A stretch of 62,149 nucleotides of DNA. Origin: a virus. Its lineage: Duplodnaviria; Caudoviricetes. Of the stretch, positions 1 to 62,149 are shown piece after piece. The stretch lies in the IMG/VR virus record IMGVR_UViG_3300020027_000007, positions 1-62,149 of that record, one strand, 5' to 3'. Position 1 is the first letter of the stretch; each line of letters starts with the position of its first letter. The notes below the pieces were generated by a model that was given only the letters and a program-made list of their open reading frames with translations, had not been told where the DNA came from and did no database searches. The translations under genes and the position numbers were made by a program.

Positions 1-126
1 TGAGGCACGACGGCACCACGCAGACCGTTGACTTGAAGCCCAAGGCGGCCAAGCCCAAGCGGGGCGAGCTGCCGCCCGAGTTCGCGGCCATGGCTGACCA
101 GGTGAAAGCGCTGCGAGCCGGTGGCA
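1..126 (+). repeat. Terminal direct repeat / circular assembly overlap (copy 1)
   Basis: tgaggcacga...gagccggtggca is identical to 62016-62141. Confidence 0.97.
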
Positions 127-686
127 TGGCGTGGTGGCAGATTGGCTACAAGCTAGGTCTACCCGGCAGTGCCGACACTGTTGCCAAAGGCAAGGGTGGT
201 GCGGCCTACGCACGCAAGGTGTGGAAGTCCGCGTTCGGTGAGGTGCCCCGGACACAGGTGCGCAACGGCAGCCGTAGCAAGAAGGCTGAGAAGAACACCG
301 ACGTGCGCGAGATGCGCGAGACGGCCAAGGCCGAGCGGGTCGTGCAGGTTCGGGCAGGGCAGTCGGTCATTGCCATTGACAAGACGGACGAGGAAGTGCT
401 CGCCATGATCGACGGGCGCATGCTTACCTGGAGTATCAACCTTGCCGACATGGACCACCGTGGAGATGAGTTCTACGACACCTCTGCCGCCGTGTTCCAG
501 GGCACCGTACGGGTGACCGGTTTGGGCGTCGACAGGGCCGTGCGGTTCCTGACTTTCGACCCCAACGCGCCCATTGAAATCCGTGGTACGCCTGGCGTAG
601 AGCGCATCGTGCGGGTCAGTGCCATCCACACCATCGGGCGGTTCTACGGCAACACCCTGCCGCCCAGTCGGAAAGGCAAGAAGTGA
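33..686 (+). CDS. Hypothetical protein with possible HTH; C-terminal part of a gene whose true start is GTG 61931 across the junction
   Basis: In frame with 61931 (MSTQTKRDKAAAK...TVDLKPKAAK); VKALRAGGMAWWQIGYKLGL is HTH-like. Confidence 0.75.
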   Translation: MKPKAAKPKRGELPPEFAAMADQVKALRAGGMAWWQIGYKLGLPGSADTVAKGKGGAAYARKVWKSAFGEVPRTQVRNGSRSKKAEKNTDVREMRETAKAERVVQVRAGQSVIAIDKTDEEVLAMIDGRMLTWSINLADMDHRGDEFYDTSAAVFQGTVRVTGLGVDRAVRFLTFDPNAPIEIRGTPGVERIVRVSAIHTIGRFYGNTLPPSRKGKK

Positions 687-973
687 TGGCTGACAAGGTC
701 AAGCGCACCCAGGGCGAGTCGCTGGTGGCTGCCGCCAAGCGGGCACCCAACCAGTTGCCGGAGGCACCGGAGCCGTACGAGAGGGTGCACTGGCTGGTGT
801 GCACGAACTGCTACCGGGCACCGGGCAGTACTCAGCCCATGCGGCCTGCTGGTGGGGCAGACCCCGAGAGCTACAGCAGGGCCACCGTGACCAACGAAGC
901 CGGGGTGCTGTACATCGCGCTGCACACGCCCGACTGCTACCGGCCCGACTGGGCCAAGGGTGGTGCCAAGTGA
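683..973 (+). CDS. Hypothetical protein, possible Zn-binding (CxxC...HxxxC)
   Basis: GTGA overlaps with both neighbours; CTNC and HTPDC motifs. Confidence 0.7.
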   Translation: MMADKVKRTQGESLVAAAKRAPNQLPEAPEPYERVHWLVCTNCYRAPGSTQPMRPAGGADPESYSRATVTNEAGVLYIALHTPDCYRPDWAKGGAK

Positions 974-2868
974 AGGCGTACGCCAGCATCAACAGCGACG
1001 GCGACAAGGTGGTCTTGACCACTGCTGCTATGGATGACTCCTTCGAGGAAATGGTTGCCCGGTGCAAGGAAGTGCCGGGGGCACGCTGGCACAAGGGCAC
1101 CAAGACATGGCGGTACCCGCTGGCTGTTGAGACGTGCCACGGGCTACGCCGGTCGTGGGGCGACGAGCTGACCGTGAGCCCTGAGTTGGGTCGCTGGTAC
1201 GTGGCCGAGAACGTAGGCCGCGAGCAGCAGGTCTCTAGGGCCGCTGCGGGCGACGAGCAGCTCGTGCGGCTACCCAGGGTGGCACCGGCCCTGGCAGCGA
1301 CTCTGAGGCCCGACCAGCGCGTTGGGGTGGCATGGGTGGCCGCTGGCTACCGTGGCGGTGGCCTGCTGTGCGACCAGCCGGGTCTAGGCAAGACGCTTGA
1401 GACCATTGGCGGCATCCTGGAGTCGGCGGATGAGCCAGGCCAAATCATCATCGTGTGCCCGAAGCTTTCGGTGCGCCGGGTGTGGCAGCGTGAGTGGAAG
1501 AAGTGGGCACCGCATGTGCCGGTGTACGCAGCACGCGGCACCCGAAAGATGCGACAGGCAACCATCGACAAGTTCGCCAAGGACCCGACGGAGACCAAGG
1601 TCCTCATCGTCGTGTCGGAGATGCTGCGCATCATTGAGGAGCTGGACCCCACCGACTTCGAGAAGAAGAAGATGGTGTTCGCGGGCTACCAGTACCCCGA
1701 GCTGTTCGCGGGTGCCTGGCACTGGATTGTGGTAGACGAGAGCCACCGGATGTTCGGCAGCCTGACCGTTGTCAAGGGCAACCTTGCCGGTAAGGGCCTC
1801 AAGCATCTCGGGCAGCTCGGAGCAAAGTCCTCCACCCCGCCGCGCAAGCTGGCCGTCACCGGTACACCGTTCGGCCGGGGCGGTCGGATCCAGGGCATGT
1901 TCGGTACGCTGCACTGGATGTGGCCTGACGAGTTCACCAGCTTTTGGCGTTGGGCCGAAGGGCTGTTCGAAATTGAGATTGACAAGGTGTACATCAAGGG
2001 TGGCCACGGGCGCACCCGAGAAACGCGCAAGGTTGGCAAGCTGCGGCAAGGCACTGAAGGTGATTTCTACGGCAACCTGGGGCCGCGCATCCTGCGCCGC
2101 ACGAAGGCCGAGGTCCTACCCAACCTGCCGCCCAAGCAGTTCATCGAGGTCAAGTGCGAGCTGAGCGGCACGCAGCTACGACAGTACAAGATGCTCTCGG
2201 ACGAGGCGGAGGTTGCCACGGACAACGGCATCATCACGGCCAACGGCGTGCTCGCGGAGATCACTCGTGCCAAGCAGGTTGCGAACGGTTGCCTAGGGCT
2301 ACTAGGCGAAGACGGCAAGGTCTACTTCACCGGCGACAGCGCGAAGCTAGACATGCTGGAAGAGCTGCTGGAGCAGCGGGGCATCGGTGGAGAGGCAGGC
2401 GGGGACTTGAAGGTCATCATCGCCAGTCAGTTCAACGAGTTCCTCAAGATTGTTGAGCATCGGTTGCGCACGGCAAACATCGGCTACCACATCATCACCG
2501 GACAGACCAGCGACAAGAAGCGTGACGACGCGATGGAGGCATTCCAGAACGAAGGCGGGCACCGCGTCTTTCTTCTGAACGCCAAGGCTGGTGGCGTCAG
2601 CGTTACGCTGGACGCAGCCGATGAAGTTCATTGCCTGGATGAACTGTGGAATCCTGAAGACCAGGAGCAGTTGGAAGACCGCGCACACCGCGCGAGTCGC
2701 ATGCACCAAGTACGCATCTACCACTATCGAGCTGAGGGCACAATCGATGATGTCATTGCTGAAGACGTTGAAGGCAAACGCCAAGCGCAGCATGCAGTTC
2801 TTGATGGGCGGCGAGGGATGGAATACGCTCGGTCGCTCATTCGATACCGCACCCCTGCGGCCGACTAG
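970..2868 (+). CDS. SNF2-family (SF2) DNA helicase
   Basis: DQPGLGKT (Walker A), VVDESH (DExH), VTGTP, GGVSVTL, QLEDRAHR (motif VI); GTG 970 overlaps the upstream stop. Confidence 0.92.
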   Translation: MKAYASINSDGDKVVLTTAAMDDSFEEMVARCKEVPGARWHKGTKTWRYPLAVETCHGLRRSWGDELTVSPELGRWYVAENVGREQQVSRAAAGDEQLVRLPRVAPALAATLRPDQRVGVAWVAAGYRGGGLLCDQPGLGKTLETIGGILESADEPGQIIIVCPKLSVRRVWQREWKKWAPHVPVYAARGTRKMRQATIDKFAKDPTETKVLIVVSEMLRIIEELDPTDFEKKKMVFAGYQYPELFAGAWHWIVVDESHRMFGSLTVVKGNLAGKGLKHLGQLGAKSSTPPRKLAVTGTPFGRGGRIQGMFGTLHWMWPDEFTSFWRWAEGLFEIEIDKVYIKGGHGRTRETRKVGKLRQGTEGDFYGNLGPRILRRTKAEVLPNLPPKQFIEVKCELSGTQLRQYKMLSDEAEVATDNGIITANGVLAEITRAKQVANGCLGLLGEDGKVYFTGDSAKLDMLEELLEQRGIGGEAGGDLKVIIASQFNEFLKIVEHRLRTANIGYHIITGQTSDKKRDDAMEAFQNEGGHRVFLLNAKAGGVSVTLDAADEVHCLDELWNPEDQEQLEDRAHRASRMHQVRIYHYRAEGTIDDVIAEDVEGKRQAQHAVLDGRRGMEYARSLIRYRTPAAD

Positions 2869-3601
2869 CATCCTGCACGACCCAACGGACACGCTGGCCA
2901 AGTACGTGCATCGTGAGCCAGCAGTGCGCCCTGAGCCCGAGTGGAAGGTTGGACCGGCTGGGCCGGTGCTGGACAAGGCGGCCGATGACTTCTTCGGAGC
3001 TCTCAAACGCGCAGACGACCTGCTGGAAGATCCGCACGGATTTGACACGCTGCACCACCCGTTCATCGTCACCGCCGACAAGCTCAACGCTGAACCCATC
3101 TTGTGGAACGAAGCCAACGAACAGTTGCGAGAGGCCCTCAAGTCCATCAACGAGACGATGGACCCCGGACTGCACAACGTGCGTGCGGAGCACCACGTCA
3201 GCAACAGCGAAATGACAGAGTTCAAGCGAGCTGGTGGCATCGGCACTAGGGGTCACGAGCAACTAGAGCTCTACAACGAGGCCATCCGTAACTACGGCAC
3301 CCGCCCGCATCTCCCCGGCCACCGCAGGGAGCTGGAGGTGTTCAAGACCCAAGACCTGGACGAGGTTGAGTGGGATGTGCCTAGCATGATCGATGCCCAT
3401 CGCAACCATTGCACTGCCCTCGATGAGCAGCGTTCGGATGTGCTGGTCGAGACCACGAGTCCGCCGCTGTACTGCGAGGTTTCTCAGTACATGTACGACC
3501 CCCGCCATGAGGTCGGGCCGCGTGAGCGAGCTGGCTACCGGGCTAGCCGCAGGCAGCCTACGACCACGACACGGCGCAAGCGGAGGGGCAAAGGCAAATG
3601 A
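2804..3601 (+). CDS. Hypothetical protein (start uncertain)
   Basis: Long + ORF filling the gap after the helicase, basic C-terminus, ATGA-coupled to the next gene. Confidence 0.6.
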   Translation: MGGEGWNTLGRSFDTAPLRPTSILHDPTDTLAKYVHREPAVRPEPEWKVGPAGPVLDKAADDFFGALKRADDLLEDPHGFDTLHHPFIVTADKLNAEPILWNEANEQLREALKSINETMDPGLHNVRAEHHVSNSEMTEFKRAGGIGTRGHEQLELYNEAIRNYGTRPHLPGHRRELEVFKTQDLDEVEWDVPSMIDAHRNHCTALDEQRSDVLVETTSPPLYCEVSQYMYDPRHEVGPRERAGYRASRRQPTTTTRRKRRGKGK

Positions 3602-3801
3602 GGTTCTTACGTTGGTTGTTCAGGACAAGGGTTCGACCTTCCGAACGCAATCGCATTAGGAATCTTCAGGCTGTGCGCATCGATAAGCGCGAGGACCAGC
3701 CGGGGTTCTACCTGTACGGGGACATCGAGTTCAATCAGCGCAGGGCCAAGGAGTTGCGCGACAAGGCCCAAGGTAAAGATGGAGGACATAGCAATGACTG
3801 A
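3598..3801 (+). CDS. Hypothetical protein
   Basis: ATGA coupling; GGAGG upstream. Confidence 0.55.
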   Translation: MRFLRWLFRTRVRPSERNRIRNLQAVRIDKREDQPGFYLYGDIEFNQRRAKELRDKAQGKDGGHSND

Positions 3802-4030
3802 TCTAGTGATTCAGTTGCTCGTGACAATCGTTTCCCTCCTTTGCCTGTACGCGTTGGGCTACATGCGGGGCAAGCGTGAGGGGTACCGGCAGCGCATAGA
3901 GGAGCTACGTGAGAACGTACAGCAGGTGGCCAACCAAGCCCAGGCCGACCTGAACGTTCTCAACGCGCAGAGCCCACCCCGGCAAAGGCAGGTGCGAATC
4001 AAAGGCACCTCTCGTCGAGGAACCGAGTAA
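3794..4030 (+). CDS. Small membrane protein with coiled-coil tail
   Basis: GGAGGA RBS; N-terminal hydrophobic helix LVIQLLVTIVSLLCLYALGY. Confidence 0.7.
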   Translation: MTDLVIQLLVTIVSLLCLYALGYMRGKREGYRQRIEELRENVQQVANQAQADLNVLNAQSPPRQRQVRIKGTSRRGTE

Positions 4031-4129
4031 CACAGGACGACAGCACGGCCTCGTTTCGCCTTGTTTCAAAAGGCTAAACCTGACAAGCTACTCACCTCAG
4101 CAGCACACATACCAAGGAGCAAAGGGCAC

Positions 4130-4720
4130 ATGGCGAAGAACAAGGACAAGGCCGTCGAGGCCGAGGTCGAGACCCCGGAGACCGAAGAGACCGAAGAGGT
4201 TTCGCCGGAGGACAAGGTCGGCGTTCTGCACGAGAAGCACGCGGAGTACATCAAGGCGCAGACCGGCATCGAGGTCGACCCGCTCGCCGTCTTCCTGGTC
4301 TACAGCACCCGCGTCGCGTTCCGCAAGACCAGCGACGAGTACGCCGAGGTCAAGAAGGCCAAGCAGCAGGCCGAGCTCGACAAGGCAGCGGCGAAGGAGG
4401 CGGCGAAGAAGGAGCGCGAAGAGGCCGCTGCCGCCAAGGCCGAGGAGAAGGCCGCGAAGGACGCCGAGAAGGCCGAAGCCAAGGCGAAGCGCGAGGCCGA
4501 GGCAGCTGAGAAGAAGGCTGCCAAGGACGCCGAGGCGGCCGAGAAGAAGGCTGCCAAGGAAAAGGCTGACGCCGAGAAGAAGGAGTCCGGCGGCGCGAGC
4601 GAGGGCGAGACCACGAAGGCCAGCACCAAGGGCCGTCGCGGCAAGGGCAAGCAGACCAGCGCCGAGGCTGCTGCCGCCGTCGAGGCCGGAAAGGGCGAGG
4701 GCAAGAAGTCCCCGTTCTGA
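4130..4720 (+). CDS. Ala/Lys/Glu-rich protein (charged helical, histone-H1/TolA-like composition) ending KKSPF
   Basis: AAGGAG RBS, strong GC3 codon bias, AAEKKAAKDAE repeats. Confidence 0.8.
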   Translation: MAKNKDKAVEAEVETPETEETEEVSPEDKVGVLHEKHAEYIKAQTGIEVDPLAVFLVYSTRVAFRKTSDEYAEVKKAKQQAELDKAAAKEAAKKEREEAAAAKAEEKAAKDAEKAEAKAKREAEAAEKKAAKDAEAAEKKAAKEKADAEKKESGGASEGETTKASTKGRRGKGKQTSAEAAAAVEAGKGEGKKSPF

Positions 4721-4729
4721 TCCCCAGTC

Positions 4730-4926
4730 GTCGGGGTGCGCGCCAAGCTCCTTTGACTCCTCCTAGTTGCGGGCGGCAACGACAGAGGCCGGTCAGGACA
4801 TACGGTACGCACCCCGGCTCAAATGGTGGCACGAGGGGTCCCGGTAGTTTCGCATATGGGGTTCTGCGTCAGCAGGCGTACCATTGAGCGAGCCGGGAGA
4901 TCAAACTCTCGTGCCACCTTTTGAGC
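4730..4926 (+). other. Two adjacent long imperfect hairpins (candidate processing site, terminator or sRNA)
   Basis: gtcggggtgcg/cgcaccccggc and gctcaaatggtggcacgaggg/ctctcgtgccaccttttgagc stems with nested inner pairings. Confidence 0.55.
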
Positions 4927-4947
4927 AGACAACCAAGGAGGGCATCT

Positions 4948-5178
4948 ATGGCGACAAAGGCAGATTGCATCTGCAGACCAGATGACGACGGCAGCATTCT
5001 CTACAACCCCCGCTGTCGGTTCCACAAAGGGCCAGACAAGGGCTACGGCTACGACTCGTGGGGTCAGCCCAACGGCAAGTACAGTGAGAAGGCAGGCACT
5101 GTTCTCGCCGTCATTGTCGTGGGCATCTGCCTGGCTGGCATTGTCACCGGCATTGTTCTGGCGTTCGTCAAATGGTGA
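4948..5178 (+). CDS. Small protein with C-terminal TM helix and Cys/His motif
   Basis: AAGGAGGG RBS; CIC...CRFH; hydrophobic C-terminus. Confidence 0.7.
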   Translation: MATKADCICRPDDDGSILYNPRCRFHKGPDKGYGYDSWGQPNGKYSEKAGTVLAVIVVGICLAGIVTGIVLAFVKW

Positions 5179-6317
5179 AGGTGAAGGAGCAGCACGCTCC
5201 GTTGCTTCGGACAAGCGAACGCGGCGACTTCAAGCGATGCCCTTGGCTCTGGGACCAGGTGTGGAATCAGCACTGGCGGAGCAAGCGCGAGCCGACCTGG
5301 GCGTGGTTCGGCACCGCTATTCACAAGGGGCTCGAGGCAAGGTATCCTCGCGGAGACAAGCGGGGTTCCGTCGAGGCCATGCTGGCAGCGTTTGAGGAGT
5401 CCATTGACAAGGAAGTCCGGCGGGTCTACACCGAAGGTGGAGAGCTGGACGAAGTAGAAGTTGTCGACGGCAAGGAACTCGGCATCGCTATGCTGCGCGG
5501 CTATGTCAAGGAGTTCGGCGAAGACCAGCACTGGACCGTACTTGACACCGAAGGTACCTTCCAGATTGACGTACCGCATCCGCACAAGCAGAAGACGATG
5601 GTGGTCTACTGCGGCACTTGGGACGTTGTCGTTTACGACAAGGTAGAGAAGGTCTACAAGGTTGTAGACCACAAGACCCGCAAGGCGTTCCCGGGCAACT
5701 GGGAGTTCTACTCCATCAACGACCAAGCCGGTTCGTACCTCTGGGTTGCGCCGGAAGTACTCGTTGCCAAAGGCATCTTCAAGGGTGACGAGGTGATTGA
5801 GGGGCTGGTTTTCAACACCCTGCGCAAGCACCTGCCGGACACGCGGCCTGTAGACTCCGACGGGCTAGCTCGGAACAAGCCCATCAAGCAGCACTACCAC
5901 GACGCGCTAGATGCTGCGAAAGTGCCCTACAGCAGTAGGGACGCCATAGCCGTTCTCAGCGCTCTGGCCAACCAGCACGGGCTGACTGTGCTGGGTGACG
6001 TCAGCAAGGTGCAACCGGCTGCGCTGTACCACCGTGAAGAGGTGTACCGCAGCCCCGAGGAGCGGGTCACCCAAGCACAACGGGTGCAGCAGGAAGCTGT
6101 CTGGATGTCCCTTATTCGTAAGGGGAAACTCCAGGCCATTAAGCACACTGGAGAGGATTGCGTGCGTTGTCCGCTGTTCGACATGTGCCAGTTGCACGAA
6201 CAAGACCCCGAGGCTGCCTGGGAGTTGCGGGCAAGCACGATGGTCAAACGAGACCCCTATCGGGACCACCGAGAGGCAATGGAAGAGAATGGGTTCGAGG
6301 TGAAGCTGAATGGCTAG
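5172..6317 (+). CDS. PD-(D/E)XK exonuclease (RecB/Cas4-like)
   Basis: FKRCP, FGTAIH, GTWD...VVDHKT and C-terminal CVRCPLFDMC cluster motif. Confidence 0.85.
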   Translation: MVKVKEQHAPLLRTSERGDFKRCPWLWDQVWNQHWRSKREPTWAWFGTAIHKGLEARYPRGDKRGSVEAMLAAFEESIDKEVRRVYTEGGELDEVEVVDGKELGIAMLRGYVKEFGEDQHWTVLDTEGTFQIDVPHPHKQKTMVVYCGTWDVVVYDKVEKVYKVVDHKTRKAFPGNWEFYSINDQAGSYLWVAPEVLVAKGIFKGDEVIEGLVFNTLRKHLPDTRPVDSDGLARNKPIKQHYHDALDAAKVPYSSRDAIAVLSALANQHGLTVLGDVSKVQPAALYHREEVYRSPEERVTQAQRVQQEAVWMSLIRKGKLQAIKHTGEDCVRCPLFDMCQLHEQDPEAAWELRASTMVKRDPYRDHREAMEENGFEVKLNG

Positions 6318-7107
6318 GCCGAAGGCAATTACCAAGCTGAGCGAGACGCCCCACGAGGGCAAGAAGAACTGGCTCATCTACTGCGGTAGCGGCATCGGAA
6401 AGACCGTGCTCGCGGGTACCGCACCAAAGGCGTTGTTCCTGACAGTGGAGGCGGCAGGAACAGAAAGCGCCAAGGCGTTCGGCTCGGAAGCCGACGAGTG
6501 GATTTGTGACTCGTGGGAAGAGGTCGGCAAGGCGTACGCCTGGATCAAGAAGGAAGGCCACAAACTGTACGACTGGGTGCTTCTCGACTCCGTAACGGAG
6601 ATGGAGGAGCTGTGCTGGACAGACCAGTTGGAGGGCATCGGCAAGGAATTCGAAGCCCGCATTCAGGACTATGGCATCGTTGACCGCAAGGTCAAGAAGA
6701 TGGTGGACAACTTCAACCGACTGCCCATCAACGTGCTGTACACGGCGCAGGAAATGGCCTTCACTACCGAGGACGGTGACGGCGACGAGATTCAGAAGGT
6801 CCTCCCCAAGATTGGCCGCACCAAAGGCGGAGCTCCCCTTTCCAACCTCATTTGCGGGAAGGTGACCCTCGTCGGTTACCTCGGCATTACGGAGGAGAAA
6901 GAGGAGGGCGAGTTCCGTAGGCTGGTGGTGGCCGGTGGTGATGGCTGGGTAGCCAAGGACAGGCACGATGCCTTCGGCAAGTACATCGACAAGCCGGACA
7001 TCGGCGAGATGGCTGAGATCGTGAACAAGCGGCAGGCCAGTCCCACCACGAGCAATGCCAAGGCACCGACCGCGAAGAAGAAGAAGAAGGAGAAGGTGAC
7101 AGTCTGA
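6310..7107 (+). CDS. AAA ATPase (Sak4-like single-strand annealing ATPase)
   Basis: GSGIGKT Walker A, VLLDSVTE Walker B, AKDR; lies between exonuclease and SSB. Confidence 0.82.
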   Translation: MARPKAITKLSETPHEGKKNWLIYCGSGIGKTVLAGTAPKALFLTVEAAGTESAKAFGSEADEWICDSWEEVGKAYAWIKKEGHKLYDWVLLDSVTEMEELCWTDQLEGIGKEFEARIQDYGIVDRKVKKMVDNFNRLPINVLYTAQEMAFTTEDGDGDEIQKVLPKIGRTKGGAPLSNLICGKVTLVGYLGITEEKEEGEFRRLVVAGGDGWVAKDRHDAFGKYIDKPDIGEMAEIVNKRQASPTTSNAKAPTAKKKKKEKVTV

Positions 7108-7595
7108 TGGGCAAGGTCAAGCGGAATTACAAGGACGTCGACCGCGATGCCGAGCGGAAGGAGTACAACGGCGACCAGCCCAAGCCGGGTGTGTACGACT
7201 TCTACCTGAAGAAGGTCGACGACCACGAAGGCGGAGACAGCACCGGCAACAAGCTGGTGTGGATTTTCGAGTGCACTGAGGACCCCTACACGGGTTGGGC
7301 TGGTTGGGTCTACACGAACGACGAGTCGGCCGCGTGGAAGGAAGTACAGATCCTCGAAGCCCTTGGCCTGTTGGCCGAAGGTGAGACCGAGTACGACGGC
7401 AGTCACGAGGCCATGGTGAAGGACGGCGGACCCGTTCGCTGCCGCGTCGCCAACGAGAAGTACGACGGCGATAACCGCGCCAAGATCCGGACCATCATGG
7501 CTCCGAGGGACGGCCAGGAGAAGCCGAAGGCCGGTGGCTCGAAGGCCAAGAAGGGCAAGAAGAGCGGCTCGAAGAAGGAGAAGTCCCCGTTCTGA
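7107..7595 (+). CDS. Putative ssDNA-binding protein (DUF669-like)
   Basis: PKPGVY, EKYDG..RAKI motifs; exonuclease-Sak4-SSB synteny; ends in PF. Confidence 0.7.
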   Translation: MGKVKRNYKDVDRDAERKEYNGDQPKPGVYDFYLKKVDDHEGGDSTGNKLVWIFECTEDPYTGWAGWVYTNDESAAWKEVQILEALGLLAEGETEYDGSHEAMVKDGGPVRCRVANEKYDGDNRAKIRTIMAPRDGQEKPKAGGSKAKKGKKSGSKKEKSPF

Positions 7596-7644
7596 GGGCT
7601 AACCTCGAGGCCCGTTTTGTAGCCTCGAGCAACTAGCTCGAACT

Positions 7645-7680
7645 GGAGGGGTCACCGGCGTACTGCTGGTGGCCCCTTCT
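7645..7680 (+). terminator. Hairpin / putative terminator after SSB
   Basis: ggaggggtcaccggc-gtact-gctggtggccccttc. Confidence 0.6.
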
Positions 7681-8197
7681 GCCGTTGGGGTACCCGGTGC
7701 CCACAACCCCACCGCATCCGTACTCTTTGCCGCTTAGAAAGGCCGTACACCCCATGCCTCGGTACCCAGCCCACAAACGTTCTCAGTTGGCTGTAAGTCG
7801 GCTTGGCATATCTGCGGGCGGCCCAGAGGCGAGGGCGGGAATTGCCGGTTTATGTGACCATCTGTCAATCGTCTCCCTCCCGGCCCAAAAGAGCTATACC
7901 CATTGCGGATTTACAGGGTGGCCCTTACGCGTACGCAAGGGGCATGCATGCATTTCCCAGCAGCCCAGCGACCGGCGTCGTCGCGGACGGAGAAATGACA
8001 GGTGGTCATCTGGCATGTCAAAACTCGATAAACATATCGAGGAAGACCCTTATTTCAAAACGAAAGCTCTGACAATGCAGACCGGTGGTCAACGTGTAAG
8101 CTGCCGGTACACCGCAGTACCCGCACTACGTACTACTACTTAATTCTTGAGAGAGAGATAGAGAGTAGTAGTAAGTAGGTTAGTTAGGAGCTATGGC
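7681..8197. other. Non-coding, partly AT-rich region with inverted repeats; candidate replication origin or regulatory region
   Basis: No credible ORF; TACTACTACT (8131-8140) and AGTAGTAGTA (8164-8173) flank a GA tract; long-range IR 7855-7876/7989-8008; upstream of the primase-helicase operon. Confidence 0.45.
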
Positions 8198-8479
8198 ATG
8201 ACTAATACCCTCGAGGAACTGAGGGCTCTGGAAGTAGAGAGACTGGAGCGTCGAGCCATTCGGCGTGCCCGGGAAAGGGCCAATCGCATTGGCACCAACC
8301 TGAAGCCTCACATCAAGGAGGAGTTGTTCCGTATCGCCGACGAGGCCAAGCTGCCTCCACGCACGATGGTGCGCATCCTCATCATCGAAGCCATGGAGGC
8401 GCGCGGCAGCAACATGCTTTCGTTGCTCAAGGCATGGAAGGAGAACAACCCCAACGAGGCCGAAGTCGAAGATGACTGA
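8198..8479 (+). CDS. Ribbon-helix-helix-type DNA-binding protein
   Basis: AGGAG RBS; RIGTNLKPHIKEELFRIADEAKLPPRTMVRILIIEAM fits the RHH pattern. Confidence 0.65.
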   Translation: MTNTLEELRALEVERLERRAIRRARERANRIGTNLKPHIKEELFRIADEAKLPPRTMVRILIIEAMEARGSNMLSLLKAWKENNPNEAEVEDD

Positions 8480-8709
8480 TGCCCAAGCCAAGCACGGGGG
8501 ATCCTGACAGGAGAGCCATCAACTCTCACCTTTGGAAGCAGCACGAAGAACGAACAGGCAAAGGGGACAAGTTCGACCGCTTGGCATACCACGAAGAATT
8601 ACATGCCTCAGGCAACGACGGCTACGCTGGTGTTCCGCTTCACAGGCACGAGCCGGGCAATGAGGAGCGCATGGGTGAGGTAGTTCTACATGAGGGCGAG
8701 GGCACATGA
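8479..8709 (+). CDS. Hypothetical His-rich protein
   Basis: TGATG/ATGA coupling on both sides. Confidence 0.65.
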   Translation: MPKPSTGDPDRRAINSHLWKQHEERTGKGDKFDRLAYHEELHASGNDGYAGVPLHRHEPGNEERMGEVVLHEGEGT

Positions 8710-11579
8710 CGGCAGCAGCGGAGAGCTCGGGGTGGCGCAAAACCTTCGAGATGTTCCTGACTGGAGAGATGGGGGACAACCAGGAGCAGCGAGGGTACTG
8801 CCCAGTCCATGAGGATCCGCAGCTGAGCAAGACTCCATCAGCTTCGTACAACTTTGCCAAGGGCACCTTTTATTGCTTCGGAGGCTGCGGAGGTATGTCG
8901 TTCAGTAGGTTGCTGAACGCATGTCGTGAGGAGTGGCCAGAAGAGTTTCCGCGCAAGGACTCCGCCCCGGCCCCGGCCACCCGCAGTGTCCGTTCCATCT
9001 CCGACGCACCTTCGAAGCGTGGTGAAGGAGGGGTACCGCTGCCGAGCGACGAAGACGTGCGTGCATGGGTGGAGACCCTCCAGAAGATGCCCACAATGCT
9101 GGGTGTCATGAACAACAAACGAGGGTTGTCAACGGCAACCATCGAGAAGTTTGAAATTGGCTGGCACAAGGACCGCTTCACCATCCCGGTGCGGGACGCT
9201 GACGGTGTGCTTCAGAACGTGCGCCGGTACAAGCACAACGCCACCAAGGCTGCCGACAAGATGTTGAACTTGCAGGGTCATGGCGAGGCCCGCTTGTTCC
9301 TACCGTGGATGCTGAGCGAACCTGAAGTCGTCATTACCGAAGGTGAGCTCGACGCCATTATTGGTCAACACCACGGCCTCCCCACGATGAGTCACACTGC
9401 TGGTGCCAGCGTGTGGAAGCCTGCCTGGAATCCCTTGTTTCAAGACAAGGTCGTGTTCCTTTGCTACGACGTTGACGATGCCGGTACCAACGGTGCGTTG
9501 AAGGTGGCGGCAGGCGTCAGTCGTTATGCTAAGGCTGTCTACATCATCAAGCTTCCCCTTACGGTTAAGGGGTCTGACCTGACCAACTACTTCGTTGACC
9601 AGGGCTATATCGCAGAGGACTTCTACGCCTTGATGGACGAGGCGAGGATGTCTCCATATGGCAGCAAGGCAAAGAAAGACAAGCTGGATATCCAGCCCAA
9701 GAGGGTGACGTTGGAACATAGCTTGTCGGCAGAGCACAAGGGTGACCCGCTCGAGATTGTTACCACCGTGGCAGGGAAGATGCAGCCCCCTTACCTGCTG
9801 CCCCAGAAGGTGCGATACCTCTGCGACCAAAGCTTGAGCCAGGCGCAGTGTAGCAAGTGCCCGATGTCTAGCCTCGGGGGAGACATGGCGGAGCGCATTG
9901 CCAAAGACGATCCGTTCCTTTTGGAACTAATCGACAGCAGCAAGAGCGCTTCGGATGCCAGCTTGAAAGAACGCGTCAACATTACCAGTCGTTGCAAAGT
10001 GGTAGAGATAGAGATTGAAAAGGAATGGAACGTTGAAGAGCTCATTGTCCTTCCGTCAGTGGACAATCGTGATGAGCAAACGCAGACGCCAATTACGCGC
10101 CGGGTCTACAACGTTGGTGAGTTCGCTACTCCGGTCAACACCACCAGCAGGCTCGTTGGGTTCAATACCAGCGACCCGAGAAACAAACGAGCCGTCTTCC
10201 AGAGCTGGGAATGCGAGCAAACAAAAACCAACATCGACGTCTTTGAACTGACACCGGAACTGCGTAAGGCTCTCAAGGTTTTCCAGCCTGCCAAGGGTCA
10301 GCCGGTACTGAAGAAGATGGGTGACATTGCTCGCGACTTAGAGGCCAACATCACCAAGATTTACGGGCGTGTGCCACTGCACGTCGCGTACGACACGGTG
10401 TGGCATAGCGTCATGGATTTCAAGTTCAAAGGCGTTGTGTTGGGCAAGGGATGGCTTGAGCTGCTGGTGCTGGGCGACACCCGTACCGGCAAGAGCGAGG
10501 CGGCCCTACGGCTCTCAGACCATTACAACGCAGGGGTGTTGAAGAGCTGCGAGGGGGCAACGTTCGCTGGTCTAGTGGGCGGTGCAGAGTCCGTTGGTGG
10601 CAAGTCCTGGATGGTGAAGTGGGGCACCATTCCCCTCAACGACCGCAGGTTGGTCGTGCTTGATGAGGTGTCGGGTATTGCTGACAAGAACATCATGGAG
10701 CAGATGAGCTCAGTTCGCTCTAGTGGTCGTGCGCAAATCACCAAAATTGTCAGCCAGGAAACCAGCGCACGAACACGTCTCATATGGATTGGCAACCCAG
10801 TGGACGGCACCACCCTCCGACACATGAACGGGGCTATCGAGGGCATCCAGAAGCTGGTGAAGAACCCAGAGGACATTGCCCGCTTTGATATGGCAATGGC
10901 AGTGGCTAGCGATGAGGTTGACAGCGGCATCATCAACGCTACCAATCCACCTCACGTGGAGCACGTGTACACGAGCGAGCTGTGTAGTGCCCTTGTTTCG
11001 TGGGCTTGGAGTCGCAAGGTAGACCAGGTCACATGGAAGGACGGCACCGAGGACTACATCCTGCGGGCGGCCGAGGAACTGGGGGAGCGGTACGTTGCTG
11101 AGCCGCCCCTCATTCAGGTTGAAAATGCACGTGTGAAGTTGGCACGCATTGCTGTGGCCATTGCCGCTCGTGTGTTCAGCTGCGACAAGACCGGCAACCT
11201 AGTTGTCGTGGGCAACGAGCACGTTGACGCAGCCGTGCAGTTGCTGGACTCGTTGTACGGAACTGAGAGCTTTGGTTACCAGCAGCACAGCGTTCGCACC
11301 ATCAGGAACAGAGAGCGTGCCGAGGACAGCAAGCGGCAAGCGCGCATGTACTTGATGGGCGAGGAGAACGTGCTGTACACCCTGCTGCAATCTCGTGGAG
11401 ACATGTTCAAGCCAAGGGACTTCGAGGAATCTGGCAGCATGCACAAGGAGCAGGCGCAAGAGGCTGTTCGTCAACTGGGCCAGTGGAAAATGATCCGAAG
11501 AAGGAACAAGGGTTACTTGAGCATGGAGCCCGCCCTCATTGACATCCTGAGTGAACTGGAAGACAAATTCGAAGAATAG
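8706..11579 (+). CDS. DNA primase-helicase: Zn finger + Toprim primase + MCM-like AAA+ helicase
   Basis: CPVHED...YCFGGC (CHC2), ITEGELDA and YDVDDAG (Toprim), LLVLGDTRTGKS, LVVLDE, IARFD (MCM-type Walker A/B and Arg finger). Confidence 0.88.
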   Translation: MTAAAESSGWRKTFEMFLTGEMGDNQEQRGYCPVHEDPQLSKTPSASYNFAKGTFYCFGGCGGMSFSRLLNACREEWPEEFPRKDSAPAPATRSVRSISDAPSKRGEGGVPLPSDEDVRAWVETLQKMPTMLGVMNNKRGLSTATIEKFEIGWHKDRFTIPVRDADGVLQNVRRYKHNATKAADKMLNLQGHGEARLFLPWMLSEPEVVITEGELDAIIGQHHGLPTMSHTAGASVWKPAWNPLFQDKVVFLCYDVDDAGTNGALKVAAGVSRYAKAVYIIKLPLTVKGSDLTNYFVDQGYIAEDFYALMDEARMSPYGSKAKKDKLDIQPKRVTLEHSLSAEHKGDPLEIVTTVAGKMQPPYLLPQKVRYLCDQSLSQAQCSKCPMSSLGGDMAERIAKDDPFLLELIDSSKSASDASLKERVNITSRCKVVEIEIEKEWNVEELIVLPSVDNRDEQTQTPITRRVYNVGEFATPVNTTSRLVGFNTSDPRNKRAVFQSWECEQTKTNIDVFELTPELRKALKVFQPAKGQPVLKKMGDIARDLEANITKIYGRVPLHVAYDTVWHSVMDFKFKGVVLGKGWLELLVLGDTRTGKSEAALRLSDHYNAGVLKSCEGATFAGLVGGAESVGGKSWMVKWGTIPLNDRRLVVLDEVSGIADKNIMEQMSSVRSSGRAQITKIVSQETSARTRLIWIGNPVDGTTLRHMNGAIEGIQKLVKNPEDIARFDMAMAVASDEVDSGIINATNPPHVEHVYTSELCSALVSWAWSRKVDQVTWKDGTEDYILRAAEELGERYVAEPPLIQVENARVKLARIAVAIAARVFSCDKTGNLVVVGNEHVDAAVQLLDSLYGTESFGYQQHSVRTIRNRERAEDSKRQARMYLMGEENVLYTLLQSRGDMFKPRDFEESGSMHKEQAQEAVRQLGQWKMIRRRNKGYLSMEPALIDILSELEDKFEE

Positions 11580-11621
11580 CGGCACCGGCAACCACTAGGC
11601 TTAACACACAAGGAGGGCACA

Positions 11622-11789
11622 ATGAAAAAGCTCGTAAAGGTACTGCGAGATTTAGTTGAGGAACTGGGCAACATTCACGGTATCTTAAACGACATCCGAA
11701 TTAGCGTTTCCTCGATGGCTGAAGACATTCAGGAGATGAAAAATTCCACCAACGCCATGGTTGATGTTTACCTGAAGGAGAACTTGTGA
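11622..11789 (+). CDS. Small coiled-coil protein (55 aa, not in ORF track)
   Basis: AAGGAGGG RBS; MKKLVKVLRDLVEELGNIHG...; GTGA overlap with the next gene. Confidence 0.65.
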   Translation: MKKLVKVLRDLVEELGNIHGILNDIRISVSSMAEDIQEMKNSTNAMVDVYLKENL

Positions 11790-12589
11790 GAGTCCTTGTT
11801 CTGGGTTGCGGTCCGGCGGGTCTGATGGCCTGTCACGCAGCCGCACTGACCGGGCACGATGTCGTTGTCGTTAGCAAACGTCGCAAGTCTGAGATGTACG
11901 GGGCGCAGTACTTGCACGCTGCTATCCCCGAGGTCGACTGCGGCAAGCCACGGCTCATTGAGTACAAGCTTGACGGTACCGTTGACGGCTACCGTGCCAA
12001 GGTGTACGGGCCGGAAAGCCGTCGTGCCGTCAGCCCCGAGAGCTTGGAGGCCAACCACCAAGGCTGGAACATCCGCCGGGCTTACGACGACCTCTGGGAC
12101 ATGTACGGACAGTACGTTGTCGACATGGAGTTCAAGGCACCGGCGGACCTTCACCAGTTCCTGCACAACGGTGGCTACGGGCAAGAGTTGGTCATCTCCA
12201 GCCTCCCAGCTCCGTTGCTCTGCGCAACGGATCACTCGTTCATGGGCGAGGATATCTGGGCCATTGGCGACGCGCCGGAACGGGGTGTGTTCAACCCCAT
12301 TGCCGTGCCCGCTGAAACCGTTGTGTGCAACGGAGACCCCAACGTCAGTTGGTACCGCACGGCCAACGTGTTCGGCCGTTCTACGACCGAATGGCCTGGG
12401 AGGCGCAAGCCCCCAATAGAAGGGGTGGCCCGTGTGACCAAGCCGCTGAGCACCGATTGCGATTGTTGGCCCCTCATCCGTCGAGTCGGGCGGTACGGCC
12501 AATGGCAGAAGGGTGTGTTGAGCCACACGGCTTACCAGGAGACGGCTGAGTATCTCGGCGGTCAAGGCATTCAGGAGGCGTTGTTCTGA
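11786..12589 (+). CDS. FAD-dependent oxidoreductase (possibly UDP-galactopyranose-mutase-like)
   Basis: N-terminal VLGCGPAGL dinucleotide-binding motif, GAQYLH, C-terminal VGRYGQW reminiscent of the UGM GR motif. Confidence 0.75.
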   Translation: MRVLVLGCGPAGLMACHAAALTGHDVVVVSKRRKSEMYGAQYLHAAIPEVDCGKPRLIEYKLDGTVDGYRAKVYGPESRRAVSPESLEANHQGWNIRRAYDDLWDMYGQYVVDMEFKAPADLHQFLHNGGYGQELVISSLPAPLLCATDHSFMGEDIWAIGDAPERGVFNPIAVPAETVVCNGDPNVSWYRTANVFGRSTTEWPGRRKPPIEGVARVTKPLSTDCDCWPLIRRVGRYGQWQKGVLSHTAYQETAEYLGGQGIQEALF

Positions 12590-13473
12590 TGGGGGCTTCG
12601 GCTGGCTACATTGGCGAGATCATCCGCCGTCGTCTCATTCAACAGACCAAGGACTGCGAGAGCCCTGTCGGCATCGCTCTTAGCGGTGGGGTTGATTCTT
12701 GCAGCATCCTCGCGGCGATGTGCTTCAACGGGGTCCGACCGGTTGTGTTCTCGTACACCCCAGACAGCCACGAATCAACGGACTTCAAAATGGCCCGAGA
12801 GTGTGCCGGAGACCTTGGCCTGGAGTTCGTGCCGGTCTATTTTCCCATGAGCACCGCACAGCTTGAAGCCGGTGCCCGGGAGGTCGTCTCTTACGGCTAC
12901 AAGACCAAGTTGGAAGTCGAATGCCTTGTGCCGATGATGCACGTGCTAAGGGTGGCAGCTCGGGTCGGCGTGCACTGCCTCTACACTGGGGATCAAGCCG
13001 ACGGGTTCTTCATCAACAATAACTGGATGGCACGCAACTTCGACCGTGCACAAGGCATTCCCGGCCCTTTGCGTAGAGCCGTCAGCAAGGATGATGACCC
13101 GTGGCGTATTGACAAACTACGGGACATCTACTGGAATGAGGACCGTAGCTGCTCCGGTGCCCTTCAGTTCTTGGGCGGCACGGTCGGCGTGTCCGTTCAG
13201 GTGCCGTACCGAGACGAGGCCATTCGAGAAGCGTTCAAGGGCAGCCTCTGGACGGACATCAATGAGCCCCGCATCAAGGAGCCCATCCGCCTTGCGTTCA
13301 AGGACATTTTGAACGTGCGCATCCCGACGCGCCCGCTGCCTGTCAACCTACACAAGGGCGACAGCTTGTTCGCCGAAACGATGGGTCGCAAACTCATGGG
13401 TGCCGAGCATCTTCGGGGGCCATGGGCAACTACTACTGGCCTCTATTCCGCTATGGCCCGAGGCAGCATCTGA
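12589..13473 (+). CDS. Asparagine-synthetase-like ATP-dependent amide ligase (synthetase domain only)
   Basis: PP-loop ALSGGVDS; TGDQAD resembles AsnB SGEGAD; VQVPYRD resembles RVPFLD; no N-terminal Cys glutaminase domain. Confidence 0.75.
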   Translation: MGASAGYIGEIIRRRLIQQTKDCESPVGIALSGGVDSCSILAAMCFNGVRPVVFSYTPDSHESTDFKMARECAGDLGLEFVPVYFPMSTAQLEAGAREVVSYGYKTKLEVECLVPMMHVLRVAARVGVHCLYTGDQADGFFINNNWMARNFDRAQGIPGPLRRAVSKDDDPWRIDKLRDIYWNEDRSCSGALQFLGGTVGVSVQVPYRDEAIREAFKGSLWTDINEPRIKEPIRLAFKDILNVRIPTRPLPVNLHKGDSLFAETMGRKLMGAEHLRGPWATTTGLYSAMARGSI

Positions 13474-14129
13474 TGGGCTGGCTGCAAGAGGACAGCCCGA
13501 TTGTTGCCCTTGACTACGACGGCACCCTCGGTGTCTATCACTACCACTTCACGAACTTCGCCAGTGAGTGGGTTGGTCGTGCATTGCCCGGTGGGTACGA
13601 CGGCGGCAAGCCGTTCTATCAACACCTCGGCCTCAGCAAAGAGACGTACCGCAAGTGCAAGCTCGCCTACCGGCGCGGCGGCCTCAAGCGCAGCATGCCT
13701 GCGTACGGCGGAGCTGCGGAACTGACTCGGATAGTTCGGTTGCGCAAGGCAAGGGTCATCATCTGCACGACGCGTCCGTTCCTCAGCCTCGAGGACATCG
13801 AGGGAGACACGGTGCACAATGCCAGGCGGCATGGCATCCAGTTCGACTACATGATTAGCGGCGAGAAGAAGTACCACGAGCTGAAGAAGCTGGTGGACCC
13901 AGAGCGCATCGTGATGGTGCTGGAAGACCAGGACGACATGCTTGCCCAGGCCACCCGCCTCTCCCTCCCCGCAGTGCGCATCCTGCGAGCACACAACGAC
14001 GCTTCCATTCTAGAAGTGGAACACGAAGTAGACAGCCTCCAGGCCGCTACTGAGCTAGCCTTGCAACGTATGGCCATTCGGCGCAGTGAACGATATCTAG
14101 CTAGTGAACGCGAGAGGAAACGCGCATGA
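13473..14129 (+). CDS. HAD-superfamily phosphatase (deoxyribonucleotidase-like)
   Basis: VALDYDGTL motif I, ICTTRP motif II, VLEDQ motif IV. Confidence 0.8.
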   Translation: MGWLQEDSPIVALDYDGTLGVYHYHFTNFASEWVGRALPGGYDGGKPFYQHLGLSKETYRKCKLAYRRGGLKRSMPAYGGAAELTRIVRLRKARVIICTTRPFLSLEDIEGDTVHNARRHGIQFDYMISGEKKYHELKKLVDPERIVMVLEDQDDMLAQATRLSLPAVRILRAHNDASILEVEHEVDSLQAATELALQRMAIRRSERYLASERERKRA

Positions 14130-14536
14130 TCGGATACGAGGAGAAGCCAGTCGGCAAGCAGGGCCGCGAGGTTGAGGTGTTGTTCGACCCCAACATCACC
14201 CGGCCGGTGCTCGTGCTGTACATGCCTGCTGCAACAGAGGGCACGGTTCAGACCGATGGTATGTGGTCCATCGTTGCCTTCTACAACCAGTGCGTCAATC
14301 TCGTGTACACCAAGAACATCACGTACCGAGACGCCTGGCGTAGGCAGGGGTACATGGGAAACACGGCTCGCATTATGAGCAAGGTGGAGCGGCTCAAGGC
14401 CATGTTGTGGCAGGACCACCAGCTCGAAGACGCCAACGAGCCGGTATCAGACACGTTGCTTGACCTCGCCAACGTGACCGCGTTCGCTGCCATCAACCAA
14501 AGCGAGGGCAACAAGTGGGGAGTGCGGCACCCATGA
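14126..14536 (+). CDS. Nucleotide-modification-associated domain 1 (Nmad1/DUF1599, MazG-like fold)
   Basis: KNITYRDAW...RIMSKVERLK...EPVSDTLLDLANVT pattern. Confidence 0.75.
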   Translation: MIGYEEKPVGKQGREVEVLFDPNITRPVLVLYMPAATEGTVQTDGMWSIVAFYNQCVNLVYTKNITYRDAWRRQGYMGNTARIMSKVERLKAMLWQDHQLEDANEPVSDTLLDLANVTAFAAINQSEGNKWGVRHP

Positions 14537-14727
14537 TTGAAATCAAGGGTCTTCGAGAGGTGTGTGCACACGACATGTGTGCCTCCAAGGCGTGTGGCGA
14601 AATGATTGGCTGCATTGCAGCGATGGCCTGGAAGGATGAGAAGACCGGTCAGGTCTACGTCATGCACGTCATGTGTGCTCCGCCCAAGCTGCGCAAGGCT
14701 TACCACGAGGCTGGGCGCAATGGCTGA
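14533..14727 (+). CDS. Small Cys/His-rich hypothetical protein
   Basis: ATGA coupling; CAHDMC..KAC...HVMC. Confidence 0.6.
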   Translation: MIEIKGLREVCAHDMCASKACGEMIGCIAAMAWKDEKTGQVYVMHVMCAPPKLRKAYHEAGRNG

Positions 14728-14983
14728 CTTCGGCTGGGAAGACATGCCTGACAGCCTGGCGGAATTGCTGTACGAGTTCCACGAGGGGTCGCATGCCTTG
14801 ACGAGGTTGGTTGCGTACCTGCCGAAGTTCAACGACTGGGTTGAGGAGAACGTTGCCAAGTGCAACTCTGAAGCCTTCTATGCACACGACGCCTCAGCCG
14901 GTAAGTGTGGCGAGCTGCCGGTGCCGGGTTCAGAGTTTTGTCCGGTGCACATGCCTGCCGAGGAGTTGGGCGACAATGGCTGA
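14720..14983 (+). CDS. Hypothetical protein with C-terminal Zn-binding motif
   Basis: C...KCGE...FCPVH; overlapping start and stop. Confidence 0.6.
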   Translation: MADFGWEDMPDSLAELLYEFHEGSHALTRLVAYLPKFNDWVEENVAKCNSEAFYAHDASAGKCGELPVPGSEFCPVHMPAEELGDNG

Positions 14984-15257
14984 CGTTCGGGTCAACGTGT
15001 ACGAAGATGGCATTGTGGCCGTTGAGTTTGACCACGCATGCATCGTTCGGGACAAGCGTCGTATGTTGAACGACGAGGAGTTCTGGGATGACGTGTTCGG
15101 GATGCCTGACCCCTTCGCCGTAGAGGAACCGGACATGGACTGCATTGGCATCGACAGCCCTACGCCGTGCCCGGAATGCGGAGCTACCGGTGCTTGTGGC
15201 AACGACAGTGAAGGCCGCCCCATGATTCATGTAGTACAGGAGGATGATGAAGGCTAA
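14976..15257 (+). CDS. Acidic hypothetical protein with CPECG motif
   Basis: AGGAG RBS; PCPECGATGACGNDSEGRPMIH. Confidence 0.65.
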   Translation: MADVRVNVYEDGIVAVEFDHACIVRDKRRMLNDEEFWDDVFGMPDPFAVEEPDMDCIGIDSPTPCPECGATGACGNDSEGRPMIHVVQEDDEG

Positions 15258-18200
15258 GACAGTCAGCCAGTTCCACTCGCTGCACCATCACTCGACGTAC
15301 TCGTACATGGACGGGTACGGCACCCCCGAGCAGCACGCGAAGGCAGCGGCTGACTTGGGGATGCCTTCGATGGCCTGGACAGAGCACGGTAACGTCAGCA
15401 GCCATGTAAAGGGCGAGCGAGCAGCCCTTGCCCTAGGCATCAAACCCATCTTTGGGTGCGAGCTGTACACCGGCCCGGTGGGTGAAGATGCCAGCCGGTA
15501 CAAGTGGCATCTCACGGTGCTAGCCATGAACGAAACGGGGCTCCGCAACCTTTACGCTATGGTTTCGAAGGGATGGAAGGACGGCTTCTACTATGAGCCT
15601 ACGGTTAGTGGTGAAATGCTTGCGGACTACTCGGAGGGGCTTATTGTCCTTTCAGGTTGCTCCGGCTCGAAAATGGCATGTGACCTTGTCGGTGGCAAAG
15701 GAGTTGAACCCCACGAGGTTGACTATGGGGCTGCTCTGGAGACTGCCCTCAGGTTCCGGGAGCTTTTTGGAGATCGTTTCTATCTCGAAGCGCAAGCCTT
15801 TCCCGAGCTTGAACGTACGCGGAATATCAACAAGGCTTGGGCGCAAATGTCGAAAGAGACAGGCATCCCGCTTGTCGTAACTGGCGACGTGCATTACCCG
15901 AAGCCGGGCGACAACGAGATGCAGGTCATGCTGCACGCCATTGACCGTGGCGGTCGCAACAACACAGTCGAGAAGCAGGCGCAGGGTTGGGGCTACGATA
16001 TCCAGCTCACATCCTTTAGCGACAAGGTGATTTGGCAGAAGTTGAAGGCCACCGGCCTCACCGGCAAGCAGGCTGAGTCGGCAGTGCGTATGACTGGAGA
16101 GATTGCCGGTCGCATCAATGTCACTTTGCCAAAGCTGCAGGAGCTGGAGTTCCCGCTGCCAGAGCACACTCCGAAGCAGGAGTTCTTCCGCACGATGGTG
16201 CGCGAGGGATGGAAGTACCGGGGCTTTGACAACCTGCCCAAGAAGCTGCGCAAGGAGTATTCGAAGCGGCTTAAGTACGAACTGAACCTCATCGAGCTCA
16301 AGAACTTTGAGGACTATTTCATGGTGGTAGCGGACCTCGTTGTTCGCGCCAAGAACAAGGGCATTGCGGTCGGCCCTGCCCGGGGCTCCGCCGCAGCCTC
16401 GTTGGTGTGCTACTGCATGCGCATTACCGAGGTCAATCCGATGCTGTTCCCCAACCTGCTGTTCGAACGGTTCATTGATATCAACCGGCACGACTTACCG
16501 GATATTGACTTGGACTTTGACGACGAGCGCCGCTGGGAAGTGCGCGCCGACCTCGTGGACATGTACGGCGAAGACCGCGTGGGCAACATCGGAACGTTCA
16601 CCAACTACAAAGGTAAGAATAGCCTTGACGATGTAGCGCGAGTCAACAACGTTCCCAAGTACGCGGTAGATGCCATCAAAGAGAAGTTGATTGAGCGCAG
16701 CTCCGGAGACCTGCGTGGCAGCAGTACCATCGAGGACACCATCGCCATGTTCCCCGACGTTGAGAAGGTGTTTCAGGAGTTCCCCGTGTTGTACGAAGCG
16801 CAACGCCTAGAGGGCAACCTCAAGGGCTTTAGCGTGCACGCAGCGGGGCTCGTGGTGGCCAACCAGACCCTTACCGACTCGGTGGCGGTGTATGCCCGGA
16901 TCGACAGTAAGACAGGGAAAGAAGGCAACGTCCTCAGCATCGACAAGCACGATGCGGAGTACATCAACGCGTTGAAAATTGACGTGTTGGGCTTGACCAC
17001 GATGGGTGTTATCAGCAACTGTCTCAAGATGATTGGCATGTCGCTGCAGGAGCTGTACGACATCCCGCTGGACCAAGAGAACGTGTTCGATGGGTTCAAA
17101 CGCAACGAAGTCGTCGGCCTGTTTCAGTTTGACGGCAGGGCAATGCGCTCGGTCAATCGTGAGGTGAAGCCGGACAACTTCGCAGAGGTGTGCGACATCA
17201 ACGCACTTGCCCGCCCTGGCCCTTTGCACTCCGGTGCCGCTGCCGAGTACATCATGGTGAAGCACGGTAAGAAGAAGGCCGTCATCTTGCACCCGGTCGT
17301 CGGGGAGATTACCGCCCACACGAACAGCCAGATCGTTTACCAGGAACAGATTCTCCAGGTCGTTCGGAGGCTTGGAAACTTCAGCTGGGAAGAGGCTGCC
17401 CAGATTCGTAAGCTCATCTCTAAGAAGCAAGGTGAGCAGGCGTTCAACCGCATGATGGGTAAGTTCGTGAAGGGGGCCATGGACAACGACATGTCCGAGG
17501 TCAATGCCATCAAGGTTTGGAAGCAGCTCGTGACCGCCGGTGCTTATGCGTTCAACGCCGCGCACTGTGTCTCGTACGGGATGCTTGCCTACTGGACCAT
17601 GTGGCTCAAGCAGAACTTCCCGCTGGAGTTCTACTGTGCGGCTCTGCAGAAGTACGACCCGAAGACCAAGGGCTTCGACTTGCTGAAAGAGGCGCTGGAC
17701 AAGGGCATTGACATCTTGCCGCCGGACCCATACAAGAGCGAGCGGTCGTGGACGTACGACAAGGAAGCCAACAGCTTGCGTGCTGGCTTTGAGCAGATCA
17801 GCGGCATCGGTGAGAAGACAGCGAACGCCATGCTGGCTTACCGCGAAGACCGGCTGCAAGAAGAGTCGGTAAGCGGAGTCGAGCCGGACGTTAGCTGGGA
17901 CGACTACCTTGCCGTCAAGGGCATCGGACCTGCCACGATGGATAAGGTCCGCGCCTTCTGCCTGGACCCCGATCCCTTCGGCGTGTACCGGCTGGGGCAG
18001 GCTCTCAAGAAGGTGCGCCGGTACATTTGGGAGTACGGCGACATGGACGGCATTCCCTTGCCTACAAGCAAGAGCGAGGACATCCCGTACGAACCCATCA
18101 AGGGCGAGCACGTATGGGTTGGCGTAGTGCGGGACCGCAACCTCAAGGACCTGTACGAGCTGCACCGCAGCCGCACGGGAGATGAACTGGACCCGGCTAC

Positions 18201-18447
18201 GGTCAAGGAGCCAGAGCACATCAACTGGTGCGTCATCGTGGGAGAAGACGAGACCGGACCACTGACTATGACCGTGCACCGCATGCGCGGTCTCTACGAG
18301 AGGTACAAGGAAAAGATTTGGAGCATTGACCCTAAGCGCGATGTCATCGTTGTCCGAGGCTACAAAGCGCAGCAGTACCGGAGGGCAATCTACGTGCAGG
18401 AATTGCATGTGCTGAACCCAGACACGCTCCCAGATTTCCAGGACTGA
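15244..18447 (+). CDS. dnaE: DNA polymerase III alpha subunit (DnaE) with PHP domain
   Basis: HHHSTYSYMDG, TEHG, GPARGSAAASL, FERF, PDIDLDF, HAAG, KIDVLGL, VYQEQ, YAFNAAH. Confidence 0.97.
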   Translation: MMKAKTVSQFHSLHHHSTYSYMDGYGTPEQHAKAAADLGMPSMAWTEHGNVSSHVKGERAALALGIKPIFGCELYTGPVGEDASRYKWHLTVLAMNETGLRNLYAMVSKGWKDGFYYEPTVSGEMLADYSEGLIVLSGCSGSKMACDLVGGKGVEPHEVDYGAALETALRFRELFGDRFYLEAQAFPELERTRNINKAWAQMSKETGIPLVVTGDVHYPKPGDNEMQVMLHAIDRGGRNNTVEKQAQGWGYDIQLTSFSDKVIWQKLKATGLTGKQAESAVRMTGEIAGRINVTLPKLQELEFPLPEHTPKQEFFRTMVREGWKYRGFDNLPKKLRKEYSKRLKYELNLIELKNFEDYFMVVADLVVRAKNKGIAVGPARGSAAASLVCYCMRITEVNPMLFPNLLFERFIDINRHDLPDIDLDFDDERRWEVRADLVDMYGEDRVGNIGTFTNYKGKNSLDDVARVNNVPKYAVDAIKEKLIERSSGDLRGSSTIEDTIAMFPDVEKVFQEFPVLYEAQRLEGNLKGFSVHAAGLVVANQTLTDSVAVYARIDSKTGKEGNVLSIDKHDAEYINALKIDVLGLTTMGVISNCLKMIGMSLQELYDIPLDQENVFDGFKRNEVVGLFQFDGRAMRSVNREVKPDNFAEVCDINALARPGPLHSGAAAEYIMVKHGKKKAVILHPVVGEITAHTNSQIVYQEQILQVVRRLGNFSWEEAAQIRKLISKKQGEQAFNRMMGKFVKGAMDNDMSEVNAIKVWKQLVTAGAYAFNAAHCVSYGMLAYWTMWLKQNFPLEFYCAALQKYDPKTKGFDLLKEALDKGIDILPPDPYKSERSWTYDKEANSLRAGFEQISGIGEKTANAMLAYREDRLQEESVSGVEPDVSWDDYLAVKGIGPATMDKVRAFCLDPDPFGVYRLGQALKKVRRYIWEYGDMDGIPLPTSKSEDIPYEPIKGEHVWVGVVRDRNLKDLYELHRSRTGDELDPATVKEPEHINWCVIVGEDETGPLTMTVHRMRGLYERYKEKIWSIDPKRDVIVVRGYKAQQYRRAIYVQELHVLNPDTLPDFQD

Positions 18448-18458
18448 AAGGCACCAAC

Positions 18459-19106
18459 ATGCAGGGCATCGAAGAGTATTATGAGAAGTGGAACAAGGAC
18501 ATCGAGTTTGCAAACGAGGTCCTATTCGACCAGTTCGGCGGTGGAGAGAACGCCTTCGTCATTGACGAGGTAGCTCTGTTCTTCCGGGACCGAACGCAGG
18601 CCATGCAGTGGATTCTTGACCAGGTTGGCAAGGACGGAGTCACACTGTTCAACTACGCCCAAGACGAGGTACACACGCACCCGTTCAACACGGACTACGA
18701 CGTGCACTACTACTTCCTCTCGACGCCGTTCAAGTACCGAGTAGAAGCGATGGCCTTGGGCAACGGTCTGAGCCCGCTGCACGAGAGCTTGCGTCCGTAC
18801 GCCAGCAACGAAGCTCACGACCCCGTTGGTCCGAGGCCTACGGTGCACTACAGCTTCAAATGTCAGGACGCTCCTACGTATCACCGGGTGACCGATTGGC
18901 TCGGGAAGATGGAGTTCGGACACGTGCAGACCTGCCGCTCCACGTACGGGCTGTTCTCCTACTGGAGCATGAGCGAGAACGTAGACCCCAATGGCACCAT
19001 GGACGTCTACCTCAAGCCGCGCGTTAACACCCGAGACGAGCGTGTCCCCGTTGACCTCGGCCCACGCCCCGACGGTGGCTATCTCAGCGCGAAGGCGGGC
19101 AAGTGA
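18459..19106 (+). CDS. Hypothetical protein, possibly VOC/glyoxalase fold
   Basis: IDEVAL...YRVEAM...HYSF pattern weakly resembles VOC metal ligands; coupled to the SDR gene. Confidence 0.5.
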   Translation: MQGIEEYYEKWNKDIEFANEVLFDQFGGGENAFVIDEVALFFRDRTQAMQWILDQVGKDGVTLFNYAQDEVHTHPFNTDYDVHYYFLSTPFKYRVEAMALGNGLSPLHESLRPYASNEAHDPVGPRPTVHYSFKCQDAPTYHRVTDWLGKMEFGHVQTCRSTYGLFSYWSMSENVDPNGTMDVYLKPRVNTRDERVPVDLGPRPDGGYLSAKAGK

Positions 19107-19780
19107 GCGTCTTAGTGGTTGGCTCCTCCCCCGACTCCCTCGGCGCCGCAGTCCGAGACGCCTTGCAAGCAAGGGCTCTTCGAGTCGTGACGGCTGGCAT
19201 CACCGGAGAGGAGCGCTACCTGGATGTCACGGACCCGGACAATTGCAAGGACGTCATACTGCGTACTCGACCTAAGCAAATCGTAGTGACGGCTGGCATC
19301 AACCATGGCTTCACTCTGCGGGCGGAGGGTTTGCGGGGGGCGATGCACGAACACATGGCCGTCAACTATATCGGAGTCATCACGGTGCTGACGGCATGGC
19401 TTGAAGCACGGGCTGAATACTCCGAGACTTCGAACGGTCAGTTCGTTGCCATCAGCTCCAACTCGGCGCACATCGCACGACGCGGTTCGATGGCGTACTG
19501 CGCAAGCAAGGCGGCGCTCAGTATGGCGCTACGCTGTGCGGCCCGAGAAACGGCCGAAGAGGGGTTGCTGGTGTACGGCTATGAACCGGGTCTCTTGGCC
19601 GGTACGCCCATGACGCAGCAAGCCGCGCAGGACTTTCCTGGTCCGCTGCACCGCATGCCGGGGGTGGGCCAACTCGGCTTGTCTACAAGGGATTTCGCCC
19701 GCACCATCGCCACGAACTTGCAGCACCCGAACCAAGCTCTGCACGGTGCAATGCTCCGTCTCGACGCTGGCGAGCAGTAA
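19103..19780 (+). CDS. Short-chain dehydrogenase/reductase (SDR)
   Basis: LDVTD, TAGIN, ISSNSA, YCASKAAL (YxxxK), YEPG. Confidence 0.88.
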   Translation: MSVLVVGSSPDSLGAAVRDALQARALRVVTAGITGEERYLDVTDPDNCKDVILRTRPKQIVVTAGINHGFTLRAEGLRGAMHEHMAVNYIGVITVLTAWLEARAEYSETSNGQFVAISSNSAHIARRGSMAYCASKAALSMALRCAARETAEEGLLVYGYEPGLLAGTPMTQQAAQDFPGPLHRMPGVGQLGLSTRDFARTIATNLQHPNQALHGAMLRLDAGEQ

Positions 19781-19859
19781 CAAGAACTGGATGAGTTGAA
19801 ATGCGGGCGGGTCTGCTATTGACCTGCTAGCTTGGCAACGACAAGGAGGGCAATTGACA

Positions 19860-20324
19860 ATGAAGAGTTACACGCTGATGCAGGAGAAACATCTCTTGGA
19901 AGACCTTGAGGACCGCAAGGTCATTCGGGGTAACAACACCGACGAAGAGCCAAGGCAGGGTCGCATCGTTGCCGTGAACAACAGCGGCCACATCGGCCGC
20001 GTCTGGGTGTTGTGGTCCGGCGAGCTCGACCCGGCCTCACACCGACCCAACGAGCTGATGCTGCTTGACAAGAACGACGCGTTCCGCAAGAAGCTCTCGT
20101 GGCACGGCAAGCGCTTTGGTGAGCTGGATGCCTTTGTGCAGCAGGCGAAGCGCGAAGGTGTGCTGCCCGACGCCAAGCTGAATGACAACGAGCCGGGTAC
20201 GCACGTGCACGTCAACGTGCCGTTGCCGCTGGTGCCTACTGAGCCGGGCAAGCACGACCACGACTTCACCGAGAAGTGCATGCCGCTGTGTCCGGCGTTT
20301 CGCTTAGACCCCGGGGATAGCTGA
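19860..20324 (+). CDS. Hypothetical protein
   Basis: AAGGAGGG RBS; TGATG coupling to the next gene. Confidence 0.7.
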   Translation: MKSYTLMQEKHLLEDLEDRKVIRGNNTDEEPRQGRIVAVNNSGHIGRVWVLWSGELDPASHRPNELMLLDKNDAFRKKLSWHGKRFGELDAFVQQAKREGVLPDAKLNDNEPGTHVHVNVPLPLVPTEPGKHDHDFTEKCMPLCPAFRLDPGDS

Positions 20325-20758
20325 TGGGCAAGGTGTACATCGCGGGGCCCATGTTCGGGTACCCCGACAAGAACAAGGCGTCGTTTCAGTTCTGCCAGGA
20401 CATGCTGGAGAACCTTCACGACGTGCCGCCGTCTCTCATCGCCAACCCGGTAAGCATTCCGGCGTACGAACACGGCGAGGAAGCTTGCCCCGGTGGGCAG
20501 CGCAAGGTCAGCGAGTTCGACGAGCACGGTGCGGGTTGCTACTACCGAACCGACATGTTCGAGCTCCTGCAGTGTGAGCACGCCATCTTCCTGCCTGGTT
20601 GGGAGAACAGCGTCGGGTCACGACTGGAGATGCAGGTCGTTACGGCTTGCGGAATCCAATTGCTGTTCATGGACATGAAGACGGGCGAGGTGTACAACAC
20701 GCTAGCCGAGACGTTGCGTCTCGACTGGTGGCGTCCGTCCGACGAGCAGCCGCAGTAG
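20324..20758 (+). CDS. DUF4406 / nucleoside 2-deoxyribosyltransferase-like protein
   Basis: KVYIAGPMFG...NP...D...LLQCE..FLPGWENSVGSRLE signature. Confidence 0.8.
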   Translation: MGKVYIAGPMFGYPDKNKASFQFCQDMLENLHDVPPSLIANPVSIPAYEHGEEACPGGQRKVSEFDEHGAGCYYRTDMFELLQCEHAIFLPGWENSVGSRLEMQVVTACGIQLLFMDMKTGEVYNTLAETLRLDWWRPSDEQPQ

Positions 20759-20892
20759 TTCCACATCATTGCCAACGGCCCATAGGGTCGATTGGTGCGC
20801 TAGGTTTGCTTCACTGCCCCGGCTGGTGGCCTGTACGCCAGGCATCTTCGGACCGGTCGGGGCTCACAAATACCAACGAAACAAGGAGAACC

Positions 20893-21585
20893 ATGTTCAA
20901 GACCATCGGCCGCCTCGCGGCCGTCGTAGCGGTGGCGGCCCTCGCCTTCACCGGTGCGGCCACTGCCAACGCTGTTGACTACGACGTCGCCAAGGCCGCT
21001 GCCACCGTGCAGCCGGGGGCCGAGACCGTTGGACCCCGCGAGATCAAGGACCACACCGTCGGCAACGGCGAACTCATCGACAACGGCGTCGGCTGGAACA
21101 AGCTGGGTTCACAGATCCGCATCGACATCGCCAACAGCGACGTTCGGAAGCCGGGTGTCGTTCACGAGGCGGCGCTCGACGCGGCACTGAAGGCCAAGGT
21201 CAACGCACCCAACGTCGGCGGTCTGACCAGCGCGTACTACGCCGTTGCCTTCTACGACAAGGGCGACACGAACGCCGGAGCCATCGCGACGGTTGCCTGC
21301 AAGGTGGAAGCCGACATCGCCATCAGCGGTGGTGCGCAGACCGTGGGCCTCGACGCCGGAGCCAACTCCCGCAACACCCCGGTGAACAGCAGCTTCCCGG
21401 GTCGCATGGACTGGACTACCAACGCGCCCAAGGCCAACCGGCTCGACGGCTGGGTCGTGCAGTTCGGCGGTAACGCTGGCACCGTGAGCGACAAGGCTCC
21501 CGAGAAGGTCAAGGTCTGGGCGCTGTGCCTGCCGGGTGCGGAGCTGCCAGTCGTGCAGACCTACACCCAGTCCGAGGACGACTGA
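20893..21585 (+). CDS. Secreted protein with Sec signal peptide
   Basis: AAGGAG RBS; MFKTIGRLAAVVAVAALAFTGAATANA|V (AxA cleavage site); two Cys. Confidence 0.8.
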   Translation: MFKTIGRLAAVVAVAALAFTGAATANAVDYDVAKAAATVQPGAETVGPREIKDHTVGNGELIDNGVGWNKLGSQIRIDIANSDVRKPGVVHEAALDAALKAKVNAPNVGGLTSAYYAVAFYDKGDTNAGAIATVACKVEADIAISGGAQTVGLDAGANSRNTPVNSSFPGRMDWTTNAPKANRLDGWVVQFGGNAGTVSDKAPEKVKVWALCLPGAELPVVQTYTQSEDD

Positions 21586-21629
21586 CCAACTGACTGACCA
21601 CCGCTGTACCCCCTCCTAGGTGGTCCCTT

Positions 21630-21667
21630 GCGGCTCGGCTCGTTGCCCTCACCAACGACCGAGCCGC
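21630..21667 (+). terminator. Hairpin after secreted-protein gene
   Basis: gcggctcgg-ctcgttg...caacga-ccgagccgc. Confidence 0.5.
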
Positions 21668-21698
21668 TTGGAATACCCTTGATAGGAAAGTAGGAGCC

Positions 21699-22277
21699 AT
21701 GAGCAATCTCATCGACCACGCAAAGCGCGAGCTGGAGCTGGTTGGGCAGTACGAAGAAGACCCCGCGTTCGCGGTCTCGGTACTGGCTGCCGTGTCCGCG
21801 TTCGCTGCGTACCCAGGGCATTCGGGCGGTAGCGCGTTCGCGGGCATCAGCATGATCAGCGACCTGTTGCAGTTCAAGAACCTCAGCCCGCTGACCAACG
21901 ACCCGGCCGAGTGGGTGCACCACGGACCTGACACGTGGGGGCAGCCGGGCGGCATCTGGCAGAACGTGCGCAACGGCAGCGCGTTCAGCGAGGACGGCGG
22001 CCTGACGTACACGCTGGTTGACGAGGACAAGAGGGCTGAGCCGTACCGCACTCGCATCACCCACGACAACAGCGGGCAGCTGTTGTCTAAGGCAAGGATG
22101 CTGCCGGTCGAAAACCACGACGACTCCATGAACGCTGCGATGCCCTACGAGGGAGACACGCAGGACGCCATCGTCGGCATCCGCTGTGCGTGCGGAAAGA
22201 TCATCCGAGAAGATGAGTTTGTCGCGCACTGCAACGCCAACAGCCCGGGTAAGCACTTCGAGAAGCGGGGCGAGTGA
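21699..22277 (+). CDS. Hypothetical phage protein
   Basis: AGGAG RBS; HAKRELEL...GHSGGSA...LSPLT...EW pattern that I recall from other phage hypotheticals. Confidence 0.75.
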   Translation: MSNLIDHAKRELELVGQYEEDPAFAVSVLAAVSAFAAYPGHSGGSAFAGISMISDLLQFKNLSPLTNDPAEWVHHGPDTWGQPGGIWQNVRNGSAFSEDGGLTYTLVDEDKRAEPYRTRITHDNSGQLLSKARMLPVENHDDSMNAAMPYEGDTQDAIVGIRCACGKIIREDEFVAHCNANSPGKHFEKRGE

Positions 22278-22417
22278 TGGACCACGATTGGGCAGAGATC
22301 GGCAGGCAGTACGAGGTACTGCGCACCGGTACCGCAACCCGCATCGATGGCCCCGGGTACAAGATTTATCGGGTCGGAGAGATCATCCGCATCGACGTCT
22401 CGAAGAACGGAAACTGA
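22277..22417 (+). CDS. Small hypothetical protein (46 aa, not in ORF track)
   Basis: MDHDWAEIGRQYEVLRTG...; TGATG coupling on both sides. Confidence 0.6.
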   Translation: MDHDWAEIGRQYEVLRTGTATRIDGPGYKIYRVGEIIRIDVSKNGN

Positions 22418-23484
22418 TGGCCGAAGGCAACGAGTTGCAGCGGTGGGCTGACAAAGCGATGTTCCAGAGCGAGGCGATGCCGTTCAACGTCAACGAGACG
22501 GGGCCGCGCGTGCACCTGATTGGCATGACGGCTGACCCGCTGGGCCACATCGCGGCAGCGGCCAAGATGTATAAGGGCGAGGTAGTGCGCAGCCTCTCGG
22601 ACGTCACGTTCGCCGAGCGGGGTTCGTACCTGCGCGAAATCATGGCGACCAAGCTCAAGGCACCGTTTGAGTTCGTCAAGTTCCATTTCATGATTGAGGG
22701 GGTGACTCGTAGCTTCACGCATCAGATGGTGCGGCAGCGCACAGCGGCGTACGCGCAAGAGTCGCTTCGCTTTGCTGTGAAGGAGAACCTAGATGAGGAA
22801 GTGCTGTTGCCTCCCTCCCTCGCTGGCCTGCCCGCAGACCACCCTCAACGCGTCTTGTGGCGGCAGGGGCTCAACCGCCTCGACGACGTGTACAACGCTC
22901 TCATTGCCGACGGGGTGCCTGCTGAAGACGCACGCGGCCTGCTGCCGCACAACGTCACGACTCGGTTGCACTACACCACCGACCTGCGGGCATTGCAGGA
23001 CCATGCTGGCAACCGGTTGTGCACCCAAGCTCAGTTCGAATGGCGCAGTGTCTTCGTGCGCATTGTCGATGCCATTCGCAACTACAAGCCACACGCGGCC
23101 ATCATCAAGTCCACGACGACCAACCTTCCCAAGGATGTGTTGGACGCCATGGCCTTCCTTGACTCTAACGAGTCCTGGCAGTACGAGGCCATTGCAGACT
23201 TGTTCCGACCCGTCTGCTACCTCACCGGCAAGTGCGAGTTTCAGGCGGAGTTCGACCGGCCCTGTTCCATCCGTAGTCGGGTGCAGGCCAACCACGACAT
23301 CGGGCGACCGAGCAAGGATTGGGACACCGAGCACGACACGGTTGACCCTCTGACCATTGTGGCTGGTGTCGGGCCGCAATCCGTTATTCGAGAAGAGTTT
23401 GCCGAGGGCAACATTCATCGCCCGGTTTTCATCGGCGCCATCCAGCCGCACGAGTGGCTGACAGACCCCGGTGCAGCCCGGTGA
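22417..23484 (+). CDS. thyX: ThyX-family flavin-dependent thymidylate synthase with non-canonical RQR motif
   Basis: PFEFVKFHFMIEGVTRSFTHQMVRQRTAAYAQESLRF, GVPAEDARGLLP, RLCTQAQFEW. Confidence 0.88.
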   Translation: MAEGNELQRWADKAMFQSEAMPFNVNETGPRVHLIGMTADPLGHIAAAAKMYKGEVVRSLSDVTFAERGSYLREIMATKLKAPFEFVKFHFMIEGVTRSFTHQMVRQRTAAYAQESLRFAVKENLDEEVLLPPSLAGLPADHPQRVLWRQGLNRLDDVYNALIADGVPAEDARGLLPHNVTTRLHYTTDLRALQDHAGNRLCTQAQFEWRSVFVRIVDAIRNYKPHAAIIKSTTTNLPKDVLDAMAFLDSNESWQYEAIADLFRPVCYLTGKCEFQAEFDRPCSIRSRVQANHDIGRPSKDWDTEHDTVDPLTIVAGVGPQSVIREEFAEGNIHRPVFIGAIQPHEWLTDPGAAR

Positions 23485-23696
23485 AGAGGTACCGGCTTCG
23501 CTGGCCGTTTCAGTGGATTGAGGTCACCGAGTATGAGTGGCGTCGTTCGCTGTACGGGCGGTTTGTTTGGTACTACGCCACCAAGACCGGCGGCCCCGTT
23601 CTCAAGGGCGAGGCGCACTGGTGGCAGGTCAACGGTTTCCTGTTCCAGGCAAAGGGAAAGAACGTTGGCATCGTGTTCCGTAGGCACATCAAATGA
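23481..23696 (+). CDS. Hypothetical Trp-rich basic protein
   Basis: GTGA/ATGA coupling. Confidence 0.55.
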   Translation: MKRYRLRWPFQWIEVTEYEWRRSLYGRFVWYYATKTGGPVLKGEAHWWQVNGFLFQAKGKNVGIVFRRHIK

Positions 23697-23917
23697 CTGG
23701 GGCAGAGATGAGCAGCATTGACGACGGACGGGACCTGCGGGTGCCCGGTGGGGTAGGGGCGGCTATCCGAATGGGCCTCGCTGAGATTGTGCAGCGACTC
23801 CAGGTCAGCACACCCCTCACGGCGACCGAAGCGGTCGAGCACATCCGCTACGAGCTGAACGTTCTAAAGGGCAACTACGTCAAGCAGGGAGACCAGGATG
23901 GGAAAGGGTCGGAATGA
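23693..23917 (+). CDS. Hypothetical protein
   Basis: ATGA coupling on both sides. Confidence 0.55.
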   Translation: MTGAEMSSIDDGRDLRVPGGVGAAIRMGLAEIVQRLQVSTPLTATEAVEHIRYELNVLKGNYVKQGDQDGKGSE

Positions 23918-24882
23918 ACGGGATACAGCAGATGAAAGACGAGCTGCTAGCGCAGCGCGCACTCCTCGGGGGTCTGACGAACCAGGACCTCTGCCAGCGG
24001 TACGCGAGGGTGACGGAGCAGGAGTGGCGGGCGATGCCAGCGGGGAATCTGGTGGCCTGGCAGGACGAGCTGACCGACCGTGGCCTCGTGGCGCAACTGG
24101 AGCGCGACCTACAACTGCACACCCTGCCGCACTGGAGGGTGCTGCAGAAGAGGGGTGCCGAGGGCACGGACGAGGCACTGGTCGCACTCCGGGAGACCTG
24201 GAACCAGGCGAAGGCTCAGCTGTTGCCGATAGCAAAGGTTCTCGGTCTGAGCTCGGAGCCGGTGGACCGGGCGGACCGGTTGTTCTTCACTCGCCTGGCC
24301 AACGACTCGCGCCATCCGATGACGGCGGAGACAGTGGAAGCTCTGATGAGAATGAGCCACGAGGACCGGGTGGCTCGGGTGGAGCTTTGGGTGGAGGATC
24401 GGGAGGGGAGCGGGTGGCCAGTCAGTCCGTCAACGGAGGAGTGGCTCCAGAACCCGTTATCGGTGGAGACCGGCCGGGTCGCGGGTGGGTTGCCCAAAGC
24501 AACGGAGTCACCTACCCCATCCGAAGCTCCGACGGGAGGTTCGCCGAGATCAAGGGCGTCGACAATGTCTGGCGACCTGCAGACAGGACCTCCGATTGTT
24601 GCGGCTGCGGAGCCGGGCCGAGTGATCGCCCAGCCATCTTCCGGGGCGAGCTCTGGTGCAGCGACGCCTGTCGAAAATGGCTTGCAGACCGAGGTGTACT
24701 TGAGGCTGCCACTGAACGCAAAACGTGACGCGTTCGTGCACGACGGCTTCCTGTACGTACGGCGTTCGGTGCTGCAGGACTGGTGGAGTCACCTCAACTC
24801 CGGCAAATGTTGCACACAGCAACGGTCGGGTCTTTCGGGCCACTCGTCCTCGTGCTGGATCTACCAAGATGCCGTACGTTAA
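23914..24882 (+). CDS. Hypothetical protein; its middle overlaps a nested ORF
   Basis: 322-aa ORF with good codon bias at both ends and a low-complexity Ser/Pro/Gly middle. Confidence 0.65.
   Translation: MNGIQQMKDELLAQRALLGGLTNQDLCQRYARVTEQEWRAMPAGNLVAWQDELTDRGLVAQLERDLQLHTLPHWRVLQKRGAEGTDEALVALRETWNQAKAQLLPIAKVLGLSSEPVDRADRLFFTRLANDSRHPMTAETVEALMRMSHEDRVARVELWVEDREGSGWPVSPSTEEWLQNPLSVETGRVAGGLPKATESPTPSEAPTGGSPRSRASTMSGDLQTGPPIVAAAEPGRVIAQPSSGASSGAATPVENGLQTEVYLRLPLNAKRDAFVHDGFLYVRRSVLQDWWSHLNSGKCCTQQRSGLSGHSSSCWIYQDAVR
24414..24728 (+). CDS. Putative nested zinc-finger protein (104 aa) in an alternative frame
   Basis: GGAGG at 24402-24406 then GTG; GC3-rich codons at about 24500-24670; CCGC...AIFRGELWCSDACRK motif. 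Confidence 0.5.
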   Translation: MASQSVNGGVAPEPVIGGDRPGRGWVAQSNGVTYPIRSSDGRFAEIKGVDNVWRPADRTSDCCGCGAGPSDRPAIFRGELWCSDACRKWLADRGVLEAATERKT

Positions 24883-25147
24883 GGTCGTTGTTCCTGACCG
24901 TACGCTTCCGCATCAAATCATCATCAGCAACGTTCAGAAGACCGCTCGGCTTACTGTGTCGTGCAACTGCATGCCGGTTCGGGTGGGCGGTACTCAGAAG
25001 CCAATGATGACATTTGCTGAGGGCACCGATGCAGCGAAGCTGTTGCATGCATGGCGAATCACGAAGCAACATCGAACACACCAAGCGCCATTCGACTACG
25101 CGGCCATTAACGCTTCGCGGCGTGGGCCTACGTACCGGCTGGCCTAG
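24869..25147 (+). CDS. Hypothetical protein
   Basis: MPYVKVVVPD...HQI...CNC...H; fills the gap before the resolvase. Confidence 0.55.
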   Translation: MPYVKVVVPDRTLPHQIIISNVQKTARLTVSCNCMPVRVGGTQKPMMTFAEGTDAAKLLHAWRITKQHRTHQAPFDYAAINASRRGPTYRLA

Positions 25148-25237
25148 CGGGGAACAGGCAGGGTCGGGCTTAGAACGCAGCTTGCGGGCTGGTTTGTGTA
25201 CTGGGCCCGACCCAGCTTCTCAGGAGGGCAGGAAGCA

Positions 25238-25810
25238 ATGGACGTACCCGAGGGCAGACTCGTGGTCTGCAGCTTTGATCCCGGTATTCGTAGCGGGTGG
25301 TGTTGGTATGACCTCGACCGAATTGAGATGTGCACGCAGGGAACGCGCATTGGTCTCAAAGGCGGCGAGACGAACTTCGGCCAGTTTGATTCGTCCAAGG
25401 GCGAGCGATACGCGGTCGACCAGATGGTGCAGCTCACTAGGCGGTGCTGGGAATGGGCGGACGTCGACGAGGAGACGGACACGTTCATAGTCACAATTGA
25501 AAACTTCACGTTGCGCGACATCGTGAATACGGGCCCGGAGCTCCTATCTCCGGTACGCATGACAGCCCGGTACCTGGATAGGCTGGAGACGTCAGGCATC
25601 GCCATCTGGACCCGGTGCAGCGCATCGGAAGCCAAGAACACCGTGACCGACCAGCGGCTCAAGTTGTGGAACCAATACAGCTCGTCGTCCGGAGAGCATG
25701 CGCGTGATGCGCAACGGCACGGCATCCTCATTGCTCGCAAGTATGCAAGCGACCTCGGCTTCCGCCAATGGGCGGGCGTCGGCCTATCGAAGAAGGAAGT
25801 CTCAGAATGA
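25238..25810 (+). CDS. RuvC-like Holliday junction resolvase
   Basis: SFDPGIRSGW, VTIENF, HARDAQRH acidic catalytic pattern. Confidence 0.72.
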   Translation: MDVPEGRLVVCSFDPGIRSGWCWYDLDRIEMCTQGTRIGLKGGETNFGQFDSSKGERYAVDQMVQLTRRCWEWADVDEETDTFIVTIENFTLRDIVNTGPELLSPVRMTARYLDRLETSGIAIWTRCSASEAKNTVTDQRLKLWNQYSSSSGEHARDAQRHGILIARKYASDLGFRQWAGVGLSKKEVSE

Positions 25811-26589
25811 TTAAGCGCATCGTGAACACCGACCCGACCTCCCCGGTCCCCGCAGACACCATCGGCATTCTCGAGTCCGTAATCGAGGAGCGTGACAGGG
25901 CAATGCAGAAGTGGGGTGTGCAGTCGCACCCGGATGGTACGGCCGACAGCAAGCTCAACGTCTTCAGCCGTGAAAAGCAGCGGGAGCGCGTTGACCGGCA
26001 GGCAGAGACGAGGAACAGCAACTGGTTCGACATCCTTCTCGAGGAAGTGAAGGAGGCTCGGGCCGAGTCAGACCTCGTTGCCCTGGACAAGGAGCTGTGC
26101 CAGGTGATGCAGGTGTGCCTGGTCTGGCGTGAGGACATCTGGCGTCGGATGGCTGCTATTGACCAGACCGACTCTACGGGTGAGGTAGCTGAAGAAAAGG
26201 CGATGCGGGAGCTGGCTGATCGCGTAAGCACCTCAATGTCACCGGCTCTCAGGTCGCTGAGCAAGGGCTTCAACCCCGGGCGTCAATACATGCTCGATAA
26301 CATCCGGGCTCTCAGGGTGCATTCCAGGGGTCGTTCGAAAGAAGACCTGGATGCCCTTGTGCAGTTGGAGGCTTGGGTGAAGGGACTGCCCGCTTCGTGG
26401 TGGGATGCCAACTTCAAGGCTGAGCCTGCGGAGGCCCAGAGCGAGGGCGGCGATGAGTGGCAGGAAGCTCACGATGTAGAGGTCTCGGCAGCTCTTCAGA
26501 CCCCGTTCCCGGGTGTCGCTGTGCCGTTGCACGGGGCAACTTTTGTTGAGTTTGAAGGTGAGCTGGGTGGTGACTCGAAGAAGGGGTAA
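25807..26589 (+). CDS. Protein with N-terminal MazG-like NTP pyrophosphohydrolase domain
   Basis: EERDRAMQKWG.Q.HPDGT...WFDILLEEVKEA...DKELCQVMQV (EExxE...EL). Confidence 0.6.
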   Translation: MIKRIVNTDPTSPVPADTIGILESVIEERDRAMQKWGVQSHPDGTADSKLNVFSREKQRERVDRQAETRNSNWFDILLEEVKEARAESDLVALDKELCQVMQVCLVWREDIWRRMAAIDQTDSTGEVAEEKAMRELADRVSTSMSPALRSLSKGFNPGRQYMLDNIRALRVHSRGRSKEDLDALVQLEAWVKGLPASWWDANFKAEPAEAQSEGGDEWQEAHDVEVSAALQTPFPGVAVPLHGATFVEFEGELGGDSKKG

Positions 26590-26770
26590 GAGGTTGCCTC
26601 GGGCCCGCAAACGGTCAGACTCGCTGGCGTGGGCAGAGGTGCCGCCACCGCCAGACATGAGCGACTACGACCGCGACAGTTCAGATGAGGTTAGTTCGGT
26701 CCCCCTCCCCCTGGTTGAATCAGGGGTGGGCGGAGCCATTGAGGATTGGGATGACGATGCGTGGCTGTGA
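26570..26770 (+). CDS. Small hypothetical protein
   Basis: Basic N-terminus, acidic C-terminus; fills the gap. Confidence 0.45.
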   Translation: MTRRRGKRLPRARKRSDSLAWAEVPPPPDMSDYDRDSSDEVSSVPLPLVESGVGGAIEDWDDDAWL

Positions 26771-26776
26771 GGGATT

Positions 26777-27151
26777 GTGAGTAAGTCATGGATGGGCAGT
26801 ATCGTTTCAATTGAGCTGGATTGGCACGAGGGATTGTTTGTTGAGACCTCGGCTGCTCCGCCCGCTATTCTTCACACTCCGGGGCACGGTTCAATGCGTG
26901 CCTTTGATACGCCGGTGGGGGTGTGGTTTGATGCCAAGTGCTGCCTCTGCGAGTGGGCCTACGAGATGCGGGCAGGTATGGCGGAGCCGCTGGTGCGGGA
27001 CAAGGGCCAGAGCGTGTCGTACGGGTACCGCACGCCTGACATAGAAGGGATGTTGGGCTGGTGCGGGTACCACCGGAGCTCGTTTACACATAAGCGGGCG
27101 GTAGAGAATTTCAAGAGATTGAAAGGTCAGGAAAAGAAAGGTCAGGGGTAG
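26777..27151 (+). CDS. Hypothetical protein (CCLC...H motif)
   Basis: GAGG upstream; last ORF before the AT-rich gap. Confidence 0.6.
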   Translation: MSKSWMGSIVSIELDWHEGLFVETSAAPPAILHTPGHGSMRAFDTPVGVWFDAKCCLCEWAYEMRAGMAEPLVRDKGQSVSYGYRTPDIEGMLGWCGYHRSSFTHKRAVENFKRLKGQEKKGQG

Positions 27152-27354
27152 GTCTCTCCCCCACGCTATATATAACACTTATCGCGTGAGAGATGAGAGA
27201 GAAATATCTATATATATAGGGTCTGGTTTAAGTACCTCTGGGAAGTCTAGGGTGGTTGAATTGTTCGGAGTATTTCGATATGGGGAAGGGGGCATATCAA
27301 GGGTAAGCTAGTGCATAGATTTATCGTCCATCGACATTAGCCAGGGAGGCTCTC
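27152..27354. promoter_or_regulatory. AT-rich non-coding region at the replication/packaging boundary (candidate promoter, pac or origin element)
   Basis: ctatatata (27166-27174) and tatatatag (27211-27219) IR flanking GA tracts; strongly AT-rich against the genome background. Confidence 0.5.
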
Positions 27355-27837
27355 GTGCTTGAGGACTCGGAGTTTGGTGGGCACGCTGGGCTTATTCAGC
27401 CGCCCCCGCACAGCACACTTAGCAGCGCACGGGAACAGCTCATGCTGGTGTATGGAACAGACCCGTGGGACGACGCCCAGGGCACAGACGCCGTGCTAGC
27501 GCTCGTTCTAGCGGGAAAGTATCCATCCGTCCCTACACAGGCTCCAGCTGAGATTCTTCCTCTTCAGCCAGAGGTGCTGATGGTTGCCCTTAGCAACGTC
27601 GGGACGACCGTGCAGTTCGTGGGCGTAGGCAGCATGGATTTGCGTCGGGCCCGCATCAAGATCTCTCCGGATGCCAGCATGATCCCGCACACGTTCGGAC
27701 CGGAGAAGGAATACTCTTTGTCTCCAATGCACGTCGTCCAACTGGAGGTTGGGTCTATTGCCCCCGGCCACTACTGGGTTCAGGTCCTGATGAACAACAT
27801 TCAGGTCACTGATGTGTGGGAGGTTGACGTTGTCTGA
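27355..27837 (+). CDS. Hypothetical protein
   Basis: GGGAGG RBS; beta-rich C-terminus. Confidence 0.65.
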   Translation: MLEDSEFGGHAGLIQPPPHSTLSSAREQLMLVYGTDPWDDAQGTDAVLALVLAGKYPSVPTQAPAEILPLQPEVLMVALSNVGTTVQFVGVGSMDLRRARIKISPDASMIPHTFGPEKEYSLSPMHVVQLEVGSIAPGHYWVQVLMNNIQVTDVWEVDVV

Positions 27838-28579
27838 AGCAACTAAGGCCGCTCGTCGTCGTCGCAAGATCCGGGCAGGCCAGTGGATCCGCAACATGAC
27901 GCAAGACGAGTACGTGGGCTACCTCGCCGCGTGTGACCTGCTGGGGCTGGGCGTACGCAACATAGACGGCACGGTGGCAGCTCCGGCACCGACCAATGTC
28001 ACGAGCCTGTTCCCGGTGGGGCAGAACGTTGGTGGCATCGTGCCTGAGGGTGGTGACAGCAAGCCAGGTAATACGGACACACGCGTACGCGGGCGGCTGA
28101 AGCCTATTCGGCTGGGCAAGCGCTGGTCTGAAATCATGGACCGGATTGCCGACAAGGAATACACCTGGGATGAGTTTGTCGCCACGCTCTCTCCAGAAGA
28201 GCTTGCCCGAGGCATGCTTCGTGACAAGCACGGCAGCTTTACCGGCAGGCCACCGAGCATCGTCCCGCGTGCCTTTCATGATGCTTGCATTAGGGAACTA
28301 CTCGGACGTGGGCGCATCCTTTACAAGGAGAACTACATCGCCGCTATTGAGGCGATGACGGCCATTGCTCAGAACCCCAACGCCAAGGAGAGCGACCGCA
28401 TCAAAGCCGCTACCTTCGTCATTGAACGCCTTGAAGGTAAGGTGCCTGACAAGCTGGAGGTCAGTGCGGCCGACCCATGGCAGCAGATCATCAGCGGCAT
28501 TGTGGCCCAGGTCGACGACGAACAGGTCGCACGTACGCAGGAGTACCTTAGCCGCCGAGGGGAAGACGCTAGCTTGTAG
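27830..28579 (+). CDS. Putative terminase small subunit
   Basis: EELARGMLRDKHGSFTGRPP...DRIKAATFVIERLEGK resembles actinophage small terminases as I recall them; upstream of the large terminase. Confidence 0.6.
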   Translation: MSEATKAARRRRKIRAGQWIRNMTQDEYVGYLAACDLLGLGVRNIDGTVAAPAPTNVTSLFPVGQNVGGIVPEGGDSKPGNTDTRVRGRLKPIRLGKRWSEIMDRIADKEYTWDEFVATLSPEELARGMLRDKHGSFTGRPPSIVPRAFHDACIRELLGRGRILYKENYIAAIEAMTAIAQNPNAKESDRIKAATFVIERLEGKVPDKLEVSAADPWQQIISGIVAQVDDEQVARTQEYLSRRGEDASL

Positions 28580-28630
28580 CAACGAACGTTCGCACCGCTA
28601 GACTGAAGGCTTCAACGAAGGAGGGCACAC

Positions 28631-28978
28631 ATGACACTGTTGGTCAAGGAGCTACAGGCCAAGCTGAAAGAGGCTGGCCTCAGAGCGCAGGCCATGTCGC
28701 TTACGTACGAGCGACGCATCGCTGCACAGAAGGACATCATCACCCGGCTTGTGCAGAGCCGAGAGTTGCCGGACCAGACCGCCTGGAACGACCTCGCCAT
28801 GCACCAAGCCGAGACAGCTGACGAGCTGCTGTTGCACAAGGCAACGACTCAGAAGATCATCGACCTCGTTCGGGCTGAGGAAGGTGCATCGGTGCTATCG
28901 GTGGCGTTGCTGGAGGCAATCATTCAGGAGGGTGCTGAGCAGGAGAAGCTGCGTCGGGAGGCCTTCCGTAATGGCTGA
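28631..28978 (+). CDS. Hypothetical helical protein
   Basis: AAGGAGGG RBS. Confidence 0.7.
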   Translation: MTLLVKELQAKLKEAGLRAQAMSLTYERRIAAQKDIITRLVQSRELPDQTAWNDLAMHQAETADELLLHKATTQKIIDLVRAEEGASVLSVALLEAIIQEGAEQEKLRREAFRNG

Positions 28979-29312
28979 AGCAACGCCGACAGAGTCTCGT
29001 CCTTCGTTCGCCTGCTTCTCCACTTGTCGTTGGTGCGGTGGGAAGGTGCAGCGAGACTCCATGGTGTCCTCTACGTGGTACCACCGCATCCAGAAGGGTG
29101 GACATGCGAAGACGATGTGTGAAGCGACCGACCTCAGCGCGCACTTCGTCAAGCTGGTTCAGTTGCGCATAGCAACTGCTGACGCGTACGACGAGGACAC
29201 GCACATGGACGGCGCACCGAAACAGTTCAGATGGGGCGAGAGGCAACGAGCTTTAGAAGAGCTGGCCGATTGGTGCGTGGAAAACGTTGAGTTCGTGGTG
29301 CGCAATGGCTGA
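28971..29312 (+). CDS. Hypothetical protein with CxxC...H...C motif
   Basis: GGAGG RBS; CRWCG...WYH...MC. Confidence 0.65.
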   Translation: MAEATPTESRPSFACFSTCRWCGGKVQRDSMVSSTWYHRIQKGGHAKTMCEATDLSAHFVKLVQLRIATADAYDEDTHMDGAPKQFRWGERQRALEELADWCVENVEFVVRNG

Positions 29313-29460
29313 CGGAGAAGAGGAGTACGGCATTGACCCAATTGCCGAAGGCAACGACTACGACTTCGAAGATGCTGTACAATCCTGGGTTGCCGCAGAG
29401 ATGACGGAGTACGGCGTCGACGGTGGCAACTGGCCCAACGTAACGGAGGTAACGGAATGA
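29305..29460 (+). CDS. Small acidic protein (51 aa, not in ORF track)
   Basis: MADGEEEYGIDPIAEGNDYDFEDAVQSW...; overlaps neighbours at start and stop. Confidence 0.55.
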   Translation: MADGEEEYGIDPIAEGNDYDFEDAVQSWVAAEMTEYGVDGGNWPNVTEVTE

Positions 29461-29786
29461 GCGAGCCCGAGGTAGAAGTAGAGCCGGTAGACCCGCGTCA
29501 CGAGGACATCCCGGCTCCGGTAGATGCCTTTGACAACGATGAGCAGATGCTGAAGGATGCCCGCAAGACGTTGCCGCGTGGGCACTGCAAGAGCCTCCTC
29601 GTGGCCGACTTCGAAGGGCAGCGTGGCGTCGTCAAGTGTGTTGCCAAGGGCAAGGGTCACGACATGCACGAGGCCGCCACCGGGGACAAGTGGTTCCTCA
29701 AGGAGGACGGCCACTGGGGTGCCGACATTGTGGACCTCTCCAACATCAACACCGTTGGCGCTGGACCGCGTCCCATCGATGCCTAA
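29457..29786 (+). CDS. Hypothetical protein (C...C...H..H)
   Basis: GGAGG RBS, ATGA coupling. Confidence 0.65.
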   Translation: MSEPEVEVEPVDPRHEDIPAPVDAFDNDEQMLKDARKTLPRGHCKSLLVADFEGQRGVVKCVAKGKGHDMHEAATGDKWFLKEDGHWGADIVDLSNINTVGAGPRPIDA

Positions 29787-30204
29787 GGCAACTGTCACTG
29801 ACCCGGCTCCGAAAGGTGGCAAGCAACCTGCCCCTCGGCCGGTCAGTGTCAAGGTGCTGTTCCAGACATACGCAGTCATCTGGATGCGGGATGACATCTG
29901 GCGGGGCTGTGACCTGACCAGCAACGACAACATCGGAGAGCACAATCCGGTGCTCGGCACGATGCGCATCCGATTGGTGCCTGGGGCAACGGAGAACTAT
30001 CTTCGCGAGACGCTGTTGCACGAAATCTTGCACTCCTGCTGGGCCATGAGCGACCTGAACGAAAAGCCGTTACCTGCAGACGAAGACCAGGAGGAGAACA
30101 TCATTGCTCGTGTCTCCCATCTCCTGGCCACCATCATCCTGGACAACCCCGACGTGTTCGCCTACATCGGCGCGCAACTCTACAAGAAGAAGGCACCGCA
30201 ATGA
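29779..30204 (+). CDS. Small HExxH zinc metallopeptidase-like protein
   Basis: RETLLHEILH followed by EENII. Confidence 0.72.
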   Translation: MPKATVTDPAPKGGKQPAPRPVSVKVLFQTYAVIWMRDDIWRGCDLTSNDNIGEHNPVLGTMRIRLVPGATENYLRETLLHEILHSCWAMSDLNEKPLPADEDQEENIIARVSHLLATIILDNPDVFAYIGAQLYKKKAPQ

Positions 30205-30563
30205 ACGGACCCGATAACCCGTACCCCGCCGATCCCGAGCCCGTGTACGAAGCAGAGCTGGTCAGCGACAACGTCGTCATGGTCAACGTCAGTGGCCGAG
30301 CAGACGAACCCTTGTGGGTACAGGCCAACGAGGTCGCTGCCGTCGGCGTGCGCGGCAAGGACGACAGCATGCTCGTGCTTCGCGGTTCGGGCATGCAGCT
30401 CATTGCCAAGGGCACCCATCCCAACGAAGTCGTTCAGCTGCTGTGCGACTCCACCACCACCGTGCACAGGAATTGGGATGACGCGCCGGGTCAACGCATG
30501 TGGCAGGAGGCCGACGCCATCGCCGAGGCAGGCACACTGCCCGGGGACCAGCGGCAGGTCTAA
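30201..30563 (+). CDS. Hypothetical protein
   Basis: ATGA coupling. Confidence 0.65.
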   Translation: MNGPDNPYPADPEPVYEAELVSDNVVMVNVSGRADEPLWVQANEVAAVGVRGKDDSMLVLRGSGMQLIAKGTHPNEVVQLLCDSTTTVHRNWDDAPGQRMWQEADAIAEAGTLPGDQRQV

Positions 30564-30796
30564 TGCCGTACTGGCTGACGAGTCGCGACGTGTACGAGGA
30601 GAACGATGACCTTGTACTCGTCGCGCACGTTAGACCAACGAACGACGGCTCGCACATAGCCGACAGATACGGCCAGTGCTGGTGCGTACTGCGCAAAGAA
30701 CTCCGGGTGTGGCCCCAGGGGCGGCACTACCGCAAAACCGTTCTATACATACATCTCTACGACGGGGACAACGATGAGCATCGTCAAGGCATCTGA
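30563..30796 (+). CDS. Hypothetical protein (H...H...CWC...H)
   Basis: TAATG coupling; AHVRPTNDGSH...CWC. Confidence 0.55.
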   Translation: MPYWLTSRDVYEENDDLVLVAHVRPTNDGSHIADRYGQCWCVLRKELRVWPQGRHYRKTVLYIHLYDGDNDEHRQGI

Positions 30797-31217
30797 CGAC
30801 CTGAACACGGTAGTCGTGCGCATCCTGCGTGACGCCACCCTCCGCTCCTCCTGCCGCAGGCGACAGGTCGGTGCCGCTCTATTCGATGCCCATGGCAACC
30901 TTCTTTCGGTGGGATGGAACAATGAACGAGACGATGCCCACGGTGCCACCCGCAACTGTTCGCACGGTGAGTGTCCTCGCGGGATGGTTGCCTACAGCAC
31001 CGTTCCGGCAGACGCTCCGTACGGCGATTGCATCGCTCAGCATGCTGAGATGATGGCTCTGGAACTAGCCCACCATCACTTCAAGCACATGACCGAGGCG
31101 GAGAAGGAACGGGACCTGCGAACGCTGCTAATGTTCGTTACACACCGTCCTTGCCACGAGTGCACTCCAGTATTGGTTGCCCTTGGCATCAATGTGACTT
31201 ACTTGGAGGAACTGTGA
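30774..31217 (+). CDS. dCMP deaminase (cytidine deaminase family)
   Basis: RSSCRRRQVGA, GWN, CIAQHAE, PCHEC. Confidence 0.88.
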   Translation: MSIVKASDDLNTVVVRILRDATLRSSCRRRQVGAALFDAHGNLLSVGWNNERDDAHGATRNCSHGECPRGMVAYSTVPADAPYGDCIAQHAEMMALELAHHHFKHMTEAEKERDLRTLLMFVTHRPCHECTPVLVALGINVTYLEEL

Positions 31218-31360
31218 GCAACCGGCCTGAAATCAAAGAGGGCGTGAACAAGGGCAGACGAGTGTATTGGTTCTGGTGCCCTCGCTGCGGTAGTAGCCCG
31301 GAGCACCCATCCAAGGCCGGTGCCAACGGGGACAAGAAACGACACAAGTGCGATGCCTAG
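31214..31360 (+). CDS. Small zinc-finger protein
   Basis: GGAGG RBS; WCPRCG...HKC. Confidence 0.55.
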   Translation: MSNRPEIKEGVNKGRRVYWFWCPRCGSSPEHPSKAGANGDKKRHKCDA

Positions 31361-32816
31361 CCTTGTCATTGCTAAGGACCGGCTATGGCCTGCATTGAAC
31401 TACCGCCCGCATCCAGGGCAGGTGCCGATTCACAAGAGCTCCGCACGAAACAAGGTGAATGCGGCCGGAAGACGGTTCGGTAAGTCTCAGGTTGGCGGGC
31501 ACGAGCTGACTCCTGAAGCCTACCGGGCATACATGAACCGGGACCTGCTGAAGGAGCTCGGCATCCGGATGGAGTTCTGGATTGTCGGCCCCAACTACAC
31601 CGATGCGGAGAAGGAGTTCCGCGTTATCTACAACGACTGCAAGCGCTTGAAGATGCCGTTCGACCGACCTGGCACTTACAACGACAGTCGCGCGGGAAAC
31701 ATGCAAATCTCGTTGTGGGGCGGCAGCTTTCTCATTCAGGCTAAGAGCGCAGCTCACCCGGAAAGCCTTGTAGGTGAAGGACTTCACGGTGTCGTCATGG
31801 CTGAGGCGGCCAAGATGAAGGCGTCGGTGTGGACCAAGTTCGTACGACCTACCCTCGCCGACTTCAAAGGCTGGTCTTTGTGGAACAGCACACCTGAGGG
31901 CAAGAACCACTTTCACGACATGTGGCAGCTCGGGCAGGACCCGTCCAACCCAGACTGGGAGAGCTGGAAGAACCCCAGTTGGATGAACACCTTCGTGTTT
32001 AGGGGCGGCGCTAGCGATGCAGCGTTAGCTGCTCTCAAGGACAAAGAACACCGGCCTCCGTACAGCCGTGAAGATATCCTTGCCATGGGCATCGATGAAG
32101 AGATCGTCTCCATGTACTACGACCTCGGCCCATTGATGTTCGCTCAGGAAGTTGAATGCTCGTTCAGTGAGTACACCGGGCGCGTGTACTACGACTACGA
32201 CGAGGAAGTCCATGTCAAGACATTGGAGTACAACCCTAGCCGACCGTTGTTCGTGGCAACGGACTATGGCTTCACCAATCCGAACGTCGCTCTCTTCATT
32301 CAGACTGACGTCTTCGATAACGTCTACGTATTGGCTGAGTACTACCAGACGCACCGCACCGACCACGAGTTCGCGACGGATATTCTCGAAGACCCCCGAT
32401 TGGGGCCTTTGGCAAGGGCTGCTTCTCTGCTCTTCCCAGACCCTGAGGACCCCGGTGCATCAGCCGTCCTTTCAAACCAGTGGAAGGTCAACAGCCAAGG
32501 CAACACAGGCGGACCACTGAAGGACCGCATCAACATCATCCGTAGGTGGATGAAGATTCAGAACGTGCACCTGCCGTTCAACCACCCGGAGCGTGTGCCC
32601 AAGCTGTTCATCGATAGGAGCTGTAGGCACCTAATGTACGAGATGGACGCCTACCGCTACCCGCAGGACGCCAGTGAGGTCAAGGAAGCACCGGAGAACC
32701 CACTCAAGAAGGACGACCATGCGCCGGAGGCCTTGAGTCGGTTCTTTGGCGGCTACTATGGAACCAGCGCAATCACCGGCAGGCCTCGTCAGCGGCGAGC
32801 CAAAGTTCAAAGTTAG
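31353..32816 (+). CDS. Terminase large subunit
   Basis: PHPGQ, AGRRFGKS Walker A, VVMAEAA Walker B-like, STPEG, TDYG nuclease Asp, DDHAPEA; directly precedes portal. Confidence 0.93.
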   Translation: MPSLVIAKDRLWPALNYRPHPGQVPIHKSSARNKVNAAGRRFGKSQVGGHELTPEAYRAYMNRDLLKELGIRMEFWIVGPNYTDAEKEFRVIYNDCKRLKMPFDRPGTYNDSRAGNMQISLWGGSFLIQAKSAAHPESLVGEGLHGVVMAEAAKMKASVWTKFVRPTLADFKGWSLWNSTPEGKNHFHDMWQLGQDPSNPDWESWKNPSWMNTFVFRGGASDAALAALKDKEHRPPYSREDILAMGIDEEIVSMYYDLGPLMFAQEVECSFSEYTGRVYYDYDEEVHVKTLEYNPSRPLFVATDYGFTNPNVALFIQTDVFDNVYVLAEYYQTHRTDHEFATDILEDPRLGPLARAASLLFPDPEDPGASAVLSNQWKVNSQGNTGGPLKDRINIIRRWMKIQNVHLPFNHPERVPKLFIDRSCRHLMYEMDAYRYPQDASEVKEAPENPLKKDDHAPEALSRFFGGYYGTSAITGRPRQRRAKVQS

Positions 32817-32824
32817 GAGCTCGC

Positions 32825-34360
32825 ATGGCTACCGGAGTGTTCACTCCCTACAGCACCATTGCGCCGTACTTCGGCGTCCTCCCGAGCTGGGTTCGCCCTC
32901 AGGACCAGGAGCGCATCGCCAGCTACCAGATGTACGAAGAGATTTATTGGAACAACCCCGAGTCGTTCAAGCTCGTGCTGAGAGGCACGGAGAACAAGGC
33001 GATCTACATCCCCTCGGGCCGCACCATCATCGAGACCGCCAACCGGTATGTCGGCAAGGCATTGCGTTGGCGTCCGCTTGAGAACGCTGGCAGCACGTCC
33101 GACCAGGACAACCTGATGCTTGCCTTCAGCAACCTGTTCATGCGAGAAGCCTTCGCCAGTAAGTACAACTCGAACAAGCGCTTCGGCATGATCCGGGGCG
33201 ACTGGGTGTTCCACGTCACCGGCGACGACCAGAAGGCTGAGGGCGAACGGCTTTCCATTCACGCCGTGGACCCGGCCAGCTACTTCCCCATCTACGAGGA
33301 CGAGCTCGTACTGGGCGGCAACCCGAACCGCATCGTGCGCGTGCACCTCGCCGAGCAGTTCCTGGACACGCTGGGCAAGCTCGGCAGTGTCGGAAAAGCC
33401 TACGTGCGCAGGCAGACGTACAACGTGTTGGAGAACGGGTCCATTGAGAGCAGCACCCTCATTGCTGACCCGGACAAGTGGTTCGACGATGCCAAGGCGG
33501 GCACGCTGTATGAGATCAAGCCGTTCGTCCTGGACCCCCTCATCACCAAAATCCCGGTGTTCCACATCCGCAACTTCGATGAGCCGGGGAACCCCTTTGG
33601 TTCAAGCGAGATGCGGGGCGTGGAGCGGCTCATGGCCGCTATCAACCAGGCCGTAAGCGACACGGATATCGCGTTGGCGTTGGAGGGGCTGGGCATCTAT
33701 ACCACTGAGAGCGGTGGCCCGGTGAACGAAGCCGGTGAGGACGTTGACTGGATTATCGGCCCTGGCCGTGTCATCGAAAACGTCAAGGACTTCAAGCGGG
33801 TCAACGGCATCAGCACCGTAAAGCCCAGCCAGGACCACGTCCTTCTCCTCGACAGGTTTATGAAGGAAGCCTCGGGCACCCCAGACGCAGCGGTCGGCAA
33901 GATCGACGTGCAGGTAGCCGAAAGCGGCATCGCGTTGGCGTTGGAGCTCGCCCCCATCATCAGTAAGGCCACCGAGAAAGACACCATCATTCTGGACACG
34001 TTGGCGCAGATGGCGTACAACATCTCCACGATGTGGTTCCCGGTCTACGAAGGCCTCAACTTCGGAGATGCGCGCCTGCTGCCGGTGCTGAACGAGGCCG
34101 ACAAGCTTCCCAAGAACCGACCTGCCATCATCACTGAAGTGACCACCATGATGATGACGGACCCACCGTTGCTGTCGGCAACAACCGGTCGACAGATTCT
34201 CGCTCAGGAGCTGGGGATTCCCTTTGCCAGCAACGAGTTGACTCTCATCATCCAGGAGCAGGCAGCGCTGCTTGAGGCCGCCCCCTCGGCCTCGGCCTCC
34301 GCAGATGAGGACCGAGTAAACGCGGAGGCTGGAGATGGCAGCTCCGACACCGCTGAATAG
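32825..34360 (+). CDS. Portal protein
   Basis: 511 aa after terminase; FGSSE, ESGIALALEL motifs of SPP1-like portals. Confidence 0.88.
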   Translation: MATGVFTPYSTIAPYFGVLPSWVRPQDQERIASYQMYEEIYWNNPESFKLVLRGTENKAIYIPSGRTIIETANRYVGKALRWRPLENAGSTSDQDNLMLAFSNLFMREAFASKYNSNKRFGMIRGDWVFHVTGDDQKAEGERLSIHAVDPASYFPIYEDELVLGGNPNRIVRVHLAEQFLDTLGKLGSVGKAYVRRQTYNVLENGSIESSTLIADPDKWFDDAKAGTLYEIKPFVLDPLITKIPVFHIRNFDEPGNPFGSSEMRGVERLMAAINQAVSDTDIALALEGLGIYTTESGGPVNEAGEDVDWIIGPGRVIENVKDFKRVNGISTVKPSQDHVLLLDRFMKEASGTPDAAVGKIDVQVAESGIALALELAPIISKATEKDTIILDTLAQMAYNISTMWFPVYEGLNFGDARLLPVLNEADKLPKNRPAIITEVTTMMMTDPPLLSATTGRQILAQELGIPFASNELTLIIQEQAALLEAAPSASASADEDRVNAEAGDGSSDTAE

Positions 34361-35222
34361 GTACACGAAGGTGCAGCAGGCAACCAATCGTGAGCTTGCT
34401 GCCATGCTCAAAGACGCTGCTGACGAGGCAGAGCGCATGATCCTGCGGCTGGGCAAGAAGAAGGGGTCGGCAGCGGTAGTACGGCGGGCCCAGCTTGGCG
34501 GACTTCTCAAGGAATTGCGCAAGCAGCAGGCGGCTCTCTGGGGATCGGTGTCCAAGGCAACTGAGATGGGGATGTATCGTGCCGGGGAAGCTGCTGCAGA
34601 GGCAGAGATTGCGACGAATCGGTACCTGTTCAACAAAGCAGGCGTCGTCATGGCGGATTTCGACGAGGCTATGCGCATTCAGGCGCAAACTAACATCGCT
34701 CATGTCGTTGCCAGAGGCGCCAATGACATTCCTCTGTCGCGTCAGGTGTACCGCAGCAGTGTGTGGAGCAAGAAGCTTGTTGACAAAGCCATCAACCGTG
34801 CGCTATTGCTGGGTTTTGGCTGGGAAGAGCTTGCAGCCAGCGTCAAGGGGCTTATCAACCCGGCCACTCCAGGAGGTACGGCGTATGCAGCCAAGCGACT
34901 CGCCCGAACGGAGCTGAACAATGCCTTCCATCGCACCCAGATCGACCTCAGAAAAGGGGATCCCTGGTCCGAAGGGTTCCAGTGGCATCTTTCTGGGTCG
35001 CATCCCCGACCTGACAAGTGCAATGACTATGCCAGTGGTGTTCATGTGCGGGGTGGTGAGCCGGGAGTCTTTGGAACTGGCAATGTTCCAGGAAAGCCGC
35101 ACCCGCAATGCCTCTGTTTCCTCACAACGGTGACCATTGGAGTAGATGATTTCATTGACAAGATGGCACGCGGAGATTTCGATAGTTTCATCGAAGAGAA
35201 GATTGATACATACGGCGTTTAG
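34335..35222 (+). CDS. MuF/gp7-like minor head protein
   Basis: RLARTELNNAFH, WHLSGSH...C, PHPQCLC. Confidence 0.8.
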   Translation: MAAPTPLNRYTKVQQATNRELAAMLKDAADEAERMILRLGKKKGSAAVVRRAQLGGLLKELRKQQAALWGSVSKATEMGMYRAGEAAAEAEIATNRYLFNKAGVVMADFDEAMRIQAQTNIAHVVARGANDIPLSRQVYRSSVWSKKLVDKAINRALLLGFGWEELAASVKGLINPATPGGTAYAAKRLARTELNNAFHRTQIDLRKGDPWSEGFQWHLSGSHPRPDKCNDYASGVHVRGGEPGVFGTGNVPGKPHPQCLCFLTTVTIGVDDFIDKMARGDFDSFIEEKIDTYGV

Positions 35223-35248
35223 TCGGTCTTTGTTCCTCCTTTTCTATG

Positions 35249-35265
35249 TGTAGAATGTCTTCCAA
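35249..35265 (+). promoter_or_regulatory. Candidate late promoter motif TGTAGAATGTCTTCCAA
   Basis: TAGAAT -10-like box upstream of the scaffold; near-identical copy at 40177-40192. Confidence 0.5.
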
Positions 35266-35292
35266 GCAGCCAACACATTCCTGGAGGACACC

Positions 35293-36096
35293 GTGAGTCA
35301 GAGGCTCGCGCAAGACGCCATCGAAACAAGGGTTCCAGTCCGACACTCCAACGACTGGTTCTCATTCCCCTTGTTCTTCCACCCGAAGACCGGGCGACCG
35401 ATCTTCCCGGTGGGTGGCGCATCCCCTGACGACGACGGCGGAGAAGGTGGCACCGGTGGTGCTGGCGGAACCGGCGGGTCGGGCTCTGAGGGCCAAGGTG
35501 GGGAAGGCGGTACCGGCAGTGGTGATGCTGGTGCCGGAGGCAACAAAGACGGTGACGACGGCAAGAAGGTCGTCACCAAAGAAGAGTACGACAAGATCAT
35601 GGAGCGCATGCAGGCTGCCGACCGTAACCGGGCGGCCGTCGAGAAGCAGCTGAAAGAGCTGCAGGAGAAGGACCTGACGGAGCAGGAGAAGGTCCTCAAG
35701 CGCGTTCCGGAGCTTGAAGCAACGGTGGCCGAACTCACCACCGAGAACAAGGGGCTCAAGGCAAAGGTCGCCTTCCTGGGTCTCGACGGGTTCTCGTGGC
35801 ACGAGCCGGACATCGCCCTCGGTCAGGTGGACCTCAGCGAGGTTCTCAAGGACGACGGCGAGACCATCGACAAGGCTAAGCTCAAGAAGGAAGCGGAACG
35901 TCTCGCCAAAGACAAGCCCTTCTTGGTCAAGGCTGTGAAGGATGACGACAAGGGTGGCAAGGGTGGCTCGAACGGTGCCGGTGGCAACGGTCAAGGCTCC
36001 AGTGGTTCCGGCGTCGGCAGTGGCACGGGCGGTGCGGGCAGCAACAGCGGCCTCTCCGACGAAGCGCTGCGCAAGAAGTACCCAGCCCTGAACTAG
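35293..36096 (+). CDS. Capsid scaffolding protein
   Basis: GGAGG RBS; Gly-rich linker, coiled coil, KPFL motif; between MuF and capsid genes. Confidence 0.82.
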   Translation: MSQRLAQDAIETRVPVRHSNDWFSFPLFFHPKTGRPIFPVGGASPDDDGGEGGTGGAGGTGGSGSEGQGGEGGTGSGDAGAGGNKDGDDGKKVVTKEEYDKIMERMQAADRNRAAVEKQLKELQEKDLTEQEKVLKRVPELEATVAELTTENKGLKAKVAFLGLDGFSWHEPDIALGQVDLSEVLKDDGETIDKAKLKKEAERLAKDKPFLVKAVKDDDKGGKGGSNGAGGNGQGSSGSGVGSGTGGAGSNSGLSDEALRKKYPALN

Positions 36097-36136
36097 GTCT
36101 GGCCCTCAGAGCTCAACGAAAGAAGGTGAACTCCGA

Positions 36137-36538
36137 ATGGCACGTTACGACAAGTACGAGCCGTTGTCCGGTGGTCATCGCGCTCCCCTCGCTGCTGATT
36201 GGCTCGAAGCCGACCTGAACAAGGTCATTGGCGTCGGCCTGAACGGCAGCGGGCAGGTTGTCAAGGGAGCCGGTAACACTGGAGTCATCGGCGCGCTCGT
36301 CCTGACGAAGATCGTCAAGGCGGGCAAGGTGGTCGACGTCATGCAGGACGGCGAGATCGTCGAGATGAACATCAACCACGCCGGTATCGTTGCCGGTACC
36401 AACTACTACTTCGACGCGGCGGGTGCCTTGACGGCAGTTGTCCCGGCGTCCGGAGTCAACGGGGTTCGCGCCGGGTACACGTGTGAGGCCACTCGCCTCA
36501 TCGTCCGTTGCGGCTTCACCCAGGGAGCTGGTCTGTGA
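36137..36538 (+). CDS. Capsid decoration / minor capsid protein
   Basis: 133-aa beta-rich protein between scaffold and capsid; VVDVMQDGEI motif. Confidence 0.7.
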   Translation: MARYDKYEPLSGGHRAPLAADWLEADLNKVIGVGLNGSGQVVKGAGNTGVIGALVLTKIVKAGKVVDVMQDGEIVEMNINHAGIVAGTNYYFDAAGALTAVVPASGVNGVRAGYTCEATRLIVRCGFTQGAGL

Positions 36539-37803
36539 TGACGAACCTCATCCTGAACCGCACCCAGCCGCTGTTGATGAACAACACCCACGAGTACGGA
36601 GCCGTTGCCTCCGGCCACGTCAACGTTCTCCGGGATGCTCGCCTGCGCAAGCAGCTCGGGCTCATCATGCCCATCGCCGGTGGTGACCGTGGTTACGCCA
36701 CTGAGGGTGACGTTATCACCCAGACCGTCGACGGCGTGCAGCTGAACAACATCTGGGCGGAGTTCCAGGCGACGTTGGCCATCCAGAACGCGGAGCGCAA
36801 CACCCTGGTCTCGTTCCTGACCTACGGGGTCAACGAGCCCATCGTCACTGTGCCGCAGTTCGGTGGCGGTGAGGACTTCGAGATTGCGTCGGAGTTCGGT
36901 GTGCCGAAGTCGGTTCGGCCGCACTCCTCGTACTTCCAGATGGGCTTCGACTTCGAGTGGTACGACATCGCTACTCGGTTCACCTGGAAGTTCTTGGCCG
37001 AGGCCAACAGTTCTCAGGTGGAGTCCATCCACCAGTCCGTTCTGGAAGCCGACAACCGGTTGATCTTCAACGAGATCATGCGGACGCTGTTCCGCAACAC
37101 CAACCGCAGCGTCGATATTCAGCAGCGCGCCTACAACGTGTACGCCTTCTACAACAACGACGGCACGGTGCCGCCGACGTACAAGACGAACGTGTTCGAC
37201 GGCACGCACAACCACTACCTCGTGAACAACTTCGCCACGGTGCGATCCACCGATATCGATGTCCTGTTCTCCATGGTAGAGCACCACGGCTACTCGCGTG
37301 CCAACGGTGCCGAGGTCGTCATGATGGTCAACCGGGCCGAGGCGGACATCATCCGCACGTTCCGTACGGCTCTCACCGGCGGCACGGCTAAGTACGACTT
37401 CATCCCCGCGACCAACACCTCCACGTTCTTGCTCCCGGCAACGTTCATCACCTCCACGGTGAACGGTGTTCGGCCGAGCCCGACGCTGCGAGGCATGAAC
37501 GTCATCGGCTCGTACGGAGACGTTCTGGTCATCGAGGAGCCGTACATCCCGGCTGGCTACATGGTGATGTTCGCCACGGGCGGTCAGGACAGCCTCACCA
37601 ACCCCATCGGCATCCGCGAGCACGCTCGCGCGGAGCTGCACGGCCTGCGTATCGTCAAGGGTCGCGAGCCCGACTACCCGCTGCAGGACTCGTACTACCA
37701 GCGCGGTTTCGGTACCGGTATTCGCCAGCGCGGAGCCGGAGCGATCATGCAGATCAAGGTCGGCGCGGCAAACAGCTACGCCATCCCGGCTCAGTACGTC
37801 TGA
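36538..37803 (+). CDS. Major capsid protein
   Basis: 421 aa, strongest codon bias, position in head operon; FEIASEFGVP, RGFGTGIRQRGAGAIMQI. Confidence 0.88.
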   Translation: MTNLILNRTQPLLMNNTHEYGAVASGHVNVLRDARLRKQLGLIMPIAGGDRGYATEGDVITQTVDGVQLNNIWAEFQATLAIQNAERNTLVSFLTYGVNEPIVTVPQFGGGEDFEIASEFGVPKSVRPHSSYFQMGFDFEWYDIATRFTWKFLAEANSSQVESIHQSVLEADNRLIFNEIMRTLFRNTNRSVDIQQRAYNVYAFYNNDGTVPPTYKTNVFDGTHNHYLVNNFATVRSTDIDVLFSMVEHHGYSRANGAEVVMMVNRAEADIIRTFRTALTGGTAKYDFIPATNTSTFLLPATFITSTVNGVRPSPTLRGMNVIGSYGDVLVIEEPYIPAGYMVMFATGGQDSLTNPIGIREHARAELHGLRIVKGREPDYPLQDSYYQRGFGTGIRQRGAGAIMQIKVGAANSYAIPAQYV

Positions 37804-37811
37804 GTCACCGG

Positions 37812-37855
37812 CTGATAGGGGCTCGGCGCAACGACTGGTCGAGCCCCTTAGTCAG
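37812..37855 (+). terminator. Hairpin after major capsid gene
   Basis: ctga-taggggctcggc...gtcgagcccctta-gtcag. Confidence 0.6.
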
Positions 37856-37881
37856 AAGCGTTACTGAGAAGGGAGAAACAC

Positions 37882-38478
37882 GTGAAGGACGACGGTACTT
37901 TCGAACTCGGCGAGAAGCTGAGCGAAGACGACCACGCGCACCTTCGGGCGCGCTGGGACGTCACCGGTCTCCAGCGGAACGCTCAGAACCTTGGCGTCTC
38001 GCCGGAGGTTGCCATCAACGCGCAGTTCTGGACGTACGACGAGTACGAGTCGGCGCTGGAGTCGGCCAAGGACCAGGAGCCTGCTGAGCAGCCGCAGAAC
38101 CCGGAGGCTGCACCGGGCGGCACTGCCGACCCCGTCGGCGGTTCTATCGGTGACCGGCAGGTAGCTGGCCTGACTGAGCCGGTGCCGGTAGCCCCCGGAT
38201 CTGCTACCCCGTTGGGTTCTCAGGGTGTCGAAGGGGTGCCGGGAGACTTCACCAGCCCGCGTTCCTTCGCCGACCCGGAGCTCGCGGGCAAGCAGTACGA
38301 GGACTGGACCAAGGACCAGCTCATCGCCGAAATCAACAAGCGCAACGCCGACCGTGTCGGCGACGACGACTACGCCGACGACGAGCCGATGGTTGTCACC
38401 GGCAACAAGGCTGACCTCGTGGCTCGCCTCACCGAGGACGACGAAGCCGACGCGCCCGTCGAGGGCGAGTCCGAGTAA
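37882..38478 (+). CDS. Acidic protein with C-terminal SAP/HeH-like helical motif
   Basis: YEDWTKDQLIAEINKRN...GNKADLVARLTEDD. Confidence 0.7.
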   Translation: MKDDGTFELGEKLSEDDHAHLRARWDVTGLQRNAQNLGVSPEVAINAQFWTYDEYESALESAKDQEPAEQPQNPEAAPGGTADPVGGSIGDRQVAGLTEPVPVAPGSATPLGSQGVEGVPGDFTSPRSFADPELAGKQYEDWTKDQLIAEINKRNADRVGDDDYADDEPMVVTGNKADLVARLTEDDEADAPVEGESE

Positions 38479-38551
38479 CTGAACCGGCAGTGGGGCGAGC
38501 CTCCTGTTGGCCTGCCCGCTCGTCCCACTGCCTACTCGAAGGAGCTTGCTC

Positions 38552-38896
38552 ATGGCAACTGCTGCAGAGATCGCCTACGTTCGCGAGCTCATTAACGAGC
38601 CAGACGAGAACGGCGCATGGCCCGACGACCGCATCGACGCGTTCATTGAGGCCAACCGGCAGGCCGACGGAACCATCAACCTGAAGTTGCCCGCCTCTGA
38701 CATTTGGGGTGTGAAGGCAACTACCTTCAGCCAGCTCGTGGACGTCTCCGAGTCCGGCAGCAGTCGTAAGATGAGCGACTTGCTCAAGAACGCTCTCCTG
38801 CTGCAGAAGTCGCTGCGGGATGGAGCCGAGACCCCGCCGGATATCCTTGACCCGTTGGCAGATCGACCGCAAACAAGAGCCATCGTGCGCCCATGA
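38552..38896 (+). CDS. Head-to-tail adaptor
   Basis: AAGGAG RBS; VRELINEPD...DVSESGSSRKMS; synteny. Confidence 0.7.
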   Translation: MATAAEIAYVRELINEPDENGAWPDDRIDAFIEANRQADGTINLKLPASDIWGVKATTFSQLVDVSESGSSRKMSDLLKNALLLQKSLRDGAETPPDILDPLADRPQTRAIVRP

Positions 38897-38991
38897 AAAG
38901 CCTCATGTGCATGGCGTGCCTTCGTTGCCGGTACTCCCCAGTTCATGGAGTGGCTCGGCTGCTCGGTATGTGCCCAGGAGACAAGCGATGA
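38893..38991 (+). CDS. Tiny Cys-rich ORF (32 aa)
   Basis: MKSLMCMACLRCRYSPVHGVARLLGMCPGDKR; ATGA overlaps at both ends. Confidence 0.45.
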   Translation: MKSLMCMACLRCRYSPVHGVARLLGMCPGDKR

Positions 38992-39365
38992 GTGCGCAGG
39001 CTGACGAGCTCACGTACATGCGCATTCAGACGGCTGCTTTCATCGCCGCTGACGTCAAGGCCATTTCGTTGCATCGGACAATTACTACTCCGAATGGCAG
39101 CGGTGGATACACCACCGCCGAAGGGGCGGCAACGACCGCTCAGGACCTTCGCCTCATTCCCCAGCACGGCAACATGAGCCCGGAGCGAACAACGCTGGAC
39201 GGCGAAGCTGCTCAGCCCAATTACATTCTTCTCGGGAACTACGACGCGGATATCCAGCGTTGGGACACCTTCACGGACCAGGGTCGCCGCTATCAGGTGC
39301 TCTTCGTTCATGAGAAGGCGTCTTACGAGAAGAAGGGCGAGGTCTTGTATCTTGGCGAATCCTAG
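38988..39365 (+). CDS. Head-to-tail stopper / head closure protein
   Basis: AGGAG RBS; NGSGGY, ADIQRWDTF..GRRYQV; synteny. Confidence 0.7.
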   Translation: MSAQADELTYMRIQTAAFIAADVKAISLHRTITTPNGSGGYTTAEGAATTAQDLRLIPQHGNMSPERTTLDGEAAQPNYILLGNYDADIQRWDTFTDQGRRYQVLFVHEKASYEKKGEVLYLGES

Positions 39366-39792
39366 GGTCCGAATCAAAGGCGTGAAGATGCGCAACACCG
39401 GGCAGCAAGCCCAAGGTGCCAAGCAGTTCGCGCGCTTCACCCTTGATGAAGACACCTTGACGCCAACAATCAAGGCATTGCCCAAGGTGATTGACGGAAT
39501 CATCGCCTTGACGATGCGGTATTACGAGCCGCGCATGGAGAACCACGCCAAAATCAACGCCGTGTGGACTGACCGAACCACGAATGCTCGAAACGGGCTC
39601 GCGGCAAGGAGCGGTCGCACTACGGACGTGCACTACATCGTGCTTTTCCACTCAGTTCCCTACGGCATCCACCTAGAGACAATACAGCAGGGTCGCTTCG
39701 CCATCATTATGCCGACAATTGATAAGTTCGGACCCGAGATCATGAGTACCTTCCAGAAGATTCTCGACAAGCGATTCCCGGGGGCATCATGA
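39352..39792 (+). CDS. HK97 gp10-like neck protein
   Basis: AKINAVWTDRTTNARNGL...HSVPYGIHLE...RFAIIMPT. Confidence 0.75.
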   Translation: MANPRVRIKGVKMRNTGQQAQGAKQFARFTLDEDTLTPTIKALPKVIDGIIALTMRYYEPRMENHAKINAVWTDRTTNARNGLAARSGRTTDVHYIVLFHSVPYGIHLETIQQGRFAIIMPTIDKFGPEIMSTFQKILDKRFPGAS

Positions 39793-40181
39793 GGAAAGCT
39801 GTTCATCACCTGCTGACGACTGACCCCACCCTCCTCGGCCTCCTGCCCGCAGACCGATGGTTAGAACGCGGTGCAGTGAAGGACTCCCAACACACCCCGT
39901 TTGCCGTTCTGGCATGGCAAGGCACGACGCCTAGGGGCCGTGGTTTGCTGGGCACGCCTCGGCTCACCATTTGGGTGTATCAGGCACGCGGCAGCTACGA
40001 CCTCATTGACAAAGTGCTCAAGCGTTGCACTGTCGTTCTGGAAGCTGTCGAGCAATATGTCTGGGAAGACGAACGCATTGCTCAAGCTGATTTCGAGGGA
40101 AGTTCAGTGGACTTGTACGACGAGTTGTACAAGGCAAATGCTCGAAATGCTGGGTACCGCGTAATCGGTTCTGGCCTGTAG
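39789..40181 (+). CDS. Tail terminator protein
   Basis: 130 aa, PFAVL and LTIWVY pattern; synteny. Confidence 0.65.
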   Translation: MRKAVHHLLTTDPTLLGLLPADRWLERGAVKDSQHTPFAVLAWQGTTPRGRGLLGTPRLTIWVYQARGSYDLIDKVLKRCTVVLEAVEQYVWEDERIAQADFEGSSVDLYDELYKANARNAGYRVIGSGL

Positions 40182-40192
40182 AATTCTTCCAA
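40177..40192 (+). promoter_or_regulatory. Candidate late promoter motif TGTAGAATTCTTCCAA
   Basis: Matches 35249-35265 with a 1-nt deletion; upstream of the tail genes. Confidence 0.5.
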
Positions 40193-40209
40193 TAGGGAGG
40201 AGGGAAACC

Positions 40210-40506
40210 ATGGTAAAGGCAAGTGCGAACTCCGTTGCCACGAGCAACGAGGATGTAGCAGATGAGCCGACCGGTTCGCGTGTCATCGCGGAGTGGATCG
40301 GAGATGCTGCTTCTCCTCGCATCAAGGGCAGTACGTCTCGCGAGCTGACGAAGGCTCAGGTCAAGGACGGGCTGTTGATGACGTTGACACGCGACCTGAC
40401 TTGGACGCATGCGACGGCATACCGCGCCGACGTCACCGACGAGTCGGACGCGTTCAAGGACTGGCTGCACGAGCAGAAGGAGTTCAAGGTCACCGAGGAG
40501 GACTGA
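40210..40506 (+). CDS. Hypothetical protein
   Basis: GGGAGGAGGG RBS; good codon bias. Confidence 0.75.
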   Translation: MVKASANSVATSNEDVADEPTGSRVIAEWIGDAASPRIKGSTSRELTKAQVKDGLLMTLTRDLTWTHATAYRADVTDESDAFKDWLHEQKEFKVTEED

Positions 40507-40510
40507 TGCC

Positions 40511-40744
40511 ATGAGCAACGAACTGCGCTGCCCCAACGGCATCAAGTTTGCTGAACTCTCCCAGGAGTTCATCGAGGTGAAATGCCGGTCAAAGCGGTGT
40601 GGTGCGGGGCCCGGCGTCGTGGTGATCCATCGCTTCACTCACGAAGGTAGTTTCATCGCAACACAGCGTTTCCGCGATCCAGCATTTAGAGAAGAGGTGA
40701 AGACACATGCCACTCGGAACAGCACTTCCCTACGGTCTGCGTGA
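40511..40744 (+). CDS. Small zinc-ribbon protein (Mu Com-like)
   Basis: GAGGAGG RBS; ELRCPNG...FIEVKCRSKRCG...IHRF. Confidence 0.55.
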   Translation: MSNELRCPNGIKFAELSQEFIEVKCRSKRCGAGPGVVVIHRFTHEGSFIATQRFRDPAFREEVKTHATRNSTSLRSA

Positions 40745-41246
40745 CGTCAAGGTTGCCCCCATGGATCCTGCGGGCGTCATTGGGACCATGGTGGACCTGC
40801 CCAACAGCCAGACGCTCTCTTTCACGGAGAACGAGGACTTCCAGGAACTGCGGGGCGACGACAAAGTCGTTGCCAAGCGGGGTTCTGGGCCGACGGTCGA
40901 CTGGACCCTCGACAACGGCGGTATTTCGTTGGAGGCCTACGCCATCATGAATGGCGGCACGGTGGTCTCCAGCGGTATCACCCCGGCCATGAAGAAGAAG
41001 TACTCCAAGCTGGGTACCGATTCGAAGCCCGACTTCTGGGCCGAAGGCCAAGCCATGAGCGAGTCTGGCGGCGACTTCCACGTCACCCTGTACCGCTGCA
41101 AGGCGGACGGCGGCATCGAGGGAGAGCTCACCGACGGCGAGTTCTGGGTCACCAGTGCCAGCGGTACCGGCATTGCAGACCTGGCGAACAAGCTGTACGA
41201 CATGGTGCAGAACGAAGTCGCGTTGGCCATCGTCCAGCCCGCCTGA
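40707..41246 (+). CDS. Major tail protein
   Basis: LPYGLRDVKV...ELRGDD...GGIS...GDFHVTLYRCK; precedes the tail chaperone. Confidence 0.85.
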   Translation: MPLGTALPYGLRDVKVAPMDPAGVIGTMVDLPNSQTLSFTENEDFQELRGDDKVVAKRGSGPTVDWTLDNGGISLEAYAIMNGGTVVSSGITPAMKKKYSKLGTDSKPDFWAEGQAMSESGGDFHVTLYRCKADGGIEGELTDGEFWVTSASGTGIADLANKLYDMVQNEVALAIVQPA

Positions 41247-41300
41247 GCAATACCCCAGTAGTAGCCCGAGGCAACTGAATATTTTGAGAGGACCACACGG

Positions 41301-41951
41301 ATGGCAGCCTCAACTGCACCGAAGAAGAAGAAGAGCGGCAACCCTGCGAAGGTGAACACCGGCCGCAACTGGAAGCGGAACAAGGGCGAAGAGCTCACGC
41401 TTCCCTCCGGCAATACCGCACTCGTGAAGCGTCCGGGTCCGGCTGCCTTGCTCAGCGACGGGCTTCTCCCGGACACTCTGATGCCCATCGTTCAGCAGGC
41501 CATCACCAAGGGTAAGGGACTTCGCCCCCAGGACACGGCCAAGATGATCGAAGACCCGGCCGCCATCGCGGGCATGCTCGACAGCATGGATCGCCTGATG
41601 GTGAAGGTGGTTGTTGCTCCGACCGTTGCCTATCACAAGTGCTGGAAGCCTGCGCCGGACGCCATCGGTGGGGTGACGCTCGGTCAGGCTTATGGTGCCG
41701 GTGAATGGCAGACCATCGATGACGAACAGCGCGACGGAGCAACTACTTGCTCATGGTGCAGTCAGGTGCACCCCGACGGGGACGAGGTCATCTACAGCGA
41801 CGAGGTAGACCTCGACGACAAGATGTTCATCTTCCAGTACGCGGTCGGAGGTACGCGCGACCTGGAACGATTTCGTAGCGAACACGCTGCTGGTATGGGA
41901 GACATTTCAGATGGCTCGGGAGATGAAAGTACGCCCGAGTCAACTGATTAA
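41301..41951 (+). CDS. Tail assembly chaperone (gpG)
   Basis: LTLPSG...VDLDDKMFIFQYAVGGTRDLERFR; between tail tube and tape measure. Confidence 0.8.
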   Translation: MAASTAPKKKKSGNPAKVNTGRNWKRNKGEELTLPSGNTALVKRPGPAALLSDGLLPDTLMPIVQQAITKGKGLRPQDTAKMIEDPAAIAGMLDSMDRLMVKVVVAPTVAYHKCWKPAPDAIGGVTLGQAYGAGEWQTIDDEQRDGATTCSWCSQVHPDGDEVIYSDEVDLDDKMFIFQYAVGGTRDLERFRSEHAAGMGDISDGSGDESTPESTD

Positions 41952-42156
41952 CCTAGACCCCTCGGAAGAGCTGGCTGTTTACTGCTTCGATAGAGCAATC
42001 AATGCCTTCGGGGATGCACTCATGGCAGACCTGAAAGACATAGAAGCGAAGAACAAAAAAGAAGCGCAGTTGAAGACCCAGAGCATTCTCAGAAGGTGGT
42101 TGCCGGAGGCAAGGTCGGGCAGGCCGAACCGAAGTCCAGCTAAGAGAAGCGGATAG
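41872..42156 (+). CDS. Tail assembly chaperone gpT segment, predicted to be read by +1 frameshift at CGA TTT CGT (41868-41876)
   Basis: The +1 frame is open from the slip site: FVANTLLVWETFQMAREMKVRPSQL...YCFDRAI. Confidence 0.65.
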   Translation, partial: FVANTLLVWETFQMAREMKVRPSQLINLDPSEELAVYCFDRAINAFGDALMADLKDIEAKNKKEAQLKTQSILRRWLPEARSGRPNRSPAKRSG

Positions 42157-42160
42157 GTCA

Positions 42161-44986
42161 ATGGCCGGAGATTACAATCTCGGGACAGCCCGGGGAAAGC
42201 TCGAGATTGATGCTGCTGGCGCGGAGAAAGGTGCCAAGCAGGGCGAGAAGGCCGTTGAGGGGTTCACCGGCAAACTGACCAAGGCGGGTCCGGGTCTCGC
42301 TAAGGTCGGTGCCACCATTGGTGGCGTTGGCGTCGCTATTGGCGCGGCGTTCGTCGGAGCCGTTAAGAAGGCTGCTGATTTCGAGAAGGGTCTTTCCGCC
42401 ATTCAGGCGGTCTCTGGAGCTACGGCTCCGGAGATGGAGAAGATTAGGCAGAAGGCTCTTCAGCTAGGTGCCGACACCTCCTTCTCCGCCGGTGAAGCTG
42501 CCTCCGCAATGGAGGAGCTCATCAAGGCCGGTCTGCCCATTGAGGATGTTCTCAATGGCGCTGCAGACGCGACCGTAGCGCTTGCCGCTGCTGGTGAGAT
42601 TGAGCTGCCCAAGGCAGCCGCTATCGCCAGCAATGCGATGAACCAGTTCTCCTTGACGGCAGCGGAGATGCCGAAGATTGCGGACCTCATCGCAGGTGCC
42701 GCGAACGCTAGCGCAATTGACGTTAGCGACTTCGGCCAGTCCCTCTCCCAGGTCGGCGCGGTGGCTAACCTTGCTGGTCTTTCCTTCGAGGACACGGCAA
42801 TTGCGATTGCTGAAATGGGCAACGCGGGTATTAAGGGCAGCGATGCCGGTACCTCGTTGAAGACCATGCTCAGCAACTTGCAGCCGACCACCAAGAAGGC
42901 TGCCAACCTCATGAAGGACCTCGGTATCATTACCGAGCAGGGGTCCAACCGCTTCTATGATGCCCAAGGCAACCTTAAGTCGCTCAAGGACATCCAGCAG
43001 ATTCTCCAGGACAGCACCAAGAACCTGACGGCTGCACAGAAGCAGAGTGCCCTCCAGACCATCTTCGGTAGCGACGCCATTCGGGCAGCGGCAGTCCTTA
43101 CGAAGAACGGTGCCAAGGGCTACGACGAGCTCGCCACCAACATGAAGAAGGTGACGGCTGAGCAGGTAGCGGCTGCTCGTCAGAACAACCTCTCCGGTGA
43201 CATGGAGAAGCTGAGCGGAAGCCTGGACACGGTCGCCATTCAGATTGGCACCATCTTCCTCCCAGCCGTACGGGATCTCGTTCAGGCATTGGGTTCTCTG
43301 GTCAACTGGTTCAGCAACCTGAGCAAGGGCACCCAGAAGACCATCGTCATCATCGCAGCAATTCTCGCGGTGGTGTTGATCCTTGTCGGGGGAATGATTG
43401 CCTTTGCCGGTGCCATCGGCATCGTGCTGGCTGCACTGGCTCCGCTGGCTGCGGTCATCGGCATCACGGTCGGGGCATTGCTGGGCTGGATTGTCATCAT
43501 CCCCATCATCATTGCAGCGGTCGTTGCCCTAGTTGTCATCATCATCAAAAACTGGGACAAGATCAAGGCGTTCACCATCAAGATTTGGAACGCGGTAGTT
43601 GCGTTCCTCAAGGGTGTTTGGTCTGACGTCGCTGGCTTCTTCAGCAAGGTCGGTGGCAGCATCGCCGACTTCTTCGTGGGCCTCTGGGAAAAGGTGTCCT
43701 CGGCAACCACCTCCGCCTGGAACGCGGTGTTCGGGTTCATCAAGGGCATCCTCACCGACATCGCAGGCTTCTTCACCGGCATCTGGAACAGCATTACTGC
43801 CGCGCTGACGGCAGCCTGGAACGGCGTGGTTGCTTTCGTGACGGCGGTTCTCAGCACACTGCTGTCCGTGCTGATGGCAGGGCTCAACCTGATCCTCGCC
43901 CCCTGGCGTGCATTCTGGGCGGTGTTCGGCGGCCTCATCACGGCGGTATGGAACCTCATCGTCGCAGTGGTCACACTAGCCGTCAAGGCGTTGCTGTACG
44001 TCATTGTGACGGCGTTCACCACCATCCTCAGCGCAGTGATTTCAGCGCTCGGGGCAACGAGAGACTTCTTGGTCTCCGTATGGAACTTCATCGCAAAGAT
44101 GGTGTCTACTGTTGTCGGCACTATCGTTTCCGTTGTCGTGAGCAAGTTCAACGAAGCGAAGACTGCTGTCATCAGCATCTTCACCGCAGTGAAGAACTTC
44201 CTCACTAACGTGTTCGTCGCAATCTTCAACTTCATCAACCCCAAAGTCGTTGCGATTAAGAACGCGATCGTCACGGCATTCACAGCGGCTAAAAACTTCG
44301 TTGTAAGCATCTTCAACGCGGTGGCCAGCTTCGTTGCCAGCGTGTGGAACGCCATTGTGGCCAAGGTCAGCGGTCCAGTCAACGCGGTGAAGAATGTCAT
44401 CGTTAGTGGCTTCACCGCAGCCAAGAACACTGCCACCAGTATCTTCAACTCCATCCGAGACGCAATCGGAAATGCCATCAGTACGGCATACGACAAGGTC
44501 GCCAGCATCGTCGGCAAGATTCGCGGCGTGTTCAGCGGCGCGGCAAGTTGGCTGGTCAACGCAGGCCGCGACATCATCATGGGTCTGGTGAACGGCATCA
44601 CCAGCCGCATCAACGCCGTGACGGACAAGCTCAAGAAGCTGACCGACATGATCCCGAAGGTTAAGGGCCCCGAGCAACGAGACAAGAAGCTGCTGAAGCC
44701 CAACGCTGGCTGGATCATGGACGGCTTTGTCGGAGGCTTGGAGGACGGCGTCGCAGACGTTCGCAGAGTGCTAGGTGGGCTAACTGGTGCCCTACCCACT
44801 TTTGTACCGGTCTTCGGGCAGGCGGTCGGGGATGCGGGCGGACGCAGCAGCCTCGGTGCCCAGGTGCCGGTACAGCAAGGCGAAGGCACGGTCATCAATC
44901 TCCATTCCTACAACCCGGTCGGCAAGAGCGATGTGGAAACTCTCAGCGATGAGGTTACCCGGCTCGCAACCCTTGGAGTGCTCTGA
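42161..44986 (+). CDS. Tape measure protein
   Basis: 941 aa Ala-rich; TP901-type core (TSFSAGEAA, GIKGSDAGTSL); W/F-periodic amphipathic repeats. Confidence 0.95.
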   Translation: MAGDYNLGTARGKLEIDAAGAEKGAKQGEKAVEGFTGKLTKAGPGLAKVGATIGGVGVAIGAAFVGAVKKAADFEKGLSAIQAVSGATAPEMEKIRQKALQLGADTSFSAGEAASAMEELIKAGLPIEDVLNGAADATVALAAAGEIELPKAAAIASNAMNQFSLTAAEMPKIADLIAGAANASAIDVSDFGQSLSQVGAVANLAGLSFEDTAIAIAEMGNAGIKGSDAGTSLKTMLSNLQPTTKKAANLMKDLGIITEQGSNRFYDAQGNLKSLKDIQQILQDSTKNLTAAQKQSALQTIFGSDAIRAAAVLTKNGAKGYDELATNMKKVTAEQVAAARQNNLSGDMEKLSGSLDTVAIQIGTIFLPAVRDLVQALGSLVNWFSNLSKGTQKTIVIIAAILAVVLILVGGMIAFAGAIGIVLAALAPLAAVIGITVGALLGWIVIIPIIIAAVVALVVIIIKNWDKIKAFTIKIWNAVVAFLKGVWSDVAGFFSKVGGSIADFFVGLWEKVSSATTSAWNAVFGFIKGILTDIAGFFTGIWNSITAALTAAWNGVVAFVTAVLSTLLSVLMAGLNLILAPWRAFWAVFGGLITAVWNLIVAVVTLAVKALLYVIVTAFTTILSAVISALGATRDFLVSVWNFIAKMVSTVVGTIVSVVVSKFNEAKTAVISIFTAVKNFLTNVFVAIFNFINPKVVAIKNAIVTAFTAAKNFVVSIFNAVASFVASVWNAIVAKVSGPVNAVKNVIVSGFTAAKNTATSIFNSIRDAIGNAISTAYDKVASIVGKIRGVFSGAASWLVNAGRDIIMGLVNGITSRINAVTDKLKKLTDMIPKVKGPEQRDKKLLKPNAGWIMDGFVGGLEDGVADVRRVLGGLTGALPTFVPVFGQAVGDAGGRSSLGAQVPVQQGEGTVINLHSYNPVGKSDVETLSDEVTRLATLGVL

Positions 44987-45894
44987 TGGTAACGACGAGC
45001 AAGTGGCCCATCACTGTCGACGGCACACGGCTAGACTCCCTTGCCTGGAACGTGAGTACGCGAGGTGGCCGAGATGGAATGCCGCCGATTGCCGGTGCCG
45101 ACATCGACACCGAAATGCGTGACGGCACGCTCTGGGTTCCGAACAAGAACTTCGGTCCGGGTAAGCTCGTGCTCAAGATGTGGGTGGGCGGTACCGACGC
45201 TGACGGAGCCGTTCCCGTAGGCAACGATGACTACAAGAAGTACATCACGAACTTGGACAGCTTGAAGCGCATGTTCGCGGTGCAGCATCGCCTTCTGGAT
45301 GTCCGCCAGCAGTTCGACATCGCGGGAACCATGATTCGACAGTCGTTGTGCACCATCAATACCGTTATCACGCCGGAGATGTTCAGCGCATATCCCTACA
45401 CCGCAACGTTCGCGGTGGAGCTGGATGTGCCGGGTGCCTTCAGCCAAGACGTTGCTGACAGCAACTACGACTCGCAAGCCGTAGGTCAATTCCCCGGAGG
45501 GGTGCCAGCCAACACGACGATCACCCTCCCGGCTCCCTTCCCGCAGGCCACGGCTCCGATGAGAAAGATGTACTTGGTGGTCGATGGTCCGGCTACTAAT
45601 CCGAAGATTCTGGACCCCAGAAATGGGCACTCGATTCAGTACAACGGAGTCGTTGCCAACGGCTCCCAATGGGTTGTGAACACAACCACTTGGACCAGTA
45701 AGGTGGGCATCGGCATCGCCTTCACAGACACGGGAACTGACGTGTACGCACAGACCGTGGCTCAAGGCGGGCACATGCCAGCAGCACTGTTCGGTATCAC
45801 GGCCGATCCAGCCGGTGCGCAAGTACGCATTGAAGGGTCAGCGTTCGGAGCGGCTACTCGTCTCCGTATTCGTACGAAGCTCCAGTACCTCTAA
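44986..45894 (+). CDS. Distal tail (Dit-like) minor tail protein
   Basis: Directly after tape measure; GPATNPKI motif. Confidence 0.75.
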   Translation: MVTTSKWPITVDGTRLDSLAWNVSTRGGRDGMPPIAGADIDTEMRDGTLWVPNKNFGPGKLVLKMWVGGTDADGAVPVGNDDYKKYITNLDSLKRMFAVQHRLLDVRQQFDIAGTMIRQSLCTINTVITPEMFSAYPYTATFAVELDVPGAFSQDVADSNYDSQAVGQFPGGVPANTTITLPAPFPQATAPMRKMYLVVDGPATNPKILDPRNGHSIQYNGVVANGSQWVVNTTTWTSKVGIGIAFTDTGTDVYAQTVAQGGHMPAALFGITADPAGAQVRIEGSAFGAATRLRIRTKLQYL

Positions 45895-45905
45895 GGAGAC
45901 GAGAA

Positions 45906-47003
45906 ATGGGAACTTCTTACCCAGGGGGTTTCGACAACTTCGTTAACCCAACGGCCGTCGATAACCTCAACACAGCAACGAAGATTCACCACGACCAGCA
46001 CACGGATGTCAACTTGGCCGTGCGCGCCATCGAACTGGAGCTGGGCCTCAACCCCAAGGGCGTGAAGACCAGCGTTCGGGCTCGCTTGGACGACATCGAT
46101 ACCGCCTTCACTGGGCTGCAAACGACTGCTCAGAAAGGAGTTGCGGGTGGCTACGCTGGACTTGATGGCGGTGGGCAACTAGCTCAGAACGTTGACGCTG
46201 GCAAAATGACCAGCGGCACTCTCCTCGTTGCTCGCATCCCTAACATCTCCGGCGCAAAGGTGCTCGGTCCTTCGGGCGGTGGAGCTGCCATTCCGCTCGA
46301 CGCAGTGCCTGCACTTGCTGCGGCCAACACGACGTCGGGCGTGTTCACCATTGCTCGCATCCCAGTAATTCCGCTCGCTACCGGTGTCTCGGGTATTTTG
46401 CCTGCGGCAATGATCCCCAGCTCCGTTACCAGCAACGCGAACAGTCAGGTCGTTGCAGACGCAGCAGCTAGGTTGGCTATTCCACTCATCAGTCGAGTCG
46501 ATGGCATGCTGGTGACTCAGCGCACGCCGTTCTCCTTGTGGGTATGGCGAGCAGACAACAGCACCTGGAACCAAATCGGGGGAGCTCCAGGTGCACCCGT
46601 CCAGGTTGAAGACACCACCGACTACCTTGCCTTGAGCAACACCACCTTCGCGGCGGGAACCAACCTCGGCACAGCGTTCACGGCACCGGCAAGCGGCAGC
46701 ATCTTCATCACGGTGTCTGTGCACATGGAGGGAAACCTCGCGAACAACCTTTGCTACTCCACGTACGAAATCAAAACCGGAGCAAGCATCGGAGCTGGCA
46801 CTGCCGTCAACACGGTGACCACGGAAGAAGGCGTCGGCGTTGGCAGCCAGGGCGGCGTCACCCGCATCCGTTCTAGCGCACGGAATCTGCATACCGGCCT
46901 CACCCCCGGTGCTTCGTACAACGTGCGCGAGAATCACATCGTTACCGCAGGCAACTATGACATCTTCAGCCGCAAGCTCCTGGTTGAGATGGTGGCACAG
47001 TGA
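45906..47003 (+). CDS. Minor tail / fibre protein
   Basis: TSYPGGFD...AVRAIELELG, KGVAGGYAGLDG, Gly/Ala/Thr-rich beta C-terminus. Confidence 0.7.
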   Translation: MGTSYPGGFDNFVNPTAVDNLNTATKIHHDQHTDVNLAVRAIELELGLNPKGVKTSVRARLDDIDTAFTGLQTTAQKGVAGGYAGLDGGGQLAQNVDAGKMTSGTLLVARIPNISGAKVLGPSGGGAAIPLDAVPALAAANTTSGVFTIARIPVIPLATGVSGILPAAMIPSSVTSNANSQVVADAAARLAIPLISRVDGMLVTQRTPFSLWVWRADNSTWNQIGGAPGAPVQVEDTTDYLALSNTTFAAGTNLGTAFTAPASGSIFITVSVHMEGNLANNLCYSTYEIKTGASIGAGTAVNTVTTEEGVGVGSQGGVTRIRSSARNLHTGLTPGASYNVRENHIVTAGNYDIFSRKLLVEMVAQ

Positions 47004-50000
47004 CTACCGGCTACGACGCACCCATCGGGTACGACTCGGACATCAACTACGACGGCGGCCCTTCCGTTGTCACGAGCCTCCAACTGCCCACATGGCATCT
47101 GGAGGTTCTCAACCCGTTCACTCTCGTTCGTTCACCGTTGCCTGAGGCAAAGATTGACAGCATGAGCTTCGAGAGCTCTGCCGTCAGCGCTCTCAGCTTT
47201 ACTGTTGCCCAAAGCACCGTTGGGGCCAGCCTCTGCAACGACCTCGCAATCGTTGAACTGAAGGCGAACGGGCAGCAGGTCAAGGACGGCCGATGGATCC
47301 TGCGGGGGGCCGGGTGGAACGAGGGGACGGTCGCCAAGTTCAAGCAGTTCACTGGCCGTCACCTCCTCTGGGATCGCCTGGAGCACACGGTCGTTCAACC
47401 AGGCGTTCGAAAGTTGTTCACGACAAAGACTCCGGGCTACATCCTGAACGAGCTCTTCGCCGACGCGCAAGCCCGAGACGTTGGCTTCTTCGACACGTTC
47501 ACGTGGGATTTTACCGCCACCCTGGACAGCAACGGCAACGCGTGGCCGACGCCTCTCGGGTCGTTGGAGTACTTGCCCACGGCAAAGTACTCGGACATCG
47601 TCGGCAACCTGGTCGACAAGGGTGTCGTGGAGATTGCCCTTCTGGGCAACGAGATTGTCTTGACCGTGCCCAGCACTGACGGAGTCGTCACTCCAGCTTT
47701 GCTTGTCGTGGGCAAGGATGTCACAGACGCACCGCAGCAGTCCAGCGCGGACAACCTGCTCAGCGATGTCGTGGTACTTGGAGACGACGGCATTACTGTC
47801 GTGCGCGAGAACACGGAGACGCGGGCAGCGTACTGGCGGGAGGAGGGTGGCATCAGTCAGGGCGGCACCAAAGATGTCGGAACCCTTAGCATCTTCGGGG
47901 ATGTGGCCCTCAGCGGTGGGTCCGCCCCCAGAGTGCAGAGAACGTATGGGCTGGTCATTACCCAGGACCGCCCGTTCTTGCCTCTCCGGGACTACTCCGT
48001 CGGGGACTGGGTGCGGGTACAGCACGCGGTGGGAGGTGCGCCGAGCTATCGGGTGAAGCAGGTTGTGTTCAAGCGCGAGAAGGGTGCCTACAGCGGAACC
48101 CTTGTTTTGAACGACAAGTTCCTTGAGAACGAGCTGCGGTTGACCAAGAAGGTTGACGGCATCATCGGTGGGGCAACCATCACCGGCAGCGCTCAGACCT
48201 CCACCCCGGACGCCGACAAGGACACCACCAAGCCCAATCCTCCGACCGGCACTGTCGCATCCACACAGACGTACGTGGACGACCAGGGACGAACGATGGT
48301 AGCGGCAACCATCTCAACCAATCCGCCACTTAACAACGTTGACGGGTCACTGTTCCTGGACCCCGGCGAGTACCGGCTGGCGTGGAAGTACACCGACGAA
48401 CCGACGTCGGCCTGGCGGTACGTTCAGCAGCAAGACCCCTTGTGGTACATCAGTCCTCTAGAACCCGGGCGCAACGTCACGGCCATTGCAGCGGCCATTG
48501 ACAGCTCGGGTAACGGCAGTCTCTACTCGGACAACTACACCTTCGACACGGCTGTAGACACCACCCCGCCTCCGGCCCCCGCAGGACCGTTCCTTAGTTC
48601 GATGCTTCGCATGTTCATTGTTGAGTGGAACGGACTTACGGGCACCGGCGGTGTAATGCCGTCGGACTTCCATCATATTGAAGTGTGGAGTTCTGCGGTA
48701 GCCAACTTCACGCCGGAGCTGGATGGCGACTATCACGGCACGATGGTTTCAGCCGGGCAGATGTACATCACGGCGTATGGCTACAGCTTGGGCACCGAGG
48801 TCTACTTCAAGTTCGTTGCCGTTGACAACAGCGGTAACCGCAGTGTGCCGGGAACTGAGAATTGGCGTCCGCTGGTTGGTGTCGTTGGCAACGATGTGGT
48901 TGCTGGCACTATCACGGCCAACCATCTCGGTGTCGGAAGTGTTACAGCGCAGGCCATCAATGCTGGTGCCATCACGGCTGACAAGATCTCTCTTGGTGGC
49001 ACCCAGAACCTTGTCGCGGACCCGAGCTTCAATAACGCCGATTGGCGAGCCCAGCGGTTGACGACCAAGTGGTGCGAGAACCCCACCCGGTGGTTCTTCA
49101 AGCCGGGTAACCGCAACGGCTATTACTTGCAGGCTCTTTCTGTTCCAGATGGAACTAACGGTGGCCGCATGTACATCACCGACTGGATCTTCTGCCAGTT
49201 GGGCGAGACGTACTACGCGGGCATCTACATGAAACAAGGGGAGTTTGCCCCTAGCGCTGCGGCAACCATCCGGCTGGGTGTGGAGGTTACGTACGCTGAC
49301 GGTACCATTGAGAGCGACGGTATCAATTACCTGCCGGACACGTTCTGGCAGAAGTACGGCTACCGGTTCATCATCCAGAACCCCGTGTGGACCAAGGTCA
49401 GGTTCTTCGTACGCGCCGACAACATCAGCGCTGGCGACATTGTCATGGACGACTGGGAAGTTCGCAGCGGCGTCGGAACTACGGAGTATTCTGGCAGCCG
49501 TGGCCTCCTTGACAACCTCGGGTTGTTTGCTTGGGACTCGGCGGAGAACAACACCTTCTCGCTCGACTTCCGTACAGGAGACATGGTTGCTAAGGGCTCC
49601 CTTCAGTCGGGCTTCTCCGGCAAGAGAACCATCGTCAATCCTGGTATCACGAACCTGCCGGAGATTCGGTTCTATCCAACGTCTGGCGACTTCTTCGGAT
49701 ACATCAACAGTTCCGACAATGCGGACTTCCCGTTCGTTGGCGTCAATGCACCTGACATCAATCCGTCCGCGAACTGCATGGTTCTGTACGACAACAACAT
49801 CGGTTGGATTATTGGGCAAGTAACGAAGATAGGTGGTGTCGCAGCCGGTGCTGCGGTCAACGGCTGGGGTGCGGGCACGGCTGCGTACATCCAACTCACC
49901 GGCAGGTTGGGTGGTGGGGCTTCCGGCAACGACACGTTCTCCAGCTATGTATTTAAGAACTTAACTCCGACTGGTGGAGCTGGAAGCAACAACTTCTCTG

Positions 50001-50227
50001 TTGTATTGACCAAGCCACCGGCTGCGGTTGCTGGTCAGTGGATTCTTATCTATTCCCTTCAAAGGAATGCCGCGCAAAGATTCTTTGATGTTGTTACTGC
50101 GATCACGGCAACGACCGAGCAAGTATCTCTTTATGCTTCTTCCACGGATACGGTTCTTAACCCAGTTCTGACAACTACGCCTTTCCAGATCAGGCACGTA
50201 TGGATTAGGAGTGATGGCGATGCCTAG
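47000..50227 (+). CDS. Tail hub / central fibre (host-recognition) protein with FN3-like and carbohydrate-binding-like regions
   Basis: 1075 aa; DYSVGDWV, DTTPPPAP, AVDNSGNRS, ITADKI repeats, NLVADPSF. Confidence 0.8.
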   Translation: MTTGYDAPIGYDSDINYDGGPSVVTSLQLPTWHLEVLNPFTLVRSPLPEAKIDSMSFESSAVSALSFTVAQSTVGASLCNDLAIVELKANGQQVKDGRWILRGAGWNEGTVAKFKQFTGRHLLWDRLEHTVVQPGVRKLFTTKTPGYILNELFADAQARDVGFFDTFTWDFTATLDSNGNAWPTPLGSLEYLPTAKYSDIVGNLVDKGVVEIALLGNEIVLTVPSTDGVVTPALLVVGKDVTDAPQQSSADNLLSDVVVLGDDGITVVRENTETRAAYWREEGGISQGGTKDVGTLSIFGDVALSGGSAPRVQRTYGLVITQDRPFLPLRDYSVGDWVRVQHAVGGAPSYRVKQVVFKREKGAYSGTLVLNDKFLENELRLTKKVDGIIGGATITGSAQTSTPDADKDTTKPNPPTGTVASTQTYVDDQGRTMVAATISTNPPLNNVDGSLFLDPGEYRLAWKYTDEPTSAWRYVQQQDPLWYISPLEPGRNVTAIAAAIDSSGNGSLYSDNYTFDTAVDTTPPPAPAGPFLSSMLRMFIVEWNGLTGTGGVMPSDFHHIEVWSSAVANFTPELDGDYHGTMVSAGQMYITAYGYSLGTEVYFKFVAVDNSGNRSVPGTENWRPLVGVVGNDVVAGTITANHLGVGSVTAQAINAGAITADKISLGGTQNLVADPSFNNADWRAQRLTTKWCENPTRWFFKPGNRNGYYLQALSVPDGTNGGRMYITDWIFCQLGETYYAGIYMKQGEFAPSAAATIRLGVEVTYADGTIESDGINYLPDTFWQKYGYRFIIQNPVWTKVRFFVRADNISAGDIVMDDWEVRSGVGTTEYSGSRGLLDNLGLFAWDSAENNTFSLDFRTGDMVAKGSLQSGFSGKRTIVNPGITNLPEIRFYPTSGDFFGYINSSDNADFPFVGVNAPDINPSANCMVLYDNNIGWIIGQVTKIGGVAAGAAVNGWGAGTAAYIQLTGRLGGGASGNDTFSSYVFKNLTPTGGAGSNNFSVVLTKPPAAVAGQWILIYSLQRNAAQRFFDVVTAITATTEQVSLYASSTDTVLNPVLTTTPFQIRHVWIRSDGDA

Positions 50228-50750
50228 CCTTGCCGTAACGGCATTCGAGAAGCACCCTGGCAGTAGTCGGTTGTGGCTGGACAGGGGAGATGACGACACC
50301 GATGCCACCTACATGATGATCCTCCGAGACGGACATTTGGAGGCATATATGGAGGCGTATGCTCTTATGCCAGGGGAAGCTTTGGAGCTCATTCTGCTGG
50401 ATTGGTATGACGACAGCGTTGAGGTGCCGCCTTATTTGCAAGAGGATATGCGCCCCATCGTCGAGAGCATTCTCACCAAAACAGACCAGATCAACTGGAT
50501 GATTGACCGCAACGAAACGCTTGCGGCTATCACGGTAAATGAGGACACCGCCCCCGAGCTGGTGGAGCAGTGGCGGCTCCAGCGACAGCGCGAAGAAGAA
50601 GTTGCCGCAGGCCACCAACACCGAGAGGAGCTGTTGCTGGCGGAGGAGATCATGTCCTCCATGCCGGACGACAGGCTGCGGGCACCCCGCACAGACGCAT
50701 CCCCGACAACCGGTGACCAGCCGGTAGGCTTGGCAATACAGTTCGTCTAA
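50220..50750 (+). CDS. Hypothetical acidic protein
   Basis: AGGAG RBS; follows the tail fibre gene. Confidence 0.65.
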   Translation: MPSLAVTAFEKHPGSSRLWLDRGDDDTDATYMMILRDGHLEAYMEAYALMPGEALELILLDWYDDSVEVPPYLQEDMRPIVESILTKTDQINWMIDRNETLAAITVNEDTAPELVEQWRLQRQREEEVAAGHQHREELLLAEEIMSSMPDDRLRAPRTDASPTTGDQPVGLAIQFV

Positions 50751-50768
50751 TCCGAGGGCAGGGCACCA

Positions 50769-51053
50769 ATGACCCAACCAAACCCAGAAACCGTTCAGGT
50801 ACCGCAGCAGCGAGCCACTGAGATCTTCCAGGGAAAAGCGGCGACCACCATCAAAGACCTGATGGTGGAAAATTCCCAGCTCTCAGCAATCGCCGAGCAG
50901 TTGGGCAAGGAGCTACAGGCGGAACGTTCAGCGCACAGAGAGACCCGAGCCAAGCTCGGCGCCGCAATGGGGGCCGAAGGCAATCACTCCGCCCCACCGC
51001 CACCTATCCCGAGGGACGGCATCGACGCGTCACAAGGGGTCCCAGGGACATGA
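50769..51053 (+). CDS. Hypothetical coiled-coil protein
   Basis: Heptad pattern; ATGA coupling. Confidence 0.65.
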   Translation: MTQPNPETVQVPQQRATEIFQGKAATTIKDLMVENSQLSAIAEQLGKELQAERSAHRETRAKLGAAMGAEGNHSAPPPPIPRDGIDASQGVPGT

Positions 51054-51460
51054 TCGTATGGAGGATTGCGCGTACCGTCGGCTACACCGGCATCGGTGTG
51101 GTCGGCAGCGTCATGGTTGCGCGTCCTTCTGAGATGGTTGAAGGGCAGATGGGGTGGATGACTCCAATATGGGCCACAATGCTCCTGGTGGGTGGCCTCT
51201 CCTGCGCGTGGGCGATGGTGAGTCGGGTGTGGGCAGGGGAGACGCTGGGTCTCCCTCTCGTCTTCACCGGTCTGTTCATGTGGGGTTGTGTTTACTTGCG
51301 CGTAGCCCCTTTCACAACTGGCCGATTCGCCATCGGCACCATCCTTCTCTGCTTCTCCGTGCTCGTATTCGCGCACTGGCGTGAGGTGTACAAGTTTGTG
51401 GATGAATCCATAAGCGCACGCCTTTACGAGAAGAAGAGGCTTGCCCATGGCGAACAGTGA
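51050..51460 (+). CDS. Multi-pass membrane protein (lysis cassette)
   Basis: About 4 hydrophobic helices. Confidence 0.75.
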   Translation: MIVWRIARTVGYTGIGVVGSVMVARPSEMVEGQMGWMTPIWATMLLVGGLSCAWAMVSRVWAGETLGLPLVFTGLFMWGCVYLRVAPFTTGRFAIGTILLCFSVLVFAHWREVYKFVDESISARLYEKKRLAHGEQ

Positions 51461-51788
51461 GATCTGGGTTGCCCTCGCTGGGGGCGGTGGCCTAGGCGGC
51501 ATCATCATTGCGGCCAACCAGCTTCGCACTGCATGGCGAGAAGGGGCGGAGAAGCGGGAAGACCGCGCCGCCCAGAAAATCAAGGAAACGCAGGCGTCAA
51601 CGTTGCGTCGTGCTGAGCTGGCCGAGTTCCTTTATGAACATAGCGAAAAGGCCAAGCGATGGTGGATGAACAGGGCTACCCGCCTCGAGCGGGTAATCAT
51701 CCTAGGGCTAGGTGCCGAACATGTTCCTGAACCGACTACACCCGAGCCCGAGACACCGGAATTCGAACCGGAGAAGGCCAGTGGCTGA
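51447..51788 (+). CDS. Single-pass membrane protein (lysis cassette)
   Basis: IWVALAGGGGLGGIII N-terminal TM then charged helix. Confidence 0.7.
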   Translation: MANSEIWVALAGGGGLGGIIIAANQLRTAWREGAEKREDRAAQKIKETQASTLRRAELAEFLYEHSEKAKRWWMNRATRLERVIILGLGAEHVPEPTTPEPETPEFEPEKASG

Positions 51789-52731
51789 AGGCAACGAAGT
51801 TAAAGACCACGACGACGACCTGGACTTCGACGACGCAGTTGACCTGCTGGCAACTCGCAGTAAGCAGCAGCGTCGGAAGAAGAACATCGCCATCATCGTG
51901 GCAGTGATGGCAGCCATTCTGGCTACGGCAGCCGGGGTCATCGCGTTGGTTGCCGATGACAACAATGACCAGCAGGTCAAGGACTTGACCCGGCAGGTGA
52001 ACACCAATGCCGACAAGACCGATGTTGCCGTGAGCTGGGCAGAGCAACAGCGCAAGCAGTTTGAGCTCTGTAAAACGCTGCCCAAGAATGATGCCCGTTG
52101 TGCGGCTCCAGTCATTCCACCGACGGTAACCATCTCGCCGGAGCGGCCGCCTCAGCCACCGGGTAACGGTCTCAGCGCTGAAGACATTCGCAACATCGTG
52201 GCGGCAGAAGTTGCTCGTCGCAACCTTACTGTGACGCCAGCGCAGATGAGCACCATCGCTGCCAGCGCAGCGAAGTTGGTGCCCAAGCCGAAGGACGGCA
52301 AGACCCCTACGAACGCAGAGTTGCAACCGCTAGCCTCCGCTGCGGTTGCTACGTTCTGTGCCAACGACGCCTGCCGTGGCAAGGATGGGCTGACCCCGGC
52401 GGACGGTAAGGACGCGCTGCCGCCCAGCGACGAACGGCTCACCGAGATCCTGACTGCGTACTGCTCGACCCGCAACGGTTGCATCGGTGGAAAAGGCGAC
52501 CAGGGCGACAAAGGTGGTCAAGGAGATACCGGTGCTACAGGCAACGGCATCAAGAGCACAACCATCAGCGGAGAAACCATCACCTTCGCATACACTGATG
52601 GTACGAGCGACAAGGTCGTTGTTCCCTTGTGTCCGGCAGGCAGCTCTTCGCAGAAACAACGCGTCATGACAGAAGAGTTCCCGTTGGGCGTCTGGGTCAG
52701 CGTCTGCGTACTTGACGACCAGAATCCCTAA
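51781..52731 (+). CDS. Membrane-anchored protein with collagen-like Gly-X-Y stretch and Cys pairs
   Basis: TM IAIIVAVMAAILATAAGVIAL; GGKGDQGDKGGQGDTGATG; several Cys pairs. Confidence 0.75.
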   Translation: MAEGNEVKDHDDDLDFDDAVDLLATRSKQQRRKKNIAIIVAVMAAILATAAGVIALVADDNNDQQVKDLTRQVNTNADKTDVAVSWAEQQRKQFELCKTLPKNDARCAAPVIPPTVTISPERPPQPPGNGLSAEDIRNIVAAEVARRNLTVTPAQMSTIAASAAKLVPKPKDGKTPTNAELQPLASAAVATFCANDACRGKDGLTPADGKDALPPSDERLTEILTAYCSTRNGCIGGKGDQGDKGGQGDTGATGNGIKSTTISGETITFAYTDGTSDKVVVPLCPAGSSSQKQRVMTEEFPLGVWVSVCVLDDQNP

Positions 52732-52740
52732 GGAGGGCAA

Positions 52741-52911
52741 GTGACGAACACGGAACAGGTGCCGGACCCCAACCCCGAGAACGTACCGGGGCCGCCACCG
52801 ACCGACGACACCGTTGCCGACGGCACTCAACTGCCGCTGGACAACGGGCTGGAGATCATCGAGGAGGGCGACGCGGGGGTTCCTGACCCCGAGCCGTTCG
52901 AGGAGGACTGA
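52741..52911 (+). CDS. Small Pro/Asp/Glu-rich protein (56 aa, not in ORF track)
   Basis: AAGGAGGG RBS, GTG start, TGATG coupling to the endolysin. Confidence 0.6.
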   Translation: MTNTEQVPDPNPENVPGPPPTDDTVADGTQLPLDNGLEIIEEGDAGVPDPEPFEED

Positions 52912-53762
52912 TGTCCGACGACTACATCACCCGAGCACAGATCGGGTTGCGCAAGGCAAGGAGTAGCACAAGCCTCTCGGTATCCAAGGTCGAGAACGTT
53001 GCCTGGCACCACCCCGGTATGTCGGTCCGCATCGACGCCAGCGGCGACATCGGCTTCCGCCGGGTCTGCTCCGCGATTCGCGGCTGGCAGAACTACCACA
53101 TGGACGGCCGTGGCTGGTCGGACATCGCCTATCAGGTCGCGGTTGACCAGGTCGGCCGCAAGTACACCCTGCGCGGCATCAACATCAAGTCTGGTGCCAA
53201 CGGCAACAATGACGTGAACACTCGCTTCGGCGCAGCGCTTCTCGTCTTGGGTCCGGGCGAAGAGCCATCGGCCGCGATGATGGCCGCAAGCAAGGAAGTC
53301 CTGGCCGACTTCCGAGCTCGGTTCCACCGGGTGCCCAAGCGCCCGACCAAGCACTCCGCTGTTCGACCGGCTGGCACTGAGTGCCCCGGAAAGGAAGCCA
53401 GCAGGGCTATTGATGCTGGCAAGTTCGACGCAGGCACTGCAACCCCCGGAGGAGACGACATGAGTGCAGATGACGTGAGGGACATCAACGCGTACCAGAA
53501 GGTCTGCGCCCTGCAGATCCAGGCCAACACCCGGCAACTGTTGGAGAAGGCAACCAAGTCCATCATGGACTACCAGAAGGTGTGCACTCTCCAGATCCAG
53601 GAGAACACCCGGCAGGTGGACGCCACCTCCGACAAGCAGGTCGCCGACCAGCTCTCCGCCCTAGAGAAGGGCATGCAGGAGAAGCTGGACGACCTCAAGG
53701 CAGCCGTCGTGCCGGACATCCCGGAGCCCGGAGAGGAACCGGTCCTTGCCGGTGGCAACTGA
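52911..53762 (+). CDS. Endolysin, N-acetylmuramoyl-L-alanine amidase (Amidase_2/PGRP-like)
   Basis: AWHHPG, WQNYHMDGRGWSDIAYQVAVD, KHSAV...TECPG zinc ligands. Confidence 0.9.
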   Translation: MSDDYITRAQIGLRKARSSTSLSVSKVENVAWHHPGMSVRIDASGDIGFRRVCSAIRGWQNYHMDGRGWSDIAYQVAVDQVGRKYTLRGINIKSGANGNNDVNTRFGAALLVLGPGEEPSAAMMAASKEVLADFRARFHRVPKRPTKHSAVRPAGTECPGKEASRAIDAGKFDAGTATPGGDDMSADDVRDINAYQKVCALQIQANTRQLLEKATKSIMDYQKVCTLQIQENTRQVDATSDKQVADQLSALEKGMQEKLDDLKAAVVPDIPEPGEEPVLAGGN

Positions 53763-54208
53763 TGTTCAAGCTGGCGTTCTGGAAGGACGCGGGCGAGCGA
53801 GCGGCAGCCACCTTCGTCGCGGCGCTCATCGGCATCTTCGGTGTGCAGGGCTTCGACTTCTCCGAGCTGGGGGAGTGGAAGGTGTGGGCACCGGTGCTGG
53901 TCATCACAGCCCTGACGTTGCTCAAGGCAATGGCTGCCGGTCTGGCCAACCCCAACACGGGGGCGAGCTTGGGCACCACCGTGCCAGGCAGCATCGTCAG
54001 TGCGTTCACCACACAGACCACTGTGACCCGCGACGAGCACGATGGGTACAAGGGTGGAGCCGTGCTGGCACACCCTGGCGACACGGTCGCTGGCCCCGCT
54101 GCGGTAGCCATCGACACCGGCCTGAAGGTGGACGTGACACGAGGCGGAGAGACGGACGACGGCACCATGTACCGCCCACCCTCGGTCTCCCCTCCCGCAG
54201 GTAGCTAG
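53762..54208 (+). CDS. Holin (r1t-type)
   Basis: FWKDAGERAAATFVAALIG...TLLKAMAA; follows the endolysin. Confidence 0.8.
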   Translation: MFKLAFWKDAGERAAATFVAALIGIFGVQGFDFSELGEWKVWAPVLVITALTLLKAMAAGLANPNTGASLGTTVPGSIVSAFTTQTTVTRDEHDGYKGGAVLAHPGDTVAGPAAVAIDTGLKVDVTRGGETDDGTMYRPPSVSPPAGS

Positions 54209-54225
54209 CGTCTCGGACTACCTGC

Positions 54226-54260
54226 CCTCGAATCCCCTTATTCGTAAGGGGATTCTGAGG
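54226..54260 (+). terminator. Late-region terminator hairpin
   Basis: cctc-gaatcccctta-TTCG-taaggggattc-tgagg. Confidence 0.7.
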
Positions 54261-54264
54261 ATGT

Positions 54265-54450
54265 GGGCACCGGCTCGGCACTGGTAAGCTGGGCCTTGGT
54301 GGTTCGGGTCGGTGCCCTCCTTCTCGTCCCCATGGCAGCCCCCACTTGTGACGCAGCGCTTCGAGCTCGGTGCCTGGCCTCGTCCGCTTCCGCTGGTGGG
54401 GGCTGCCGACGTTTCGAAGCGGAAAGCGCTTGCACAGCTGGGGTGCCCAG
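54265..54450. ncRNA. Candidate structured RNA element (two long stems, possible alternative pairing)
   Basis: gggcaccggctcg/cgggtcggtgccc; ggcagcccccac/gtgggggctgcc; inner cgcttcga is complementary to downstream tcgaagcg. Confidence 0.3.
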
Positions 54451-54489
54451 AGACGAATCCCCAGGTCAGAAGCGAATCTCCACGTGGTC

Positions 54490-54554
54490 TTGTCATGTCT
54501 AGGTGGGGCTTGATAGGATGCCTCTTGCAAGGCACCGACAACCAGCCAGGAGGC
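54490..54554 (+). promoter_or_regulatory. Early promoter cassette 1: TTGTCA-18-TAGGAT (extended -10) plus CAGCCAGGAGGC
   Basis: SigA-like boxes at 54490-54495 and 54514-54519; 12-mer at 54543-54554. Confidence 0.7.
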
Positions 54555-54559
54555 ACACC

Positions 54560-54682
54560 ATGAACCGCAACGCTGAGGCCGCTACCGCTAAGGTCTACGC
54601 TCTTACCGGTCGCATCATCACCGGCAAGTCGTGGGAGGCCGTTGCCAGCAAGTACTACGCCCTGTACGGCAAGGTTCTCTGA
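54560..54682 (+). CDS. Small early protein (40 aa, not in ORF track)
   Basis: AGGAGG RBS; MNRNAEAATAKVYALTGRIITGKSWEAVASKYYALYGKVL. Confidence 0.7.
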   Translation: MNRNAEAATAKVYALTGRIITGKSWEAVASKYYALYGKVL

Positions 54683-54765
54683 GTCCAATCCGCAGGGCCG
54701 GTTGCGACCGGTGACCGGCCCACGTACTGTTCGTACTTCACCACCCACCCAGGAGGGGCAGCAAC

Positions 54766-55857
54766 ATGGCCACCAGCGTTTTCGAAGACATGCTCAGCAA
54801 GGTACGCGCCTTGCTCGCCAAGGCCGACGCCACCGAGTTCCCGGAGGAAGCCCGCATCCTTCGCGAGAAGGCAGAAGCCCTGCAATTCAAGTACAAAATC
54901 AGCATCGCCACGGCACCCGAAGCCGAACGGCGGGCAGCCCACGGGTTCACCCCGGTATGGCGCGATGTGTTCGTGTGCAGCTACGGCAACGAGTTCAGCT
55001 CGTACTACACGGGCATCGCCGGGCAGCTTGTTCGCCACGTCGACGCCAAGGCCGTGACCCTGCGGAAGGTGGTCGACGGGAAGGCGCAGGTCTTCATCCG
55101 CGTCGTTGGCTTCAGCCACGACCTGGACTACCTGGAGCTGCTGCTGGTCGGCGCAACCCTTGCTTTTGGCAAGCGCATGGAGCCCCGCAAGGACGCCAAC
55201 GAGTCGGACGCTACCAACGCGTACCGGCTGCGCATGGGCGGCATGGAGCGGCACCGTATCGCCCACGAGCTGTTCGGCCCCATCGATGACGCGGCTGCCT
55301 GGCAGTACGGGTACAACTCCAACGGGCGGTACGTGCGCACCCCGAGCAACGAGTTCAAGGCGCGCACCCGTCGGGTGACCAAGCTCATCAAGGATGGTGC
55401 TGCGGCAGCCGGTGAGAATGCAGGCGATGTGCTTGGCCAAGGCAACAACATCAAGACCTACCGCGACTCGTACGCGCAGGGCTTCTACTACACGCTGCAG
55501 AACCGGCTGCGCAACATGGCCGCTAGCCGTAGCGAGGACGAGAAGGGCTTGGTGCTCAAGTCGCTGGCAGCGCAGGTGGACGAGGAGTTCTACGGTGCGT
55601 ACCCGCACCTCGCACCCAGCACCGAAGTTGCCCAGGCTTGGGTCGACCCGTCGGCAGACTGCGCCAAGTGCCAGAAGGCGGCAGGCGGTTACTGCCGCGA
55701 GCACATGTACCTCAAGCCCAGCACGGCCAAGGTCAAGGACACCCCGTTCAACCACGGCGCGTTCAATGCCGGTGGGCACGCGGCCCGCACGGTAGACCTC
55801 GGGGCTGGGGGCACCCCTAAGGCACCGGCAGGTGCCACCCGTACGCAGCTTGGCTGA
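54766..55857 (+). CDS. DUF2786-domain protein
   Basis: KVRALLAKADATEFPEEA...KAEAL..KY N-terminus; AGGAGG RBS. Confidence 0.78.
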   Translation: MATSVFEDMLSKVRALLAKADATEFPEEARILREKAEALQFKYKISIATAPEAERRAAHGFTPVWRDVFVCSYGNEFSSYYTGIAGQLVRHVDAKAVTLRKVVDGKAQVFIRVVGFSHDLDYLELLLVGATLAFGKRMEPRKDANESDATNAYRLRMGGMERHRIAHELFGPIDDAAAWQYGYNSNGRYVRTPSNEFKARTRRVTKLIKDGAAAAGENAGDVLGQGNNIKTYRDSYAQGFYYTLQNRLRNMAASRSEDEKGLVLKSLAAQVDEEFYGAYPHLAPSTEVAQAWVDPSADCAKCQKAAGGYCREHMYLKPSTAKVKDTPFNHGAFNAGGHAARTVDLGAGGTPKAPAGATRTQLG

Positions 55858-55879
55858 GAACGGCAAACAGGCGCACACT

Positions 55880-55911
55880 GGCAGGCAGGGCCGATAGCGG
55901 TTCTGCCTGCT
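55880..55911 (+). terminator. Hairpin terminator
   Basis: ggcaggcagggccg-atag-cggttctgcctgct. Confidence 0.6.
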
Positions 55912-55941
55912 AGGGCAGGCACACTAGAGAAGGGCACGGCC

Positions 55942-56136
55942 ATGAAGGCATTAGGCATCATCCTCGTCATCCTTGGCACCCTGATTGGGTTGCCTGGCGT
56001 CATCGCATGCTTCACCATCGTTCTACTTCCCATCGGCTTACCGTTGGCGTTTGCCGGGGCAGGCATTGCAGCTCTAGGGCTGCACCTAAGGAGGGCACAT
56101 GTTCAAGCAGAAACGGCGAGGCCCGTTAGCGGCTGA
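55942..56136 (+). CDS. Small membrane protein
   Basis: Two hydrophobic segments. Confidence 0.65.
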   Translation: MKALGIILVILGTLIGLPGVIACFTIVLLPIGLPLAFAGAGIAALGLHLRRAHVQAETARPVSG

Positions 56137-56377
56137 GCTGGGCAAGAGTGTAGGCGGCGCACTGTCGCTGCTGGGCACCCTAGTGGCCGTCAAGGCGAGC
56201 CAAGAGCTGAGCGCAGTACCGGTTCGGCCTGGCGTCGTCAGGCTGTTCTCGTACGGCGACCTGTACACGCCGTTCACCGTTCCGACCGTTGCCCTTTGGG
56301 TCGGGATGGGCATTGCCAGCACGGGCGTCGTGCTGAGGCTGCTGGGCTACATACACATCTGGAAGGACAAGAAGTGA
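56099..56377 (+). CDS. Small membrane protein
   Basis: AAGGAGGG RBS; two hydrophobic segments. Confidence 0.65.
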   Translation: MFKQKRRGPLAAELGKSVGGALSLLGTLVAVKASQELSAVPVRPGVVRLFSYGDLYTPFTVPTVALWVGMGIASTGVVLRLLGYIHIWKDKK

Positions 56378-56607
56378 CGCGAGGTAGGAAGTTGCTAACG
56401 GCAACGATGGCGTGTTGGGCCATCGTTACGACCACCGGCTGGGTCGTGTTCGCCAGCAACATGCAGGAGCAGGCGGACCCCAGCCCAGTCATCCACGGCA
56501 GCGTGGACATCACCATCGCACCTACTCCGATGTCTCCAGCACCGGACCGGGCGCTGCCGGGCTATCCCATCGACCGTTGGCGTCAGTTGCAGGAGGCAAG
56601 CAAATGA
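56374..56607 (+). CDS. Small membrane or secreted protein
   Basis: GTGA coupling; N-terminal hydrophobic helix. Confidence 0.5.
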   Translation: MTRGRKLLTATMACWAIVTTTGWVVFASNMQEQADPSPVIHGSVDITIAPTPMSPAPDRALPGYPIDRWRQLQEASK

Positions 56608-56816
56608 GACGCTGGTGGGCGAAGCGAGTGAAGCTCTGGGACACGTGGCTGTCGCTGCGAGGGGCCAAGGCCAAGCTGCGAGACATCTCCTTCCGAGACA
56701 GCAACGGCGGGTACGTCTCAAAGATGGAGAGGGAGGGAGCCGAGAGCTGGTTGCGAGGGGCAACGTTCTCGTACCGCAGGGCGAGAGGGCAGAGGCCTTA
56801 TGACCAGGCCAACTAG
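56604..56816 (+). CDS. Hypothetical basic protein
   Basis: AGGAGG RBS; ATGA coupling. Confidence 0.55.
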   Translation: MRRWWAKRVKLWDTWLSLRGAKAKLRDISFRDSNGGYVSKMEREGAESWLRGATFSYRRARGQRPYDQAN

Positions 56817-57051
56817 CGGTCTCGGAAGGGGCAAGCCGCGCAAGTGCAGGCAGTGTCCTCCGGACATAAGTCAAGCCGCCACGCATCAGCCCTGCTGCTC
56901 TTCTCACAACGTACCGCTTTGCTGTCGCCACTACCGGCGCACGCACTTCGTGGAGGTCGGCCGGTGCTGCCAGCACGACGCCCGACCCGACAGCGAAGTG
57001 GTCAAGCCGCAAGACCCAGCACATCGAGATCCGGAGGAGTATTGTGGCTAA
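56800..57051 (+). CDS. Cys/His-rich small protein
   Basis: CRQC...CCSSH..PLCCRHYRRTHFVEVGRCC.H. Confidence 0.6.
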   Translation: MTRPTSGLGRGKPRKCRQCPPDISQAATHQPCCSSHNVPLCCRHYRRTHFVEVGRCCQHDARPDSEVVKPQDPAHRDPEEYCG

Positions 57052-57337
57052 GGGCAACCATCTCCAGTCGCTCGGCGAGGAGCTGGCAGCGTTGGAGAGG
57101 GACGACCCGGCCGTTGCCGAGGCGGCAGCCAGCTACACGCGCATGCGCGACCGGCTGCTCGACCGTGGCCCAGGGCTGTCGCCTAGCGCGCTGAACCGGC
57201 TGTACGACCTGAGCTCAGAACCGACTGGGAAATCCTTTCACGAGACCCACCCTGCGCCCGGCCTCCCGCAGGAAGCGGAACGGGAAATCGATTCTCCAGC
57301 TGTACCCGGCAAGGACGTTTCTCCAGGTCAGAGGTGA
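57044..57337 (+). CDS. Hypothetical protein
   Basis: GGAGGAG RBS; LERDDPAVAEAAASY motif. Confidence 0.6.
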   Translation: MAKGNHLQSLGEELAALERDDPAVAEAAASYTRMRDRLLDRGPGLSPSALNRLYDLSSEPTGKSFHETHPAPGLPQEAEREIDSPAVPGKDVSPGQR

Positions 57338-57352
57338 TTTCGGCCTGCCGTC

Positions 57353-57443
57353 TTGCCATTTCGAGGCGAAGCATGAGAAGATGCTCTTGCAAGTTGGTAA
57401 ACAGGCACCGGGGCAGCACCGCCCCACCAACCAGCCAGGAGGC
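57353..57443 (+). promoter_or_regulatory. Early promoter cassette 2: TTGCCA-18-GAAGAT plus CAGCCAGGAGGC
   Basis: Shares gtcttg.cat, ctcttgcaag and upstream ccaggtcaga with cassette 1; 12-mer at 57432-57443. Confidence 0.55.
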
Positions 57444-57447
57444 TATC

Positions 57448-57876
57448 ATGAGCAAGACCGCACTCGAAATCCGCGTTACCCCCGAGGTTACCGTGGACAA
57501 CTTCGCGGAGTCGCTTGCCAGCGGCAACGTCCAGCTCTACACCGTGCGGGGCAACGGCACTACCCGGCACATCCCCTTCTTCGCCGAGGGCACCGAGGAC
57601 CGCGAGGTTGCGGAGCAGGTTGCTGAATGGCGGGAGGACGGCCGCACGATGAAGGCCATCGCCACCGAGCTGCACCTGTCGGTGCCCAGCGTTCGGCGCA
57701 TGCTGAACAGCCTGTACCTCAGTGAAGACGTGGAGTCCTACGACGAGGAAGACATCGCCGCCATCCTGGCCGATGCCGCCGAGGTTGCCGAAGGCAACGA
57801 AGAGCCCAAGGAAGAGGTTGCCGACAGCAACGGAGCTGCGGAAGCCATCATGAGCCACCTCACCTTCCTGAAGTAA
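57448..57876 (+). CDS. HTH DNA-binding protein
   Basis: WREDGRTMKAIATELHLSVPSVRRML. Confidence 0.78.
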   Translation: MSKTALEIRVTPEVTVDNFAESLASGNVQLYTVRGNGTTRHIPFFAEGTEDREVAEQVAEWREDGRTMKAIATELHLSVPSVRRMLNSLYLSEDVESYDEEDIAAILADAAEVAEGNEEPKEEVADSNGAAEAIMSHLTFLK

Positions 57877-57963
57877 CACGAACCGCCGGGTGGTCCCATC
57901 TGCGCAAGGCAGGCGGTGGGGCCGCCCGGTACCAACGTACCGATAGTTGCGAAAGGCAAGGAA

Positions 57964-58134
57964 ATGAAAAAACCAGCCAAGACCCAGCCAACCGCGAAGC
58001 TGACTCCGAAGCAGGCGCAGAAGCTTGCGCAGACCAAGCAGGTGAACCGACAGGAGCGGCAGGCCGACCGCAGCGACGGGCACGACAGCCGCATGGCCAG
58101 GGATGGCGGCACGGGCCGTCGTCAGCGCTCATGA
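57964..58134 (+). CDS. Small basic protein
   Basis: K/R/Q-rich; ATGA coupling. Confidence 0.5.
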   Translation: MKKPAKTQPTAKLTPKQAQKLAQTKQVNRQERQADRSDGHDSRMARDGGTGRRQRS

Positions 58135-58445
58135 TTGCCTGCGAGTGGTTCGCGATGTGCACCAACGAAGCGGTAATGCTGGTACCGCACCCCGCGTTCC
58201 CGAAGGGGGTGCCCACCTGTGTGCGGTGCGCTGCCAAGGCCGGTGAGAAGGGCACCCCCATCCCGTACTACGAGGACTGGTTCAAGCTGCTCTGGAACGC
58301 AGCGCTGGCAGCCAGCGATGAGCTGGACTGGCAAGGGCCGGTGCACGAAAGCCCGCTGTTTGGCCTGCTGGAGACCATGCACGGCATTGCGGAGGACCAG
58401 CCTCAGTTCACCAAGAACGGCCACCTAGCTGAGGTGCTGGGCTAG
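58131..58445 (+). CDS. Hypothetical Zn-binding protein
   Basis: CEWFAMCTNEA...HP...VPTCVRC. Confidence 0.7.
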   Translation: MIACEWFAMCTNEAVMLVPHPAFPKGVPTCVRCAAKAGEKGTPIPYYEDWFKLLWNAALAASDELDWQGPVHESPLFGLLETMHGIAEDQPQFTKNGHLAEVLG

Positions 58446-58460
58446 GCGGCAGCTACGCTT

Positions 58461-58557
58461 GACTGGGGTCCACTTCGGGCCCCGGTCTTGTCATTTCTTG
58501 GAGAGGTGTGCTAGGCTCGAGCTTGTAAGGTTTTAACCACCCCGGCAGCCAGGAGGC
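58461..58557 (+). promoter_or_regulatory. Terminator overlapping early promoter cassette 3: TTGTCA-18-TAGGCT plus CAGCCAGGAGGC
   Basis: Hairpin gactggggtcc-acttc-gggccccggtc with T-rich tail; boxes at 58488-58493 and 58512-58517; 12-mer at 58546-58557. Confidence 0.7.
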
Positions 58558-58562
58558 ACACC

Positions 58563-58940
58563 ATGAACACCAACACCAACGCTCAGGCCCTCATCATCCC
58601 GTGCGACGACCGTTGCATGTTCGCCAAGGGCGACGAGTGCGACTGCGAGTGCGGCGGCAAGAACCACCAGCAGGGCGGCAAGCTCACTGCCAGCCAGCGC
58701 ACCATCGTCCGCACCAAGGCTGGTCGCCGCGTGAAGCACCTGACCCCCGGCACCTTTGACTTCCGCCTCGCGGAGAGCCTGTACGCCATGCGGCAGGAGG
58801 GGATGACCAAGAAGGACATCGCCCACGAGGCCAACGTGTCCGCCCCCACCGTGCGCCGCCTGCTCACCCGCTTCGAGCTCACCATGGCCGCGCTGGGCAC
58901 CCCGGTTACCCCGAACGCCGAACTGGCCGAAGCAGCCTGA
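58563..58940 (+). CDS. Zn-cluster plus HTH DNA-binding protein
   Basis: CDDRCMFAKGDECDCECGGKNH and MRQEGMTKKDIAHEANVSAPTVRRLL. Confidence 0.78.
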   Translation: MNTNTNAQALIIPCDDRCMFAKGDECDCECGGKNHQQGGKLTASQRTIVRTKAGRRVKHLTPGTFDFRLAESLYAMRQEGMTKKDIAHEANVSAPTVRRLLTRFELTMAALGTPVTPNAELAEAA

Positions 58941-58947
58941 GTGGACA

Positions 58948-59023
58948 GGGCCCCGGTCTTGCACCGGGGCCCACCCGTTCTATAGACTCATCGAGTAAGT
59001 TGTTAACCACGCAGCCAGGAGGC
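58948..59023 (+). promoter_or_regulatory. Early promoter cassette 4: TTGCAC-18-TAGACT with the -35 inside an inverted repeat, plus CAGCCAGGAGGC
   Basis: gggccccggt-cttgc-accggggccc (58948-58972); -10 at 58983-58988; 12-mer at 59012-59023. Confidence 0.7.
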
Positions 59024-59028
59024 GCACC

Positions 59029-59703
59029 ATGAACCACCGCACCCGCGAGTTCGGCAGCAAGGCCACCGACCACCGCATCGCCCAGCGCGTAGCCCGCGAC
59101 TACACCCCGGCTGCCTGGGCCGCCGACCAGGCTGCCAGCCAGCCCGCCAAGGACCCGTCAGACCAGTGGGTGGCCGACCAGCTGAGCACGGTCAAGGCCA
59201 ACGCTGGCAGCATCGAGACGCTGCTGCAGCTTTGCCTGCAGCGCACCCCCTGGGTCGCCGTGGCCGATGCCCGTGCCTGGGCCATTGCCGCCACCGCCGA
59301 GCAGGTCGCCGCCAAGGTGGACTACCTGGAGACCCTGCCGGTAGCAGCCGTTCGGGAAAACTTCCCCAGCGACAAGGCCATTCGCGAGGTTCCCGAAGGC
59401 CGCTACGCCATCACCGGCAACGACGGAGCAACCAAGTTCTACAAGGTTGACCGGCCCACCGAAGGCCGCTGGGCTGGCTACACCTTCGTCAAGGTGCAAG
59501 CCGGGGACGAGATGCACAGCCTCCGCCAGAAGAACGCACGGCTCACCGTGCTGGCTGCCATTGCCGAGGCTGGCGTAGAAGCGGCCATGCTGCGGTACGG
59601 TCGCGAGCTGGGGCACTGCGGGCACTGCGGGCGCACCCTGACCAACCCCGAGAGCCTGGAGGCGGGCATCGGCCCGATCTGCCGGGGCAAGATGGGCTTC
59701 TGA
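59029..59703 (+). CDS. DUF6011-domain protein
   Basis: VPEGRYAI...KFYKVD and C-terminal CGHCGRTLTNPESLEAGIGPIC. Confidence 0.78.
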   Translation: MNHRTREFGSKATDHRIAQRVARDYTPAAWAADQAASQPAKDPSDQWVADQLSTVKANAGSIETLLQLCLQRTPWVAVADARAWAIAATAEQVAAKVDYLETLPVAAVRENFPSDKAIREVPEGRYAITGNDGATKFYKVDRPTEGRWAGYTFVKVQAGDEMHSLRQKNARLTVLAAIAEAGVEAAMLRYGRELGHCGHCGRTLTNPESLEAGIGPICRGKMGF

Positions 59704-59716
59704 GCCGATTAGCAGG

Positions 59717-59741
59717 GCCGGTGGGGCAAGTACCCACCGGC
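59717..59741 (+). terminator. Hairpin terminator
   Basis: gccggtggg-gcaagta-cccaccggc. Confidence 0.55.
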
Positions 59742-59803
59742 AGCCTGTTAGGGGCTTAGAATCGATTCTAGGGCCGAACCATCACCACCCAGGAGGGCAC
59801 GCC

Positions 59804-59971
59804 ATGTTTGGGAAGAAGAAGCCCAAGGACGAGGTCAAGAAGCAGCGCACCAAGAAGGCGAAGGTGCCGTGGAAGAAGTGCGGGCACAAGCGCAGCTACA
59901 AGGGCGATGGCGGCAGCACCATCACGGTCATCTGCAGCCAGAACCGCAACGTGTCGCATAGGCACGACTGA
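59804..59971 (+). CDS. Small Lys-rich protein with C...C...H.H (55 aa, not in ORF track)
   Basis: AGGAGGG RBS; MFGKKKPKDEVKKQR...; TGATG coupling. Confidence 0.65.
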   Translation: MFGKKKPKDEVKKQRTKKAKVPWKKCGHKRSYKGDGGSTITVICSQNRNVSHRHD

Positions 59972-60465
59972 TGACCGGCCGAGTGCGGGCACCTGCCGCC
60001 ACAACCGAAGAGGTGTTCGAGGCGGTCTTGGCCTGTCACGAGAAGAGGGAGGACCCCGTACGACTGGTTACGAGCGCCGAGGTGGTTGGCGTGGTCGCGC
60101 ACACGCGTGGCTGCCCCGACACGTGGCCGTCAATGGCGCAGGCGCGACAGTACGTGTCAGTCAACAGCGTCAAGGCTCAGCTGGAGGTGTTGGTTGCTGA
60201 GGGCAAGCTTTGGGCGTTCAAGGGAACGCACCATGCCGTGTCCGGGCTGTACGGGCGCAGTGACAGGCACACCTACTACGTCGATGATAGCGCTCGGCAG
60301 AGGCTCTTGGAGCGTGCCGTTGCAGCCCACGCGAGTACCGTGCTGGCAGCAGCGCAGGCACACGCAGCCAACACACTCGTGCGCAAGTACAACGCCGAGT
60401 ACCTCCAGTACCTGGAGGACTACTCCCGCCTCTACCCCATCCCAGACTGGGACAAGCAATGGTAG
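59971..60465 (+). CDS. Hypothetical protein
   Basis: Translationally coupled ORF with good codon bias. Confidence 0.65.
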   Translation: MTGRVRAPAATTEEVFEAVLACHEKREDPVRLVTSAEVVGVVAHTRGCPDTWPSMAQARQYVSVNSVKAQLEVLVAEGKLWAFKGTHHAVSGLYGRSDRHTYYVDDSARQRLLERAVAAHASTVLAAAQAHAANTLVRKYNAEYLQYLEDYSRLYPIPDWDKQW

Positions 60466-60527
60466 GGGAGTTCATCATCGCGGCAGGATTTGTTGGCATC
60501 TTGTGGTTGCTCTGGAGGGCACTGTGA
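60459..60527 (+). CDS. Tiny membrane peptide (22 aa)
   Basis: MVGEFIIAAGFVGILWLLWRAL; overlaps both neighbours. Confidence 0.4.
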   Translation: MVGEFIIAAGFVGILWLLWRAL

Positions 60528-60631
60528 TTTGGACCTTGCTCGGCATGATCAACGGCAAGACGTTGCTCATCGCAACCATTGCAGGAGTCGTCGGCTTCTA
60601 CTTCACCCAGCACGGAAGGAGCGACCAGTGA
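60524..60631 (+). CDS. Tiny membrane peptide (35 aa)
   Basis: GGAGG RBS; MIWTLLGMINGKTLLIATIAGVVGFYFTQHGRSDQ; GTGA overlaps at both ends. Confidence 0.5.
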   Translation: MIWTLLGMINGKTLLIATIAGVVGFYFTQHGRSDQ

Positions 60632-61104
60632 GCCACGTGTTTGAGTTCGACAGCTTTGAGGAGGCTCAGGAGAAGATGGCTAGCGCAGAGGCCAAGGCCA
60701 ACGCAGCCGTCACGACCAGGCAGAAAGAGATTGCCTACGGCACCCATTGGCTTCGGGGCATCGATGGAGCCCACTTCTTCGAGTACGGCTACGTGCTGCC
60801 GCAGGACAACGCCGAGGCCAATCAAACCAAAGAGTCCATCCGCGCACTGCGAGACGCCTACGCACGCGGCTACCGGTTCAGCCAGGCTTTCAGCCTGTAC
60901 ACTCCGACCGGAGAGCTGGGCGACACGCACATCGCCGTCATCTGGCCCATCACGGAGGATGAGTTCAACTCTGCCTCTGCTTGTCAGTGGCAACTAACCG
61001 GCGCCGAATGGGAACGGGAGATGTTGTCTCGCATCGTCCGAGAGCTGGCTGATGCCCAGCAGACCACCGACCCCGCTTCCCCCACCCCGCAGGAGGGGCC
61101 ATGA
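60628..61104 (+). CDS. Hypothetical protein
   Basis: AAGGAG RBS; GYRFSQAFS..P.GELGDTH. Confidence 0.7.
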   Translation: MSHVFEFDSFEEAQEKMASAEAKANAAVTTRQKEIAYGTHWLRGIDGAHFFEYGYVLPQDNAEANQTKESIRALRDAYARGYRFSQAFSLYTPTGELGDTHIAVIWPITEDEFNSASACQWQLTGAEWEREMLSRIVRELADAQQTTDPASPTPQEGP

Positions 61105-61415
61105 CCGACACGCTCAACAACCTTCGTCTCGTGAAGTTGCAGGTGGCAACGAAGCGGCACGAGTGCGCCGAGTGCGTAGACCCCATCGAGAAGGGCGACC
61201 GGTATATGAGGGCTTGCCTGCCGCCAACCGTCGAGGCCTTTCCGGGGCCTGAAGTCACTCAAGAAGAAGCGTGGCAGTATGTGGACTCTGAGTGGACCTT
61301 TGAGAAGACGCATGAGCTCTGCTACTCCAAGCGATACTTCAAGCCAGTTGCCCTAGGCAACGTATTAAAAGAGGAGTTCCACCGAGTGCTCCCGGAATGG
61401 GGCCAAGATGCCTGA
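61101..61415 (+). CDS. Zn-finger protein (HECAEC...IEKGDRY...HELC)
   Basis: AGGAGG RBS; motif visible in translation. Confidence 0.7.
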   Translation: MTDTLNNLRLVKLQVATKRHECAECVDPIEKGDRYMRACLPPTVEAFPGPEVTQEEAWQYVDSEWTFEKTHELCYSKRYFKPVALGNVLKEEFHRVLPEWGQDA

Positions 61416-61824
61416 GCCGGGGGAGTACCGCAAGGCAACGGTCATCGAGTGTCTGTCCGTTGCTGGCAAGATGGAGTCGCCAGTGTGCGCCGTGCTGGCA
61501 AGCCGTGACCACCTCGTCGTCAAGCTGCACAAGATTGGAAAGGAGAAGTACATGAGCCGAGGCAACTACGAGGCTTATTGCATGGACCGAAGCGTCGTGG
61601 AGATTATGGAAGATGAACTAGATTCCATCATCTCTCGTCTCATGGACGACGGTGGGGCTGCGGACGGGAGGGATCCGGGGAGAGGAGAGTCGTTGTCTTG
61701 GGCAATCGCTCTCATCGAGAACCCCTTCGCGCCCAACATGGACCACGTCAAGAACAAGGCGATGCTGCGGTACGAGCGGACGCTACGCGAGGAGACCGAA
61801 GAGGCCACCGCCGGTCCTCAGTAG
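61408..61824 (+). CDS. Hypothetical protein
   Basis: Last ORF before cassette 5. Confidence 0.6.
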   Translation: MPEPGEYRKATVIECLSVAGKMESPVCAVLASRDHLVVKLHKIGKEKYMSRGNYEAYCMDRSVVEIMEDELDSIISRLMDDGGAADGRDPGRGESLSWAIALIENPFAPNMDHVKNKAMLRYERTLREETEEATAGPQ

Positions 61825-61879
61825 TCTGCATACCGGTAAGCGCTTTCCCATTCGGTAAGTGGACACGAGAATTCTTGTC

Positions 61880-61925
61880 GAGGTGTGATAGAGTGGGCCC
61901 GTACGTAACTACCCAGCCAGGAGGC
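61880..61925 (+). promoter_or_regulatory. Early promoter cassette 5: extended -10 gaggtgtga-TAGAGT plus CAGCCAGGAGGC
   Basis: Mirrors gaggtgtgc-TAGGCT of cassette 3; 12-mer at 61914-61925; no clear -35. Confidence 0.55.
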
Positions 61926-61930
61926 ACCAA

Positions 61931-62141
61931 GTGAGCACACAGACCAAGCGCGACAAGGCAGCGGCCAAGGCTGCTGCGGTGGTAGACGCAGCCATCGACA
62001 CGGCAACGCAGCGGCTGAGGCACGACGGCACCACGCAGACCGTTGACTTGAAGCCCAAGGCGGCCAAGCCCAAGCGGGGCGAGCTGCCGCCCGAGTTCGC
62101 GGCCATGGCTGACCAGGTGAAAGCGCTGCGAGCCGGTGGCA
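61931..62141 (+). CDS. N-terminal part of the junction-spanning gene (continues as 33..686)
   Basis: AGGAGG RBS, GTG start, frame continuous through the 126-bp overlap. Confidence 0.8.
62016..62141 (+). repeat. Terminal direct repeat / circular assembly overlap (copy 2)
   Basis: Identical to 1-126; the last 8 nt of the window diverge. Confidence 0.97.
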
Positions 62142-62149
62142 GCTCGCCC

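Follow-up and report, generated by a model that had tools for sequence, protein, structure and literature searches.

The window, meaning the whole stretch of DNA that was analysed, is a single virus record of 62,149 bp with a CheckV completeness of 100%, and represents a complete, uncultured actinophage-like genome of 62 kb. The region of interest has every gene on the + strand and is best explained as the replication cassette of a DnaE-type actinophage with a conserved deoxypyrimidine-nucleotide module embedded in it. Ten gene calls of a preliminary description, made from the sequence alone, were reproduced with unchanged coordinates. The Tad3 homologue, the signal-peptide protein and the 154-aa ORF listed below had been overlooked there.

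11786..12589, + strand, virus-only predicted FAD flavoprotein, 267 aa, compact GR2/UGM-like fold (phrog_8720, 7.5e-94)
12589..13473, + strand, stand-alone AsnB-type synthetase domain (CmoY-type ATP-dependent amide ligase), 294 aa (PF00733, 5.5e-11)
13473..14129, + strand, HAD-superfamily phosphatase (NT5C/PNKP-phosphatase type), 218 aa (DYDGT motif; phrog_415, 4.9e-16)
14126..14536, + strand, Nmad1/DUF1599-like helical protein, 136 aa (PF07659, 20.3 bits; cutoff 25)
14515-14727, 14720-14983 and 14976-15257, + strand, three small overlapping Cys-bearing ORFs, 70, 87 and 93 aa
15244..18447, + strand, DnaE-type replicative polymerase, 1067 aa (PHP, pol3_alpha, finger and HHH domains)
18459..19106, + strand, probable VOC (glyoxalase)-fold protein, 215 aa (ESM Atlas structure search)
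19103..19780, + strand, short-chain dehydrogenase/reductase (SDR), 225 aa (PF00106, 4.9e-16, 59 bits)
19860-20324, + strand, 154-aa ORF
20324..20758, + strand, DUF4406 (nucleoside 2-deoxyribosyltransferase-like) protein, 144 aa (PF14359, 3.7e-14, 53 bits; phrog_355, 3.2e-12)
about 20893-21585, + strand, signal-peptide protein
21699..22277, + strand, Tad3-like anti-Thoeris protein (PF25185, 1.8e-29)
22417..23484, + strand, non-canonical ThyX-like protein, 355 aa (PF02511, 5.3e-34, 118 bits; TIGR02170, 90.5 against a cutoff of 87.9)
30774..31217, + strand, dCMP deaminase, 147 aa (PF00383, 8.7e-11; phrog_174, 3.6e-20; HAE and PCHEC motifs)

The flavoprotein was found at 84 IMG/VR loci, and the 49 with at least 9 kb of downstream and at least 3 kb of upstream sequence were used as well-flanked loci for comparison. 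Recognition of the window protein as an FAD flavoprotein was confirmed by its GxGxxG motif and phrog_8720 match, and FAD families of Pfam are matched by this N-terminal stretch alone (E about 2e-4). The top PDB matches of its AF2 model (pLDDT 93.3) are UDP-galactopyranose mutases (UGMs; Z 13.8, 12.6 and 12.3), with the unannotated PF1083 protein 3nrn level with the second of them (Z 12.6) and class-A monooxygenases close after (Z 12.3-12.0). Tetracycline destructases, VioD, PhzS, RebC and other aromatic hydroxylases are also among the fold matches (Z 10.8-12.3). At 267 aa the protein is shorter than bacterial UGMs (about 365-390 aa) and than 4dsg, the chain that matches best (473 residues), and its sequence similarity to UGMs is not significant outside the terminal motifs. 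There are 949 relatives in the family, viral members make up 96-98% of its Atlas clusters, and a pattern scan over 185,579 species genomes found no member.

The asparagine-synthetase-like protein carries an SGGVDS PP-loop and lacks a glutaminase domain, as had been described. Its model (pLDDT 94.8) identifies it as a stand-alone AsnB-type ligase, with VIA Z scores of 22.1 to human ASNS residues 223-525, 20.5 to AsnB and 20.3 to CarA, against no more than 10.9 for other PP-loop enzymes. Its closest cultured relatives, in Erwinia phage pEa_SNUABM_5 and Synechococcus phage RB11-B, lie directly after CmoA homologues. CmoA adjacency is also a feature of CmoY, an asparagine-synthetase homologue that ligates glycine to 5-carboxymethylcytosine in DNA (PMC12783734); the window genome differs in having no CmoA. 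The ligase gene is an optional addition to the module, carried by a minority of relatives (3 of the 49 well-flanked loci), and wherever it is present in the lineage it lies inside the module (5/84 and 3/15 loci), at two different positions. The base-modifying role proposed for it gains a proven DNA-base-modifying relative in CmoY.

The HAD call also held, although the window protein has no HAD-family Pfam match; at E<=0.01 it matches PMSI1 alone, spuriously, with 17.5 bits where the cutoff is 29.6. Seven of nine IMG/VR orthologues match PF06941 at E<0.01, four of them above the cutoff, and the HADs PBI1 gp59, Wojtek gp66 and Onyinye gp80 all exceed it. The PBS1 dTMP phosphatase is a PF06941 member (PMC12697855), which counts in favour of base modification. 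Nmad1/DUF1599 was reproduced with a sub-cutoff score in the window; 5 of 14 orthologues match PF07659 at E<0.01 and two exceed the cutoff. Overlaps of 4, 1, 1 and 4 bases at the flavoprotein-to-Nmad1 junctions are compatible with the translational coupling that had been suggested for this run.

Pfam reproduced dnaE, the SDR, DUF4406 and the dCMP deaminase. The top cultured relatives of DnaE are 49% identical to it, and the SDR has the motif YCASK (YxxxK). The VOC fold is plausible only, since neither the window copy nor 11 orthologues match a Pfam family; its ESM Atlas model (pTM 0.69) matches Glyoxalase_4 clusters with TM 0.52-0.58 by query and 0.38-0.75 by target (0.66-0.75 for single-domain targets), and the gene occurs together with Nmad1 in 12 loci. 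Within the 49 loci, the DUF4406 gene is found in 12, a dCMP deaminase inside the locus in 11 and a Tad3 homologue in 2. The deaminase would supply dUMP and is loosely linked to the module, and the Tad3-like gene and the secreted protein are unrelated passengers outside it. The three small Cys-bearing ORFs exist as described but probably lie outside the module too, as just the two closest relatives have them. The protein at 25807 could not be supported as MazG-like: 0 of 8 family members had a relevant Pfam match (just four single-member chance matches, E 0.019-0.15), a PDB profile search found nothing, and hhalign against the Nmad1 family gave a probability of 0.1%. The 73 ORFs, compared with Pfam and PHROGs, together with tblastn using CmoA-like and C5-methylase queries, gave no RNR, glycosyltransferase, C5-methyltransferase, CmoA, QueC/D/E, ThyA-type enzyme or dNMP kinase, and DpdA, PurZ, aGPT-Pplase and 5-HMUDK are presumably absent too, as the scan gave no match of that kind. 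Within this scope, the reported lack of hallmark genes of known pathways holds.

The ThyX-like protein is atypical, as first noted. RQR replaces the RHR motif, and at the T. maritima positions His53 is Leu, His79 is Gln and Tyr91 is Phe. Among 50 distinct orthologues, Leu stands at His53 in 49, His79 is never His and Tyr91 is never Tyr, and the dUMP-binding residues Arg78, Arg80, Ser88 and Arg90 are retained in 49-50. According to PMC11940539 and PMC8316439, Tyr91 is strictly conserved and its mutants are slower by 100- to 1000-fold; His53, also described as conserved, makes stacking contacts with folate and flavin. The protein ends in a Cys-bearing extension of ~125 aa of no known family, for which no significant Pfam or PDB profile match was found (best E 0.085 and 0.56).

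The neighbourhood is stable in membership and variable in gene order among flavoprotein-bearing phages. DnaE is present at 49/49 well-flanked loci, HAD at 46, ThyX-like at 42 and SDR at 32, a co-occurrence that favours the modification reading, but all the actinophage loci belong to one syntenic super-lineage and are therefore not independent. Three contigs without a close ThyX (one only 60% complete) each have a weak ThyX-family match elsewhere (E 4e-10, 9e-10 and 4e-5). The SDR lies upstream of DnaE in PBI1 and Wojtek and downstream in the window, Rooney and Onyinye have divergent ThyX-like genes, and in Karate the flavoprotein gene directly precedes the ThyX-like gene and overlaps it by four bases. 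Nor is the gene set peculiar to the window phage: records of cultured actinophages with the flavoprotein number 126 (Gordonia 46, Microbacterium 36, Mycobacterium 32, Streptomyces 9, Arthrobacter 2, Nocardia 1), and a parallel form is found in Wifcevirus and Pbunavirus. The long ThyX-like form is present in 113 records. Among all 507 ThyX matches, Gordonia accounts for 46, Microbacterium for 36 and Mycobacterium for 28; the comparison with the flavoprotein was made genus by genus and not by record. The pathway had been described as built around the phage DnaE; the set is not DnaE-specific, as 1,438 phage records have DnaE and 126 have the flavoprotein.

The E. coli myovirus Mansfield (Wifcevirus) has a module that parallels that of the window beside DnaE, in the order UGM-like flavoprotein, small ORF, ThyX-like, HAD, SDR, small ORF, glyoxalase-family (VOC) protein, Pol III epsilon and DnaE, where the UGM-like label of gp72 is the depositor's HHpred note (100% probability). 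Identity to the window proteins is 31% for ThyX, 29% for SDR (E 9e-11) and 33% for DnaE; similarity of the flavoprotein, HAD and VOC proteins is not significant (hhalign probabilities 12%, 36% and 0.4%). In Pseudomonas phage LMA2, ORF65 is flavoprotein-like, and ThyX-like, HAD and DnaE genes are present as well. The HADs of both phages match the PNKP-phosphatase family PF25109, not PF06941, and neither phage has a demonstrable homologue of the actinophage flavoprotein. In a published study, four Wifcevirus isolates proved insensitive to every tested RM system except one, with no known means of protecting the genome.

These results support a real, conserved and functionally linked gene set of the deoxypyrimidine-metabolism type. 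Its core is the UGM-like-fold flavoprotein, the HAD phosphatase, the non-canonical ThyX and usually the SDR, to which this lineage adds Nmad1, the VOC-fold protein and DUF4406. Judged on the directly observed gene families, fold assignments, co-occurrence, ThyX residue changes and CmoA context of the ligase relatives, the module is a plausible candidate DNA-base pathway. The base-modification interpretation is partly supported, namely by the linked set, the non-canonical ThyX, the CmoY-related ligase and the Wifcevirus parallel; its focus on DnaE, its MazG component and its order of chemical steps were unsupported, and site avoidance speaks against it. Our tentative reading, the likeliest of those considered although we give it somewhat less than an even chance, is that the module would divert dUMP from the phage dCMP deaminase to a deoxyuridine that carries a 5-substituent and is not plain thymidine. 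Installing the carbon would fall to the ThyX-like enzyme, and altering its oxidation state to the flavoprotein and SDR, perhaps with the VOC protein; the HAD enzyme would clear away a canonical nucleotide that competes, or a phosphate, and the ligase, where present, would amidate a carboxyl group; we infer every substrate, the order of the steps and the presence of the product in virion DNA. ThyA homologues acting as flavin-dependent 5-hydroxy-dCMP synthases (PMC13326640) are a precedent for odd chemistry. On the other side, no dNMP kinase, glycosyltransferase, CmoA or C5-methyltransferase was found in the window, and neither a route from modified dNMP to dNTP nor a known source of a carboxyl handle is visible.

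Ordinary dTMP supply or pool balancing is a somewhat less likely alternative. The ThyX-like protein would then be a divergent working thymidylate synthase fed by dCMP deaminase, the HAD would tune dNMP pools or repair 3'-phosphate ends, the flavoprotein would be a ThyX reductase or similar helper, and the SDR, VOC, DUF4406 and ligase genes would be unrelated accessories kept by synteny; the phage would need its own dTMP because its genome (about 60% G+C) is A+T-richer than typical actinobacterial hosts. The protein passes both ThyX models and retains every dUMP-binding residue, and the variant motif also occurs in Pbunavirus and Wifcevirus (in two of three control phage ThyX proteins, those of LMA2 and Mansfield, which lack a demonstrable flavoprotein homologue); it marks a large phage clade and could belong simply to a working thymidylate synthase. 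Site avoidance points the same way. GATC occurs in the window at 0.44 of expectation (z -12.6), CATG at 0.71 and TGCA at 0.66; GCCGGC (41.7 expected) and CCGCGG (18.8 expected) are absent, AGCT is absent in 20.8 kb of a module-bearing relative, and CTAG stands at 0.07 and TGCA at 0.5 in Karate. Avoidance this strong implies DNA exposed to restriction, T-containing sites included, and speaks against a modification that protects broadly. Comparison of the 73 ORFs with Pfam/PHROGs gave no kinase for a modified dNMP, and a literature search on cluster D, DV and EF actinophages and Pbunavirus found no report of unusual DNA. Against dTMP supply stand the loss of both Tyr91, activity-critical as described above, and His53, the futile cycle expected if one operon held both a thymidylate synthase and a deoxypyrimidine nucleotidase, the recurrence of these five enzyme classes beside DnaE in an unrelated E. 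coli myovirus, the restriction resistance of Wifcevirus and the insertion of a CmoY-type ligase within the module.

It is improbable that the module makes an activated sugar with which DNA or the virion is glycosylated, with the flavoprotein as NDP-sugar mutase, the SDR as epimerase/reductase, the HAD as sugar-phosphate phosphatase and the ThyX-like enzyme giving a hydroxylated acceptor base. The UGM matches of the flavoprotein model, the depositor's label of Mansfield gp72 and the weak Epimerase and RmlD matches of the Mansfield SDR agree with it, as does Rhizobium phage RL38J1, where a UGM, a thymidylate-synthase homologue and glycosyltransferases glycosylate DNA (PMC13326640). Against it, the window genome has no glycosyltransferase among its 73 ORFs, nor any nucleotidyltransferase, and the flavoprotein is short, without significant similarity to UGMs past the terminal motifs, and has class-A monooxygenases within 1.5 Z units of its UGM matches. 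About as improbable is that the flavoprotein, SDR, VOC and ligase neutralize or bind DNA-damaging small molecules made by the host and so shield replication, with ThyX and HAD as unrelated neighbours. Actinomycetes, which are hosts to the cultured relatives, commonly defend themselves against phages by chemical means, and the idea also draws on the destructase and hydroxylase fold matches and on a VOC fold that includes antibiotic-binding proteins, but it is opposed by the same set in E. coli and Pseudomonas phages, the overlap of the flavoprotein and ThyX-like genes in Karate and the ligase relatives adjoining CmoA in DNA-modification clusters.

The module is common to hundreds of phages, and at its centre are a flavoprotein confined to viruses and an atypical relative of thymidylate synthase. 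Its product, predicted from gene-level evidence, may be an unknown DNA base.

The genes at 11786..23484 (+ strand) constitute a real deoxypyrimidine module that is widely conserved and centres on two proteins, a virus-only flavoprotein and a non-canonical ThyX. The genome (62,149 bp, CheckV completeness 100 %, ~60 % G+C) carries nearly all of its genes on the + strand, and its layout is of the siphovirus type as judged from Pfam and PHROGs scans of the ORFs. It starts with genes for a SNF2 helicase, a Cas4-type exonuclease and a Sak4-like annealing protein, followed by a primase-helicase and the region under study, after which come a RuvC-like resolvase and dCMP deaminase, then terminase, portal, capsid and tail proteins, and an endolysin. 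The gene calls of the preliminary description were reproduced in the region by Pfam/PHROGs scans and motifs, apart from the VOC and MazG calls, and two genes in the run, encoding a Tad3 homologue and a signal-peptide protein, were absent from it; its observation was largely right and its interpretation is partly supported. The features are as follows.

11786-12589, + strand, flavoprotein
12589-13473, + strand, asparagine-synthetase (AsnS)-like ligase
13473-14129, + strand, HAD phosphatase
14126-14536, + strand, Nmad1/DUF1599 protein
15244-18447, + strand, DnaE
18459-19106, + strand, VOC-like protein
19103-19780, + strand, SDR
20324-20758, + strand, DUF4406 protein
~20893-21585, + strand, signal-peptide protein
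21699-22277, + strand, Tad3-like anti-Thoeris protein
22417-23484, + strand, ThyX-like protein
25196-25810, + strand, predicted resolvase
30774-31217, + strand, dCMP deaminase

No DNA-level relative of the region was found among cultured phages by megablast, and the window DnaE is at most 49 % identical to the DnaE of Streptomyces, Microbacterium and Arthrobacter phages. Its gene is one ORF in the window and is annotated in two pieces in the actinophages Wollypog, Karate and Onyinye, with an HNH endonuclease gene between the two pieces in Wollypog. The ORF at 25196-25810 shares 30-38 % identity with the annotated RuvC-like resolvases of Rooney and Wojtek as well as with PBI1 gp66, which has no annotation, and is by this similarity a predicted resolvase outside the nucleotide module. 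The Tad3-like protein is assigned to the anti-Thoeris family by its profile match (PF25185, 102.4 bits vs a cutoff of 27, E-value 1.8e-29, residues 2-114); according to a review, Tad3 is known to inhibit ThsB, the sensor of Thoeris (PMC13728456). Its gene lies between the secreted-protein gene and that of the ThyX-like protein, has counterparts in 2 of 49 related loci, and encodes a C-terminal tail with Cys/His residues. The secreted protein itself, whose gene lies midway through the replication cassette, begins with a clear signal peptide and matches no family. Related loci have no counterpart of it in synteny, the sole match among the 49 being located ~9.5 kb upstream of the flavoprotein gene.

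The distribution of the module was assessed in 84 IMG/VR flavoprotein loci, of which the 49 with at least 9 kb downstream and at least 3 kb upstream were used for counts. DnaE is present in all 49 loci, HAD in 46, the ThyX-like protein in 42 and SDR in 32. The remaining genes are less frequent (DUF4406 12, Nmad1 11, VOC-like 11, dCMP deaminase 11, AsnS-like 3). All 15 loci fetched via DnaE hold the flavoprotein and HAD, several of them on contigs already counted, and three contigs that lack a close ThyX (one 60 % complete) each have a weak ThyX-family match elsewhere. The module is thus widespread rather than peculiar to the window phage, and the flavoprotein occurs, annotated as 'oxidoreductase', in 126 cultured phage records, all of them from phages of Actinomycetota.

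Among the cultured actinophages, Rooney, Wollypog, PBI1, Wojtek, Karate and Onyinye carry the flavoprotein, the phosphatase, DnaE and a 'ThyX-like thymidylate synthase' in one cassette, and these gene families are also listed in a genome announcement, for clusters D, DV, EF, AE, BN and DG (PMC11385102). The lineages differ in gene order but retain the same members; in Karate the end of the flavoprotein gene overlaps the start of the ThyX-like gene. The actinophage loci are not independent samples because they represent one shared syntenic cassette. The methyltransferases within the PBI1 and Wojtek modules were considered as CmoA-like proteins and rejected, since they are generic Methyltransf_11 matches only and have no counterpart in the window. 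A 162 aa ORF at 7107-7595 (+ strand) has a weak match to a PHROG named 'methyltransferase' (1.6e-6) and none in Pfam or NCBIfam, and is unrelated to those two methyltransferases. No paper on the function of the module was found in the literature.

The window ThyX-like protein passes the family profiles PF02511 (118.1 bits vs a cutoff of 24.8) and TIGR02170 (90.5 vs 87.9). In alignment to Thermotoga maritima ThyX it retains Gln75, Arg78, Arg80, Ser88, Arg90, Arg147 and Arg174, and is substituted at His53 (Leu), His79 (Gln), Asn85 (Ala), Glu86 (Gln) and Tyr91 (Phe), so that the ThyX motif RHRxxxxxxxS is replaced by RQRTAAYAQES. Across 50 distinct orthologues both motif arginines and the serine are kept in 49-50, and the middle residue is Q in 21, S in 21, T in five, N in two and E in one, never H; the His53 position is Leu in 49 of the 50, and the Tyr91 position is never Tyr but F in 27, A in 20 and S in three. 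Published accounts call Tyr91 and Ser88 strictly conserved, report that the chemistry of Tyr91 mutants is 100- to 1000-fold slower, and describe the conserved His53 as stacking on folate and on the reduced flavin (PMC11940539, PMC8316439). Of three control phage ThyX proteins, that of a Clostridium phage is canonical, and those of the Pseudomonas phage LMA2 and the E. coli phage Mansfield have the same non-canonical pattern, along with part of a cysteine motif; the variant is therefore characteristic of a large clade of phages. No assay of such a variant was found in the literature. The window protein also has a C-terminal extension of ~125 aa that contains conserved cysteines and matches nothing significantly in Pfam or the PDB (best E-values 0.085 and 0.56). 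The family has four conserved cysteines, one in the core and three in the extension, and their joint replacement in Karate and Wollypog suggests that they may form a metal site, perhaps Fe-S. The protein, a predicted enzyme, thus shares the Thy1 domain and the kept residues with the canonical enzymes of T. maritima and M. tuberculosis, but differs in having RQR for RHR, in the loss of His53 and Tyr91, in its Cys-bearing extension and in its virus-only flavoprotein companion.

The predicted structure of the flavoprotein (pLDDT 93.3) is a compact two-domain flavoenzyme, and its best PDB matches are UDP-galactopyranose mutases (UGMs; Z 13.8 with 241 residues aligned at rmsd 3.6, then 12.6 and 12.3). 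Class-A monooxygenases reach a Z of ~12, at most 1.5 Z units below the top UGM, and because the two groups score so close together the fold names no function. Membership of the UGM family is not indicated by sequence or size, with no PF03275 (GLF) match and a length of 267 aa compared with the ~365-390 aa three-domain architecture, and the profile matches PDB sequences over the first ~30 residues only. The family comprises 949 relatives in a large protein collection, and its Atlas clusters are 96-98 % viral; no cellular relative was found by an alignment pattern scan of 185,579 species genomes. No fused forms occurred among proteins of 469-2000 aa, which is weak evidence, and a predicted complex between the flavoprotein and the ThyX-like protein (score 0.00 vs a mark of 0.32) speaks neither for nor against an interaction.

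The window HAD protein has a DYDGT motif and no HAD-family Pfam match. PF06941 is the deoxypyrimidine 5'-nucleotidase family, and it is matched at E<0.01 by seven of nine IMG/VR orthologues, four of them above the cutoff of 24.8 bits, as well as by those of PBI1 (31.9 bits), Wojtek (26.2) and Onyinye (35.2). The best PHROG of the window protein is named 'polynucleotide kinase', and alternatively it may have a role on DNA 3'-phosphates. Neither the HAD nor the DUF4406 protein had significant matches to PDB sequences by phmmer (best E-values 0.15 and 0.041). The SDR, with 59.2 bits to PF00106 (cutoff 26.6), the residues ISSNSA...YCASK and a degenerate N-terminal glycine motif, is a classical SDR by both the profile and the Ser...YxxxK pattern. 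The protein at 14126 is a candidate Nmad1/DUF1599 member: it scores 20.3 bits to PF07659 (cutoff 25), 2 of 14 orthologues are above the cutoff and 5 of 14 match at E<0.01, and nothing relevant was found in the literature. A VOC fold for the protein at 18459 is plausible, in that its ESM Atlas model (pTM 0.69) matches Glyoxalase_4 clusters with a TM of 0.52-0.58 by query; the window copy and 11 orthologues have no Pfam match. The protein at 25807-26589 had been called MazG-like, and this reading was dropped after an empty PDB profile search and a search of eight family members that gave no relevant Pfam family at E-values up to 10. An EExxE...ExxD-like string, which may be a MazG-type motif, is visible in its family alignment.

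The AsnS-like protein (294 aa) has an SGGVDS PP-loop, and its model (pLDDT 94.8) can be superposed from end to end on the synthetase half of enzymes of the asparagine synthetase B family. The Z-score is 22.1 to residues 223-525 of human ASNS (261 residues aligned, rmsd 3.1) and 20.5, 20.3, 18.0 and 17.8 to further members of the B family, with other PP-loop enzymes at 10.9 or less. No Ntn glutaminase domain is present, residues 1-294 aligning to the synthetase half only with no GATase Pfam match. On this model the protein is a stand-alone AsnB-type synthetase domain and a putative amide ligase of the CmoY type. CmoY of Synechococcus phage S-B43 is reported as an asparagine-synthetase homologue that ligates glycine to 5-carboxymethylcytosine in DNA, following the formation of the carboxy-SAM donor by CmoA and transfer of the group by CmoX (PMC12783734). 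Single-protein patterns recovered no close relatives of the ligase from IMG/VR, and those within the fetched loci, missed by these patterns, were found by tblastn; the ligase alignment gave only 27 distant PP-loop matches among the species genomes, and phmmer against PDB sequences gave nothing at E-values up to 0.1.

The closest cultured relatives of the ligase are in 48 Erwinia jumbo-phage records and three Synechococcus phage records. Two of these were examined. The Erwinia phage pEa_SNUABM_5 has its relative (29.6 % identical to the window ligase) directly after a CmoA homologue (TIGR00740, 5e-42), and Synechococcus phage RB11-B has its own (25 % identical) after a CmoA homologue (2.8e-33) and before a C5-methylase. 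A carboxymethyl-type DNA modification, as yet uncharacterised, is suggested for the 48 Erwinia phage records. The window ligase is a stand-alone AsnB-type synthetase domain, as CmoY is reported to be, but the window gene lies between the flavoprotein and the HAD phosphatase, and neither CmoA nor a C5-methyltransferase (CmoX) was found in the window by Pfam or by tblastn with the RB11-B and Erwinia phage CmoA-like and dcm-like queries. In the window lineage the ligase is optional and always inside the module, usually directly after the flavoprotein and once after Nmad1, a placement consistent with an optional step in which a carboxyl group that the module would make is decorated. In pEa_SNUABM_5 (6879-19694), the CmoA homologue and ligase are near genes for a macro-domain protein and an adenine methylase.

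A parallel module was observed outside the actinophages, in Mansfield (a myovirus of the genus Wifcevirus) and LMA2 (a Pbunavirus). The order in Mansfield (44000-56000) is UDP-galactopyranose mutase (assigned by the depositors with HHpred), a small ORF, ThyX, HAD phosphatase, SDR, a small ORF, a glyoxalase-family protein, Pol III epsilon and DnaE, with 31 % (ThyX), 29 % (SDR) and 33 % (DnaE) identity to the window; LMA2 has ORF65, with an FAD motif, a ThyX-like protein, HAD and DnaE. The same enzyme classes thus lie beside DnaE, and the ThyX-like, SDR and DnaE proteins are homologous at 29-39 % identity, but the flavoprotein is 329-333 aa rather than 267 aa, the HAD is of the PNKP-phosphatase type and an extra Pol III epsilon subunit is carried. 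The window flavoprotein, HAD and VOC-like proteins have no significant sequence similarity to their counterparts (hhalign probability 0.4 % for the VOC-like protein and the Mansfield glyoxalase), and Nmad1, DUF4406 and the ligase were absent from the Mansfield and LMA2 stretches examined. Neither chance nor common ancestry alone readily accounts for the presence of the same five enzyme classes next to DnaE in phages whose hosts are unrelated. Four Wifcevirus isolates are reported to be insensitive to the tested RM systems except EcoP1_I, the cause being not known (PMC11990801); such resistance fits the module, which was seen in Mansfield, the only Wifcevirus examined.

Known base-modification systems resemble the module in part. 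The dU-DNA pathway of Bacillus phage PBS1 is reported to consist of the dCTP deaminase Dcd and the dTMP phosphatase Dtm, a PF06941 member that excludes thymidine from DNA (PMC12697855). The module resembles it in the PF06941 matches of the HAD orthologues and in the cytidylate deaminase of the window, but that deaminase looks like a dCMP rather than a dCTP deaminase, the window HAD itself matches no HAD-family Pfam profile, no uracil-glycosylase inhibitor was recognised in the window, and a dU-DNA phage would not need the ThyX homologue. Thymidine hypermodification (5-hmdU, 5-HMUDK, aGPT-Pplase/AADT, PaMx11 gp47 FAD oxidoreductase; PMC8989533) shares the logic of a C5 carbon supplied by a thymidylate-synthase-type enzyme followed by tailoring that includes a flavin oxidoreductase. 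The window synthase is instead of the ThyX type, and no ThyA-type hydroxymethylase, P-loop base kinase, aGPT-Pplase, PLP enzyme or radical-SAM enzyme was detected in the window with Pfam and PHROGs. The glycosylated 5-hydroxycytosine of RB69, DLP3 and RL38J1 is reported to involve a ThyA fold, a dedicated dNMP kinase and several glycosyltransferases (PMC13326640). In those phages a thymidylate-synthase homologue performs unexpected flavin-linked chemistry, and RL38J1 also has a UGM-type mutase, whereas the window is without the ThyA fold, the dNMP kinase and the glycosyltransferases. The thymidylate-synthase-derived cases in the cited literature all have the ThyA fold. We know of no ThyX-family enzyme that starts DNA hypermodification.

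On this evidence, we regard the production of a non-canonical base in DNA as a serious possibility, though one that falls short of probable. Ordinary dTMP supply with helper enzymes is a lesser possibility. Site avoidance counts against a protective modification, because it would be superfluous in a genome that a bulky base protects, and in the window the observed/expected ratios are 0.44 for GATC, 0.71 for CATG and 0.66 for TGCA, with GCCGGC at 0 vs 41.7 expected, CCGCGG at 0 vs 18.8 and CAGCTG at 15 vs 37.8; avoidance this extreme points to probable restriction systems of the host. GCCGGC and CCGCGG consist of G and C only and therefore have no bearing on thymidine, the T-containing avoided sites being GATC, CATG, TGCA and AGCT; CTAG is nearly absent from Karate, and AGCT is absent from the 20.8 kb of a module-bearing IMG/VR relative (L016, 1-20810), while sister loci have 76-173 copies. 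The window encodes no dNMP kinase, glycosyltransferase or known handle-making enzyme detectable with Pfam, PHROGs or tblastn, and literature searches found no mention of unusual DNA in these phages, although they are widely used. Sugar-nucleotide, detoxification or other roles share what likelihood remains.

The specific order of reactions in the preliminary description, from dCMP through dUMP and a ThyX variant to a substituted pyrimidine, found no support. A more far-reaching reading, which we advance as a doubtful proposal, is as follows: the ThyX lacking Tyr91 and His53 and the UGM-like flavoprotein would make a 5-substituted, oxidised and possibly carboxylated deoxyuridine, and a CmoY-type ligase would amidate the product in some lineages. 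Such ThyX-based DNA base modification would be common to over 100 actinophages in culture, would have a parallel in Wifcevirus and the therapeutic Pbunavirus phages, and would explain the restriction resistance of Wifcevirus.

Should the module make dTMP only, it would still define a large ThyX clade that functions without residues thought essential, which would matter for ThyX enzymology. Should it make a new base, this would represent a new enzyme logic in which two flavoenzymes act together, would provide a cause for the reported restriction resistance of Wifcevirus, and would be of consequence for therapeutic phages of the genus Pbunavirus and for over 100 actinophages of teaching collections.
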